Source: Hamiltosporidium tvaerminnensis FI-OER-3-3
Lineage: Eukaryota > Fungi > Microsporidia
Direction of reading: 5' to 3'
Assembly (NCBI GenBank): GCA_022605425.2
Contig: JAKIMF020000013.1
Span: 620,001-684,000 of the forward strand
Length of the DNA stretch: 64,000 nucleotides
This document shows, one piece after another, positions 1 to 64,000 of this stretch. Both the position numbers and the translations under genes were made by a program. Below the pieces are notes generated by a model. That model was not told the origin of the DNA, searched no databases, and saw only the letters and a program-made list of their open reading frames with translations. Each line of letters starts with the position of its first letter. Positions within the stretch are counted from its first letter, which is position 1.

Positions 1-1168
1 TTAGCAAGAATGCAATCTCTTTAATCAGGACGTACTTCAAATTTAGCTTTCCATTATAAAAATAAAGTTTTATAATTTTATGTTTTGCAAATTTTACAGG
101 ATTGTATGGAAAAAATAAAAAATCCGGGACTTTCTAAAACATTTTTCGATTGAAAAAATACTTGGTACTTATAGATCATACACGGATTTTTTGTTTTGAA
201 AAGAATAACAGATTTTAAGCATTATAAAACAGAATTGAACATCCTTTGTTTTTAGAATTGTATCAATGAATTTAAGCAAAATATAGAAGCATACAAATAA
301 TATGAATTATGAGTAAAGGAAAATAAGACGAATTGTGAAATAAAAAAACGAGTGACTTAAACAGTACCTATAGAGGTTCGTTCCGAGGGTTTATCGACAT
401 CTTTAGGAATTAAAATACTTTGTCGAAGTCATTTATAGGTTATTATCGAAGCTAATTTGAAAAAAAATTAATAGATCCACACATGAGCAGTAAAGTAATA
501 TTCCAATCAGAGAAACCTAACAAATTATTTGAGCAATACAACACAGTTAACACCAAATGAGTCGTTATACAGCAAGCTAAGTTTTCTGTGAAAAAGTAAA
601 TGTTTTAATCTCAAAACACCATTCATTTTATACTGCTCCCTTTATTTTATATAATTACTAAAACTAAAATTTTATCTTTAAAAACGTATGGACTCGGTTA
701 AAAAAATTATAAACATTTATAATATAAAATAAAATCGAATAAATTTTTAGTTTCCACGAATCTGTGCCTTTTAGTTGTATTTTTATAATATTTCTGTTGT
801 TTCAAAATAAATTGAATAACTGTTTTTTATGGTATTCTTGGATGAAAGGATTTGCGAAAAGTTCCAGTATTATACATAAAATAAAATATCTTAAGCCTGA
901 TGTCATAAATTTCTATTGCATTACATTTTTTTGTTCCATTATGTATAGCAGCTTATAATTTTATAATGCAAAAATATAATATTATAGGATTTTATAACAT
1001 CTTTGTAATAACTTATTAGAATTATTTCTAAATAAACGTGCTAAAGAACCGAAAAGCGCACTAGACAGAAAACACAATCGTTTGTATTATATAATTAACC
1101 AATTTTCTAGAAAAACCAGATGAAATAATCATAAGGATGATTTTCATATTTCTATAAAAGTCATTAGA

Positions 1169-1330
1169 ATGATAATCGGAACAGACTATGAGAATGGTTA
1201 CATTGCCACCATAAGGAAAATTGCTTTAATAAACAAAAACTACTATGGAATGCACCCAGCGGCTGTAAAAGATTATGTAAATATATGTGGTAGGTGCGGA
1301 AATTTTCTCTTAAATAAATTTAAAGTACCA
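1169..1330 (+). pseudogene. Degenerate integrase zinc-binding (HHCC-region) fragment
   Basis: The translation KNYYGMHPAAVKDYVNICGRC resembles the YYW...V..YV..C..C integrase Zn-binding segment. It parallels KYYWIPKAYIREYIRDCEE in the 5846-7973 element. No catalytic core ORF follows. Confidence 0.45.
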
Positions 1331-4300
1331 ATTCGCATCCTATACATTTTTCTTATAATTATGAAAACGTTAGATTAAAGTGATTTTAACTCTATCACTA
1401 GAACTCTACGAAATTCGTTTGACTGATCTTGTCACGATGAAACATATATTTAATCGATTTTAATGTATTGCATAACTTACTATGTTAATAGTAAAAAACA
1501 TGCGAAAACAAACAGATTTAAATAAAGAGTATAAAAGAATAGGATAATCAAATTTAAATTTTTATCAGTTAAACATCTTATTTCTATAATTTCTTGATTT
1601 TTTCTTATTTTTTTACGTTAAGATTTTAATTTTATAATTTTTTTTGTTCGTTAACATCTTATTTCTATAATTTTTTTACTTATGATATAAAATTTCTATA
1701 CTTCGCTAATCCGTTACCAGCCAAATTTCCTAAAATACTCTTTACTGCCAAACAAACGCATTAATACATTCATTTCAAATTAACCTCATCTTAATTAGCA
1801 CGCTGAAAATTTCTGCGTTTCTTTACTATCAGTTAATGGTAAAGCAAAATAAAGGAGACGGAATGACGGAGAGGTGCATTTTCAAATACGACAGTAAATG
1901 ACAAAATTATATGCAAAAATGTATTTTGCTCTAAAAAATAGACACTTGAAATATGTTTAACAATTTTAGGATCTCTCTCAAAAACTTTCATGTGTAGTAA
2001 AACAAAATTAACATTTCTGAAAGATGATCTAATTACAACTGTATTGTAACAGCTGTTGTCTGTCTTCTTATTTTAATAAATATTATAACATTACCTTTCG
2101 GGTAAACGACATGTGTTAATGAAAAGTTTCAACACAGCGAATATCTTCAATTTACAAAGCAATAAACAATGGCTTAAGTACATATGTAGATCTATTAAGT
2201 TATAGAAAATTTTATTTTAGCCAAAAAAAACCATTGCTAAAAGGCTTGGAATGTTAACTTAGAGCTAACTCAAAGAACGATTTTAAATTTTAAATTTAAA
2301 ATTCTGAATGTGATTAAAAGGTTATAAACGATCTCATCTTAAAAATTTCAACTTTTTTTGATGTTAATATTATCTCAGAAGTTTATCAAACAGCATAGTT
2401 GTAATAAATTTTTCAATTAATAATTACAAACGAACGATGTTTTAGAAAACAAGAAAAATATTATAAAAGCTAAGCGTTTTATTTTAATGTTCTTTTAAAG
2501 AATTACTAAAAAAATGGCTTTATAAAGAAAAGCTAATATTTCGTATTAATTTCTGTGAATATTCAAATTATTTCAATAATTAGTAAATTAATAGATTTTA
2601 GTGCCAGTCTGAGATTTTAATTTATGAATCTACAATTTTTTTATTTTTATATTTCTACAGTAATTAAATGTGAGGTTTAAAACAGAAATTTTTATTTTTT
2701 ATTTTCATGGATTGTTCAATATAATAAACGATTTTAAAAAGTCATTATTGTTCTATTGCAGAAATATTTTTATTAGAAGAGTTTATTGATTCCTTGGGTT
2801 CTTTACATCATATTCGAAATATTCTTTTTAATATAAATTTTATTTAATAGTTATAACATGAATATAGACAACATTAGCGTTATTTTATTGTTATTTGTAA
2901 CGAAATTAAGAATAATAGATTTTTCCTATCTTACAACATTCAAGGAACTTAAATGATACCCGTGCTAATACTGGAGCATAATATATTTAGTTATGTTTGA
3001 TTAAAAGAACTTTGAAGCTTTGGGATATGTCTTTTATATTTTTCTTTCCTTTCTTTTAATACTATTATATTTCAAGTTTAGATAAAAATTAATCCTTGGA
3101 TCGAGATGATATGAAATATTCTATTTAGAATCAATAAAGAATCATTATTTTATTTTTATAATGAAGATTCAATATCAAGTTTTGAAATCCCCTTTATTCT
3201 GTAACTAGTAATATCTTTAAAATAATTATAACAAAATTTCGGTTATTTTCCTATATCTTCTCGAAGTTAGCTTATAAATATTCTTATCTTCTTTAAATTT
3301 CAAATGTAAATCAAAAAGAATTTGATTAAAATATATAGATGAAAATGTTAAAACAATCAAAAAAAAATAACGAAATTTATTGAATATATGTAAAGGTTTG
3401 GGGTATATATTTTTTTAAATAAAATTTTCGTGAATTCATTGTATGGAACGCAGATTTAAAATTATAGACATATTTTAAAAATTAATATTACATGATCTGA
3501 GTAATGTATTTAATTAAATAGGTGCTCAAAAGTTTTTTTTAACAAACAAAATAAAAAAGTTAGAAGTAATACATTAGTTCTAGATTGCTGTTTAAAAATC
3601 TATTTTTGTTTATATAATGAACATAGACACGTTAACGTTTTATGGGTATATAATCCAAGAAAAGTGATAACGGAAATCATCTTATAACATTTTTTTAAAA
3701 AATTCGAATTACTTTTTTTAAAAATTATATATAAATCAAAAAAGCATAATTCCAAGCTAGAAATTGATTATTCCATGAAATTGGCTGTAATCCAAATGAA
3801 AATGAATAGCCATGACTCGCACTAAACCAAGATATCATGTACGAACTGTATAAAATGTTGACTGGATTTAAATGTTTTTCTTATATGTAATTTATTCGAA
3901 TTCAGAAAAAGAAAGGGTATATTTGGAAGTGCTTTAATCTTATTCTGTGAGAAAAATGCCGATAGTATATGTATGATGATTCGTTTTATAATGTGTAATA
4001 AGCATCGGCGCATATATTTTTAATTTTAATTTCTTGAGTTTTATTTGTAACTATAAAACGAATCTTTATAAATATCATATAGGTGTATCAATTAGAAAAA
4101 GGGTGGAGCAAGGATAAAGATTGCTTCTTTGACGAAACAAATTTCTAGAAAAATATTACAAAATTAAAGCGCTATTAATTTTTTTTCTTTTAAATTAACG
4201 AATTCATTTTTTAAAAAAGGTTTAAAACTAGTCTTTTCACTCCATCATTTCAATCAAAAAGCTATTTATACCCAATCTAATTAACAACGCGTCGAAAAAT

Positions 4301-5845
4301 ATAAATTAACCATAAATTAAAATAGTTACATGTATGGTTCGCCGGGAAGCCAATGAGCCATAAAAACATGTTATTTTTTTGTTTCCACATAAATTAGTTA
4401 AAAAATCTAGCTTTTTTCGTGTAGAAGAATGCTTCAAATAAATAATAAAATATATTTAAGCAATAAAACAAACTACGAAAAATCTTAAAAACTAGTCTAT
4501 CGTGAATATATCTGGTAAAACAACTTTCTAAAACTTAAAATATTTTATGCGAAGTTCCAATGACCCGTAACTACCTTAAAGTTGCTAGTTTTGTCCATGT
4601 TTGCAATACTACAAATATGAATAAAAAATATGATATCGATCATCAATTAAAAAATATCGGAGATTTGCACCTATTTCTCTGTATCTACTGAGAAAAATCA
4701 TGTGGTTTTAAAATTGTTCACGGTGTTTTAGGCAAGTTTGAAAGCACAAGATGCATGTTTGGAAAGATTGCCAATACCACACCCAATTTAGTTTCATTCA
4801 TAATAAAAAAACATTTGCATATGAAAAACCAATGATAATGTATAAAATGTGGTCTGGTATCATAAATACGGTTAGTAGTTGTATTTTTATTCTGCAAAGA
4901 AAAATAAATGGCCTTGAAACCGAAGCTTTTTAGAGCATTATCTATAAAAATAATCAAATACTTACCGACTGCATTAGAATATTGTAATTGTGTAAATTTT
5001 CTTTTAAAAAAGAATTTTATAGCTTCAATATTATTTGAAATCCATATTAATAATTATTTAATAGGAAAATCTGAAAATCTCCTTTAAAACTGTAAGAGTC
5101 AAAGAAAGTAATATAAATAAATAAAGCTGCTTCTCTTTTTATCTAGTAAAAAAAACTCTATTTCAATAAATTTCGTGTATTATGAAAATGAAGAGCGTAT
5201 TCTCCTTATGATATGCAAATATATCTTCTATTATGTGCAAGAAAATTTAAAAAAGAACATTAATATATTTTTAAACACTTCAAAAAAAATAACGGGAAGA
5301 AATTCCAACATACAAATTTTTGAACAATTATTTTTTTACAAAGAATGAGCTTTTATCAGAATTTCTTTGAATTTTAAAAAGCCATCAAATCTTTCTTTCG
5401 AATTCAAAGATTTACCAACTGATTTTTTAGTTTTTAAAATCTCGTTATTTACTTAAAAGACATTTCTGTGGTTATATGCTACTCTATTTCTGGAAATACG
5501 CAGAGTTGGTATGGTTTTTTAGAGAAATTTGTATTCCATAAATATAGTTATTGTTCATAGCTAATCTTTCTCATGAAACATCTAAAAACCAAAACATAAT
5601 CGAGAATGCAGATAGAAATATAATAGAAGCATCAAAATATCTAGTAAAAACCAGACACCTATTTGCGATATAAAAATAACACAGAGTAGTTAAAAAAAAA
5701 TATCTGGGAATCGCATGAGTAATTTATTTAGTTATTTCTTTTGATACTTGAAATTAATAGAATATTTCTTTTTTCATCTATATTCTGTCTTAATGATTTA
5801 GACAACTGGCTTGTACTTCTAGTTTAGAACTTGGTTGAAGATTTA

Positions 5846-7973
5846 TGTCACAGGCCAATAAACCCCCCCATGTCCAATAGAACCCCGTTATTTCCTATAT
5901 ACCCCCCTTTATTTTTTAATGATTTATAGAACCCCGTTATTTTCATATATTTTATCTAAGGGCCATATATTTAAAAAAAGGAAGTGATTTTTTCCCTAAA
6001 TTTAATAGGGGTCTCTGTAAAAAATGCTTATATAGTTTTCAACTTGAATTTCCCGCGAAAAAAAATATTTTAAGTTTCGCCAGAATAAAAATAAAAACTT
6101 TAATGATAATACTTAAATAATAAAAAATGTCTATAATAATTGCAAAGTAAATTAAATTAAACTCATTTTATTACGCCACTGAAAACTGTTCTTGTGTCTT
6201 CATCATTGTTTTTTACTTCAATCATGTTGTTCATCAAAATAGCGGTAACTGTAAAAACCGAATTATCCTAAAAAGAGTCAAAAGGCGCTCTTTTGGTTTA
6301 TGTATTCATATCGAAGTCTTTTTTTATCAAAACTTGATCTCCAATAGACAAATCTCTCTTGTGTCTATTTGAATTGTTGTTTCTAGAATTCTTTCTCTAT
6401 AATTCTTAAAATGCTTAGCAATATCCGAACGAATTTTACTATTGATTTCAAGATAATCAGCTATTATAGTGGTTGTGGTGGTTACTGTTTCAGTAAATTC
6501 TTCATGTATTCCGAGGCGATTTCCAGGATCTATTGTGTATCCGCTGCATTTTCTTCGACTAAAATCATATCAGGATCTATATCAATAGCAGGCACTATCA
6601 TACTGGCTTCGTTTTCAACTATTATGCTTCTAGGAAGTGGATTGTTAAAACCTGGTTGTCCGAAGAAAAGCATAAATGGATATTTGTTTGTTGCACCATG
6701 TATTGTTCTATTATATACACAAACAACAATATTAAGATGTTTCATCCACCTTCTTCCGCCTGTTTCATGCAATTTCTTCGCTAGCCATCTTTTTATAGTT
6801 TGATTTACACGTTCCACTTGACCTTGCGCCTTTGGATTGCGTGGTCTTCCATGTATAATTTTGATGTTAAGTTCTGTTAAAAGGCTTCAAGTAGTGCATT
6901 TTTAAACTCTCGACCGTTATCGGATTGTATTACCACCAGGACACCGAAATTGTTAAATAAAAATTATAATGAATCTCTTACTAATTCCGAAGTTTTATTA
7001 ATCAGCTTAAAGCTCCAGAGATTTTTTGTGTATGTGTCGATTACATTGAGAATCCTGCTATATTGATCATTTTGATCACTGTATCTCCTTGGATCTACAC
7101 AATTCATCATAAATAGATCCTGTTTTTTTGTAATATGATTTATATATATTGGCTGAATTGTTTTTAGAGAATTGAATTGACTAATTCTTCACAGTCTCTT
7201 ATATACTCTCTTATGTATGCCTTGGGAATCCAATAGTATTTTTCTACAAACAAAGCCATCATTTTATTTAATCCAATCTGTGCAACAGAATGCTCTATTC
7301 GAATAATTTGTTTAATCAAGACAGTTTCAAATCTAAAAACGGCTCTTATTACATGATCGCTCCTTTTAAAACAAATATCATCTCCGAGCAAAGTAAAATG
7401 TTATGTCTCAACAATTCTTTTCTTCTTTAAAATAATCGCTGGATACTGATTGATTTTAAATATGCTGTTAGAATTTCTTTTTCTTTCGTATTTTTACAAC
7501 TTACAATCTTTGGCATTTTGGTTACATTATGTTTTTATATATAAACCGAATACTTAGAAAAAAAACAAATAAGCTGAAAGCATTAAATAAATTTATATAC
7601 AGTGTTATGTTGTTGAGTGTCTGTATCGAGTTTTACAACGAGCTTTTGCTTTACAAATACTAACAAATGCAAAAAACCGAAAAAAGCAAAAAAAGAACTG
7701 AAAAGAAAAATATAAATTTTATTGGATATTTTATTCATAATTAACACATCCTATTTGTTTATACAAAAGAAATGTTAAAAAAGGATGGATAAGAAATATT
7801 GAAAGGAAACTAAAATAAGAAGGTTTATCGAATAAAGGAAATAAATGGGTTATAAGGATATATAAATCAAAAGGCTACATCAAAAAATAAAGGGTGTTAT
7901 CAAGATTAAAGATGTATAGGACATAACGGGGTTCTATTGGACATGGGGGGGGGGGGTTTATCGGCCCGTGACA
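5846..7973 (-). mobile_element. Ginger/TDD-like DNA transposon (retroviral-type integrase), disrupted
   Basis: Termini are TGTCAC...GTGACA. Terminal inverted repeats of ~45-50 bp (tgtcacaggccaataaacccccccatgtccaatagaaccccgttat / ataacggggttctattggacatggggggggggggtttatcggcccgtgaca). 4-bp TSD TTTA at 5842-5845 and 7974-7977. Internal integrase remnants. Confidence 0.85.
6150..7516 (-). pseudogene. Frameshifted rve/DDE integrase-type transposase
   Basis: Minus-strand motifs EHSVAQIG...KYYWIPKAYIREYIRDC (Zn finger), IQSDNGREFKN (catalytic D) and HGRPRNPKAQGQVERVNQTIKRWL (catalytic E), plus YNRTIHGATNKYPF. They are split across frames by frameshifts and stops. Boundaries approximate. Confidence 0.8.
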
Positions 7974-10900
7974 TTTATTAATAATAACTGGGATTAAATC
8001 TAGAAAAGAAATTTAATATGAAAGATGCTACGTGTAAAAAGATTCGAGATAAAAAAGAGGGAAAAATAAAAGAAATAGACAAAAATGGCATAAATTGAAT
8101 TTGTTAAAGATATTTAAACTAGATTAAATCCTAAAACATAATTTGAATAAATATTCTTAGTATAACCAGATATGTGATAGAACACGCTATCGTGATAAAA
8201 AAATCTTATTTAGTCTTTTAAAAAAAATTTGTCATTTATTTTTACATTATAATGAATGTGAGAAAAGTAAAATACAAATAATGAAGTTTAGCACACATTC
8301 GTAAAAAATATTTTCTAAGCTGAAAAATGTTCGAACAAATGGTCTAATTAAACACAAATATATTTTTGGCTAACAATCTATGCAATTACTTCAATATAAT
8401 AAAACAAAAACCTAACTAGTAAGTTTATAAATAATCTATTTAAGAAAATCCAAATTGATCGTAATCGTTGACTTTTGAAATTTAATCTTCTATGAACTCT
8501 GCTTTTAATATGTTGTAATAGATTGTTCAATAAATCCTGTATATTTTCAACGATTCTAATATTTTGAACATGGAGATAAATTAATATTTTAATCATTATT
8601 TTTTCAGTTAAATCTGCGGACAACTTTCTAAACAAAATTTTTTTGTGCATTGTAGTATTCTACTACATAATTATAGATTATCGGAATTCTCTTATGAAAT
8701 ATGAAATTATATTTTATTAAAAATATATTTGTTGAGAAAGGAAAACAAAGAATTTAAATGCTAGATTAAGGAAACCTTCCATTAATAAAAACAACTCTTT
8801 GTCTACACGGGTTAAAAAACCCTTTACTTCGAATAGTTGAGCTGCTTCTATCAAAGATACCCTTTATCTGGGTGCCTCGAGAGAGGTTACGACAGGCATA
8901 TTTACTAAATTTTAATACGCATTGATTGTAGCATAAAATTTTATAAAATTGCTCGAGGCTGAAAAGCAAAACTATTTGACAAAAATAAAAAAATAACAGT
9001 AAAATATATGTACCCAAATGTATGTCTTATAACCATTTTATGACCTGTTAATCGTGTCGAAATTTATAATATTTGCCAGTTTAAAACAATTGAGAATTTT
9101 TAAAGAAGGGTGTGTATAGTATTTTTAACAAATATATATCTAGACTTATAAAATAAGACAACAATTTCTTCTTAAATTTCTCCATCAAAACATAAAATTG
9201 GAAACATTTTAAAATTATGTTTTTTTAAAAATAAATTTTAAAACATATTTAAGAATAATGTTAAAGTAATCTTGTAGATGAATAGGGCCTCTTCTTTTCT
9301 ATTTGTGTTGTATATACCTTTTTGACGAGCATGTGAAAAAAATATACAATGTTGAGAAAACATATAAAGAGAAATTCAAGTAATATATTATTTTTTGCTC
9401 ATCTGTAAAGAAAACTCTTTGATACAAAAAAACAGGCTATTATATCTATAGAACTTGCCGTTTTATGTAAGAATAAGCTTAAAACTTAAAAGACGAAATC
9501 GACTAATATAATCTGTGTTGTGAAAATATTGTTGCTTTTTTAGTGTAGTATGCACCGAAAATACTCTGAAATGATCGAAGATGCCAACATAATTAATTAT
9601 TTGGTTCATTTATGAATCCGAATACAAAGTTATGCAAATAGTTTGAACAAATTCTATGCACATTTATCAAAGAAGCTATTTTCTTTAATTGATGAAACTT
9701 TAATGTGTTTAATTAAATATCCAATTAAATTACCTTAAATATGACTGGATGTTCATTAAGTTTAGTTCATGCGTTTTGTATATACGATAAATAAAATGCG
9801 AATCAGATTGAGAGGAAAGTGCTCTACATTTCCATTGTTTGAACCAACAAAATAAATTCTTAGTGCTAATTTTTGGAGCCAAAATACAATTCTGCTATGC
9901 CAGATCCTTCATAAGGAAATATATCAATCTTCCAAAATAACGCAGTATAAAAAATATAATCCGCCAGGAATCCACGCAAACTAAACGAAAAGCGTTATTC
10001 GAGTTTATAAAAACCATAGGAGGAGATAAAAATGAAAATCAAATAAGTCCGTGCAACGCGATTCATATAATAAACAATAAAATAGAAACTTCATTTAAAG
10101 TTTAATTGCTGGGAAAAAAAGATCGTTAAGTTGGTTCATTCAATCATATAATGATAAGAAATAAATAAGACATTTATTTGCTAAACAGTCTTCTAGTATT
10201 GGTGGGGAAAATGTAGTTATGGTAGAAAAAAAAGGTATTATCATTAAAAAACTATATTTGCTAAGATTTAACAAACAAAACGTCTATTTTTGTAATTAAT
10301 TTGTTCGCTCTAAACATCTTGTCTTTCTAAACAAATATAAATGAATTTTTAAAATAATGCGTTACCTCTGCTTCTAAAAATTATTGAAATTACTAAAACA
10401 AAAACCTAAGTTTTGGAAAACTAAGAGAGGTGTGAATTCGAAATAAACCAAAGGATGTTTTTTTACATGCGAGAAACTGCGCATACTTAGACTCCCCGAA
10501 GCTGCAATTTAATTTCTTCGGAGATGATCGCTTCAGTTTTTAACTTCAAAAATTCAAAAAGCCAAGACCTTTTCTAAAGAGTCACATTTTTACTTGATGT
10601 AGTACCGAAATAATTTTTATGTATTTATTGGCAAGTTATTGTTACAAGAACCATAAAGTATATAGAATGAAGATTATAACACATAAAGACTAGAAGAATT
10701 TGTATAATCGATGATCACAAAAAAAAATATAAATTTAACTATAGTTGAGTAATGTATATGACTGTGTAAAATCAAACTTAAACGATACTTAAAAACTAGC
10801 ATATTTGAAACCCCTGAATTAGCCAACAATATACGTGAAACAAAAATGTATTAATCAAAAAAAATCGTAAAATAAGAGGGTGCTCGGATAACGATAAAGC

Positions 10901-13900
10901 AATTCCCCCTTCTTACGAGCTGTATAATAGAATTGCTGAATATTTACAGCGAAATTTTTAAAGTTTAAGATATTTATCTAGATAAAGATAATGGTTAAGA
11001 TTATGGGTGTTTAGTATCAAAAAAATGCTCAAATGGAGCCCGATTTTTTGTAAACTAAGTTTTTGGTTCATATTTTTTTTTCTATTTTCGACTTTTTGAT
11101 ATTCAATATTTTAATAAAGCAGCTAGAAAATGTTTAAACAAAATCATACAGGTCATTACATTAACATATTTGTTTAAATACGACTGCTTGTTTATTTTAT
11201 TAAGTAACATGGTGTATAAAATTTTGATTTTTTATTTCCTAATTTTTATGCATCTATTTCCGCTAGTTTATATTACAAATAAATTTTGAATAAAATCATA
11301 CTCATTAATTTTTATTTTGTGAGTACTTGCATTTTTTTCAGAAATGATGTCTTGCTTATCTTCCTTCTAGCAGAAGAGTACAAATTGTTTCGAAAGAAAC
11401 CAATATTCTAGATTCTTTTCTAAGAAATTTTTACCTAAATTATTTTCCTATAGGAAATTTCTTAGTTATTGAAAAATGCTTCTTGTATTTTACCTCCTAT
11501 TATGTTCATAATATATATAATATATCTATAATTCTATAAAAACAAACATTAGATAAATTATAACCAGTAGAATGTTGCTAGTGAATTCTAGAGTCTATGA
11601 TAAAATAATCATGACTTTATTTTTTTATGAAAATCGCTATAAAGTAAAACCATTTAGGTTTAAAAATTGTCTATTTAAAACCATCTCCACAAATATAGCA
11701 TGCAAAAATAGCTTTGATCTCATAAAAACCATTTAAAGAATTTAACAACATATCTTCCTTATATGCCATATAGAAAACAAAGTTGCAAAATATTAAAGGA
11801 ATTTTTAATGGTTTTAGAAGCATTATTTGAATTTAAAGAGAAGGTTAAATTTAAAACCAATCCGGTTTAACTTTTTGAATGTTATAAGAGCAGCTTATAT
11901 TGTTATATGCTTCAAATTACAGACTTTTGAATTTATGTAATTGCCACCTCAATTATATACATGGTATATGCACGAAATAATGCTGAATAAATGTTACAGC
12001 TCGCTTTGTTTTGATAATGATTTTTTAAATACCTCTCTTTGTCTCTTTAAATTAGAAGGACGAGAAAATTCTGGTTCGAAGAAAATGTTTACATATATAG
12101 AAAAAAAGAAATAAAAGAGGTCTAACATGTTCTAACACAGTTATATCTTAATTCGAACTTTTAATGCATAATTTAAATAATCAAATGAGGTCGTGTAATA
12201 TTTTTGGCATTGATTTTGATAAAATTATTTATCATACACCACTTTAAACTGCACACAATTTGCCAAAAAATGCGCATATGATATATATTTTTTATTAAGG
12301 GACAATCTAGTCGATTTCATCATTGTAAACTTTGAGATAAGTTGAATGAAGTATTAACAAACAATACAAGTAGTGTAAAAAATAATCTCAATCCTTAAAA
12401 AAGCATTGTATAATACTACTGTATAAATAAATGATTGTTTCTACGGTCAAATGCGAAACTGCTCACAATATAAATTAAATATTTTGATCTTGTTCTATGA
12501 AAGAATTATATCGAACATGAAGGGATTAAATTTTGAGATAATAGCATAATAGAGTAGGTATCACACGTGTTCTTTTTTAATTTAACAATGTTAGATTTAA
12601 TTACTTGTGCAACTAACACTCATGAGAATATATCTGGTTAAAAGCCTTTTTTACAAATCAGATCTGCTCGTTCCGATGACAAGTGTTATATAAAGAAACG
12701 CGGTTGCCTTGTTATTTTTAAATGCACATAGAACCTAACATGTGAAAAACCAAAAATTACATTATAATCTCACAACATTATTAATTTTTTTAGAAAGATT
12801 TTGGAATAAGATCAAATAACTTTTATATAATCAACTGCCAAATATACCAAATTAAAAATTTTTTCGGATATTTTATTAAAATGTAGTATAATATATACAC
12901 GATTGTATATTTCGTATATAAGTAAACAGTAAGATTATTATCTACAAGAATTTTTCTACCTGACTATTCGGAATCTTCGATTTCTACTTAAAGCTATTTA
13001 TTTCTATAAGATTCTTTGTTTTTATATATTTTGATGATATCTATGTAATTTATAGATAAAATAACACTATCCTTTTATTACTCTTAGATTATAATTTTTA
13101 AAAAAAATTTCGAATATATAGTGAATATAAAGAATGTAACATAAATAAAGTTTGAATGCAGTTATTTTAAACTAAAAATATTCCATATTATGGCTTAATC
13201 ATAGGCTAGACAGTTGTTTTGCTTTGATTAAACTGTTCATTTTTTATATATTTGAGCAGGGTAAAGGAATATTCTACCCTGAAATACGGCTTTAAAGCTT
13301 ATAAATTGTGATATTTATGTCAACATATACGTTATAATAACATAAATTACACCATGATTAATTGTACAATATTTGATTATTTATTAACGGCCTTAGAAGT
13401 CTTAATATACGAAAATCAATTTACAATATTTCTTCTTGTTTATAAAATTATTAATTTTAAAGTTGTATATTTTGAATTGTTTTTTGTTCTTCATATCTCG
13501 GAATATTCGTCCTTTTCGATCTGATATCCGAATAATACAAGGCGCATAGAAGTCATCTTTATTGGTTTCTGTTAAAATTAATTCATGTTATGATTTGGAA
13601 TGTGTTTTAAATATTGGTAAAATGGCCTTCCAAAGTGAATTTAGATTACAAAAACTTTTTAAAGTAAAGAGATTGTATATCTTATTCTTACTTTGTAAAG
13701 AAGAAAACTCGATTCTAATTTATAAAATCTCAGTCAGTTATTTACTTCTTTACCGCTAGTTGAAGTTAAAAATTATTATATATCAACGAAATAAATTTTT
13801 CGTTTTAGACCATGAAATATTTTGATAAATTTTAATAAATTGTTAATGTTCTTCTAATTCTTTATTGTTTTAAATTTTTTATACCTTTATTTTATTCTGA

Positions 13901-16140
13901 AAAAATTGTTTCCGTATTTATTATTTCGATGAAACAAAAATTTTTTCTCTTGGATAGAATATAATAGACATTAACTAACCTATTCTTAAATTGTTTATAA
14001 TTATTATTATTCAAACCGAAACAAGAAATTTAGTTTTATAATAATATACTTACAATCTCTGTAGGTTTTTTTTAATAGGGTTCTGCACATCATAGTCATT
14101 TAATTGTAAGCTTCAATGGAAGTTAAATAGAAAACCAATATAAATTACCAAAAACAAAATTTTACGAATCATTTTATAATTAAATATTGCAGTTTTCTAT
14201 ATAATAAACGATTCCATTATAATTTCCAAAATCTATGATTCAAATACTTCAGCTAATGGTAAATTTAAGAAAAGAAACATTCATTTTATAGTTAAAGACG
14301 TTAATTTCAAATAAATTTCACTCAAAATAATTTATATAATTCTGGTTTGTATATATTTACGGTTTATTTAGCTTGTACTTAATATTACCTATGCATGCTG
14401 ATTTTTATTTTTTTTAGAATTTGCAATTAAACTAACTTTATTCAAGTTTTAGTATAAATATCAAATAAAAATTAAAGATATAGATTAAAAATTGTGTGTA
14501 TTATTTTTTTCGTGCAGAATTTTTCCGAATTAACATTAATAAAGCCATCAAGGTTAAAAAAAGAGGAAGGTTGGATATGGTTTAACAACTATTTTGATTA
14601 GAAAACCTTCTTTGTTTTGAAACATTCACAAAACGACTTAAATCCCATTGTAGTGGAATATGAGATTAGGATTTACTCAATAAGTTGTTAGCTGTTGTAA
14701 AACGATTTAAACAATTGCTGTTCATATACCGTGACGCGATTTAATAAATATATATGTTGTAAAGTCTTTTTTATTTCGTTTATATTTATGAATTTTTTCG
14801 TTAATTAACTAAAACAATATTTTTCGATTAATTTATCGTCATATTGCTATATGATGATTATTTTAAAACCAATTTTAATATCTCTTAATGTTATTTAATC
14901 ATTTTAGCATTAATTACCATAACATTCATATAAATATAATGATTTTTAAGAGTTTTAAATGATATAATAAACATTATAACATATATTATTCTAAAATTAA
15001 TTTAAAACCTATTTTATTATAGAAAAATATGCATTCCTTGTGATAAATCATGTTGACTGTTTGCTATATTCTTCTAAAAATAATCAAATATGCTTTTTTC
15101 TATTGTCAAAAGGGTATTACCATATAATTATTGTATATCTTCAGAATTTTTAATATTGTACTAACTTAAAATTCATATTTAAATTTAATTTTTTTAATAA
15201 AAATAGAAGTCATGAACCATTATAACTTAAATTTCAATCATTAGAAGTTTATCATTTCGCTTATTATACTATTTTATATTTTTATTATTTTTGTTCAATT
15301 TATTGAATTAATCTTATATTTCTAGTATATATTTCTTTTTAATGTAATTTGGTAACTCTGTAGTACCAAAAAACTATTATTTTTTATACTACAAAAATTT
15401 CACTTAATTCATTCTTTTATTTTAATATATTTATTTGGTTGACCGAGAAAATTATATTTGTTATTCTAAATTTTCTTAATACTAGATCCGTTAAGTTATA
15501 ACTTGAAAATCCAATTTTGCAATGGTTAACAAAAAATTATTTTAATCATTACCAAACAGAAATTTATGCTTGATACTGATTTATGATCCAAAAATTTAAA
15601 TTTTAGAATTTTATAAATAAGCTTTGTCTATCTATTTTAAACATTTGAATCATTAAATCTACCATTATTTTTTTGAGTAAATTATTATTGGCAAATATGC
15701 CTCTATATTTTGCTGTTTCATTTCTATGTAATTAGATTCATAATTCAAAACTTAGCAAATATATTATTATAACGCTATATAAAAATTTCAATTTTTATTT
15801 AATGTTCAATAAATAAAGCCACTAGTATATTGTTTTATTCATCTCATAAAGTTTTTTTTTTAAAAATTATTTATATATCCTTTAAAGTATTTTTGCGCAA
15901 GATCTATCATTTTATGAACAAAGAGACGCTAGTTAAGAAATTTTTTCTATAATGTATACATAAATTATTTTTTAAAGCAATGTATGTCCATATATTTATT
16001 ATTTTTTTTATTTATATATTATCTAAGATTGACAAATATATTCATTTTTTTTGAATTTATGATTCAAATGATTAAAACTTTAAGATCTTTGGTCATTTTT
16101 ATATTCTAAACATGAATACATTAATTCTATGATTGTATAT

Positions 16141-16842
16141 TAAAATAAAATAAAATAAAATTCGGCTTTATTGATAAAAAGTTTTCAGCACTACTCGTTG
16201 TATTGTTTTTAAAGGGAAACTAAGCTATTCATTTCCATACCATGCACCACACTCAAAAACAAAAATCCAATAAAACCGACCCGACTGTGTACAGCCACCA
16301 TATCCACATTTGGACTTCGGTTCTAGAAGGTCACATAAAAATCCCTAAAATCCCACACTTACACATTAACGTCCGGCACGTCAAGTCTTCAACATATCAT
16401 TTCTGATTTGTTAAGTCTTTAACTGTGCCGGACAAATTTGCTGCAGCCCAGCAGCTTGCCACTCCCCTTCCAAAAGCACTTTTTATACCTTTCTTTTCCT
16501 TAGTATAAGAAGATTTCAAACACAATTTGATTCCTAATGGAATCTTCGATCCAATCACATTCAGGTAGACTCATCTTGATGTTAAAGTAAGGGTTTTAGC
16601 ATCGACAAGTGCCTAGGTAAACCGAGAATCTCGTTGCGTCACAGTCGAATTTACCTCTTTGTATCGCCCCAGAAGAAATATGCTCACCGATTGAGCAACT
16701 TGCTGTTCCCGTTGGAACGGCGCTTAACGCCACGTAAACCCATAGTACATTCCGTCGTAACATAAAACGTAAAGGGGTTTTGCTTGATCACTCTTAGCAT
16801 TACCCAACGAGAACCACGTGGAGGTGGTGATCATCTCTCGTC
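16141..16842 (-). mobile_element. 702-bp non-coding ribozyme-headed SINE-like retro-insertion
   Basis: Perfect 15-bp direct repeat TCTATGATTGTATAT at 16126-16140 and 16843-16857. The 5' end (minus) is exactly G1 of the HDV-like ribozyme and the 3' end is a (TTTTA)4 tail. The body is GC-richer than the flanks, with several hairpins and no long ORF. Confidence 0.8.
16785..16842 (-). ncRNA. HDV-like self-cleaving ribozyme, copy 2
   Basis: GACGAGA GA UGAUCAC C ACC UCCACGU GGU UCUCGUU GG GUAAU GCUAA GA GUGAUCA. All HDV pairings (P1, P1.1, P2, P3) and the J4/2 cytosine (16797) are present. Identical to copy 1 at 56 of 58 positions. Confidence 0.85.
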
Positions 16843-17560
16843 TCTATGATTGTATATATTGCTATAAATTTACATTTTGATGTTATATATGGTATTTTAA
16901 CAGGTTTGGATATTTAAATATGTAGTCATCTATTAGGCCGTTATCTTTTTCATTCTTTCTAGCCTCTAGAAATTAATGGAAATATATATAATTCGTTAAA
17001 GTAAAAAATTATCGTTATTCGAACATTCCTTTAATTTATTTATGAAAAACAATTTGTGAATATTAAAAAGTTGGCGTTTCTTTAAAATAATATATACAGG
17101 TAAAGCAGAATATTACAATACAAGTCTTATATTTAAAAAATACTGAAAACTTTGAAGCATATGAAAAAAATAATAGATATGATACTAAATTTTTCTCAAT
17201 TAGAAATCTCGATGCTGTCTTTTAAAATAGTTTTTGCTTATATAAAGGAAGAAATGTATTTAAAAATCAAATTGGTAATGAGATATCCAAGCATAATATA
17301 GACTCTAGTCTTTAGAAAGTGATATTTTAAAACGTTTAGTATGTGCCTTCTTATAAGTGAGAGCTAGTGGAATTTATTAAATGCCGGATAAATGGATAAT
17401 GTTAAAAAAGCATTTGCGTTTTTTTGCTTAGATCCTTTTTGTAAGGTGCTAAAATGTTTCTTTCGTTGTATTTATCCAATTTGATTATTTTATTTAAAAT
17501 CATTTTTTTATTTACTTTTTTTTGAGTTTTATTCTTTTTAATTTTACATGCTTTTGTTGT

Positions 17561-17618
17561 TGATCACTCTTGGCGTTACCCAACGAGAACCACGTGGAGG
17601 TGGTGATCATCTCTCGTC
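17561..17618 (-). ncRNA. HDV-like self-cleaving ribozyme, copy 1, abutting the LSU rRNA 3' end
   Basis: P1 GACGAGA/UCUCGUU with a G1-U wobble. P2 UGAUCAC/GUGAUCA. P3 ACC/GGU. L3 UCCACGU. P1.1 CC/GG. Minimal P4 G-UAA-C. J4/2 GCCAA with the C75-equivalent at 17573. Confidence 0.85.
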
Positions 17619-17864
17619 ATGAGTGCTTGCTAGCCTCATCCACTCGCGATCTTGTGGATTACAGCTGCAGCACCCAAGCACGTCGTCTTCATGCTAGATA
17701 GTACAGTAGGGCCACGTTGAAGCTTAGAGGCCTTCAGCTCTTCCGTGCCAGGACGTTGCTTAGCCCGTACCTTACCAGATATAGGCACGACAAGAGGTCC
17801 TGCAGATTCGTTCCTTTCGTACTAGCATCTGCTCCCTTAGTACCGTAGCAGTAGTGTAAAACTA

Positions 17865-17902
<38 letters not shown>

Positions 17903-18006
17903 TGTTAGTGGGTGAACAATCCAACACTAGGTGCCTTCTGCTGCACCATGATAGGAAGAGCCGACATCGAAGAATCAAAAAGCAGCGTCGCTATGGTCGC
18001 TCGGCT

Positions 18007-18038
<32 letters not shown>

Positions 18039-18314
18039 ACGTCACCCATTGCTAGATGCTCTGTAAGCAATGGGATCGCTAGGCCTGGGTTTCCCCTCGT
18101 ATTACCGTGTAGTAATACGTCAGGGTGGCTTTTGCCCTTGGACTACACCCTCGGTTTCTCTCCGAAGTTAGCCACCCTTAGGCCATCTGCGTTGTAGTCT
18201 AGCAGATGTACCGCCCCAGTCAAACTCCCCATCTGACAAATACGGGTCGCTTGCACAGCTAGTGGTCTTTCAGTTGCCCCACCTTGCTACAGCTGCACAA
18301 GACCCCGGCGTCAC

Positions 18315-18351
<37 letters not shown>

Positions 18352-18448
18352 GCATAGCCAAGACCGTTCCCTTGGCTCGTGGGTTCGCAGGTTGTTAGTC
18401 GGGACAGTGGGAATCTCGTTGCTCCTTTCGTGCGCGTCACTAATTAGG

Positions 18449-18502
<54 letters not shown>

Positions 18503-20178
18503 CTGCGTATACAGCCCGACCTGTCTTAACAGCTGGGCACTGGGCAGAATTCACTTTGTGTCCACGTACTACACCACCACAAAGCTATGTTTTTATTAAA
18601 CAGTCGGATTCCCCGTAACTAAAAGTTCTAATTCCTTAGAGCTAATCCTTTTCCCGAGGTTACGGATCTAATTTGCCGAATTCCCTAACTAACGTTTGTC
18701 CTATCGCTTCCGGTATACACCGTACGGAGCCCTGCTGCGGTCGGTACGGTCATCAAGGTCATAAAGGTATTTTTTCACGGATCCCAGCTAAGACAATTGC
18801 ATATGCCTGTATTGCTCTGTACAACACGCTACATACAGTACTGCTACAAGGAATGGGTACCTCCTTGTTGTCGTGCCTAAGACGTAAACACCATATTTAC
18901 TGTTGCCAAATACCTAGATGGCTCGGGAATATCAACCCGATTCCCTGTCGAGATCTCAGGACCGGCTAACCTTCTCCTTATGAAGTCTTAGAAGAACCCT
19001 TCTCCTGAAGCCTTCGCGATTCACACACGAATTGTAACTACTACCACCAAGATCAGCACTAGTGTATGCTCCACTTTACCTCACGGTAAACCTTCTGCAC
19101 ATACACCACGCCCATCTACCTATAAGTACTGCATCGGGTCTGGCCTTGTACCGTCCATTTTCGGCGCACATGAATTCGGTAGGTACGTTGCAACACGTTT
19201 CTTACCGGATGCCAACCTCCATGGCCACCGCCCTACTGTCACAATTCATCTACGGCCTTAAGAAAAACCAGATTAGGCCCCTTATCAGTACGTCAGGTTG
19301 ATCCCTCTTCGCACGTCCTGCTTACCAGAACGCGCCCACTAGACACATATATAATCGCTATTCTTTAGTACAAGAATAACACGTACACGTTCGCAGTTCG
19401 TCGGTATGTGGAGATTGCTCCCCTTTCATCCCGCCGTTCCTCTACCGCATAATACTAAATAACTTGTGTCTGCTGTCCTAAGAGACATTTCGATGGGAAC
19501 CAGCTACCCGGCTGTTCGATTGGTCTTTCGCCCCTACACCCAGCTCAAACCATCGATTTGCGCGTCAGAACAAGTTTAGGTCCTCCACCATCCTTTCGAA
19601 TGGCTTCAACCTGGCCAGGTGTAGTTCACAGCCCTTCGGGTCGCATCCGAACAGCTATATCTGCTTTCGCTACGCTTAAAGGAAACCCCCCTTTAACTTG
19701 CTATGCAGATGCACTCCTTGGTCCGTGTTTCAAGACGGGTCCTGTTATCAGGATACTCAATACAATTTCACGTCTTTGCACTTTTTAGCTTTTCACCTTT
19801 CCATCGCTGTACTATTACGCTATCGGTCTCCGCTCATATTTAGCCTTAGATGGAACCCACCACCTCTTCAGGCTGCATTACCAAGCAACCCTACTCTGCC
19901 CATTACTCGTCACTACGGGGCTATCACCCTCTATGGCTTACCTGTCCCGGTAATTCGTTACGACGATCTTAACAATGCCCGGAGGCTTACATTCGGGGCT
20001 ATTTCTTGTTCGCTCGCCGCTACTACAGAAATCCTAGTTAGTTTTTGTTCCTCCCCTTAATAATATGCTTAAGTCCAGGGGGTAGTCAGGCATTTACAAA
20101 TGCCGTTCGGCCTTAGTTCTCGGAAACTATTCCGGCCTTCCTCGGATACGGAGCCAAGTGATCCCTTGTATGAGTTTA
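17619..20178 (-). rRNA. Large subunit rRNA with fused, shortened 5.8S-like 5' segment
   Basis: Universal LSU motifs on the minus strand: GACTTAAGCATAT, CCCGTCTTGAAACACGGACC, TTAAGGTAGCCAAATGCC, GGGATAACTGGCTTGTGGCAGCC, GAGCTGGGTTTAGACCGTCG and the sarcin-ricin loop AGTACGAAAGGAAC. 5.8S-like start AACTCATACAAGGGATCACTTGG. Ends approximate. Confidence 0.97.
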
Positions 20179-20210
20179 AAATGAAAAAACTACACAATAA
20201 AAGTACTATC
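20179..20210 (-). other. Very short internal transcribed spacer
   Basis: About 30 nt of AT-rich sequence between the SSU terminal GGATCA and the 5.8S-like start. Confidence 0.8.
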
Positions 20211-21512
20211 ACTGATCCTGCTGCAGGTTCTCCTACAGCAACCTTGTTACGACTTGTATCCAATCTAATCCTACGTCCTCAGAAGGAAAACCCTCTTCGA
20301 ACATAGCACCATCTTAGATAACGACGGGCGGTGTGTACAAAGAACAGGGACGCAGTCGTCGCCCGTTAGTGACACGCGACTACTAGGAATTCCTGGTTCA
20401 TGCGTCCATTACAGAACGCAATCCCAACCGAGTTATCCTTTATCTTTACAATATACCTAGAAATAACATTGTAGTGCGCGTGCAGCCCAGAACATCTAAG
20501 GGCATCACAGACCTGTTATAGCCCCCTCCTTCCTGAAACTTATAGTCCCCAGTCGCCGTAGCTGAGGGTCTCACACATTACAGCAATAAACCTAAAAGTC
20601 ACCTCACATGTTGTGAACGGCCATGCACCACTTAGTCGTACTCATCAAAGATTCGTCATACAACTGGCCCTGGTAAGTTGTCCCGCGTTGAGTCAAATTA
20701 AGCCGCACACTCCACTCCTGGTGGTGTCCTTCCGTCAATTTCTTCAAGTTTCAATCTTGCGATCGTACTATCCCCATAGCCCATATACTTGATTTCTCGT
20801 GGGTACCACTACGTAACACCCAGTTGGCATAGTTTACGGCCGGAACTACAGGGGTCTCTAATCACCTTTGCTCCTCCGGCTTACGTCCTTGATCACCGGA
20901 AACGTACTGGACGACAGCTTTCGCTTCGGTTTGTCCTACGTAGGTCGTCAACTTTCACCTCTCGCTACGCAATACAGTCGCCCTCTTCCGCTCCTACATG
21001 CTAACCTAGAATGCCAATACACTCCATGAAGAAAGTGTCTTCTAGCATCCCTGTCAACACTGACTACGGACCTTTTAAATGCAGCAATGCACTATGACAC
21101 TCCTGGAGCTGGAATTACCGCGGCTGCTGGCACCAGACTTGCCCTCCAGTCAATCACCGGTATTCTACCCCGGTTACAAAATATACGTCTCATAACTGCC
21201 TCTCTCCAATTGGGCAAGTTTCGCGCCTGCTGCTGTCCTTAGACCTGGTAGCCGTTTCTCAGGCTCCCTCTCCGGAATCAAACCCTGATCCCCCGTACCC
21301 GTTAAAGCCATCGTACGCCCTTACCGTACGATAAAACTGATGGGTCGGCGTCTTACTCGTGTTATTAGCCACAGTTTCCCGCGGTTATCCTTCCTACACG
21401 ATTAAATAATCACCGTTCTACTGAGCCGTTCGCAGTTCCACTTTCGCTTCACCAGACTTGCATGGCTTAATCCCAGAGACAAGCATCCTCGTCAGGCAGA
21501 ATCAACCTGTTG
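20211..21512 (-). rRNA. Small subunit rRNA (~1.3 kb, microsporidian reduced type)
   Basis: Starts CAGGTTGATTCTGCCTGAC. Contains GTGCCAGCAGCCGCGGTAAT, AAACTTGAAGAAATTGACGG and TTGTACACACCGCCCGTC. Ends GTAACAAGGTTGCTGTAGGAGAACCTGCAGCAGGATCA. Confidence 0.98.
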
Positions 21513-21850
21513 CACAAATATACCATTACACGTCACATCCAAATCACACACAATTGACTCGTTGAGTCCATAACTTAATCCCGATGAATAAAGCAGCACA
21601 AGAAACCAAAGTAACAACGGAAAACCTCCAAAATCTGCATCAGAGCAGTAACATATGTAACACCAATTTGTTACTTGAACATGTCAAAGTAACTAGAACA
21701 CCATATCGATTTGATCATTGATCTAAATCACGTGAATTAACAACTAAGTTAATGATTCGAAAGTACGTTTGTAGATCAATTTGATTAGATCAACTTGATT
21801 TCTACGGTTACATGCAATTGTAATTTCTGGGTGATTTGTCTCATTCTTAG
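21513..21850 (-). promoter_or_regulatory. Putative 5' ETS / rDNA promoter region
   Basis: Immediately upstream of the SSU and less AT-rich than the flank. Contains short inverted and direct repeats (gatttgatc..gatctaaatc; tagatcaa(t/c)ttgatt twice). Assignment is by position only. Confidence 0.35.
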
Positions 21851-23121
21851 TGTTTTCTATTGACATTTTAATTCTCATATGATTTGGGGTAAACAGTTCT
21901 ATAAATAACATCCTTTATATACGAAAAAAATAATTTTCACAGTAATTTTAACACCAAATCAATTTTTTTAAAAATATTTAGAGAATATAACACCAATAAA
22001 AAATAAAATCAATCAATCAACTTATTTCTAATATAAAGAATTCTAAATATGTTAAATTATTTCAAATTTCTATTCTTACCCATTCTCTACAAAAAAATCA
22101 TATATCTAAAAAAGAAAAAATACTAATATCAAATTTTTTCTTAACTCTATATAAATATAACATTTGTTAATATTTTAATCCAAGAAGCTTTTCAATCAAA
22201 TTAATTCGTTTTCTATTTCCAGGCCTTTCCTTCGAACATACAGCGGATAACAATTTTTTTATAAATCAAATAAGTATTTTATCATTTCAAATATATCAAA
22301 AGATCTTTTTTTAATCAAATTTATTTAGAATGATATTGATCTATCATAAAATTTTGAGGAATAAATTTATTTTTATGTAGTTATAATATATATATTAATC
22401 AAAAAATTACAATCCGGTTTTCATTAATGATTTGAAGCTTCTTAAGATTTTCGATTATCTCAAACACACTATTTAATTTCGATTTAAAAACATACTAAAT
22501 TAATGTAATTTACCAAGACCTTAAAATCCACTTAAATAATTACTCAGCCACATATAAGATTAAATAATGATTTGCCTTAGGGTAAATCTAATTTGGGTTC
22601 AAACATTTTTCGGAAACTTCGATGTAATTTTTTTACCAAGCTTTTTATAGGTTATATGAAGGAAAAGAGTTAGATTCAATAGAATATTATTTTTTGAAAG
22701 ATATAAAATTTTCTGTATTTTACAGTTACTCAACTATAGCGGTATAACTTAATTACGAAGAAACTAAATTTATAAAAAGATAACTTTTTCTAAAGATTCT
22801 AAAATTATTTCTGTCACTTTATTAAATCAGATTTATATCTTTAATTAAAACATTAATGTAAAAACACGTTAGAAATTCTTTATTTTTTCGCTAACGTAAT
22901 TATTTGTGATTTTCGCATATTTATCAATGTGATTACCTATTTATTGCGAATACATCAACATTTTTTATTTAAATGTGTAATTTATAGTCAGAAAAAAATA
23001 AATATTTTAACATCATTTTTCATTATTTTTGTAGTCTATTCATATAGTTTTAAATTTGATAAATTTTTACGGCTTTTATAAAAAAAAGTTTTCGTTCGAA
23101 ATATAATTTCTTTACTTTTAA

Positions 23122-23853
23122 TTACTTTATTTAAAAGTATCACATCTTTTTTAAAACAGTGGCAAGTGTTATATTTGTTTTCATGACATTAACGCAGTTC
23201 TAGGTTTAACATAAATAACTGCTACCCCAACACTCCATCGGTAACCCCTGCGATACCTACGTCCCAAAGCCTTTCATCTACCAGGTGTGTAGAACCTAAT
23301 TACTAGGCGAGGCAGTTGCCCGGAGTTCGTTAATGTCCGTTGCATGGAGTGTGATCGAAGGCCGAAGCCCCCCCTGGGCTCCCCCAAGACTATGCAGCAT
23401 TCCCACTTACTCTACACTTTCTGAACCCAATAAACTTCTAGCTAAGATATATTTCAGAGATTTACATGGGGTCCACCTAGACAGTGCAATGTCATACCAA
23501 CAGGTATAACCTGCTACTTAGCTTTCCTGGCTTTATATGGTTTTTATTTTTATATCTCCCAGGCGCTAAGTCTTCTAACCCGAGTGAGCAAGGCTAGGTT
23601 TCCATGCTTTTACATGGCAATTACCTAAATTTTAAGCTGCGGTCTGCAATCTGGTTACATAAAAAACTACAAATAAATTTGTAGAAAAAGTTTCTCCATC
23701 TCTTAGACCTCCCCTCCTCATAACAACTCCCAAGGAACAACCAAAGATGTAGTGTGGTTTTATTCCCACCAAAAATCCAAACAATGATCTCACACCAGTT
23801 TCACACACTCATTGCCAAGCAGAAAGTTTTTTATGTGGTTATCCTCCCTCCAC
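23122..23853 (-). mobile_element. ~730-bp SINE-like non-autonomous element, full copy
   Basis: Near-identical to the 36046 and 63443 copies. 14-bp TSD TTCTTTACTTTTAA at 23108-23121 and 23854-23867. Starts GTGGAGGGAGG and ends AATAAA/A-rich on the minus strand. No conserved ORF and no terminal inverted repeats. Confidence 0.85.
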
Positions 23854-26800
23854 TTCTTTACTTTTAAAATATATAATATATATTTATTGAAAATCTGCAT
23901 ATTAGGCACCACATGATATCCACATTTCATATTCTTCTTTATGTTCTTAACAGATTATCTGAAACCTGTTATATTTACGATAAGAAATAATCGTTTAGAA
24001 GGAGTTAACACACTGAAAAAACTTTTTAGTTAGAATTTTTTCTATTTTAATACATTTGCATTGTGAGATATTGAATTCTGTTATTTTAATGGAGCAATTA
24101 AGAACTTTAATTATGTTCAAATATTGTTTTTTGTTTTTATCCAAACTACAAATGTTACAATTGTCAGAAAAATTTTTATTGTTTTCTTAAATTCCCAAAG
24201 TAATTATTTTTACATATAAATCTAAAGTTATATAGTTTTCGATCTGCTTTTTTTCCCTTTCTTTTACATTTTAACATATAAATAAAAATATGCACAGTAA
24301 ATACCTCGATTTAAGTATATTGTTTATTGTGCCAAGATTGAAAAATTAGATAAAATATTTCATTAAGATTTAACCGCACATGTAATGAAATCGCATTAAT
24401 CTTTTCCAATCTCAATACATTTAATTTTCAATTTTTCATTCAATAATTTAATTTTCATTTAAAGAAAATACCTTGTAGAAAAAGTAAAAAAGATGCATTA
24501 CATAAGAATATAACTTGTTGATTTTAGAAAAAAAAAAAACGAATTATTGTTCCTACTAAAATTTATTTATTTAATAAAATTCAGACTTATACCTTTTTTT
24601 ATCGTTTTCATATATTTTTTTCCACGGTTTTACTGAAATAAATTCTAAAATAATTCTAAAATAATTATACATTCATTTTTCTAAATAATATCCAATTTCA
24701 GATAATATTTTTTTCGAAAAAAAACTTATGAAGCAAAATTTGATTTAAATATTTTCATTTGTTTAAATGATTACCTTATAAACCTGTATTATAAATGATA
24801 TTCGAAAAAACTTAAATTTAAGAAAAAATAAAAATATGTTCTCTAACCCTTACTCAAAAAGAAAAGAGCATATATTTTTGTGTAATTATTTTTCTTTATA
24901 ACTGGAACTAATACCAGCGGGTTAGTTCTTATTTTTAGATGTTTTGTTTTACTATTTATGAAATTTTGAATTTTATTTACATCCTAACAATTATCACTCA
25001 ATATATCCGGAAAGCGACAAGTATACGTAAAAAATATTTATCAATCAGCACTATGAGAGTATTTCATTTATAAACATTTCGAATAAAATAAGACGATTAT
25101 ACATCATTAAATATGGATTGGGGAATGTATGTTTTAACAATGTATTGGAATAAAGCGAATTATGTAACACTTGTTTAGTTAAATATGTACTAAGTTTGGG
25201 AATATCTGAAACAAAAAGACAGTTATGGCTTTATACAAATAATATCAAGTAAGATTTCCCAATTAAAAGTTCGATTCTAGAGGCAGAAAATGTTTTAAAA
25301 AATAATATCATATCAAAAAAATCAACAATGCAGCATTATAAATTGTTTGAGGTCTATTAAAATCATATTTTTCAAAAAAAAATAATCCTAAAAGACGTTT
25401 TGCAAAAATTGCTATCTACATCTCGATTATCTACTTATTTGAAAATTTAAGAAGTAAAACACATAATTAAAAAAATTATGGAATATTTAACGTTTAGTTT
25501 ATTCTTAATGTTTTACCAGCTCACTTCTGTATTTATAACTAGCAAAATTAAAATTATTTATGAAATCTATACGAGTACGATTCACATTCGAGAAATTATT
25601 TACAAAGAATGAATTAAATAAACTTATATATATTTCGAAAGAAGTTTTAAGTCGATTTTATATTATAAAATCAATTTCAATAATTTTGGTCATAATTTTG
25701 CATATAATAAAAATCTTTGTCTACTTCCAAAAGAAATATTACTACAATCTTTGATCCAAGAATTTGCTAAAGGTAAATGTTAGCTTCGTTCAAAAGAATA
25801 TATTTGCATTTAGGTTTTATAAGAATTTTCATATATTACACATACATATTTTAAAATAAATATACTATTTAAATATTTTGAGCAAAGTAATTTGTGAGCA
25901 TAATGGTCATATTTTTGTTTAATCTGAAAACAAATTTAAAAAAATAATACCTTTTTATAAAATACGGGTGAAGAGAAGATAAACACATTAAAAACTATCT
26001 CGTAGGCGATTAGTGTGTAAAATTGTTTTGAAAATAATTGTTGGCATTTTGGTGAAATATAAACTACACTGGTTCTATAGGCAAATCCCCTATTCCCAAG
26101 TTACAACAGATTAAAAGAAATTGGAAAATTTCCAGTTGTTCGTCCTCGACACTGAGAGGTAAGATGGGAATGTAATAAGTGAGTAAATAAGTATAAAACA
26201 CATTATAATCAAAAATGGATCTCAAATTAAAATATATTTAAGTGTTTATTTTATAGAAACCTAGCTAGAAAACAGTTATGAAATAAAAGCACTTGGACTC
26301 CTAAACAAGATCATTGAATCTTAAGGCAGAGAATGAATATAATAAGAAATTACTAAAGAATAAATACAATATAAACGATCTGGCATATATAATTTGGTGA
26401 CAGGAGTAAATAAACCACTTAATAATAATTTGAATATATGTCAAATAATATATAAATTTATCAGCATATTTCTTTAAATTTTCAAAATATTCTGAACTTT
26501 AAATGAATAACTTAAAATCTTTAGGAAGCAAATATTTTGATTTTTAGTTCGGTTAAAAGAAAATATTTATCCCAAAATTGTATTGCCGTTATAAATCATA
26601 CAATCTAAATAAAAACTATTTGGCAACGAAATACACAATATTAATTTATTTCTTTCTACAGTGTGAATATTCGAAAATTAAAAATCCCTATTTTTTTATT
26701 TCATTCTTATAATACTAACCTTTACTCTTTAGAAACGAACTTTATTTTTCATTTCACAAAAAAACAAAAAAAATGCCGATTAGCTGCTATACCGTCATTA

Positions 26801-29800
26801 TCTGGTCTTCATTTTTTAATCTTTTCTACAGCCTTTATATAATCACCTAATCTGTTTTCTCTTATACTTTTTTTTTGGTCTTTTATATTTGCTTTTTTAT
26901 ACGTTTCGAGTAATTCCTAATAAAACTTCTGGTTATTTTATATTCGGAAAATTATTTCTATTCTGTCTATTTGTTTTTATTTTCTTAAAAGTTTAACTTA
27001 TTAATTCTTTTTTCCTCATTTAAATTTATCAAGTATTTCTACCACATCCACCTTTTTTAATTGACTTAAACGTAAATTATGTTTTTCTTTTTTCTAAAAA
27101 ATAGTTTCATACGTGTCATGATGAATTAGCCAATTCAATAACTAAATAGCGTTCTTCTTGTGTTTATTACAAATATTTTAACTTCAGTCGTTATAATTTT
27201 TTTTGCATTATTCTACTACAACTGGATATCTTGGAAATGGCTTTCAAACATAAATTCAACTAAACAATGCTTAAGTATTGGTAAGAATGCCATAAAAAAT
27301 CCGAACAAATTTGTTATAAAACAGAAAACTACGAAAAGTAGAAAAATATAATTTTAAGGGTTTTATTATGAGTTCATACCCCCTAGAAAGGATCTTTAAC
27401 ATTTGTTATTGCAAATAAAATTTAAAATCGATCAACCGTTTTAGAGTGTTTCATGTTTTATTTTTACGAACAATCCTTGGTTGTGAAAAATTTATGAATA
27501 GATCCTAAGATTTATATTTCTAATCAAAACGCTGTTATTGGTGCCTTAAATTTTGGATCTATTAAAAATTTCGCAGAGAGGCTTCACCATTCTCGGAAAA
27601 TTACTAATTCATATAATGGATAATATTAAGTTGTATCAAAGGTTTTTATAATCATACTTTCTATGTCGTAGAATATGTTTTTTTAAATTGAAAAAATCTT
27701 TATTTGAGATGTTTCACATCAATTCAGATCATATATGATTTGTTTGTATATAATAGTAAATTTCTTTTTTAAACTATTTTAATAATATTTATATAGAGCA
27801 ATCTAGCTGAGAACATTAATTAAAATATGTGTATCCAATGCTCTACACGCAAAATAATGTATGTTTTTCTTGAAAATACATGGCTTTCCCCTATTTATTC
27901 ATAATAAATATAACATACCTAATTCTATCCTTCAAAGAATACTAAATTAAATTTTCGATGTCGTATTTAAATTTATAGACCATGTTAATTCTATACCAAA
28001 CCATGATCATAATATTTTCGAAACTACTTAGTTTTTATGTTTTCCTACTTGAATTTACTTAGTCTACAAATGCATAAAATAATCAAAAAAATATACGGTT
28101 GTACCATACTTAAGTATTGAATATTTGTTGATAATACTACTCAATTTTATGGTTTTATGTTCCTATTCTTGTTTAAAACTTGTATCTGTAAGAATAGAAT
28201 ATGGCATATCTTTTTTTTGAACTTTTTTAATCATAATATAAATAGGCGGAATTTTTTTAAAAATCATTTCCATTAAAAAATATTTTAAAAATTTCTGAAT
28301 TTAATTTTGAGCACAACTTTCAAAATAATAGCACATATACATGAACTAGTTTTTAAACAAATACTTTTTCTATAGTTACTCCAATTAATTAATATAATGT
28401 TATATTTCTAAAATTCGAGTGTAAAAATTCGATAAAACTCTATTGTAATTCAAAAGCTTATATAAGAAGTTTTTGTTTCACATATTAATAAAGTATTTTC
28501 GAGGTTTTCAAATATAGTAATTCTACTATTTTTCACAAAATATCTTTTTTTTATTGTTAAATCCTTTGAAGGATATTATTGTGTTAGCTTTGAAAATAAT
28601 TGATTAATTGGTTAGATTCATTACAATATATTTTGTTTGTCTTACTCATTTGTGTTATGAGTGAAAAGTATCTCACTTTACAAACCGGATTTTACATGTT
28701 CAAAAACAATATTCAATAATTACTATATTTAACAAATATTTTTACAAGGCTGTTTTACTCGATAAAAATCAAACAGAAACATACACATAGAGATAGTGGA
28801 ATATTAAATCCAACTCATTTATGAAGATTAATATTTAAAAAATAATACGATGTTATTTTCTTTAATCTAAAATCGCTGTGTTTAGAAATTCTACTTATAT
28901 ATTATTGTGTGCTATTTATATTCATATTTTTTTTGAAAAATTTACCTTTTTGAAAATGTTAGGGCGAATATATTTTCAATTTGATGTGACTGATATATTT
29001 CATGATTGAGGTTTTGACAACGAATATAATTAAAACAATTATGTTTATAATAAGCAATTAATCCAAAGTCGTTGATTCTAAATTGCAAAATTAATTGTTT
29101 ATACTATATCCATCATTTTCTAAGCATTCGCCTTATACTTTTTCGTTTCAAAAGATTGAATAAAGTTGTTTCTTTGAATATATATTTACGTATTTAAAAT
29201 ATATTAGAATTTGAATACATTTAACTATTTTCAATTGTACATCTTTACTTTATCCTACCTCTCATTTCAAACTTATATTATTTATATATTTAACTAATTA
29301 AATGATTGTTTAAAAGGTTCTAGGTTATAATAGAAGTGTGGCTATATGCTAAAATTTTTAAATGTATCAATATAATTTTTTAAAATGTAAAATTCTAGAG
29401 TTTGTATATCGAGTATCTGTTTATCGGGAATATATATTAATTGGTTTGGAAATTGATGCCTTAAATGAATACATTAATATTATAAAATATTTTTATAGAT
29501 AGAAGCTAAATTTTTGAATTATGTTGAATAAATAAATCAAGGAATATTTATATAGTATATAAACTTGAATGTTTCAATTTGTTTTAGCTTTTTCCCAATA
29601 TCACAAAAAAATATATTTGAAACTGAAGAAAATTTTATAGTACAATAATGTATTTTGTAAAATCAAAATATAAGTGTCAATATTTTCGAAATTAATATTG
29701 TATGAAGCATGTAGAGAATTTATATATTGAAAAATACCCGGGTATGACTAAATAGATGACATAATAGGGTAGTTTGGTGTCAACTCTACTTTTCTTAAAT

Positions 29801-29927
29801 AAATATAAGTTCGAGTCCTAAAATCGAATTAAGAGTCACATAATCAAGAAATCATAAAAATATATTTCTGAAAATAAGTGTAGGAATCGGTATAATAACT
29901 TATATGAGAATCGGAATAAGAAAAAAT

Positions 29928-30477
29928 ATATCCCTGCTTTAGATACTTCTTACGTATTCTAGTCTTCATTTAATCTGTTATCACTCGAGATTATATGAGA
30001 TTGGCTTATGGATCTACTGTATTTTATATCTCACTATAATGTAAACAATAATTTTCAAATAATTCTACACGCTCATTCCAAAGCAGTAAGTTTTTATAAT
30101 GGTTATGAACTCTCAACTCTTTGTTTTGGATAAGAAATAATATATTATTGTTCATTGAATTTTTAATTACTTAATTAGGTTTCCTTAAAATTATATGAAC
30201 GGAAAAACTAAAGATGATCGACTTATAGGTTAATGTGTCAATTCTTGTTTGTGATTCTAGTAATAGGGATAATATCTTTTTATAATAGCCCGGATCGTAT
30301 TGTAATCAAATACAATATAACTTGGTTCTAAAACCTGAAATAAGTGAATCAGAGACTCGGTTTTAGTCAATGTAATTTTAAAATATAGTAAAAACATTTC
30401 AGTAGATCCACAAAAAAACTAGCCAACTTAACTCTTATATGATTCATGAGAGACATTAATTACATGTCTCAGGGATG
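29928..30477. repeat. Degenerate long inverted repeat (possible old MITE)
   Basis: atccctg...ttggcttatggatctactg on the left is mirrored by cagtagatcca...agccaa...cagggat on the right. Confidence 0.35.
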
Positions 30478-32383
30478 CGAGAACACAAGCAATTCATATT
30501 GCTACATACATACATACACAACAAAGAAGAATAAATATTTATCAATGAATACTCAAAGGTAAATAAAACAACCGAAATTAAAGCTTGAGATCAAAATAAG
30601 GAAAAATATTTAAATACGATAGAATATGAATGTGAATAAAGCCCGCAAAAACAATCTCTCATAAAATATCTTTTATATTTTAGTTGAATATTTGTAAAAT
30701 GTATAAGATTGGAAATTTGATCCAAATAAATTTTAACTTTTGCCTCAATGCATATTTAAAATGATGATTATTTTAACAATTCTTTAATTTCGAATAAAGA
30801 TAATTTTCGAAATTTCAATATTTTATACGAGCTATGAAATAGGAAAACTGATAGAACATGTAAAAAATCACAATATAAACCAATAAAATCTATAGTTTTT
30901 ATTTGATTTTTTGTTTTTTAAAAAAAAGGGCGCAATTTATTTCTAACTAGATTATAAAAAAATCTTTTGGGTAAATCCAAACATTTCCAGATGTTCGTAA
31001 TGTATCTTTAATTTATTATATTTCAGACAGGTAAAACAAAACTAAAAACTGAAATCTATACTTTACAATCTGAAAACATTAAATTTTTGATTCATTAACA
31101 GTAAGCACTATTAATTTATCTTTCGGATTTCTTTTATATAATTATACTTAAAATAAAAAAAGCTCTTGTAAAAAATATTCACAAAGAATTACAAATATAT
31201 TTGATTCATTCTTTATATAAAGAAAAATTGGTTTACAAAAATATACAAAGTAAATTCAAATAAAAAACTGCATTTAAATTGGTTGGATATGAGCACCAGT
31301 ATTTATTAAAAAGCTTAATGTTCATATATATCGTCAAAGAGACCCGATCATATATTCTGGCATTTCTGCTCTTTAAAACTAATGATCTATCAAGTAAATT
31401 AAATTAAAACCACTAATAATACTCTGTTTTACAAATAAAAGATATTATTATTTTATTGAGAATATAAGTTAGGATTATTGTCAAAAATATGAAATTTACA
31501 AAAAATAGAAATATTATTCTTTTTTTTTAGTTTGAACTCTTAATATAATATGAAAATACATTATTACATAAAAATCTAGCGGCTATGATTATAAAAAACT
31601 CCGAAAAAAATTTAAATGTCTGCATCTAAGCATATTTAGATATTCAAAACTTTCTATAAAAATATTCGAATATAATTCTAAATTATTTCAAATTCGCAAT
31701 CTCTAATTCTAAAAATATTATGTTTGTCTTAAATTATGAGAAAAATAACTTTGTATTTAAACAAGATAAAAAAGGTTATTACATTCACTATATTAACTTC
31801 ATTTTAGTATATTTTAACTTTTTACTTCGTTTAGTAAACTTTTAATTATTTACTAAATATAAGCAAGAAAATATTTTTCTATGAACTAATTGGCAATAAA
31901 CCATATAAATATTCTTATTTTTAGAAATTAATTTGTTAAAACATTCAGAGGAATTACCTGACCAAATCAAAAATAGACTATATGCAATTTTTCAAAGCTT
32001 TATTTGAAATTTAAATATTAATTCAGTTTTATAATATACAACCTTAAACCGGAACTTTTCGAAAATATATTTTTTTAAAACAAAAAGAATTTTTCTATTT
32101 AACGAATTTGCTGGAAATAAAAACAATAAGATTTTTATTTTTATGTGTCAAATGGTACAATATATTTAAATATTTTATTCGACTAAGAACCTTTTCAACC
32201 AGAGTAAACAAACATTTGAATAAAACATTCAGGCGAAAATAAATATAAATGTAGTAAACCAAGTAAACAGAATTATAAGCAAAATATATTTTAAATCTAT
32301 TTTCCATAGATTTAATTATTAAATTGATCTTTACTTTGTATATTTTAATTGCTTATAATACATTTTTATAATATCTAGGACTA

Positions 32384-33681
32384 TTTAATAAAATTCTGGG
32401 TTAAAATATTTTAACATTTTTATATGTTTTCTTCTACCTCTTTAACCACTATTGTTTCTTCTTCCAAATCCGACTCTTCATTTATGTTATTGGTCGGTTC
32501 CTCCAGAGTGGTTCCTCCTTGTGAAATAAGGGGTGTATTATTTTTTGGTTTTAAAATTTTAACACCATCTTCCTCTCTTTTCGCTTCTTTTAAAGGGGGT
32601 ATTGGTTCCTCATGCATCTCTGATCTCATAATAACACCCATTGACGCTCTCTCCCAGCTCTCTTCGGCATTTAGTCCTGACTCAAGTCCTCTTCGTCGAT
32701 CAAAGGAAATTGTTTCGACTGTCTTCTTAAGTACTATAGACTGAATATATGTCTCTATATTTATGGGTATTTCTAGTCTTTTAAGATGAGATTTATGGTA
32801 TTTTGTCACAATACCGTCCCAGATCATTACATAAGGGATTATCTCAACACTACACTTATAAATAAGACCTAACTCATTGGCTAGCAGGTCATACTTCCTA
32901 AGTTTTTCAGTTTCAACTATTTGAAGTGAATCTTGGGAAGTGATTCCTACTTCAATAAGTGTTATCTTATTCTTCTTCTTATCTAAAATAAATATATCGG
33001 GTCTGTTATTCCGAATTTTAACATCAGTTTTTATTCTGGTATCCACTCTTATCTCTGCATACTCATTATCAAAAATTTCTTGAACTGAGTGACTCCTTAT
33101 TCGTTTTGAAGACTTAAACTTATATCTATTTAGAAGAAGTAGGTGTAGGCATCTAACCACTTCATTGTGTCGTCTAGTATAGTCATGACCTAGCATTTTT
33201 TCACATCGAGTTGCTAGATGATCTACGGTCTTACCAGACTTCCCGCAATGTTGATACACACCATCTGCTCCCCAGAATACATTTCTATCCTGGATATAGC
33301 AGAACATAGCTTCGTTGTGTGGCCTAATATTCCCTCTCTTTAACCATCTTGAAGAGTCACTAACACTCACTTCAAGTTCATTTTTCCTTGCATTATATAA
33401 CTTTGAATAGAGTTTTCGTTTTTCTATTTCTTTATATATTTTTGCCAGTTGAGCATCTTCTAAACTTTTCTTAGTGACTTCTTCTACTAACCTGTACTTT
33501 ACTTTTAAGAAACCTTTTATTAGTGCAAGATGTATTTTCTTATTATTCTGAACCTTGAGGATTGCTGCTCGTCTAGTTGATATTTCTTTTCTTTTTTTAG
33601 ACGATCAAAGAGTTGGAAAAGCAGATGTTCGCTTCGCAACTCAACACTATGTAGGCCTCTTCCAAGTTCTGTTCTAGGGAG
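32384..33681 (-). mobile_element. 5'-truncated non-LTR retrotransposon with restriction-like endonuclease (RLE class)
   Basis: 10-bp TSD TCTAGGACTA at 32374-32383 and 33682-33691. Begins in the post-RT region (LPRTELGRGL) and has a frameshift upstream of the 32420-33370 ORF. Confidence 0.85.
32420..33370 (-). pseudogene. C-terminal CCHC knuckle plus PD-(D/E)xK endonuclease portion of a non-LTR RT protein
   Basis: (C>Y)QHC...DHLATRC knuckle, RHNEVV motif, and RPDIFILD...LIEVGIT...EKLRKY. The RT core is absent because of the 5' truncation. Confidence 0.85.
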
Positions 33682-34522
33682 TCTAGGACTAAATTATACA
33701 TTTGTTTTAAATGTTTTTTTCATTAGAATACAAAATAAAAAATTTTTAAATTAATCTATCTGTTTTTTCAATAACGAATCTATGAATTAATCTGATTTGT
33801 ATTTATATAAATGCTATAGTGAAATATTATAAAAAAATAATTTCTTACAATACATCAGTCAGTTATTATCTGAATTTCAATCGATTATTATTTTTTTTAT
33901 TCCAAATTATATACGCATGTATTTTACGTCGAGCCTGTAAATTCTTCATATTCCAAATTAATACTATATACTTTTATTAACCAACTGTAAAATTAAAATT
34001 TTAATCATTATTTTGAGATTTTTGGTAATGATTTTCCAATTTAAATTTATACGAATTAATTGAGTTTGATGAAAAATTTTGGTATTCAATTCGAATTGAA
34101 ACTAATTTTTCAAGGTTTTAAATTCTTAAAATATAAATTTAGAATTACTAAAAATTTATTCTCTACATTGCTTTTTGTATTATTGTTACTCAACATAATT
34201 AAATTTACTTAGAATAAACTTAATCGGTTTTGATGCTGAAAATAAAATTATTCGATTCTATCAACGAATTATTAAAAAAAAAACGGTTTTTTGGATTCTA
34301 ATTTAAATTAGTTATTCTGAAATTAAATACCAATATATAAAAAATCCATAAATAGCACTAAATTAATTTTATTTTTTCTATTTTTAGTAATATATGTTGT
34401 TTTCTAAAAAGGTTTTTATTTTTAACTTGTTTTTTTAAAAATCTAAATTTCTAATCATTGAATGTGTAGCCCCTACATATTATAAATAAATTTTTAGATA
34501 AAAAGTATATTTTAAATATTAT

Positions 34523-35689
34523 TTAACTCAAAAGCATACCGAAACCACTCAACAACACAAAAATATGCCCATAAAAATTTACATTTTTCCAAATGGAAAA
34601 TGTTTTATCTAAATCCAGGGTGATGAATGGAACAGAAAAATAGGAAACTATTGCCATCATTTGGAATAAACAAACAAATTTACAAATTGAATCGTTGAGA
34701 TATTTTTTATAAATTCTTATGTTGTTTCTTATGAAGGGTATAATGAGACCAAAACTTAAGAACATAAGGAAATAACACCAGTTTAAACCATGCCATATAG
34801 CAGAAACAAAAAAGGTTGCTAGACTGGCCATAAAAATCGAATATCCTTTTAAAGGAACGAATACGCAATCTTTAAGCCACTTATTTGTACAGATATTCCA
34901 TGAATCTGTAACACCTTTGATATTTGTAGAAAATTCCACACTTAACGGAAAAATATTTTTTTGATTTGTATATCCATCCAATGAAAATACAGAATGTGCA
35001 AAAGTCCAAACAAAATAGTACTTACATCTAAAACCGAAGCTAAATACATACAGAAACAAAAAATTCTTAAAGAAATTACTTTTTTGCATTTCCAACATTT
35101 TTTCAACACTAAACTTACTTCTTATAAGTAAATGAAGTCCCATAAAAATAAAAGACTCCATTAATACTCGAAGTGAGAACAAAATATATTTTTTAGTTTG
35201 TTTTGGTCTTTCAATAAATCCTTTAAATGATGGTGCTGGACCTACCAAAATACTGGGAAGATAAAAGATATAACTTATAAGATTATAAATGGTGTGCGTA
35301 GAAAAATCATACTCCTTTCCCAAATAATACATCTTGATTACGAGCATCATTAGAGGTCCACTTATATTTGGCCCGAGTCTTTCACCATAAATTCCTTTAA
35401 TAAAATTATTCAATTGTTGGTATAAAAGTAAACCAAGAATATTACTTCCAGTCATTATAAAACGTATTCTTTCAGTTCGTTTGAACAAATATAAGACAGA
35501 AAGATTTGAAAAAACAACTACCAAAAAGAAGATTACGTCAATAATACCAAATGCTATCAAAATACAACATAAGCTAAAAAGAGGAAACAAATTTGTTCTT
35601 TTTGTCAATTTTAAACCGAAAGTAATAATATATGTTAGAAAAAGTGCAAGAATATATCTAAATTCCGGCATTTCTACTATTTTGTTCAT
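34523..35689 (-). CDS. MBOAT family lysophospholipid acyltransferase (Ale1/LPCAT-like)
   Basis: 388-aa protein with multiple TM segments. Motifs YLPSILVGP, KYYFVW, SWNICTNKWLK and catalytic SAIWHG. CCC immediately before the ATG. Confidence 0.92.
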   Translation of the reverse strand: MNKIVEMPEFRYILALFLTYIITFGLKLTKRTNLFPLFSLCCILIAFGIIDVIFFLVVVFSNLSVLYLFKRTERIRFIMTGSNILGLLLYQQLNNFIKGIYGERLGPNISGPLMMLVIKMYYLGKEYDFSTHTIYNLISYIFYLPSILVGPAPSFKGFIERPKQTKKYILFSLRVLMESFIFMGLHLLIRSKFSVEKMLEMQKSNFFKNFLFLYVFSFGFRCKYYFVWTFAHSVFSLDGYTNQKNIFPLSVEFSTNIKGVTDSWNICTNKWLKDCVFVPLKGYSIFMASLATFFVSAIWHGLNWCYFLMFLSFGLIIPFIRNNIRIYKKYLNDSICKFVCLFQMMAIVSYFSVPFITLDLDKTFSIWKNVNFYGHIFVLLSGFGMLLS

Positions 35690-36045
35690 GGGTTTCGATT
35701 TTTTTGTATTTTTCTGTTTTTATTAACCAATTAGCATTTAAATTTATATCAGTCGATAAGAACGAATGATTTTAGTTAATACAACATAGAAATATAAAAC
35801 TTAAAATCCGCATCAAATAATTCGATTTTCTATTTTAGCATATTTGACAAATAAAATAGAAAATTCGCAATATTTTTTGGTTAAATGCAAGACAATACTT
35901 TAAAGAATGAAAACTTTTGTTCGAAGTGTCAGAATTCCTCACACAATTTGTTTCGAAATTAAATAGAAATTTTTTTAAAAAAAATTACATTGTAAATTTT
36001 CTTAATCGGTAATTATTTTTATTATTTTCATTGCAATATTAGAAG

Positions 36046-36773
36046 TTTTATTTAAAAGTATCACATCTTTTTAAAATAGTGGCAAGTGTTATATTTGTTT
36101 TTATGACATTAACGCAGTTCTAGGTTTAACATAAATGACTGCTACCCCAACACTCCATCGGTAACCCCTGCGATACCTACGTCCCAAAGCCGTTCATCTA
36201 CCAGGTGTTTAGAACCTAATTACTAGGTGAGGCAGGTGCCCGGAGTTCGTTAATGTCCGTTGCATGGAGTGTGATCGAAGGCCGAAGCCCCCCCTGGGCA
36301 CCCCCAAGACTATGTAGCATTCCCACTTACTCTACACTTTCTGAACCCAATAAACTTCTAGCTAAGATATATTTCAGAGATTTACATGGGGTCCACCTAA
36401 ACAGTGCAATGTCATACCAACAGGTATAACCTGCTACTTAGCTCTCCCGGCTTTTAATGGTTTTTATTTTTGTATCTCCCAGGCGCAAAGTCTTCTAAAC
36501 CGAGTGAGCAAGGCTAGGTTTCCATGCTTTTACATGGCAATTACCTACATGTTCAGCTGCGGTCTCCAATCTGGTTACATAAAAAACTACAAATAAATTT
36601 GTAGAAAAAGTTTCTCCATTTCTTAGACCTCTCCTCCTCATAACAACTCCCATGGAACAACCGAAGATGTAGTGTGGTTTTATTCCCACCAAAAATCCAA
36701 ACAATGACCTCACACCAGTTTCACACACTCATTGCCAAGCAGAAAGTTTTTTATGTGGTTATCCTCCCTCCAC
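36046..36773 (-). mobile_element. ~730-bp SINE-like element, full copy
   Basis: Highly similar to 23122-23853. 13-bp TSD GCAATATTAGAAG at 36033-36045 and 36774-36786. Confidence 0.87.
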
Positions 36774-37637
36774 GCAATATTAGAAGAAGAAATAAATTAA
36801 ATAATTTCTTTCTATGATATTAAACACAAGTTGAAATGAATATTCTTTAGAAATTCAGATGGATTTTTTTAAAATACTAAAAATTAGATCTAGATAGTTG
36901 CCATATTTTAAGATAAAAACATATTTTATAATCTATGGCGCTACTCTTCAAAAAATCTAAAAATATATATTTAAAATTCTTGAAATAATCATTTATTCAA
37001 TTTATTAAATATATATATAAATTCTGATATAAAATCTTTAACTACAAAATTATCTCAGCCTCTTTTAAATATGGAAAATACTTAAGATTATATTTTAAAT
37101 CAAGAAATATACTTTATTGCTAAATTCTGACATTATATAGTGGAAATAAGTAAAAATGCGCCTTTAAAAAAAAAAAGATCAAAGATCTTGTAATAAGAAT
37201 CTAGAGACCGGTATGGAAAACCAGTATTGGCGTATTTTATTAGTAATTTACAACCCTGTAATAAATTTAAAGCAATGAAAATAAACTTTAATTAGAATAA
37301 AAGTGTATTATAAGCAAACATATGCATTTGTACTTGAGACTTTATCATTTTAAAAAAAAATATTTTCAAAAAATTTGAAATTTTTCTCAATTGATCTACA
37401 AGGCAATATTTTAAAATTTAATTCACTTAGTTTTTAGTTCTGATTCTGTAATGCAAGATATAAATGTTTGTAAATTTCTTTCGCCTTTTAGAAACTTCTA
37501 AATGAACAAGTTAGTTTTTTCCTAAAGTAATTATTTATGTATTACATCCAATTTAAAATCATTTTCGCACGGTTTTATTTATATCATAAAAAAAGAAAAA
37601 CATGGAAATTAGAAATTTACATAGTCTTTCATAACTC

Positions 37638-38353
37638 TTTATTTAAAAGTATCGCATCTTTTTTGAAATAGTTGCAAGTGTTATATTCTTTTCATGATAA
37701 TAGGACAATTCTAGGTTTAACATAAATAACTGCAACCCAAACACTCCATCGGTAACACTGCGATACCTACATCTCAAAGCCTTTCATCTGCCAGGTGTGT
37801 AGAACCTAATTAATAAGCGAGGCAGTTGCCCGGAGTTCGTTAATTTCTGTTGTATGTAGTGTGATTGTAGGTCCAAACCTAGTCAGAATTTCCCTGAGAC
37901 TATGCAACATGTCTACTTGCTCTACTTTTTTCGGACTTCTAAAGTTCGGGTCAAGATATATCACAAGGAGTTACATGGTCTTTCCTAGACATTGCAATGT
38001 CGTACGAACAGGTATAACCTGCTTCTTAGCTTACCCGGCTTCAAAAGGTTTTTTAACCAAGAAACTAAGTCTCTAACTCGAGTGCACAAGGATAGATTTT
38101 CATGCTTTTACATGGGAATTGCATACATGTTCAGCTGCGGTCTGCAATCTAGTTTCATAAAAAACTGTAAAATAAATTTGTAGAAAAAATTTCGCCATTT
38201 CGTAGGCCCTCTTCTTTACCTACCAACTTCCATGGAACAACCGAAAATATAGTGTTGTTTTATTCCCACTAAAAATTCCAACAATAATTTCATACACCAA
38301 TTCATCTATTCATTGCCAAGCAGAATGTTTTTTATGTGGTTATACTCCCTCCA
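37638..38353 (-). mobile_element. ~730-bp SINE-like element, diverged copy
   Basis: Colinear with the 23122 and 36046 copies but with many substitutions. No clear TSD. Confidence 0.8.
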
Positions 38354-40950
38354 GTTTCATTGGGTTTCTATATTTTTCAATACCTTTAAGCTAAAAACAA
38401 AAAATATATGATTTTTAATTTTCATTTGTAACGAATATAAGTTTACCGTTAGGAATCGACGTAATCTGAACGGAAATGATGGCTATGAACTAATCTTACT
38501 TCTTCCAAACCACTACTCTTTCTAGAAAATGGAATAGCTTTTCACATATTAGGAATTCTAGTAAGATTTTAAAATAACGTTATTTGGCTGATTTTTTTTT
38601 TCTGAACCATTAGGAAATAAGGTATATCTAAATAATAAAATTCATTACAAAAGACTTTCATGTAACACTCCATGTTTACATAAATTACGGCAGATGCACA
38701 AAAAATAAAATTTTTGAACCCAATCAGTTGTCCAATTAATTGATTTCAAATGCGAACAACTAAATTTTGTTTAAAAAACATTTAATTACAAGGGTTTTTA
38801 GATATTTTAAACCAATCTATGTTTTCGTAGATATATTCTTAACGTTATTTTTGTCTTTAAATATTTCTTGATGATGCAAATATATAGAATTCTGTTTCAA
38901 ATTTATGCTTTTTAGACGCATATTTATTTGTAATTTTAATATTTGTTAAAATGCAATTAAACTTTTTTACAGGGATTTATATCTTTAAATTAATTTTTTT
39001 TTCATTGCGATTTCATTTATCTTTGTCAGATAATTAACATAAAGAAGATTAGGAATCATCATTTAAAATTAATTAATGTTGAATATATTTTCTACATTAG
39101 AGAAATTATTCTTATAAATAAATAAAATATTGCTTTAGATTATACTTTTAAAAATGCAAATTCTCTAATATTTTTGCTTTAAACATATTTGATCTGATTT
39201 ATAACTTTATAAGTAATTCTAACATAATTACCAAGTCTCATATCTGTTCATCTTCAAAAAAACATTTGCATTTACAAATAAATTCATAAAATAATTTATG
39301 AATTTATAAAAAAATAAAATAGACAGTATTAATTATATTTTCTATTTGGATTCATATGTAATTACCAAATGATTCTAAAATTAAGTATAATTTGCATTTC
39401 AAAATAACAAAAAATTTTGGCTTATTAAATTCACTTTACATGTGTTAAATTAGTGTATCAAACTTGAGCAAAATTTGTAATTAGTTGCAAATTCTAAAGA
39501 AATTTCGATTATTTTTCGAATATAAAGAACAATAAGTTGTAGTGAACATGGAAAGATTTCCAAAATAATATTCTAAATTTATCATCGTTTGATTCAGGTT
39601 CACATTTTAAATATCAAAAAATATTTTATAGCTTTCCATCTGTCGCAAGAATTTCATAAACCAATTTGACTCGATTTTTTGTAGTTTTACTTAATATTGA
39701 ATAATACCAACAACATTTTAATGTTAACGATTTATTTTTTGTGTTTCCCTTTATATTTTAATCAATTATTAAAGCCCTAAACTTAAAATATTATAGGTTT
39801 TGATGATGATACGGTTTAGTTTGTCTTATCCATTTAAAGAATTATATAAACGCATTTATACTTTTATTAGAGAATTTTCTTATACATTGATTTATAAAAA
39901 TATTCCGATTTCGTTTATATTTTATATTGTTTATTATACTTCGATACTAACGATTAGTAAATTTATTATGTTCATAAAATTATTGTTCTGGTTTATGACG
40001 GTTTATAAAGGGTTTTTTTGTTAAATTTTATTAAATTTCAGATTATCAAATTAAACTCAATCTTGAAGCATACAAAAAGATATATGCCGATTTATTTATT
40101 AGAATTAATTATAAATAAACACTGATTATTCGATCTTACATTTCGATGTTAATTAACTAATTTAAAAACGTTTATACATAATATAACCTATATATCACAA
40201 AATTCCACTAAGAGTTTTCTAAGTACGAACGAATAATTTTTTTTGGAAATTAAGAGGAAAAAAATGAAAATCAAAGAGTAATTTGAGTTTTTATATTAAA
40301 TACACAATGTTATAAACGCATATGGAACTATCGCCCAAGTAATATATTAAGTTTTGAGCTGGGTTGACAGCATAAGTCGAAAGAAAACTTCATGAACCGT
40401 CTAAAAAAAATCTTCAAGTTTTATTTCATTCTTGTACTGTTCTATCATGCGTATGGAAAGAAGAAAGCTATGAATATCTACTAGATTGTAATTACGCTTT
40501 TACATATAAGAATAAAAAAATCATAAGATTTGAAGTCGTAATATTGGCTTGAATACAAGGAACACGAAAGACGAGAAAAAATCTAACAACGAACTAAGTA
40601 ATAAAGAATTCTCATTTCTATTCTGAATTTTAGAATATAGTTTAGAAGTTTGTAAGTTGAAAGACTTATTTATAACATCAAAGGTTTTATATATTTAAAT
40701 AATATTTAGAAAGATAGGCAAATAATCAAAGTTTAATTTAGACGTGACTTGTGCGAGAACAAACTATCATTCAATCTTTCTATATAAAGAATCACAAATG
40801 GTCAAAAAAACCAAGCTAAATAGTCCCAGAGATTAGTCTAAATCTTTTTTGTAAAGATATTTCGTTTTTTGCCATTTAAAATTTTTATATCTTTAATATG
40901 ATTCTTTAATTCGATTGTTTTGCTAACATTTATACTTTTAACAAAAATTC

Positions 40951-41302
40951 GAAGACAGTCGAAACAATTTCCTTTGATCGACGAAGAGGACTTTAGTCAG
41001 GACTAAATGCCGAAGAGAGCTGGTAGAGAGCGTCAATTGGTGTTATTATGAGAGCAGAGATTCATGAGAAACCAACACCCCCTTTAAAAGAAGAGAAGAG
41101 AGAGGAAGATGGTGCAAACAATTTTAAAACCAAAAAATAAAGCACCCTTTATTTCAAAAGGAGGAACCACTTTAGAGGAACCGACCAATAACATAAATGA
41201 AGAGTCTGATTTGGAAGAAGAGACAATAGTGGTTAAAGAGGTAGAAGAAAACATCTAAAAATGGTAAAAATATTTTAACCCAGAATTTTATTAAATAAAT
41301 TG
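40951..41302 (+). mobile_element. Short 5'-truncated copy of the same RLE non-LTR element (3' end only)
   Basis: Matches the reverse complement of ~32384-32727 with stops. 12-bp TSD TAACAAAAATTC at 40939-40950 and 41303-41314. Confidence 0.85.
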
Positions 41303-41956
41303 TAACAAAAATTCTCGCTTTGAATTATACGAATGTTTGGTAATTCAACAAATAAAAGTGTATCTGAAATGTAAATTACACTTATTTTTTTTAAAAAATA
41401 TTGTAAGGTATAATACATTCTGTGATACTGAGTTGCACTATATCAAACAAAAGATTGTGTATAAACGCAGATAAATAATACCTTGGTAACCATTTTTACT
41501 TGGGTTAATATGACAATTTAAACTTAATTTAAAAATCAAAGAGCCAGAAGCTTAAAGATTCATGTATTATAAAGTATTAATGAAATGAACATTCTTTTAA
41601 ATTTATTTTTTTTGATTTAGAATATTCAAATGTTGTCATATTTTGTAATCATATATAAAATTATTTTAATATACAAATTTTACTTTCTTTCCTCAAAAAT
41701 TAAATCTGTAGTTACTTATACACAGAAAAGAGTAACTAAAAAATTCCGGGATTTTCATTTCTTTCTAAGTTTATAATCCTAAAAAAAGAGAACAAAGAAA
41801 GGGAAATGATTTGATAAAATACTTGACAATAAATTTAATTCAAGTCAATATTTTTATAAGAGAGAACTGGGGTGTAGTGGGATGATCTCCTTAATTAAAA
41901 AATATTCCGAATTGGCTGCTTAACTGAAAATCAAAACATGGATATTTAGAAATCAG

Positions 41957-42075
41957 GTGGAGGGGAATAACCACATTAAAAAGTATTTCATGGCAATGAG
42001 TGTCTAGAATTGTTTGAAAATCATTGTTGAATTTTAGTAAACTATAAACTACACTAGATCTATAGGCTACTCCCC
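41957..42075 (+). mobile_element. Degenerate 5' fragment of the ~730-bp element
   Basis: gtggaggggaataaccacattaaaaag...ggcaatgagtgt...atcattgttg matches the element head. Confidence 0.6.
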
Positions 42076-43296
42076 TACAATTCGGAATTACAGCAAATTA
42101 AAGGAAAAAAATAGAAAAATTCGATTTGTTCATCTTCGGCCCCCGAGAGACAAAAAAGTGATGGAATAAGTATGTAAGTAAAATTAGAAACATAATATTT
42201 TCATGGCTTCAGAAGATTAAATCCTAAGCGCAAAATATTTCTCGATTAAACTGAAATTCGGGTCAATACATTAATATATATATGAATGTATAAATCTCGC
42301 ATTTGTACAGATTTTCTATTAATAAAGTTTATAGAGTTTTTTTCTAAATGAATATTCCATAGTGTCTACTTGTTTCCGTAATAAATATATGTTTAGAATT
42401 ATTTCATATATTTTTAAGGTAAAGATTTTGTAACTTATACAAACTCTGCATTTTTTAAAAATATTTACAAACAGTCAGACAATCGTGTAATTCTACGATG
42501 AGATTATTTTATTACAATAAACCTTTTTAAAATTAATATTACATTCTATTATTTATATTTTTATGACTTTAATTAACTGAAAATTTTGTAAACAGATAAC
42601 TTGGTTCTCGTTTCCATTTATCATGATTTTGATAGAGATCAATTTTTTTCTTAAATTTTTTGAACTTTAGCAACACTGTACCTCAGATTAGACAAAAAAA
42701 TTATATTTTGATAATTTTTATATCTCTATGTCTAAGAAATCATAAAAATAGTAGAATAGTTGCAATAAAATTATATTTAGTTTGCCGATGAATATTCATT
42801 TTAGCAATTTTTGTTTCCTAAAATAACTAAATACATTTTAAACCAATTTTTTTCATCGATAAATGATTAAAATAAAGATACATTAGTTCAAAAATAGTAA
42901 TAACATAAGTAAATCGTTTTGTATTGAATCTTGGAGCCAGAAAAGTAAATATCAATCACTAAATTATTGTAAATTTATTTGTACACTGTATAGTGAATCA
43001 AATAAGTTTTTCTTTGAAAAAATATCAAACTCTTACACTGTCTTATCAAAATTAATTCAAAAAATTTATTTTCTGTTTTTCCTCTAAATATTTTATAGTT
43101 CAAATCAGATTCTTTTCAAATTACCACTCTCTATTACATAATTACTTACATTTTTATTAACCATTGCATATTTATAGTTCAAATCAGATTCTTTTCAGAA
43201 TTAAAATTCTTTAGAAAACAATTATTTACATTTATATTTTTCAAAATAAAATAATTGATATTGTAATAAATAAATATAGAAAAATGGATAATCCCT

Positions 43297-44019
43297 ATGA
43301 ATCTTATATTTTTTATTTTTTTAAAAAATATATTCGCGACAATGTCATTTATAAATTATTTGCCAGAGGATTATACTGTAAATCAAATAACGGATCTTTT
43401 TATATCCACAAACAATTTATTTTTTATATTTGGCAATTTTAACAAAGATGAAGAAAAACGTATAAATGGATTTAAAGATGGTGATTACAACTCTTTTAAT
43501 TGTTTTATCGCACATATTTTAGATAAAGTTTATAAAAATGCACATATATATACAACAATAGACTCATTAAAGAATCGATACAAAGAAAATTTGCTAACCG
43601 AAAACGAAATAATAGCAAGTATTTTAGATCCAAAATATAATAATATCGGTGTATTAATTTTAGAGAAAAAAAATATTTTATATTTTTTAGATTTGATAAA
43701 AGAAAATAAGAAAAGATGTATTTTTATAAATACAAATATTAAAACAGTTCCACCTTTTTATTTCAAAGAGGATTTAATTTCTTACACAAATAATTGTAAT
43801 AATCAAGGAATTGTAAGTGTAGCAGGAAAAAAATATTTTTGTAAATGTAATATGGATTATTGTGGTGTTGGATGCGAAAAAAAGAAAAACCACATTTTAC
43901 TTAATTGGTGTATTTTTATTTTAACTTTCTTTTTTGTTTTAAATTATTTTTATCGTTCAAATAAAAAAAGTGAAATTGTTAAATCTTATTTGGTAGTTAG
44001 AAAAGAAAAGATTGATTGA
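43297..44019 (+). CDS. Predicted single-pass membrane protein with signal peptide and membrane-proximal EGF-like Cys motif
   Basis: 240-aa ORF with a hydrophobic N-terminus, NCNNQG...CKCNMDYCGVGC, a TM helix (ILLNWCIFILTFFFVLNYFY) and a basic tail. CCC upstream of the ATG. Confidence 0.72.
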   Translation: MNLIFFIFLKNIFATMSFINYLPEDYTVNQITDLFISTNNLFFIFGNFNKDEEKRINGFKDGDYNSFNCFIAHILDKVYKNAHIYTTIDSLKNRYKENLLTENEIIASILDPKYNNIGVLILEKKNILYFLDLIKENKKRCIFINTNIKTVPPFYFKEDLISYTNNCNNQGIVSVAGKKYFCKCNMDYCGVGCEKKKNHILLNWCIFILTFFFVLNYFYRSNKKSEIVKSYLVVRKEKID

Positions 44020-44480
44020 TGGTTTTATTTAGTAAATTTTATACTGTAAATTCTTTTAGAATTTTAAATTTACAATTATTTTTTTTTGTAATTACGTTTC
44101 GTTTTTTTAAAAAATATTTTTATAGTTCTAAATTTATATCAAAGCCTACTAAAGGAAAATCCAGAACGTAAAAAATATTTTTGTGTATTTGTAAATTTCA
44201 ATCCCTGCTTATAGGAAAGAAAAATAGTGCTTATAATATTTTTGTATATTTGTAAATTTCAATCCCTGCTTATAAGAAAGAAAATTTATTGCTTATAATA
44301 TTTTTTTATAGCTTTAAAGTTCCATTTAAGGTTGGTTATAAACAAATTTGAAATATAAAAATAACATTTTTATCTTTTTTACCGTTGAAAGTAATGCAAA
44401 AAAAAAACTATCGAATGGTCAAATATATTTCTAAAGTCTTCATTTCAAAATTTGAATATTTATTTATTCTTAATTAAAAC

Positions 44481-45200
44481 GGTAGGTACAGGATTATTAC
44501 AATAAAACTTTTTACTTGGCAATGGATAGGTGAAGTCTGGAATATTCGTTTGTATTTTTAGTTGGAAAAAAACCACACTATAATTTCATGTGTCTCATGG
44601 GATTTTTATGAAGAGGAGAATATCATTAAAATGGCGAAAGTTTTTCTAACAAATTTACTTTTAGTTTTTTATGTAACTAGATTGGAGACGGCGGTTGGAG
44701 TTGTCGGAAATTGCCATATAAAAGCATGCAATCTAGTCTGGCACATTCTGTTTAGAAGACTTAGCCTCTGTGTGATATGAAAATAAAAACTATTTAAAGC
44801 CGTGATAGCTAAGTAGCAAGTTATACCTGTTGGTATGACATTGCACTGTCAGGTAGACCTCATGTAAGTCTCTAAAATATATCTTAGATGGAAGTAAATG
44901 AGGCTCAGAAAATGTAGAGTAAGTGAGAATGCTGCATAGTATTGGGGAAGCCATGTGTTGGTTTCGACTTAAAATCACACACCATGCAACGAATATTAAC
45001 GAACTTTAGGCGATTGCTTCATCTAGTAATTAGGTTCTACATACCTTTTAGATGAAAAGCTTTGGGACGTAGGTATCTTAGGGGGTACTGATGGTGTGTT
45101 GGGGCAGCAGTTATTTATATTAAACCTAGAATTGTGCTTATGCCATGAAAGGAATATAACACTTGCCCCCTTTTAAAAATATGTGATACTTGTAAATAAT
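44481..45200 (+). mobile_element. ~730-bp SINE-like element, old inverted copy
   Basis: Reverse complement of the family along its full length (e.g. gttatacctgttggtatgacattgcactgtc; ctttgggacgtaggtatc; taaacctagaa). Confidence 0.8.
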
Positions 45201-47186
45201 AATTGTACTATTTACAATTTATATAAAAGTAAATAAATATATTGTCGATAAGTTAAATGCTCATACTATTAAAAAATCACTACCAAAAATTTTCAAAATA
45301 TAATTTACAAGTCTTTAAAGAAGATATATAATTTTTCAACTAGCAAATCTGATAATAAAAATTTTCTATGCTAAATTTTAAGAGACGAAAAATGCATAGT
45401 TTATATTATAGTTTTATTCGTTAAATTTACAAAGTAAAATACTATGAAAAGTTTTAGTAAGACTCTGTTAAAAACAAACCTGTCATATTTTATACGTCAT
45501 AGAAAAGAAAAACACTATTATTTTCATTTAGCAACTAGAAGGTCATATAAACTCATAAAGTTGACATTAGCCAATTCGAAAAAAAAATAATTCAAAACTG
45601 AATTGTACGTTCGAATCGGATTATATTAAACAGCTGAAAAAATACATCCTTATTATATACTTAAAAAAACTTAAACACAAAAATTAAGAAGCTTGGTATT
45701 ATTTGACCTGATATAATAGCTTACTAGGGCAGATATATTCTTTTTTTTTCAATTTGGAAACAAGACATTGTACTTTCTATGTAGTAAGTATACTTGAACT
45801 ACGTTAATGATACGAACTTTTAAGAACATTGCTTGGATTTCAACCAGTATATAATAGGATAGAAACTACTTGAATACTAAAACATTATATTTAATTTATT
45901 ATATCTATTTATGGTTTATCTCAACACATTAAATATGTACAAAGAAGACAATAAAGACATTCAAATCTATTTCTCTATAAATTCAAATTATAGCAAATTA
46001 CCGACAATGATAAGATTGAAAATATTAAAAAAACTCTTAAAGAAACTCATAGAAGCCAAAATACTTCATTTTAATGATAAACCAGACTCAAATATTATAG
46101 ATACTGTTCAAACAAATTAAAACGTTTATTTGTCCTCTTTTGAATAAACATATAACAATTTTTTCAATGTCATTTACATTCGTAATCATTTCAATGGAGG
46201 TGTTTGAATATTCAATTAGCAGAGCAGCTATTATTAATTCAATTATATAACTTATCTATGACGTTTTAACATATTCTCCAATAAAAGCATCTAAAAATAA
46301 TCAAATTTTTTGTTCAAAAAATTTCTTATTGTATTGCCAATATTAAATATCTTTAAATAATCACTTTCTATACTTATGCACATATTATACATTAAATTAC
46401 ATTAGATTGTTTGCTGACAAGAAATTTTCTCACACAATCTTGAATTATAATAAGTATTTATTTTAGTAAAATTAAATCCCTTATTAAAGTATAATTCCGA
46501 AATAGATATGTTTATAGTTCACCATATTGTATCAGCCACAATACTTATGAAATACTTCTATAGAAACTTTAAAATTTAAACGTCCTTTTTCCAAAAACAA
46601 ATCTACGTTTTCAAATTAAATATACCAAAATCTACATTTGTATTGTCAAATCTAACATATTATTTTCCATATTTGTATATTTAGATATTTATATAAGAAT
46701 ACGGTTTTATTTAAATAAAATAATAACCAACCAGAAACATGTAGCACATACATAAATCACTTATAAAAATCTTATTATACTCTTATATACCAACCAGAAT
46801 CTAGACATATATCTCCAATCTAAATATTAAAAATTCAATTTAAAAAAAGTCTCTCATTTGAAGAGTATAATACAAATAATCTAACTAATATAATAATGAC
46901 TATCAAGTATTTTATATTTTTATAACAATACATGGGCCATATAACAAAAACATATATTCATTCTATGACATAATAAATCATAAGAAGATACTCTTTCAAC
47001 ATATACTTTCTTTTTTCCATCCACCATAACAAAATATAAAACAATATCAAAATATGTATCATAGTTAATATTTATAATATAAAATTTAATTTAATAAAGA
47101 CTATATATAGTAACAAAGAATAATAATTTCTTTAAGAAATTGATTTATAGATATGATATATAATAAATACGTAGTACTTAATCTTT

Positions 47187-47340
47187 TTAACTATCTAACT
47201 ATCTAAATATCTAACTATCTAAATATCTAACTATCTAAATATCTAACTATCTAACTATCTAACTATCTAACTATCTAACTATCTAAATATCTAACTATCT
47301 AACTATCTAACTATCTAACTATCTAAATATCTAAATATCA
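47187..47340. repeat. 8-bp tandem repeat (TAACTATC/TAAATATC)n
   Basis: Directly visible array of about 19 units. Confidence 0.9.
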
Positions 47341-47599
47341 TCACTATCTAATAGTTTAATCTTTCATTGTTATTCCCCTTTTTTTTTATCAAATTTTAAT
47401 AAGTTTAATCAGAGTATGTCTTCTTGTATTAGAATTATTTATATTTACATCTTATCATTGTATGATTGATTGTAGAAATATTTAATTTTATGAATATTTA
47501 ATATTTATACTAGTTATAGATTTATAATAAGTTACTATTTAATATGTAAATAACTTATCATTCCTGTAACTAAGAAATATATTGCATATTTGATAGACT

Positions 47600-48085
47600 A
47601 ATAACAATCTAATAAACTTATAAAATAAAAATCTAATAAAATAATAAACTGGATTAATAATAAAAATCTAATAAAATAATAATTTAATAAGACAATAAAC
47701 TTATAAACTTATACACTTATGAACTGGATTAATAAATTAATAAGATAATGAAATAATAGACCAATATTCTAATAAACTGGATTAATAATATAATCCAATA
47801 AAATAATAAACATATATACTAGATAAACTAATATAAACTAATATAATCTAATAAAATAGATTAATAATATAATCCAATAAAATAATAAACATATACACTG
47901 GATAAACAATATGATCTAATCTACTTATAAAATAGATTAATAATATAAAATAATAAAATAATAAACTTATACACTGGATAAACAATATAATATAATATTC
48001 TAATAAAATAAAATAATAAAATAATAAACATACATACTAGATAAACTAATATACTTATAAAATAATCCAATAAAATAATAATTTG
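47600..48085. repeat. Degenerate AT-rich tandem repeats upstream of the kinase gene
   Basis: Recurrent aataaaataataaa, (ct)ggattaataat and acactggataaac motifs. Confidence 0.65.
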
Positions 48086-48247
48086 TTTAACTATTTAACC
48101 TCTTTAATATAATATATCTCTGATATTAGAAAGTATAAACTTTTTATTTTGATTTTCCACACATTTTTTATCAAAAAGCTTCTCCTTTAAACAAAATCAC
48201 ATCACAAAAAAAAATTAATAAAATCTAATAACTTACCACACCCCTTA

Positions 48248-50476
48248 ATGCCAAAACCTCAGTATTTTCTTCCACTTAACACTCAAATAACAGATCCTTC
48301 TACCAAGATAACATACACTCTAACAAAACTACTTGGTCGTGGTGCATTTGCACAGTGCTATCTTGCTATTACAGATACAAAAAAAGTAGCAATAAAAATA
48401 GTAAAATTGTCAGATTTAAAAACGGAAAAAATAAAAGAAAAACTGGAATCCGAAGTTTTAATACACAAGAGTCTCAACCATCCGTACATAGTGACTTTAC
48501 ACACATCTTTTCGTACCACAGAATACGTATTTATGGTGATGGAACTGTGTGAGAACAAGACATTGGACGATTTATTGAAGAAATGCCAGTGTTTATCAGA
48601 AAAATATGTAAAAAAATATACGTTACAACTTATCTGTGCGCTCAAATACCTCCATGAAAACAAATGTGTAGTTCATCGCGACTTAAAACTCTCAAATCTT
48701 TTTCTCGACACAAATTATAATTTAAAAATCGGTGATTTCGGTCTTTCTGCTGTCATACGGCTCGGACAAAAGAAGAGAACTGTGTGTGGAACACCAAATT
48801 ATATTGCACCCGAGGTTTTGTTTGATAAAGCTAATGGACACTCCTATGAGGCAGATGTATGGTCTTTAGGTGTTATTATGTACACATTGTTGATCGGTAC
48901 ACCTCCTTTTCAAAAAGAAAATGTTAAAGAAATTTATAAAATGATACAACAGAACAGTTATATATTTCCTAGTTGCAGTAAATTAAATACAGCTATTTCA
49001 CAACACTCTAAGACACTTATATCTTCTATACTTACTACTAATCCTCTGCTAAGACCTTCTTTTAGTCAGATACTTATACATCCATTCTTCTCTGATTCTT
49101 ATTCTCAAATTCTTATCAATAAAATATTTGGAATTGAAAATAAAATTAACAATAATTTTGTAGAAGGTGTTAGTGATAAGAATAAGGATTTATATAAGGA
49201 CTATACTAGTAGAGATAACAGGGTGTTAACTAGCAAATTGTTAGAAGGTGTTAATAATAAGGACTATACTAGTAGAGATAACAGGGTGTTAACTAGCAAA
49301 TTGTTAGAAGGTGTTAATAATAAGGACTATACTAGTAGAGATAACAGGGTGTTAACTAGCAAATTGTTAGAGGGTGTTAATGATAAGAATAAGGACTATA
49401 CTAGTAGAGATAACAGGGTGTTAACTAGCAAATTGTTAGAGGGTGTTAATGATAAGAATAAGGACTATACTAGTAGAGATAACAGGGTGTTAAATGGTCA
49501 CTTAAGTAATAACCCTAATGAACCTATTAATAACAACCCTAACCCCTGTATTCATTCTAATTCCCATTCTAACCCTAACCCTAATTCATGCATAAATACC
49601 AACCCTAACCACAACCCTAACCCTAATCCACGCATAAATACCAACCCTAACCCTAATCCACGCATAAACACTAACCCTAATCCCTGCATAAACAACCATT
49701 CAAATCACAAGAATAATGAAAATACAAATAACATCTTAAAAAATAGCAATAAAACAATTTCTATGATAGAAAGATTCTACATTTCTTTAAAAGATAAACT
49801 ATACGAAGAATTAACATGTACATATGATTATGTAACTTTCTCAATACCAATATCAAGATACAGAGTAATAGGATATAACATGTCTTCAGGTAGATGTGGT
49901 GTATATTTCTCTGACCATACTAATATGGTACTAGAAGTGTGTAATAAGAAAGTTTTATATCTCAGTGTAAGTAAAGAAGAAAATAAAAAAGTTTATTGTA
50001 GTGAAGAACATCTTATAGGAAGAGTACCTGATATTCTGTGTGAGAAGTATGAGGTATTAAAGTATTATGTTAAGAATTTTGGTATTAACAATAAAGAGGG
50101 TAATTATAGTAATTATAGTAATTATAATAATTGTAAGGATAATAATGGTTTTGGTTATAATTATAAGGATTGTAAGGATAATAATTATAAGGATAGTAAG
50201 GATATTAATTGTAATAATTATAAGGAAAACCTTTATAATAACAATATTGGTGTTAACGATAGGAGCTTTGTTATGAGGGTTAAAAGGGTGGAGAATGGGT
50301 TGTTATTTGGACAATTTAATAATATTTTTGTTTTTGATTTTGTTGATGGTAATAGGGTTGTAATTTATGATAAAGGAAGAAAAGTGTATTGCTGTGATGT
50401 AAAGGGTGTTAAGAAAATGACAGAAAATATGCGGGTTTTTTGTATGGGGGTGTTAGAATCACAGATAAAGAAGTAG
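48248..50476 (+). CDS. CDC5: Polo-like kinase (Cdc5/PLK1 family)
   Basis: Kinase motifs LGRGAFAQC, VAIK, HRDLKLSN, DFG, RTVCGTPNYIAPE and GHSYEADVWSLG. Divergent polo boxes (IGYNMSSGRCGVYFSD; FVFDFVDGNRVVI). CCCC upstream of the ATG. Confidence 0.93.
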   Translation: MPKPQYFLPLNTQITDPSTKITYTLTKLLGRGAFAQCYLAITDTKKVAIKIVKLSDLKTEKIKEKLESEVLIHKSLNHPYIVTLHTSFRTTEYVFMVMELCENKTLDDLLKKCQCLSEKYVKKYTLQLICALKYLHENKCVVHRDLKLSNLFLDTNYNLKIGDFGLSAVIRLGQKKRTVCGTPNYIAPEVLFDKANGHSYEADVWSLGVIMYTLLIGTPPFQKENVKEIYKMIQQNSYIFPSCSKLNTAISQHSKTLISSILTTNPLLRPSFSQILIHPFFSDSYSQILINKIFGIENKINNNFVEGVSDKNKDLYKDYTSRDNRVLTSKLLEGVNNKDYTSRDNRVLTSKLLEGVNNKDYTSRDNRVLTSKLLEGVNDKNKDYTSRDNRVLTSKLLEGVNDKNKDYTSRDNRVLNGHLSNNPNEPINNNPNPCIHSNSHSNPNPNSCINTNPNHNPNPNPRINTNPNPNPRINTNPNPCINNHSNHKNNENTNNILKNSNKTISMIERFYISLKDKLYEELTCTYDYVTFSIPISRYRVIGYNMSSGRCGVYFSDHTNMVLEVCNKKVLYLSVSKEENKKVYCSEEHLIGRVPDILCEKYEVLKYYVKNFGINNKEGNYSNYSNYNNCKDNNGFGYNYKDCKDNNYKDSKDINCNNYKENLYNNNIGVNDRSFVMRVKRVENGLLFGQFNNIFVFDFVDGNRVVIYDKGRKVYCCDVKGVKKMTENMRVFCMGVLESQIKK
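49157..49495 (+). repeat. In-frame 63-69-bp tandem repeat in the kinase-PBD linker
   Basis: KDYTSRDNRVLTSKLLEGVN(N/DKN) repeated about five times. Confidence 0.9.
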
Positions 50477-50490
50477 GGTTTTGGTTATGT

Positions 50491-50835
50491 GTGGTTAACA
50501 GGGTGTTAAATAACAAGTATATATTACTGTTGGTTAAAGGGGTGATAACTATAGGCAGGAATTTATATGTGGTTAACAGGGTGTTAAATTAGAAGTATAT
50601 ATTACTGTTAGTTAAAGGGGTGATAACTATAGGCAGGGATTTATATGTGGTTAACAGGGTGTTAAATAACAAGTATATATTACTGTTGGTTAAAGGGGTG
50701 ATAACTATAGGCAGGGATTTATATGTGGTTAACAGGGTGTTAAATAACAAGTATATATTACTGTTGGTTAAAGGGGTGATAACTATATGTAAGGTATTTC
50801 AAATGGTTAACAGGGTGTTAAATAACGAGTATATT
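50491..50835 (+). repeat. 78-bp tandem repeat (~4.4 copies) just after the kinase stop codon
   Basis: Unit ggttaacagggtgttaaataacaagtatatattactgttggttaaaggggtgataactataggcagggatttatatgt. Confidence 0.9.
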
Positions 50836-51324
50836 ACAAACAACATATCATGCTATCAACAATCTTATTATCAACATATCATGCTATTATAAAATTTTCA
50901 AATAAGTATTTTGTAGATTTCAAGTTTTAAATAAAGAAAGAAAAATAGAAAATATATTTTTAAGTTTAATTTTTATCTTTTAAATTATAATTTGTTTTTT
51001 TCTTTTAATTATAATTCATAGCTCTTAAATTATAATTCTTTTCTTTTAAATTACAATTCTTTCCTCTTAAATTGTAATTTGTTCTTTTCATACTTTATTA
51101 AAAACTAATATATTCTTACTTACATACAACTGTATCAGAAGAAAAAAGGTGTGTAATTAAGTATTTTAATTAAATTTAAATTTTTAGTAAAAAAAACAAA
51201 CCCTTTTTTAAAAAAGATGGTTTTTCTTATTGTTGATAGAAAAAAATATAAATGATTCTAGATTGATATATAATTTCTTTTTTAGCACTTGATGTGTATT
51301 TACTAGGATATTTATATTACAATG

Positions 51325-51735
51325 CTTTTTCTTTGAAAGGTATGTAGAACTTAATTAATAAATGGGAGAGTTACAATGTGTGTAATTGTAGGTCGAAGCT
51401 TACTTTGGGCTTTCCAAAGACTAGCAGAAGTCTTACTTACTATACACTTTCTGAACCTAATAAACTTCTAGCTAAGATATATCACAGCGACTTAATTAAA
51501 AGTTATTTATATGTTACAATGACATACCAACAGTTATAACCTGCTACTTAAAGTTCTCTGGCTTTTTGAAGAATAAATTTAAAACTATATTCTAGTTGTA
51601 ATGGCATACCAACAGTTATAACCTGTACTTAACGTTCTCTGGGTTTTTGGAGGATAAATTTAAAACTGTATTCTAGTTGTAATGGCATACCAACAGTTAT
51701 AACCTGCTACTTAACGTTCTCTGGATTTTTACAAG
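51325..51735 (-). mobile_element. Internal fragment of the ~730-bp element with local triplication
   Basis: actttctgaacctaataaacttctagctaagatat matches the family. cataccaacagttataacctg(c)tactta occurs three times about 80 bp apart. Confidence 0.7.
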
Positions 51736-54700
51736 ATAAGTTTATGGCTTTATCTTAGTTAGTGCTTAAATACTAGTTAAATATATTTTTTACAAATGAA
51801 AAAAAGGTATTTATTTAGCTTCTTTATTTGAGATTATTTTAAATTTTTCAATAATTACACTTTTCTACAGCTGTATTGGTTTTATTTTGATATGGTGTAT
51901 TCAGACGCAACCTTATGTTTGGTTTTTTTGGCTTTTTAAACTTTAAAAATATTTTACTCAACAACTAGTCAAGAGGTTCTGGAACCTTAGAATAAATCCG
52001 TACGTATAAGCAAAAAATATAAACTAGGATGTTACATCTAATTCAAGAATTACAAAAAACGGAATAAAATGTTTTTTACAGAAAATGATTTGTGTTTTTG
52101 GTGCAAATGAAGCTGAAATTGTATTTTTTAGACCCATTTGCCGATAAAAATCAAATATTTACATTTTAGGTGGAATGTTTCGATATAAAAAGACTTATGT
52201 TTCCATAGAAAATGCTGATGGAAAAATCAATGCAAACGCGAAGTGTCTTGTCTAGCTTTATTAAAATGTTTGTAAATCTTGAATACTTCAAAAAAAAAGT
52301 TGAAGGTACAAGTCAAATTGAAATAAACGCTTCAGTTAAATTCTTTTAAAATTTATAGTTAATCTCTTTAGGTTTTTTAGTGTTTATTTGTATCGGTTTC
52401 TGCTAAAAAAAATATTATATAGAATGTATAAATATATCTAAAATAACTTCCTCTCTGCAAAATTACCTTTTTTAACTGTCGATCACTAATTAATTATGAG
52501 CATACTTTAACTCTAGTCTAGATGTCTTCATAACAAAAAAACATTATCTAACTGTAAAACGAGAATTAGAATCATTTACAGTTAAATCAACTACCTGCTA
52601 TACGTTTAATAAAAATAATTCTTTAGTTTATAATTTTTTAAATAATTAAAATATCTAAGTACAATAAAAAAGCGAATGAATCACAGGATCTTCTCTTTAT
52701 GAGATTTGAAATATATCTTTGAAATTAAAATTTTTCGTTGAAGTCTATATATAGGTATTTAATTTATAAAAATATACTGGAAAAACACTGATAGAGGCTT
52801 GTTTTGATAAGTCCTTTATTTTGTTAGATGTAATAAATTTTAGGATTTGTGTTATAGTCAGCGTCTATTCATATTTAATATGATATATGCCATAAACAAA
52901 CTATTTCTCAATTTTCAGCTTTTAATTGGTTTAAAGAACAAAAGTATTTTATTTATTGGGCAGAGTTTTAAAGATGTAAACCCATAACAATAAAGTCTAG
53001 ATTAATATAGATTATTAAATGTGTGAAATTATTAGAAAGAATTGGCTACTTAATCTTATCTTCAAATAACAATAAACGAAATATTTATTTCAAACATTTT
53101 TTTCAATTAAGAGTAAAAATATTTGGTTAATTAAATTATTCTCTAAATATTGTAGAAAGAACTTTTATAATTTTGATGTGCTTATTATTCAAATGATAAT
53201 TGGAAATCATTTTATAAACTGCTTAAGAGATGCTTTAATCTTTAACAAATTTGTAAAAATTCCAAGTACATTCAAACTTGGCCCTAAATCTGTAAAAATC
53301 ATGGTGAAGAATGGCATAATATTGAAGATGTGGGGTGCCTTCGTGTAGAAATTGAAACTAAATCTAACTATACAGTGGTTAAAACTATAAAGTATCTAAG
53401 GTCAATAAATCGTAGAAAACTGGTTTATAACTATTTGTTTAGTTTGTCTTAAACGATGTAAAGATGTGTATTAAAAGACCATATATATCGTTTTTATAAA
53501 AAACTTTAACTAGGAATTCGCTCCTAAGATTTACTTAGACAGATTTGGAACCAGAAAAACTCTTCTTTACTTAATATTTTACTTGAATTTATTGCATACC
53601 ACGTGTTTTATTCAACAAAATAAATAAAGTGTATTACAGAGGACTTAAACAAATGGCTAAGTTAATATATATTTGCTCTAATTTAACCAAACTAGGTTTC
53701 AATGACTTTTGATAATGTAGTACTGTTTCGAAAGAGTTTACCGTATTCATATCAATAGATGTCGGAATACTATTATGACCAATAAGTCTAAAGACACACA
53801 CGCCTATAAAAAAAGCAATTGAGTATGGTGGGCTGCTTAAAATAATTTTAATAACGATAAAAAAAATCAACAAATGAATGATGTTGCCAAGATTCAATAC
53901 AAAAAAGTTATAATAAGGAACAAAACCCTTGAAAATTTTACAAATAAATGAATTATATAAAAAAAAAGTAATCGAAACCCGTAAATTAAAATTTAGCTGA
54001 TTATCCTTACATACAGAGTTATATGGACATATATAGATTTTTTTTATGTTAATATAATTGAATCTATGAATACTTATGGGCATGGACTGCTTAAATCTAC
54101 ATCATCAAAAAACAGGACAAAATAGACAGTCGTTTATTTATCTTAATTTTTTATTAAATATATCATGATTACCTTCAAAAACTTTGTTCTGATTATCTTT
54201 TTAATCTATAAATGAAACTTGAATCCAATTTGTTAAAGTAGCGACAAACCATACCAGATACGAAGCATTTATAAATTTAATTAAATATTGGATTTATTTT
54301 ACCAATTAATATATTTTATAAAACGTGATAAAAATATTTGTAGAATATAAACTTTTTAGTTTTGATGTCGCAATTAAATAGGATTAAAAAACCATTCACT
54401 GAACACTCTAAACCTAAATTTTAAAATCAGATAGTATATATTCTTCGGGATACATGTATAAATTTAAAAACAAAATAGCCCAAAAATTCTAAATTTTGTT
54501 TTAATACCTAAATAAATTCTAATAGTAACTATATTTTTCACTATCTAGTATTTTATTAATATCCTGAGTCTAAATATCTGAACATATTTTGACAAATTTT
54601 AATTTATTTAATGATTAATTGTAAAAGAAAATACCATTAGGTTGATTATTGTAGTTACAAAGTCTGTTTTACGAGGATTAAAAACTAATAATTTTACTGT

Positions 54701-55153
54701 AAATAGTTTTCACTAACCTATTAAAATAAAATTTCCATAATTAGAAATTCTTAAATTTTACATCATTTATATAATCAAATTTATATTCTCTATTCATGGA
54801 TAAAAATGAATTTCAAATATAAGTTTTGCATACTTTATAATATTCCTCTTGTATCCATTGATGAAAACTGCAAAAAGACAGAAAATTTAAAATATGTCTC
54901 TTCTTATACTCTTTATTAACTGTCTCATATTCATTATAAAAAAAGGCAAAAATACTCAATATTAAAATAATATATCTTCTAACACTCAATACCAAATGTC
55001 TTAATAAATAATAAAAAGAAATTCAACCATATAACCGATTGATTTTTCCATAATATATTTAAGTTTTAAATTTTTTTGACAAACCAAAACAATATGCTAA
55101 AAAATATAGAAAATATATTATTTATTTGAATTATCTACTATCTCTATTATTAA

Positions 55154-55414
55154 TTACGAAAGAAGATGTAAAAGAGTCAAAGTTACTTTAGATAAATGTT
55201 GTGGTTCTTTGAGAGAACAAAAAACAACATGCTTATGGTCCTTTTTAATCTTTCTACTATAAAGAAAATCAGAAATGATAGATGTATATAAAACGGTTTC
55301 CGGTGCATTTTGTGAAATATAAATAAATAAATGCGTTGATGTCTCTAAAACTCTAAAGTGTGTATTAACTCCAAATATCTCAGTTTCAAAATCTGTATAT
55401 TTTGTTTTCAACAT
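55154..55414 (-). CDS. Small hypothetical protein, possibly proteasome assembly chaperone (PAC4/PSMG4-like)
   Basis: 86-aa ORF from the ATG at 55414 with globular-looking composition. The pattern F...HFRV...LFIYI...RK.KK..VVFCSL loosely recalls PAC4. The similarity is by eye only. Confidence 0.4.
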   Translation of the reverse strand: MLKTKYTDFETEIFGVNTHFRVLETSTHLFIYISQNAPETVLYTSIISDFLYSRKIKKDHKHVVFCSLKEPQHLSKVTLTLLHLLS

Positions 55415-56149
55415 TCCAATCACTTATTATGGTACTTTCGCGTTTCCATAGATTTCCATCTTTTTAATAATTTCTAACCAATCATCTTGTTTCTTTGTAA
55501 ATAGGAAGAAAAAAATATTTTTGAGTACATTTACTTTAAATGGTAAAAACGTCAATCAATTTTCTTTGAAACTACGAAAGATTTATTTAAAAATGTAAAT
55601 TTACTAGAAATGGCAAAAACGTCAATCGAATTTTTTAAAAAAACTATGAAATCTTTTTAAAAATGTAAATTATATCTTTAAAGTCTAAAAACATCAATCT
55701 ATCGTTTTTAAAATCATCTTGATATTTAAAAAAGTAGCAACATAATTAGAATTTTAAAACAATTTAAGAACATTTTTTAATTTAAGTAATATTTTTTTTT
55801 ATCTTTTTGGGTAATTCTTAAAATTTCTCAATTTAATGGAAATTAAAGTAAAAGGAGATATTTTTTTTCATTGGTCATAAAATTTAATATGAAAAAAATA
55901 GAACATTTTTTCTCTTTTTTGACCAAATAAAGAATAAGAAAACTAATGTAAATTTTCTGTTTGCTCGAATAGATTGAAATTTTTTTTAAATTTATATACT
56001 TTATTTCTTACTAATCTTTAAGTTATAGTTGGTTCAAATTCTATATTTTATTTAACTTACATCATTTTATTCCTATAACTTAATCACTTATCATTTTAAA
56101 TTCATCTGTAATAACAATCTAAAATCTTTAAATTTAAAAAACATTACTT

Positions 56150-56262
56150 TTATGATACTCAGATACTGTGATGCTTAGATACTATGATACTCAGATACTG
56201 TGATGCTTAGATACTATGATACTGTGATACTATGATACTTTGATTCTGTGATACTTAGATAC
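56150..56262. repeat. GATACT-based microsatellite-like array
   Basis: gatact(ca/gt/at) units in tandem. Confidence 0.85.
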
Positions 56263-59200
56263 TAAAATAATTAGATAAATAAAATAGATACTTCCTCAAT
56301 AATTGCTTTATAGACATTTAAGACTACATATGTCGTTTTATATACTATATTCTTTATAAATTATGTTCAGCTTTGGGTTTATTATATTTCTAAAATAGAA
56401 TATCAAACCCACATATATATTAAGATTTGTTGCAATTTTAAATAAAAAATCATTTTTCAGTAGAAGATTGACTTACCAAAATATAGATATATATTGAGGT
56501 ATTCTCTCGTTTTTCTTTGAATATATAAACTTGCAGAATAAACTAATGCAATGGTACTAATAGTTATTGGCAGTTAAAAATTTGAATATGCATCTAAATA
56601 AATTATTATAAAGAATGAAAAAAATAACTTTTAAAAGAAATACACAAGTGTCTTATCAATAATAAAATCATTAATGAATTAATTTATTTAATATCTTTTT
56701 CTAAAAAACGTTTTTTTTACTAAATAATGATTTAATTTTAATTTCCTATTCTTTCTTATAATATTTATAAATTATTTGATACAATTTTAAGTTTGTTATC
56801 TTATTTTTTAATTTTAAACAAATTTATATTTAATTACATTTTAATCCAAAATATTAATATACTGGAAAAGATTAGTATATTTAAAATTTTAATCAATACT
56901 ATGTCTTTGCCATCTGATTCTTTTTATGTGATATATTAAGTTCTTTGATAGTCGCATTTTAGCTTATATACCATATTCATGATATAAAAAGAGCAAAGCT
57001 ATATGATTAATATACTAATTCCCTTAATTAAGACTGGCTAGATAAAGAATAACCACATGTTTATAAGATTTAACAAAAACAATAAGTTTTCCTCAATTAT
57101 TTTTTCAAGTTCGAATAAAAAAAAGCAATCCAATGCTCGGTAAATTCCAAGATTTGTTTTTATTGTTTAAACTTATTTTTTCATTTATAAATATGTAAAA
57201 GATTGCCCGTATTAAAGGAATACAGTAAAAAAGGTTAAATTCAAATCCAATTTTTATCTGCATTTATTCATAGAAATTTTAAAAAATAAATCTTAAACCA
57301 GAATGTGCATTATTTAAGGTACATTGGAATGTAAATTTATCCTAAAATTTGGTTCTATTTAGGAATCAAACGTAAATTATAAAGAATATTTATCAACAAA
57401 GACACAAATTTAAATTCATAAATTTTAAAAGAAATTAAATTAATTGTTTGTCTTTGAAACAGTCTAATTTAACTTAAAAATCTTTTTGAAAATGTAAATT
57501 TCTTTTCATTTCTCAAAAATAATTAAAATATTTTTGTATAAGATCTTCATTTATAAAATAATACAGAAATAACTTTATTTATATACAAGTTAATCACTTC
57601 AAATTATTCATAATTTAATCCTCCTTTCTTAGTTTATATAATTCTTTTATAAATATTTCTTTATTATCTATTTTTTAATTGTGTATAAGTATAAATATAA
57701 ATGAAAACAGTAAAAAAACCATAGTTCAGTGTATAATATAACAAACCTCCAAAAAAATATTTCTCTTCGTCTGAAAACAAGAATATATGTAATTTATCTT
57801 TTGTTTGTAACTTTACATTCTATAAATATTTAAATTCATCTAAATTAGCTTCTTGAGATATCTAATTATAAATTTTAAGTATACCTTTCGATTTCTTAGT
57901 TTTATAAAAATATTTCAATGTACATTGTTCGTTACAAATCTAGTTTAATTTTTGTTTCAGTGATATTCTATTCATTAAAGATTAAAGTTTTTGCCTTTTT
58001 CCAATTTTACATGTATAATTTTTATACAATCTTTTAAAATTAGAAGTAAGATTACAATATTTCAATCGAAAGAAGTAAAATTTATGTTTATAAATCCAGA
58101 ATATAGTTCTAAGTTAACTATCAGTTATCAAAATATGAACGATTTTTCTTTATTTTACGGTTCTTATTGATTTGAGAGTGTGAGTTACTCCAATTGAATT
58201 AAATTTAAAGAAAAATGTTTTAACGATAAAAAAAACTTTAAAGCTATTGAAAATGATTGTGAATATTTAAAGCATAACTAACTTAATAGCTGTTCTCCCA
58301 TAAATATAATGATTTATTGTACTGATTGTGTTTTCATTTTATAATAACTTTATAAAGATTTTTAACATAAAAATTTCGTTTGAACAATACTAGTTAAAGT
58401 AATAGAAAGTAGGAGTTTATCTTAATTTTTACTTTCTTTTGAAGAAGCTTTTTTAACCATTATTATACTTTAATGTAAAGAAGAAACAAAGAAAAAAAAT
58501 ATGAAATTACAATAATAACTATCAAATTGTCTTTATATATTAATTGATAAGAATAATTATATTTATTTACCATACAAAATCTTTTTAGCTGTGTTATCAT
58601 AAATAATGATCAATTATATCTAATATTATAATGTACTTTATATCTCTTTATAGATTCCATCTAAATATCTTTGTTTATAGATCAGTTATTTTATACAAAA
58701 ATTATTGTTCTCTAGAAATTCCAGCACATATATAAATAAAATGGTTATTATGCCAAAAAAATCAATGAATATTTATGTATCAAACCTTACTTAGTTTCAT
58801 TTTCTTGCTTTTACAGTTTTAACTTTTAGACTATTGTTTTAAGTAAAGAAATACATTTGCTTTTCTACTATGCACGTAATGAATTTTGGCTTCACTTTAA
58901 TATGTCGGATCTAATTTTAATGACTTGGAATTGTCAAAGAAATTTTTTGAAAATTATTTATATACATTTATTTACTCTAATTTAAAAACATCATAAAATT
59001 GATCATTATTTTCTAGATATTAATTCATGAATTTAAAAATTAACAGAAAGAGGTTTTGCTTAGTTCATATGATATTATAAGGCAAAAAGTAATTCTTTAA
59101 CAAATTAAATTATTGCAGGGTGCTTATCAGTGTTGCTTGACTTATATAATTGAAAGAATCGAAGCTTAAAGATAATCTTACAGACATTTTTCGGTTCTAA

Positions 59201-62200
59201 CACTTTTGTCTCAAAAATATTCTTTATATACATACGTTAGGATTCTTAAATATTCATATTTTTGCGTATTAGATAGTTGTTTATAAACTTTTCATTGTCA
59301 TTAATCTTTTTATTTTCAATATAAATTAAACTTTTCTCAATTTTTTACAAACTCTAAAAGAAGAAACCTGATATCGAAATTAAACTACTTTTTTTCCTTT
59401 ACCAAGTCCGATATTATTCTCTGTCTCCAATATAGATATTTTTTCAAAACTTAATTCTTTTTTTCTATTTTTTTGCAAATTAAATTCATTTTGTTTGAGA
59501 TCTCAGAAATTTTAATTTTTCGATACCAGACCAGCTCTTCCTTCAATTTATTTACTTTTATGTTAAATATCAAGGTGAAAAAAAATAATGTGAGAAATTT
59601 TCAAGGCTTTGAGAGTGTTTTAGGCAGAGATCTTGTTTTTTTATACACGCTATAACAACTTAAATATAAATTTATTTCACAGTTTCGACTGATATTTTCT
59701 CACAAATTTACTTATTTTAATATATTTCTTTTAATATCAGCACACCTTCTGGTGCAATAAACCACTAAACTATCATAAGTATCCGCTTACATTATCTGGT
59801 ATACAAATAATTTATCTTATTTCTGAAACAAAACTGCCCTTTCTTGCTATCTGCTCAATTCACAGATAGAACTGCGTTTGAAATATTCATGAATATGGGT
59901 TTTTTCGACATATAAATACTTTTTTTTGGATGAAATTTTTGTTCAAATAGAGAAAATTAATATTCAGTAATCGTTCTTTGATGTTCTTATATTTATAATT
60001 AGAAATAAATATGTATAAAGAATATTCAAATTAATTATTTGGTATCAATTCTATCATTAATAATAAAAAATGCAAATTTTATGATGCCATGATATAAGAT
60101 TGCATAAAATAAGGGTACAACACAACAAATTTAATATTTTAAAATTTCTTATTATTTGTAGGGTTTTAAAGATAGTTTTATAAAAAAATTTCAATTTAAT
60201 TTTGAATACAGTAATTTACCATTTAAATAAGTCAAATATCGAAGTTGAACTGTTATATTAAATATTAACATGTTTTCAATAATATTTTACTAGTATTTTT
60301 CCATTGAATTTAGAATATATTTACCTGATGTCAAGAAACTGTTAACATATTTCTATTTTGATTAGAAACTAAACTCGAATAGATATTTAGCATTCGTTGT
60401 ACTATTTTGCTCAGAATAATATAATTTTAAAACTTATATGTGCGTTTAATAGTTTTGAATTTACTTACCTCGTAAAATATTATAATATATTTAAATGTTT
60501 ATTCTCAAGGTTTTGGAATTTTTATTTTCAATTAATTTTTTTCTTGCATCGAAATTTATTTCTTAGTATATTACGATTAAAAATAAAATGCTGCTGTTTA
60601 AAAAATTCTCTTTAGATATTGTTCAACACATCAAATCATTTTAATACCTTATGAATAATTTATCAAATATAAAGAATCTAAAAAAGTAGTTTTCAACTTC
60701 ATGTTTATTTTATAATATTTTTTGCTTGAGCAAATAAAAGAAAAATTTTGTAGAAACAAATTCATTTAATAACCTGACAGAAGATATATAACTTGATTTT
60801 TTCTAAAAAGCAACTATATTACAAATCCAAGAAAGATATCTTAATAATTTGAATGTCTAAAAATATTAAAGTCAAATTTATTATTAATTTATAGGCTTGT
60901 GGTCAAGTTCATAGAAATAAACTAAATTTTACAAACATCAATAAATTAAGTCAAATTAGATATTATTCTTGAATCTCACTAAATGAGCTATTTTCTGAAA
61001 ATTTCCATTCAGGCTTTTACCCTCTCACTTGGTCTGTTGCTTGTATATATTATTTGTCCTTAATATCCGCATTTTTGGGCAGTCTTGAAACATAGCATAC
61101 AAAACTCGGGATTTTTTTACACTGAATATTTTCACAATTCTATTCTACTCGCTAATATTTTTTTTGCGGAGGTTAAAATGGGTATCTTCTCTTAATTCTA
61201 TCTGGATTAGAGCCTAATTAATTTCCATTTAATATTCATTCTCATTTTAATTTATTCGTGCAAAACAATTTCTTTCTCTGGAAAACCAGTTTATTCAGTG
61301 ATATGAAGCAAATGTAAATTGAATAATTCTATACCTTCTTAATTATCTTTATTGAAATAGTGTAATTCATTCAGTTATAAAACTCCTTGCTATTACAAGC
61401 ATAGTTTTCTATAGAAATATTATTAAGGATCTAATTAAATTGCATAAGGAAAAAACTTTCGAATATATATTTTGCTCTACTATTCATCATATATTTGTAA
61501 AAATTATTTATGAAAAAAAACTCTGACCCAGTGATTTAAAATATAAAATTAAAAAATAACTTATAAGCTTTTCGTACCACACACAACAATCCAGCAAAGG
61601 CTTTTTTATAGTGATTAGTACAAATATTTTTTTGAACCGATAAAATTTTTTAATAACTATGTCTCGCTTTCTAACACTATTATTAGTTTTCTAAGATTTT
61701 TTAACTCACCGAAGACTCATATTTCTAATCAAAAGAAATCATTGGTTTCTTACATTTTTGACAAGTTAAAAATTTCGAGGTGAATCGTCGCCGTCTTTGT
61801 TACATTACTCGTTTATATGAACAATCATCTTGTAGCCAAACCATTATATTTTAAGTTAAATCATTCTTTATTTATTATAGAAATTTCCTTATATTACCTC
61901 GTAGCCAAGCATTATATTTTAATTTAAATATTATTCTTCATACCAGATATTTTTTTTATATTTCCTAATACATTCTTGTATTACAATCATATAATTACAA
62001 TTAATATTATTCTCTTCCCATATTCTAGAAATTCCAAATATTATATTTGATTCCTTATATTTTTATTTGTACCTTACAATTTATATCCTCACTTAATTTA
62101 TTCCATTTCATTTTTCTTTTTTCTAAAAAAATCCAATTATTGAAATCTCCGTCTTTGTACAAAATAGAAGATTTAAAAAAAGTACCAATTATTTTTTAAT

Positions 62201-62337
62201 TCACACATTAATTTATTTTTAATTTTAATACTTTTTGATATAGATTATATCCTTTTTTAGAAATAAATATAAAAAAATTTTCATTTAAAAAAAATATTTA
62301 ATTAAATTAATTAAAAAGATATTGCTATATTATTAAT

Positions 62338-62575
62338 AAAAGAATATTAAAAACATATAAAAGAATATAAAAGAATTTAAAAGAGTATAAAAGATTATAA
62401 AAACATGTAAAAGAATATTAAAACATGTAAAAGGATTTAAAAACAAATAAAAGAATATTAAAACATGTAAAGATTATAAAAACATATAAAAGAATATAAA
62501 AACATGTAAAAGATTATTAAAAACAAATAAAAGATTATAAAAACGTATAAAAGAATATAAAAACGTATAAAAGGT
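62338..62575. repeat. Degenerate 10/20-bp A-rich tandem repeat
   Basis: Repeated taaaagaata/taaaaacat(g)ta units. Confidence 0.75.
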
Positions 62576-63442
62576 TTTTAAGATATTTACAATGAAATCA
62601 AAGTAAATATTTTATTCCTTTAATCCATAATATTACATTTATAACTTATAGTATTCCTTTATTTCGATAACAAACATATTAAATTAATTCAATGAAATAT
62701 TTCTTAAAAAAATCAGAAAAAATATTTTCTTATTTTTCGTATCATCATAAATAAGAAGAAATAAAATAATAAAAGAAACTAAAATGGGTTCTTCTAATTA
62801 TTTAAAATCTTATAATATACAATTCTTATCACTGTCTCATTATATAGATTCTACTTATAAATATTATTCTAAATATTACTCATAAATATTTATTTATCTT
62901 CTATTTATTTACAATATCCTTATAATACCAAATCACTTCTAAATCATTACAATCTCATACTTACTAAATTATATATAAATGTAATATCCATATAGTACCA
63001 AATCACTTCTAAATCATTACAATCTCCTATTACTAAACTATATATAAATGTAATATCCTTATAAAATAGTATTTCAATTCAATCTTAAAAACAAAGAAAA
63101 GTAAAAAATAGAACGGCATGAAAAGCAAAGAGAACAAAAAAATAAAAAGAAACAGTAAAAAGTAAAATGGAAGAAAAATTAAACGAACAAAGAAAGTAAG
63201 AAGAACAATAACAATAACAACGAAAGAAACTAAGAAAAAAAGAAGAACAAACATTATATAAATTAAAATTCTAAATATTAACCATAATTATAAATATTTG
63301 ATTTTTTATATTTTTTATATTTTTTGATTTTTGTAATTATTCAATCATTCATAATTATTCCATATTTTTATATTTTTGATTTTTTTAATTATTCAATCAT
63401 TTATAATTATTCCATATTTTTATATTTTTGATTTTTTTAACG

Positions 63443-64000
63443 TTATTTAAAAGCATCACACCCTTTTAAAATAGTGGCAAGTGTTATATTTGTTTTTATG
63501 ACATTAACGCAGTTCTAGGTTTAACATAAATAACTGCTACCCCAACACTCCATCGGTAACCCCTGCGATACCTACGTCTCAAAGCCTTTCATCTACCAGG
63601 TGTGTAGAACCTAATTAATAGGCGAGGCAGTTGCCCGGAGTTCGTTAATGTCTGTTGCATGGAGTGTGATCGAAGGCCGAAGTCCCCCCTGGGCTCCCCC
63701 AAGACTATGCAGCATTCCCACTTACTCTACTCTTTCTGAACCCAATAAACTTCTAGCTAAGATATATTTCAGAGAATTACATGGGGTCCACCTAGACAGT
63801 GCAATGTCATACCAACAGGTATAACCTGCTACTTAGCTCTCCCGGCTTTTAATGGTTTTTTGTTTTATATCTCACAGGCGCAAAGTCTTCTAACCCGAGT
63901 GAGCAAGGCTAGGTTTCCATGCTTTTACATGGCAATTACCTTCAAGTTTAGCTGCGGTCTGCAATCTGGTTACATAAAAAACTACAAATAAATTTGTGGA
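63443..64000 (-). mobile_element. ~730-bp SINE-like element, young copy cut by the window edge
   Basis: Near-identical to 23122-23690. Confidence 0.85.

Follow-up and report, generated by a model that had tools for sequence, protein, structure and literature searches.

Anatomy of the element behind the LSU gene

The stretch of DNA analysed (the window; all coordinates are window positions) comprises 64,000 nt of Hamiltosporidium tvaerminnensis FI-OER-3-3 and includes an rDNA unit in whose spacer, behind the LSU rRNA gene, lies a 702-nt element in the orientation of the rRNA genes. The features are given below with the basis of each assignment in parentheses.

16141-16842, minus strand: non-autonomous non-LTR retroelement of 702 nt, 5′ end at 16842 and 3′ end at 16141 (twin and copies of 98-99% identity)
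16784-16842, minus strand: head, a minimal HDV-like ribozyme of 59 nt (sub-threshold Rfam match, alignment, 19/19 standard pairs)
16523-16783, minus strand: body, element nt 60-320 (no match except element copies)
16141-16522, minus strand: LINE-derived 3′ module, element nt 321-702 (LINE homology)
16265-16329, minus strand: conserved 3′ structure common to element and LINE (18 pairs)
16141-16160, minus strand: (TTTTA)4 tail (sequence)
16126-16140, no strand: target-site duplication, 3′ side of the element (exact 15-mer)
16843-16857, no strand: target-site duplication, 5′ side of the element (exact 15-mer)
15257-15267, no strand: approximate empty counterpart, in the window's unit, of the insertion point of the C10 copies (unit comparison)
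17145-17146, no strand: empty counterpart, in the window's unit, of the insertion point of the C1 copy (unit comparison)
17560-17618, minus strand: second ribozyme copy, adjoining the 3′ end of the LSU rRNA (alignment, fold)
17617-20105, minus strand: LSU rRNA gene
20210-21512, same strand as the LSU gene: SSU

The window has two, and only two, copies of the 15-mer TCTATGATTGTATAT, one at 16126-16140 and the other at 16843-16857; this exact 15-bp duplication brackets the 702-bp element (16141-16842, minus strand). Five exact direct repeats of 15 nt with full base complexity and a spacing of 200-1500 bp are present in the window; one is the pair flanking the element and two derive from the two ribozyme copies. 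Read on the minus strand, the element starts with GACGAGA, whose first base corresponds to G1 of an HDV-like fold 59 nt long, and ends in four TTTTA units (16160-16141). A preliminary description, made from sequence alone, had claimed a perfect 15-bp target-site duplication (TSD) around 702 bp, with the ribozyme G1 and the (TTTTA)4 tail as the junctions, and both claims held. The 5′ junction is spanned, over 16813-17012, by a contig of an independent public run that shows no difference; the 3′ junction is uncovered. Defined ends, TSDs and a simple-repeat tail at the 3′ end are together a criterion for a non-autonomous non-LTR retrotransposon, which the element meets. It also meets that of lacking coding capacity while having a 3′ end in common with an autonomous LINE of the same genome, no ORF of 60 or more amino acids being present in the 702 nt.

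The element consists of three pieces: the ribozyme head, a body of approximately 260 nt whose origin is unexplained, and a LINE-derived 3′ module of approximately 380 nt. The body (nt 60-320), of 38-56% G+C, is richer in G+C than the A+T-rich spacer. Searches by blastn (word size 7 nt) and tblastx against the LINE, the "central" LINE copies and the spacer units gave no clue to its origin; other than in copies of the element, it matches nothing in the LINE copies, in the spacer units or elsewhere in the genome. The possibility that the body is a structured RNA was rejected, the folding z-score of −1.18 not being significant.

The HDV-like fold and its place in the rDNA

The head folds into P1 of 7 bp with a G1-U wobble (1-7/31-37), P2 of 7 bp (10-16/52-58), P3 of 3 bp (18-20/28-30) and P1.1 of 2 bp (22-23/38-39), which form the nested double pseudoknot in canonical order (P1, P1.1, P2, P3) required of an HDV-like ribozyme. 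All 19 pairs are standard in each of the five distinct copies, a proportion which falls to 30-53% once the partners are slid. Two further hallmarks are met: G1 pairs with U37 at the cleavage-site end of P1, and J4/2 contains C46 followed by U/C47-A48-A49; the assignment of the catalytic C in J4/2 is inferred from the Rfam alignment. The gathering threshold of Rfam is not reached, either for RF02682 (27.3 bits, E 0.02; gathering score 44) or for RF00094 (25.1 bits; gathering score 50), and the shortfall sits in the P4 region, P4 being reduced to a few nucleotides. In the HDV models of Rfam, position 1 falls on the junction; the cut is predicted, from sequence alone, immediately 5′ of 16842.

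A covariance-model search of the 21.6-Mb genome returned 15 sites, namely ten LSU ends and five element heads, together with three further hits with E values of about 1. The ribozyme abuts the LSU 3′ end in 10/10 rDNA units and is absent from the rest of the genome outside the LSU ends and element heads. The element head is 95-97% identical to the LSU-end ribozymes, and within the window the two copies differ at two positions, both unpaired. Among the 15 genomic copies four positions vary, all of them unpaired; no pair varies, and covariation is lacking because the copies are nearly identical. Metagenome contigs scanned for exact matches to the ribozyme core yielded no relatives, and a full-text search of the literature found no paper naming HDV-like ribozymes together with microsporidia. 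The idea that the LSU-end ribozyme is itself the head of an old insertion was rejected: the terminal 8-15 nt of the LSU are not duplicated downstream in any unit.

Copies, empty sites and the proposed partner LINE

Searching the genome for copies revealed a small family with G1 starts and different TSDs, all of it behind LSU genes. Five full-length copies, representing three independent insertions, are found on contigs C17, C10 and C1. A twin 100% identical to the element lies at C17:608676-609377; the C17 pair carries the TSD ATATACAATCATAGA and the C10 pair the TSD AGGTAGATAATAAGC, each of 15 bp. The copy in unit C1c also starts at G1 but is without a TSD; its 3′ side adjoins a LINE fragment, and approximately 140 bp of spacer are missing. 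G1 is the first base in 3/3 independent full-length insertions, at different spacer positions, and two of the three (C17, C10) have their own 15-bp duplication. The tails of the copies are (TTTTA)n or (TTTA)n. An older copy in unit C14b is 88% identical and lacks the first 12 or so nucleotides, which brings the insertions of the 702-nt unit at different sites to at least four, and units C1a/b contain a 186-nt 3′ fragment of the element. The rDNA in which these copies reside is repeat-rich and arranged as perfect inverted pairs, the C17 arms being identical over 3.5 kb.

The target of the C17 insertion is present as a single 15-mer, without insert, in units C1c, C14a/b and C10a/b, and each target likewise occurs once, uninterrupted, in other rDNA units of the same genome, which are thus empty sites. 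Several copies at different sites, together with empty sites, are a further criterion for a retrotransposon, and it is satisfied. The anatomy, the duplications, the empty sites and the three independent starts at G1 are shown. So is the youth of the copies, which are 98.3-99.1% alike, whereas the flanking spacer is only 89.8-95.6% alike between the same units. No insertion is farther than 2.4 kb behind the LSU gene that it follows, all are sense to the rDNA, and full-length copies are restricted to the rDNA spacer. Counting LINE and element together, the spacer has received eight insertions, every one of them in sense orientation, and it contains no antisense tails.

The spacer of units C1a/b contains a LINE with an ORF1 of 448 amino acids and an ORF2 of 1130 amino acids, the latter with Exo_endo_phos and RVT_1 domains (APE+RT). 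The LINE is flanked by a 13-bp TSD and ends in (TTTTA)n. Its 3′ end is 81-83% identical to the element over element nt 321-406 and 476-584, and the terminus CCGAATTTTA is common to both; the order within the 3′ module is a C-terminal coding fragment of ORF2, the 3′ UTR, the terminus and the tail. Element and LINE also have in common a 3′ structure of 18 pairs in which an outer stem surrounds two hairpins, and in which the pairs 22-27 and 41-46 are compensatory between the element and the LINE copies (switching A-U/G-C and G-C/A-U). The LINE homology, the common structure and the restriction to the spacer in sense orientation are shown. The structure is a candidate recognition site of the reverse transcriptase, and that the C1 LINE supplies the enzymes is inferred. 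The match to the intact LINE 3′ end is only about 81%, and the true donor or partner subfamily may therefore differ. An older LINE relative on C2 matches element nt 440-698 at 69%; ORFs near the weak C2 matches have no RT domain. 5′-truncated LINE 3′ fragments are also present in some spacers.

Neither the intact C1 LINE with its 5′ flank nor the 5′ regions of the five degenerate "central" copies gave an HDV-like match. Two contigs from other Hamiltosporidium assemblies that contain LINEs likewise had no hit to the ribozyme covariance model. The LINE copies differ from the ribozyme at their 5′ ends. With no ribozyme on any LINE copy in the genome, the element is not simply an extant LINE shortened by internal deletion, and the strict definition of a SIDE, which demands an autonomous element with the same 5′ ribozyme, is not met. 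Run X16 contains a partial join bearing on a LINE copy with a ribozyme head. A candidate RLE LINE within the window (32374-33691) was rejected as partner: its ORF (32420-33370, minus strand) has no Pfam domain, the terminal motif is absent, and similarity to the element is only A+T-rich and of low complexity.

Proposed cycle, rival readings and known systems

Taken together, it is likely that this is a non-coding retroelement copied from a self-cut read-through transcript by the enzymes of a neighbouring LINE. In the proposed cycle a copy behind an LSU gene and in its orientation would be transcribed within a longer RNA, most likely through Pol I read-through, since no promoter is evident in the element itself. 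The ribozyme would then cut immediately 5′ of G1, giving a free RNA whose first base is G1. The ORF2 protein of the LINE would recognise the common 3′ structure and the (TTTTA)n tail, nick a spacer target with a stagger of 13-16 bp and reverse-transcribe the RNA to its very 5′ end. RNA starting at G1 and copied to that end would give a new copy which begins at G1 and has the 15-bp duplication on both sides.

The element contains neither a tRNA-like head nor, within one mismatch, a Pol III A or B box, and it has 12 internal runs of four or more T; the classical Pol III SINE was rejected on these three grounds. The preliminary description had proposed a promoterless non-autonomous element, which is supported by the existence of a family, the LINE 3′ module, the absence of an ORF and the absence of Pol III boxes. 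Its view that RNA starting at G1 was copied full-length by target-primed reverse transcription (TPRT) is likewise supported, and strengthened by three independent insertions starting at G1, two of them with their own 15-bp duplications, and by the empty sites in other units. The same starts bear indirectly on its claim that the ribozyme cleaves in vivo, and self-cleavage itself remains an inference from them, without RNA or cleavage data. Release from read-through Pol I transcripts stays an inference from position and orientation only, with no RNA evidence: the sole usable raw RNA run (X24, labelled as host) had no reads here and carries no weight either way, and the remaining runs consist of contigs, in which RNA ends do not show. 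Its alternative, a retrocopy of the 3′ external transcribed spacer (ETS) of another rDNA unit, is not supported.

That alternative would have the 3′ ETS of some rDNA unit picked up by a LINE by chance and retrocopied as a processed pseudogene, the product later spreading with the rDNA. It can point to the close identity of the head to the ribozyme behind every LSU gene and to the LINE 3′ fragments in spacers, for an ancestral unit with such a fragment some 260 nt behind its ribozyme could have founded the element. Against it, identity with the ten present 3′ spacers ends after about nt 59-65, nt 60-320 match nothing and are of 38-56% G+C in an A+T-rich spacer, and at least four insertions indicate a family with a master copy and not a one-off. 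Since nothing after the head matches the 3′ spacer of any unit, we regard this reading as very unlikely. A rearrangement at the DNA level or an assembly artefact (a duplicated spacer segment, gene conversion or a mis-join) is all but excluded. The perfect inverted pairs of repeat-rich rDNA, with C17 arms identical for 3.5 kb, invite such errors, and short-read contigs are fragmented here, leaving the 3′ junction uncovered; but the ends are precise, the simple-repeat tail is on one side only, different sites have different TSDs and clean empty counterparts, the independent contig spans the 5′ junction without difference, and the same element is present on three other contigs.

The remaining rival makes G1 a transcription start, with the first 60 or so nucleotides a travelling internal promoter and the ribozyme fold secondary or inactive. 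A precise 5′ end cannot by itself separate the two, because in trypanosomes 77 nt serve as both promoter and HDV-like ribozyme (Pr77 of L1Tc/NARTc; PMC3383444). We nevertheless consider this reading unlikely: the same 59 nt stand at the LSU end in 10/10 units, where a promoter has no obvious role; Pol III boxes are lacking and the internal T-runs would stop Pol III; all copies are sense and downstream of the LSU, a placing which a self-promoting element would not need; and the complete double pseudoknot is kept, with substitutions at unpaired positions only.

Within the preferred reading, a self-cut transcript copied by LINE enzymes, confinement and co-orientation could reflect either dependence on Pol I or local reinsertion. 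A bolder, joint reading is that the element head is the host's own rRNA 3′-end ribozyme and that the system lives on Pol I read-through, which would confine it to a few kilobases behind the LSU in sense orientation. Every LSU gene would then end in a self-cleaving HDV-like ribozyme forming, or helping to form, the LSU 3′ end, and a LINE/SINE pair of the spacer would have taken this processing signal over from the host or, in the opposite direction, passed it to the rDNA. We lean slightly against this reading as a whole; were it true, the three insertions starting at G1 would have recorded, naturally and in vivo, cuts made by an rRNA-end ribozyme. As they stand, such insertions allow in vivo cleavage to be read inexpensively from the genome alone, with three independent events on the predicted nucleotide. 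The system also provides a clean case for asking how a non-autonomous element can be assembled from a processing signal and a LINE tail, and why a retroelement family should remain in the spacer behind rRNA genes and keep their orientation.

Retroelements with a ribozyme at the head have been described in insects (R2 and SIDEs; PMC3774820, PMC3414825) and trypanosomes (PMC3185411, PMC3383444, PMC4035085). Like classical SINEs (PMC5786205), the element has a head, a body and a LINE-derived 3′ tail with TSDs, and would be mobilised in trans; whereas the head of a classical SINE derives from a Pol III gene, that of the element is not a tRNA, 7SL or 5S promoter but a predicted RNA-processing device. 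Like R2 (PMC3774820), it would be transcribed together with rRNA and freed by an HDV-like ribozyme at its 5′ end. R2, however, is autonomous, with a restriction-like endonuclease and one conserved 28S site, whereas the microsporidian partner is of the APE type and the targets lie in the spacer; with insertions at several sites and an Exo_endo_phos domain in the partner ORF2, the criteria for the R2 clade are not met. In the trypanosomatid L1Tc/NARTc pair and its relatives (PMC3185411, PMC3383444, PMC4035085) both the LINE and the non-autonomous member begin with an HDV-like ribozyme that cleaves at +1 and, as here, the head travels with each new copy while upstream sequence is not mobilised. 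There the autonomous LINE has the head, which doubles as an internal promoter, and copies are dispersed genome-wide; the microsporidian LINE copies are without it, promoter features are lacking, and full-length copies reside in the rDNA spacer only.

The closest known analogue is the hybrid SIDE of Drosophila, in which an R2 ribozyme is joined to an R1 3′ end and mobilised in rDNA with 14-bp TSDs (PMC3414825). Like the R2/R1 hybrid and the R2 SIDEs, the element is short, non-coding and resident in rDNA; its 5′ HDV-like ribozyme is proposed to cut the RNA out of a transcript shared with rRNA and so to define where the RNA begins, and its 3′ end is proposed to be borrowed from the LINE which supplies the TPRT machinery (PMC3414825). 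The hybrid likewise depends on an APE-type LINE (R1), its 14-bp duplications comparing with 13-16 bp in the microsporidian system (PMC3414825). By comparison with the SIDEs, the host is a microsporidian, the ribozyme is minimal and nearly without P4, and insertions occur at several spacer sites instead of one fixed 28S site. The ribozyme is, moreover, found at every LSU end and in no LINE of the genome, and the element head appears derived from, or shared with, the host rDNA rather than derived from R2. A head with this distribution links a mobile element with a candidate ribozyme-based step in rRNA 3′-end formation.

The insertion and its rDNA setting

The 15-mer TCTATGATTGTATAT occurs exactly twice (16126-16140 and 16843-16857), as an exact duplication flanking 702 nt which, on the minus strand, start with GACGAGA and end with four TTTTA units. 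In the whole window, exact 15-mers with full base complexity recur 200-1500 bp apart in only five cases, two of which are the two ribozyme copies. The preliminary description had claimed a 702-bp insertion with a perfect 15-bp target-site duplication (TSD), a start at ribozyme nucleotide G1 and a (TTTTA)4 end; all of this held in the sequence coordinates and the Rfam alignment. Contigs from three DNA or unknown-type sequencing runs cover the stretch, and one from run X2 spans the 5′ junction (16813-17012) with zero differences. A low-depth contig from run X16, labelled as a different organism (window 16816-17017), joins spacer position 17017 to G1 of the head and, after 27 nt of head, continues as LINE 5′ UTR-like sequence. 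This join is unexplained; a relative may have a LINE headed by part of the ribozyme, or the unitig may be chimeric.

The window corresponds to C17:620001-684000. On the same strand as the LSU gene and 0.8-1.5 kb downstream of it, the element occupies a spacer which is 95% identical to a Hamiltosporidium tvaerminnensis contig.

16141-16842, minus, 702-nt element
17560-17618, minus, LSU-end ribozyme
17617-20105, minus, LSU rRNA gene (Rfam)
20210-21512, minus, microsporidian SSU rRNA gene (Rfam)

The rDNA units form tail-to-tail inverted pairs about 30 kb apart (C17:607900-637618, with equivalent regions on contigs C1, C10 and C14).

The element contains no ORF of 60 aa or more, and no tRNA-like part, A box or B box was found in it; it possesses twelve internal T-runs. 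Nucleotides 60-320 match neither the spacer LINE (at the DNA or translated level), nor its degenerate copies, nor any spacer, and their folding is not unusually stable (z -1.18). Elsewhere in the window, a 316-aa ORF (32420-33370, minus) matches no Pfam entry and bears no real resemblance to the element; its neighbor (34523-35689) encodes an MBOAT acyltransferase.

Independent insertions in the spacer

The search for dispersed copies proposed in the preliminary description, conducted on 21.6 Mb in 17 contigs, revealed five full-length copies at different sites, with their own TSDs where present. All ten rDNA units were oriented from the LSU end and compared; the copies occupy different positions in a spacer that is otherwise homologous across units.

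Copies of the element, with distance downstream of G1 of the LSU-end ribozyme
C17, 776 nt: full-length window copy, matched at 100% by a twin in the opposite arm of the inverted pair
C10, about 1.6 kb: full-length inverted pair, 98% identity; separate 15-bp duplication AGGTAGATAATAAGC
C1, 474 nt: one full-length copy, 99% identity, starting at G1; tail runs into a 5′-truncated LINE fragment; about 140 bp of spacer missing; no TSD seen
C14, about 540 nt: 88% identity; start about 12 nt inside the ribozyme; 3-4-bp duplication
Further copies: shorter 3′ fragments

The two C17 arms are 100% identical over 3.5 kb from the LSU end and divergent beyond, and this pair is therefore counted as one event. 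The start nucleotide is G1, with zero extra bases, in all three full-length insertions. The C14 copy seems to reflect ordinary 5′ truncation. At both duplication-bearing sites (C17 and C10) other units of the same genome carry the uninterrupted target with a single copy of the duplicated sequence. Element copies share 98.3-99.1% identity versus 89.8-95.6% for adjoining spacer between the same units; the insertions thus postdate the divergence of the units.

Two 5′-truncated LINE 3′ fragments of about 620 bp (C1:1232190-1232830) and 230 bp (C1:1206964-1207194) occupy a single spacer insertion site, marked by a 16-bp duplication, TTAACGAATTATATAT; in one of the units the ribozyme-headed element directly adjoins the LINE fragment.

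Eight LINE or element insertion events can be told apart in the first ~11 kb 3′ of the LSU genes; all are sense to the rRNA genes, an outcome expected by chance about once in 250, and the initial 6 kb contain no antisense tail. A zone comprising about 0.1% of the genome holds at least four near-full-length insertions of the element. Possibly only copies within reach of Pol I read-through, which is itself inferred, stay active and found new copies; alternatively, the RNA-protein complex may reinsert near its place of synthesis. Both readings fit the data, which do not distinguish between them. Elsewhere in the genome there are a few short 3′ fragments of LINE or element, so integration is not strictly limited to the rDNA spacer. 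One (C2:37716-37813; 4716-4813 of stretch L040) is a tailed, element-type 3′ end of about 100 nt with 86% identity, located beside a syntaxin-like gene.

The predicted ribozyme head and its probable source

Both Rfam HDV models place the first paired position at 16842, with sub-threshold scores of 27.3 and 25.1 bits (gathering scores 44 and 50). The predicted fold consists of P1 (7 bp, with a G1-U wobble), P2 (7 bp), P3 (3 bp) and P1.1 (2 bp), a joining strand holding C followed by UAA, and a P4 shrunk to a few nucleotides. Standard pairs are formed at 19 of 19 positions in every copy, versus 30-53% when partners are slid. Only four positions vary among 15 copies, every one unpaired; since no pair varies, covariation offers no support for the fold. 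Cleavage is inferred, there being no RNA evidence.

The 59-nt head sequence, with two differences at unpaired positions, is found directly 3′ of the LSU gene in all ten units (window 17560-17618, minus; C17:607900-607958; four on C1; two each on C10 and C14), invariant bar a single G-to-A change in one of the C10 units. When the 21.6 Mb were scanned with a covariance model derived from the copies, it returned exactly the 15 known sites, the ten LSU ends and five element heads, along with three matches at E ~1. The ribozyme is absent from every LINE copy in the genome and from two LINE contigs of other Hamiltosporidium assemblies.

These distributions bear on what the element is. The preliminary description had offered, as its second variant, a retrocopy of the 3′ ETS. 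For the present-day 3′ ETS this is rejected: at none of the ten LSU genes does identity with the downstream sequence extend past nt 59-65. Nor did the element arise simply by internal deletion from an extant LINE; as the ribozyme sits on no LINE, the element is a composite. The head is common to the rDNA itself and was probably taken from there. There is nothing to suggest the converse, an old insertion with the LSU-end ribozyme as its head, since no duplicate of the LSU terminus was found downstream of LSU genes. The LSU-end ribozyme may be a self-cleaving step in LSU 3′-end formation, its cleavage again being inferred. The first variant, a non-autonomous ribozyme-headed retroelement, is supported by the family of independent G1-start insertions together with a LINE-like 3′ end; the element is real and recently active.

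A candidate partner LINE and known systems

Pfam RVT_1 matches are abundant genome-wide, and two of the highest-scoring are located in the spacers of two C1 units, flanked by the LSU-end ribozyme on one side and, on the other, by sequence matching the 3′ part of the element. More than 150 RVT_1 matches show long open frames (~1250 aa) with near-identical scores, and probably indicate a LINE family that is large, young and not related to the spacer one.

The intact spacer LINE (C1:620150-625345) encodes ORF1 (448 aa) and ORF2 (1130 aa, with Exo_endo_phos and RVT_1), and carries a 13-bp duplication and a (TTTTA)n tail; the nearest proteins are those of H. tvaerminnensis and H. magnivora. All seven long copies of this family reside in rDNA clusters: an intact inverted pair on C1, and five degenerate 3′-truncated copies (C17:614653-619440, L055, L056, L057 and L058), whose position, about 6.3 kb past one LSU gene per cluster, is conserved. 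The latter share an identical cut-off point near the ORF2 end; they start with GACGAC and reach about 320 nt farther 5′ than the intact copy on C1.

In the C1 LINE, the end of ORF2 and the 3′ UTR are 81-83% identical to nt 321-406 and 476-584 of the element, and LINE and element share the terminus CCGAATTTTA plus tail. Nucleotides 440-698 have a 69% match in an older LINE relative on C2, which also covers the part missing from the C1 LINE. RNAalifold on eight aligned element and LINE 3′ ends predicts an outer stem enclosing two hairpins, each with one pair in which both partners change between the element and LINE lineages (A-U for G-C; G-C for A-U), the pattern expected of a protein-recognition structure under selection. 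Such recognition, like the identity of the mobilizing LINE, is inferred.

Among known systems the nearest is the Drosophila R2/R1 hybrid SIDE, which joins the R2 ribozyme to the 3′ end of R1, an APE-type LINE; it is mobilized in rDNA with 14-bp duplications (PMC3414825). The principle of a ribozyme at +1 is shared with L1Tc/NARTc of trypanosomes (PMC3185411, PMC3383444). No paper linking HDV-like ribozymes with microsporidia was found in the literature searched. The element differs from known systems in its host phylum (Microsporidia), its minimal ribozyme form and its spacer targets, as opposed to 28S targets. The main difference is that its ribozyme otherwise occurs only at LSU ends, and on no LINE.

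Follow-up and report, generated by a model that had tools for sequence, protein, structure and literature searches.

The rDNA unit and the element behind its LSU gene

The window that we analysed is a stretch of 64,000 nt from the genome of the microsporidian Hamiltosporidium tvaerminnensis FI-OER-3-3 (contig JAKIMF020000013.1, positions 620,001 to 684,000). A single microsporidian rDNA unit is encoded on its minus strand, and a 58-nt ribozyme fold begins 2 nt past the last LSU helix (Table 1). Elsewhere the window carries a dispersed repeat family of ~700 nt with five copies in both orientations (23148-23855, 36068-36775, 37658-38356, 44535-45179 and 63463-63995), two inverted repeat arms of ~350 nt that are 89-93% complementary and lie ~8.2 kb apart (32382-32726 and 40951-41297), and short-period tandem repeats of 8, 8 and 10 nt (47143-47379, 56137-56280 and 62307-62622, respectively). 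Open reading frames were found for a Polo-like kinase with internal repeats (48248-50476, plus strand, 742 aa) and for an MBOAT acyltransferase (34523-35689, minus strand, 388 aa).

Table 1. Features of the rDNA unit and its 3' spacer (positions in the window)
Feature	Position	Strand	Remarks
SSU rRNA gene, microsporidian type	20210..21512	-	Rfam RF02542, 1208 bits
LSU rRNA gene up to predicted cut	17619..20105	-	Rfam RF02543, 1742 bits; model end 17617
LSU terminal helix (H101 equivalent)	17621..17675	-	closing pair G17675-C17621; closing pairs p 0.99-1.0; from model alignment
2-nt linker AU	17619..17620	-	predicted cut between 17619 and 17618
Minimal P4-less HDV-like ribozyme	17561..17618	-	G1 = 17618; 58 nt; in 10/10 rDNA units
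P1	17618-17612/17588-17582	-	7 bp, opening with G1-U wobble
P2	17609-17602/17569-17561	-	bulged A17568
P3	17601-17599/17591-17589	-	3 bp
L3	17598-17592	-	
P1.1	C17597/C17596 with G17580/G17581	-	
Catalytic-position cytosine (HDV C75 equivalent), first base of J4/2	17573	-	invariant
AT-rich 3' spacer	16858..17560	-	~13% divergent between units; frequent LINE/SINE insertion site
5' copy of 15-bp target-site duplication	16843..16857	-	ends exactly at G1 of second ribozyme
SINE, 702 nt, non-autonomous	16141..16842	-	ribozyme head, pieces like LINE ORF2 end and 3' UTR, T/A-rich repeat tail
Second ribozyme copy, head of SINE	16785..16842	-	56/58 nt identical to LSU-adjacent copy
3' copy of target-site duplication	16126..16140	-	

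The element has the fold of a minimal HDV-like ribozyme

The first-pass annotation had described a double pseudoknot at this junction, and each of its elements (P1, P2, P3, L3, P1.1 and J4/2) was present on the minus strand where it had been placed. In P2 the seven pairs proposed there hold (17609-17603 with 17567-17561), but an eighth, C17602-G17569, which lies beyond the bulged A17568, had been overlooked. The supposed 1-bp P4 is better read as the absence of P4, because one rDNA copy and one phage/viral look-alike carry an A in place of the pairing G. P3, L3 and P1.1 have the usual sequence of HDV-like ribozymes, and C17573 was constant in all aligned Hamiltosporidium and viral copies, followed by either C or U. 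By structural definition the 58-nt element is an HDV-like (delta-like) ribozyme: it has the nested double pseudoknot, the L3 and the catalytic C followed by N-A-A.

The Rfam HDV models contain P4, which the element lacks, and it scored below the family cut-off in all three models (26.4 versus 50 bits for RF00094, 24.9 versus 44 for RF02682 and 13.6 versus 37 for a third HDV-type model), each of which aligned to it from end to end. Our own HDV descriptor matched twice in the window and never in 20 block-shuffled versions of it (both strands). A chance motif is ruled out by this and by the fact that all 15 matches in the genome adjoin rDNA.

When the fold was predicted in the context of the LSU tail (pair probabilities, nested pairs only), P1 formed with a probability of ~0.9 and upstream LSU bases paired into the ribozyme with a probability of ~0.01; no block of P1 by the LSU tail is predicted. 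The match to the eukaryotic LSU model stops at 17617, no more than 2 nt from the predicted cut, and its last two positions fall inside the ribozyme.

The ribozyme is present and nearly invariant in all ten rDNA units

The assembly (21,638,905 bases, 17 contigs) contains ten rDNA units, arranged as five tail-to-tail pairs, an arrangement also seen in G. vavrai; ten rDNA operons at five places around specific LINE repeats have been reported for this species (PMC12449221). The ribozyme was found at the identical junction in 10 of the 10 units. A motif missing from most other rDNA copies, which the first-pass annotation had named as a possible outcome, is thus not what the genome contains, and a one-off insertion is ruled out as well. 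An assembly artefact is unlikely, given that the ten copies are spread over four contigs and that 14 public runs contain at least half of the words of 16000-19000. When four runs were compared with 17000-17840, one gave a single, identical LSU contig, which ended at 17678, 60 nt before G1, and none of the four reached the predicted cut.

A DNA search and a pattern search of the genome returned exactly 15 intact ribozyme copies, ten at LSU ends and five at the head of a SINE, and a whole-genome scan with the RF02682 covariance model returned exactly the same 15. Across the rDNA units, 1 of the 58 ribozyme columns varied versus 95 of 266 gap-free columns in the following 300 nt, and the mean pairwise difference was 0.003 versus 0.135. 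Slippage and long-read error inflate the diversity of the A-rich, fast-mutating spacer. With one chimeric copy left out, 6 columns varied in an alignment that joined the ribozyme to the last ~0.9 kb of the LSU, and the ribozyme was roughly as invariant as the LSU rRNA itself. All positions of the catalytic core were intact in the ten units, and variation began 2 nt past the last P2 pair. The edge of conservation thus coincides with the 3' end of the ribozyme and not with that of the rRNA, which is the pattern that selection on the ribozyme would predict. The contrast between ribozyme and spacer points to such selection, while gene conversion among rDNA units can drag neutral sequence along.

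In one unit a segment of the LSU (L006/L069, G000:C1:1234089-1234976) is GC-rich and only ~84% identical to the others, with identity regained for the last 240 nt; it looks like an assembly chimera with a foreign 28S.

SINE insertions in the rDNA spacers begin exactly at G1

The only intact ribozymes that do not adjoin an LSU gene head the five copies of a 700-nt SINE in the same rDNA spacers; in the window, G1 of this second ribozyme lies 776 nt downstream of the LSU-adjacent G1. The five copies represent three independent insertions, all of which begin at G1, and two of these lie between perfect 15-bp duplications, which end precisely at G1. Target-primed reverse transcription copies an RNA through to its 5' end. 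The SINE junctions are therefore a record of RNA that began at G1, as expected from a ribozyme, and they are indirect evidence that the SINE copy is cut at G1 in vivo. The two differences between the SINE and the rDNA ribozymes are both outside P1, P2, P3 and P1.1, and both base states occur in natural viral minimal ribozymes. An identity of 56 out of 58 nt suggests either recent exchange between the two or strong constraint on both.

With its ribozyme head, target-site duplication, LINE-shared tail and no open reading frame, the element in the window is a ribozyme-headed SIDE-like SINE. A piece of the ORF2 end, a piece of the 3' UTR and the tail are common to the SINE and its partner LINE, an APE-RT element with two ORFs (448 and 1130 aa). 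Full-length LINE copies are confined to the gaps between paired rDNA units: each pair has a central copy, and two more recent LINE insertions lie ~370-380 nt behind G1. In total, 9 of the 10 rDNA spacers carry an inserted LINE or SINE at most 1.7 kb from the cut; in the unit without a nearby insertion (L066) the ribozyme is intact. The co-location of LINEs and rDNA is on record, with no mechanism proposed (PMC12449221).

On the autonomous LINE copies of this genome, neither the descriptor nor sequence comparison found a ribozyme. Nor was an element body found behind the LSU-adjacent ribozyme, where tblastn with the LINE proteins drew a blank on the spacer. An intact element that starts at this ribozyme is ruled out, as the similarity to the SINE stops within a few bases past P2.

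Two further observations concern these spacers. A fourth SINE insertion, degraded and with a broken ribozyme head, lies ~545-1130 nt behind G1 in L067 (G000:C14); its many small deletions may reflect uncorrected long-read sequence. In three units (L064, L066 and L068) a 10-nt word of the LSU tail recurs 5.4-6.1 kb behind G1, ~270 nt before the central LINE (chance in shuffled sequence, 0.002). We weighed an old target duplication as its source and did not accept it.

Related LINEs and similar ribozymes in other genomes

A contig of Trachipleistophora hominis with a homologous LINE contains an HDV-like ribozyme (L092:4394) whose P3-L3 core is identical and whose P4 is long. This canonical ribozyme lies in a nest of LINE insertions (region 4367-4598), and the contig has no rRNA; a 27-nt copy of the P4/J4-2 end of the ribozyme is found just upstream, as if elements insert into ribozyme sequence. 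Two other contigs have an HDV-like ribozyme in the leader of a more distant LINE (L090) and at the head of a short element (L093); a 13-nt word common to this element and the leader of the Hamiltosporidium LINE is a weak match. In a different microsporidian (JGI contig, L075:1-6417), a homologous two-ORF LINE begins ~190 nt behind the LSU terminal helix. Its leader contains, ~55 nt past the helix, a possible variant HDV-like fold (929-990), seen by eye, which has a mismatch in P1 and a one-pair P1.1 and is not detected by Rfam. The related LINEs group together in a protein tree (SH-aLRT 96), which is a hint only, from a quick, unfinished search with long branches. LINEs of this group thus accompany such ribozymes and, in at least two cases, lie behind an LSU gene.

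Minimal cores that are almost identical, with compensating changes in the pairs of P1 and P2, occur in viral contigs, in one case just behind a tRNA-Arg; the covariation counts mix unrelated viral sequences and so speak for fit to the family, not for descent. On one IMG/VR contig, whose GVMAG label denotes a giant-virus bin, tRNA-Arg is followed by a minimal HDV-like ribozyme and then by tRNA-Asn (L098:8456-8662), as in a theta-type arrangement. The viral minimal cores fit the theta ribozymes (PMC10879173). A BLAST search with the ribozyme found no significant match among phage records.

The first-pass annotation had proposed a search for the motif in the rDNA of other microsporidia. Pattern scans of metagenomes and prokaryotes, with narrow patterns and on rDNA flanks that assemble poorly, are weak for this purpose and found no second species with an LSU-fused ribozyme; L075 has only its variant fold. 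The 13 metagenome matches and one prokaryote match to the junction patterns are chance. Contigs of H. magnivora and of a second isolate cover the central LINE and not the LSU end.

Searches of the genome found a Dicer and no Rnt1

The first-pass annotation had also raised the question of whether the genome encodes Rnt1/RNase III. In searches of the genome with PF00636 and PF14622, the sole RNase III-domain protein was a 1245-aa Dicer; these searches, which a highly diverged Rnt1 could escape, found no stand-alone single-domain RNase III or Rnt1. The genome does encode one Rex-type (RNase T-family) exonuclease and one Clp1-family kinase, so trimming after a cut would be possible.

A probable ribozyme cut at the LSU 3' end

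What, then, does the element do? It is probably an active minimal HDV-like ribozyme, linked to a retroelement and kept by the host, that cuts the pre-rRNA where the mature LSU ends or right beside that point. HDV-type cleavage chemistry is established. As Pol I passes the LSU gene, the ribozyme would fold and cut 5' of G17618, leaving an LSU precursor that extends 1-2 nt past the terminal helix and ends in a 2',3'-cyclic phosphate, and a spacer RNA that begins with a 5'-OH. Such a cut would stand in for the one that Rnt1 makes in yeast, and would yield the mature LSU end directly or after slight polishing. The ribozyme is common to a family of rDNA-spacer retroelements, its most likely source; the same cut would free SINE and LINE RNAs from read-through transcripts, and the LINE machinery could use the spacer RNA. 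We infer that the rDNA copy cleaves, that its cut coincides with the mature end and that the host depends on it, and likewise the direction of its origin and any part in termination.

The first-pass annotation had proposed that the LSU 3' end arises by self-cleavage between 17619 and 17618. This proposal is partly supported, by indirect evidence: the ribozyme is present in 10 of the 10 units, conservation has a sharp 3' edge, the searches found no Rnt1, and a copy identical at 56 of 58 nt shows retro-insertions precise to G1. The tie to SINE and LINE had been missed.

We consider it unlikely that the ribozyme is active but selfish, i.e. the retained head of a retroelement that had inserted at the LSU end, spread to all units by concerted evolution because its cutting is harmless, with the host LSU end made independently and the release of LINE and SINE RNAs from Pol I read-through as its main role. 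Such a history would fit the facts that the only other copies head the SINE, that insertions lie close behind the cut in 9 of 10 spacers, that no ribozyme is found on the autonomous LINE copies themselves, and that contigs with related LINEs carry HDV-like ribozymes, one such LINE lying just behind the LSU of another microsporidian. However, selection on the element leaves unexplained why 58 nt are identical at the level of rRNA in each unit with an edge at the last P2 pair, and the LSU copy has no element body and is retained intact in the insertion-free unit.

It is much less probable that the host uses an active ribozyme for a first cut only, as an entry site for termination or trimming, and that exonucleases set the mature end a few bases upstream. 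In yeast the 3' ETS is cut and then trimmed, and the Rex-type exonuclease and the Clp1-family kinase would suit this order of events; yet only 1-2 unpaired bases separate the terminal helix from the cut, so there is little left to trim, and the cyclic phosphate, which blocks most 3' exonucleases, would hinder them. Marginally less probable again is a relic that is inactive or rarely cleaves in the rDNA context and is kept identical by gene conversion, with a mature LSU that possibly extends into it. The sub-threshold Rfam scores and the two LSU model positions inside the ribozyme are in line with a relic, as is the precedent of other ribosomes, in which the short helix H99 uses bases after H101. 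Against it stand the catalytic core, intact in all ten units, the precision of the SINE junctions at G1 and the very low probability of an alternative pairing into the ribozyme.

To return to the favoured reading of a host-kept ribozyme that cuts the pre-rRNA, both the origin of this ribozyme and some of its function may have to do with the retroelements. Because ribozymes with the same core accompany related LINEs elsewhere, we favour a LINE-borne ribozyme that became fixed at the LSU end; capture by the SINE of an older rDNA ribozyme is a less favoured alternative. Transfer from a phage is not required, because loss of P4 from a LINE-type ribozyme gives the same form. We are evenly divided over a stronger version, in which a retrotransposon-derived ribozyme has been domesticated as an obligatory 3' step of pre-rRNA processing that replaces a lost RNase III, the LSU end is made by RNA, and the LINE-borne ribozymes behind the LSU of other microsporidia are earlier stages.

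To our knowledge, few host functions are known for small self-cleaving ribozymes. In the literature that we searched, outside of which lie many subscription papers, no small ribozyme was described in the maturation of cellular rRNA, and no paper, PMC12449221 included, reported a ribozyme at this LSU junction; the first-pass annotation had likewise known of no such description. Ribozymes of this class are known, as are SINEs with a ribozyme head; a copy fixed behind every intact rRNA gene is undescribed in that literature. Microsporidia have lost about half of the ribosome-biogenesis factors of yeast, and their ribosome assembly has been called an open question (PMC3919561). If our reading is true, the ribozyme is a concrete answer for one step in building a microsporidian ribosome, the LSU 3' end, and a mobile-element ribozyme has been recruited for a housekeeping job. 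It would also explain the clustering of LINEs and SINEs behind the rDNA (PMC12449221).

Comparison with known systems

In structure the element resembles the theta ribozymes of gut phages (PMC10879173), which share the absence of P4, the short J1/2 and L4, and the same P3/L3/P1.1/J4/2 core. Like them, the element would cut at the 3' end of a stable RNA, and viral look-alikes of equal length have the same P2 with a bulged A. The upstream RNA, however, is a eukaryotic LSU rRNA here and a phage tRNA there; the element lies neither in a phage genome nor at a tRNA 3' end. No matches were reported from the eukaryote set of the theta survey, i.e. human, mouse and protists (PMC10879173). By analogy, the element would work like a theta ribozyme and is classed otherwise by its context, and the likeness may be convergence after loss of P4.

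In the R2 ribozyme and its derivatives with internal deletions (PMC3774820, PMC3414825, PMC6765202), an element RNA is freed from a Pol I rRNA co-transcript, and non-autonomous copies likewise consist of a ribozyme head and the tail of the autonomous element. R2, however, inserts at one site inside the 28S and interrupts the gene, whereas here the sites are scattered behind the gene, the LINE is an APE-RT element with two ORFs in place of a single ORF with a restriction-like endonuclease, and an element-free ribozyme is fixed in every intact unit. Only in the SINE, and not at the LSU, does an element body begin with the ribozyme. The LSU-adjacent ribozyme may work like that of R2, as an exit from the Pol I transcript, outside the context that defines R2. 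L1Tc, RTE and Baggins (PMC6765202) are also APE-type LINEs or SINEs in which an HDV-like ribozyme generates the 5' end of the RNA, but they have no described tie to rRNA 3' ends and no described fixation in host genes.

The functional counterpart is the Rnt1 cleavage of the yeast 3' ETS and the accompanying Pol I termination (PMC3045592, PMC2948184), in which the transcript is likewise cut co-transcriptionally just behind the LSU. The protein Rnt1 makes its cut further downstream, past the mature end, with a 5' phosphate as product, whereas the cut predicted here is RNA-catalysed, lies 1-2 nt from the last helix and would produce a 5'-OH and a cyclic phosphate. When a hammerhead ribozyme replaced the Rnt1 site of a yeast Pol I minigene, termination was nearly as good despite the 5'-OH product (PMC3045592). 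The substitution of a ribozyme for Rnt1 would therefore be mechanistically feasible, and by the same analogy a role of the H. tvaerminnensis ribozyme in Pol I termination is plausible.
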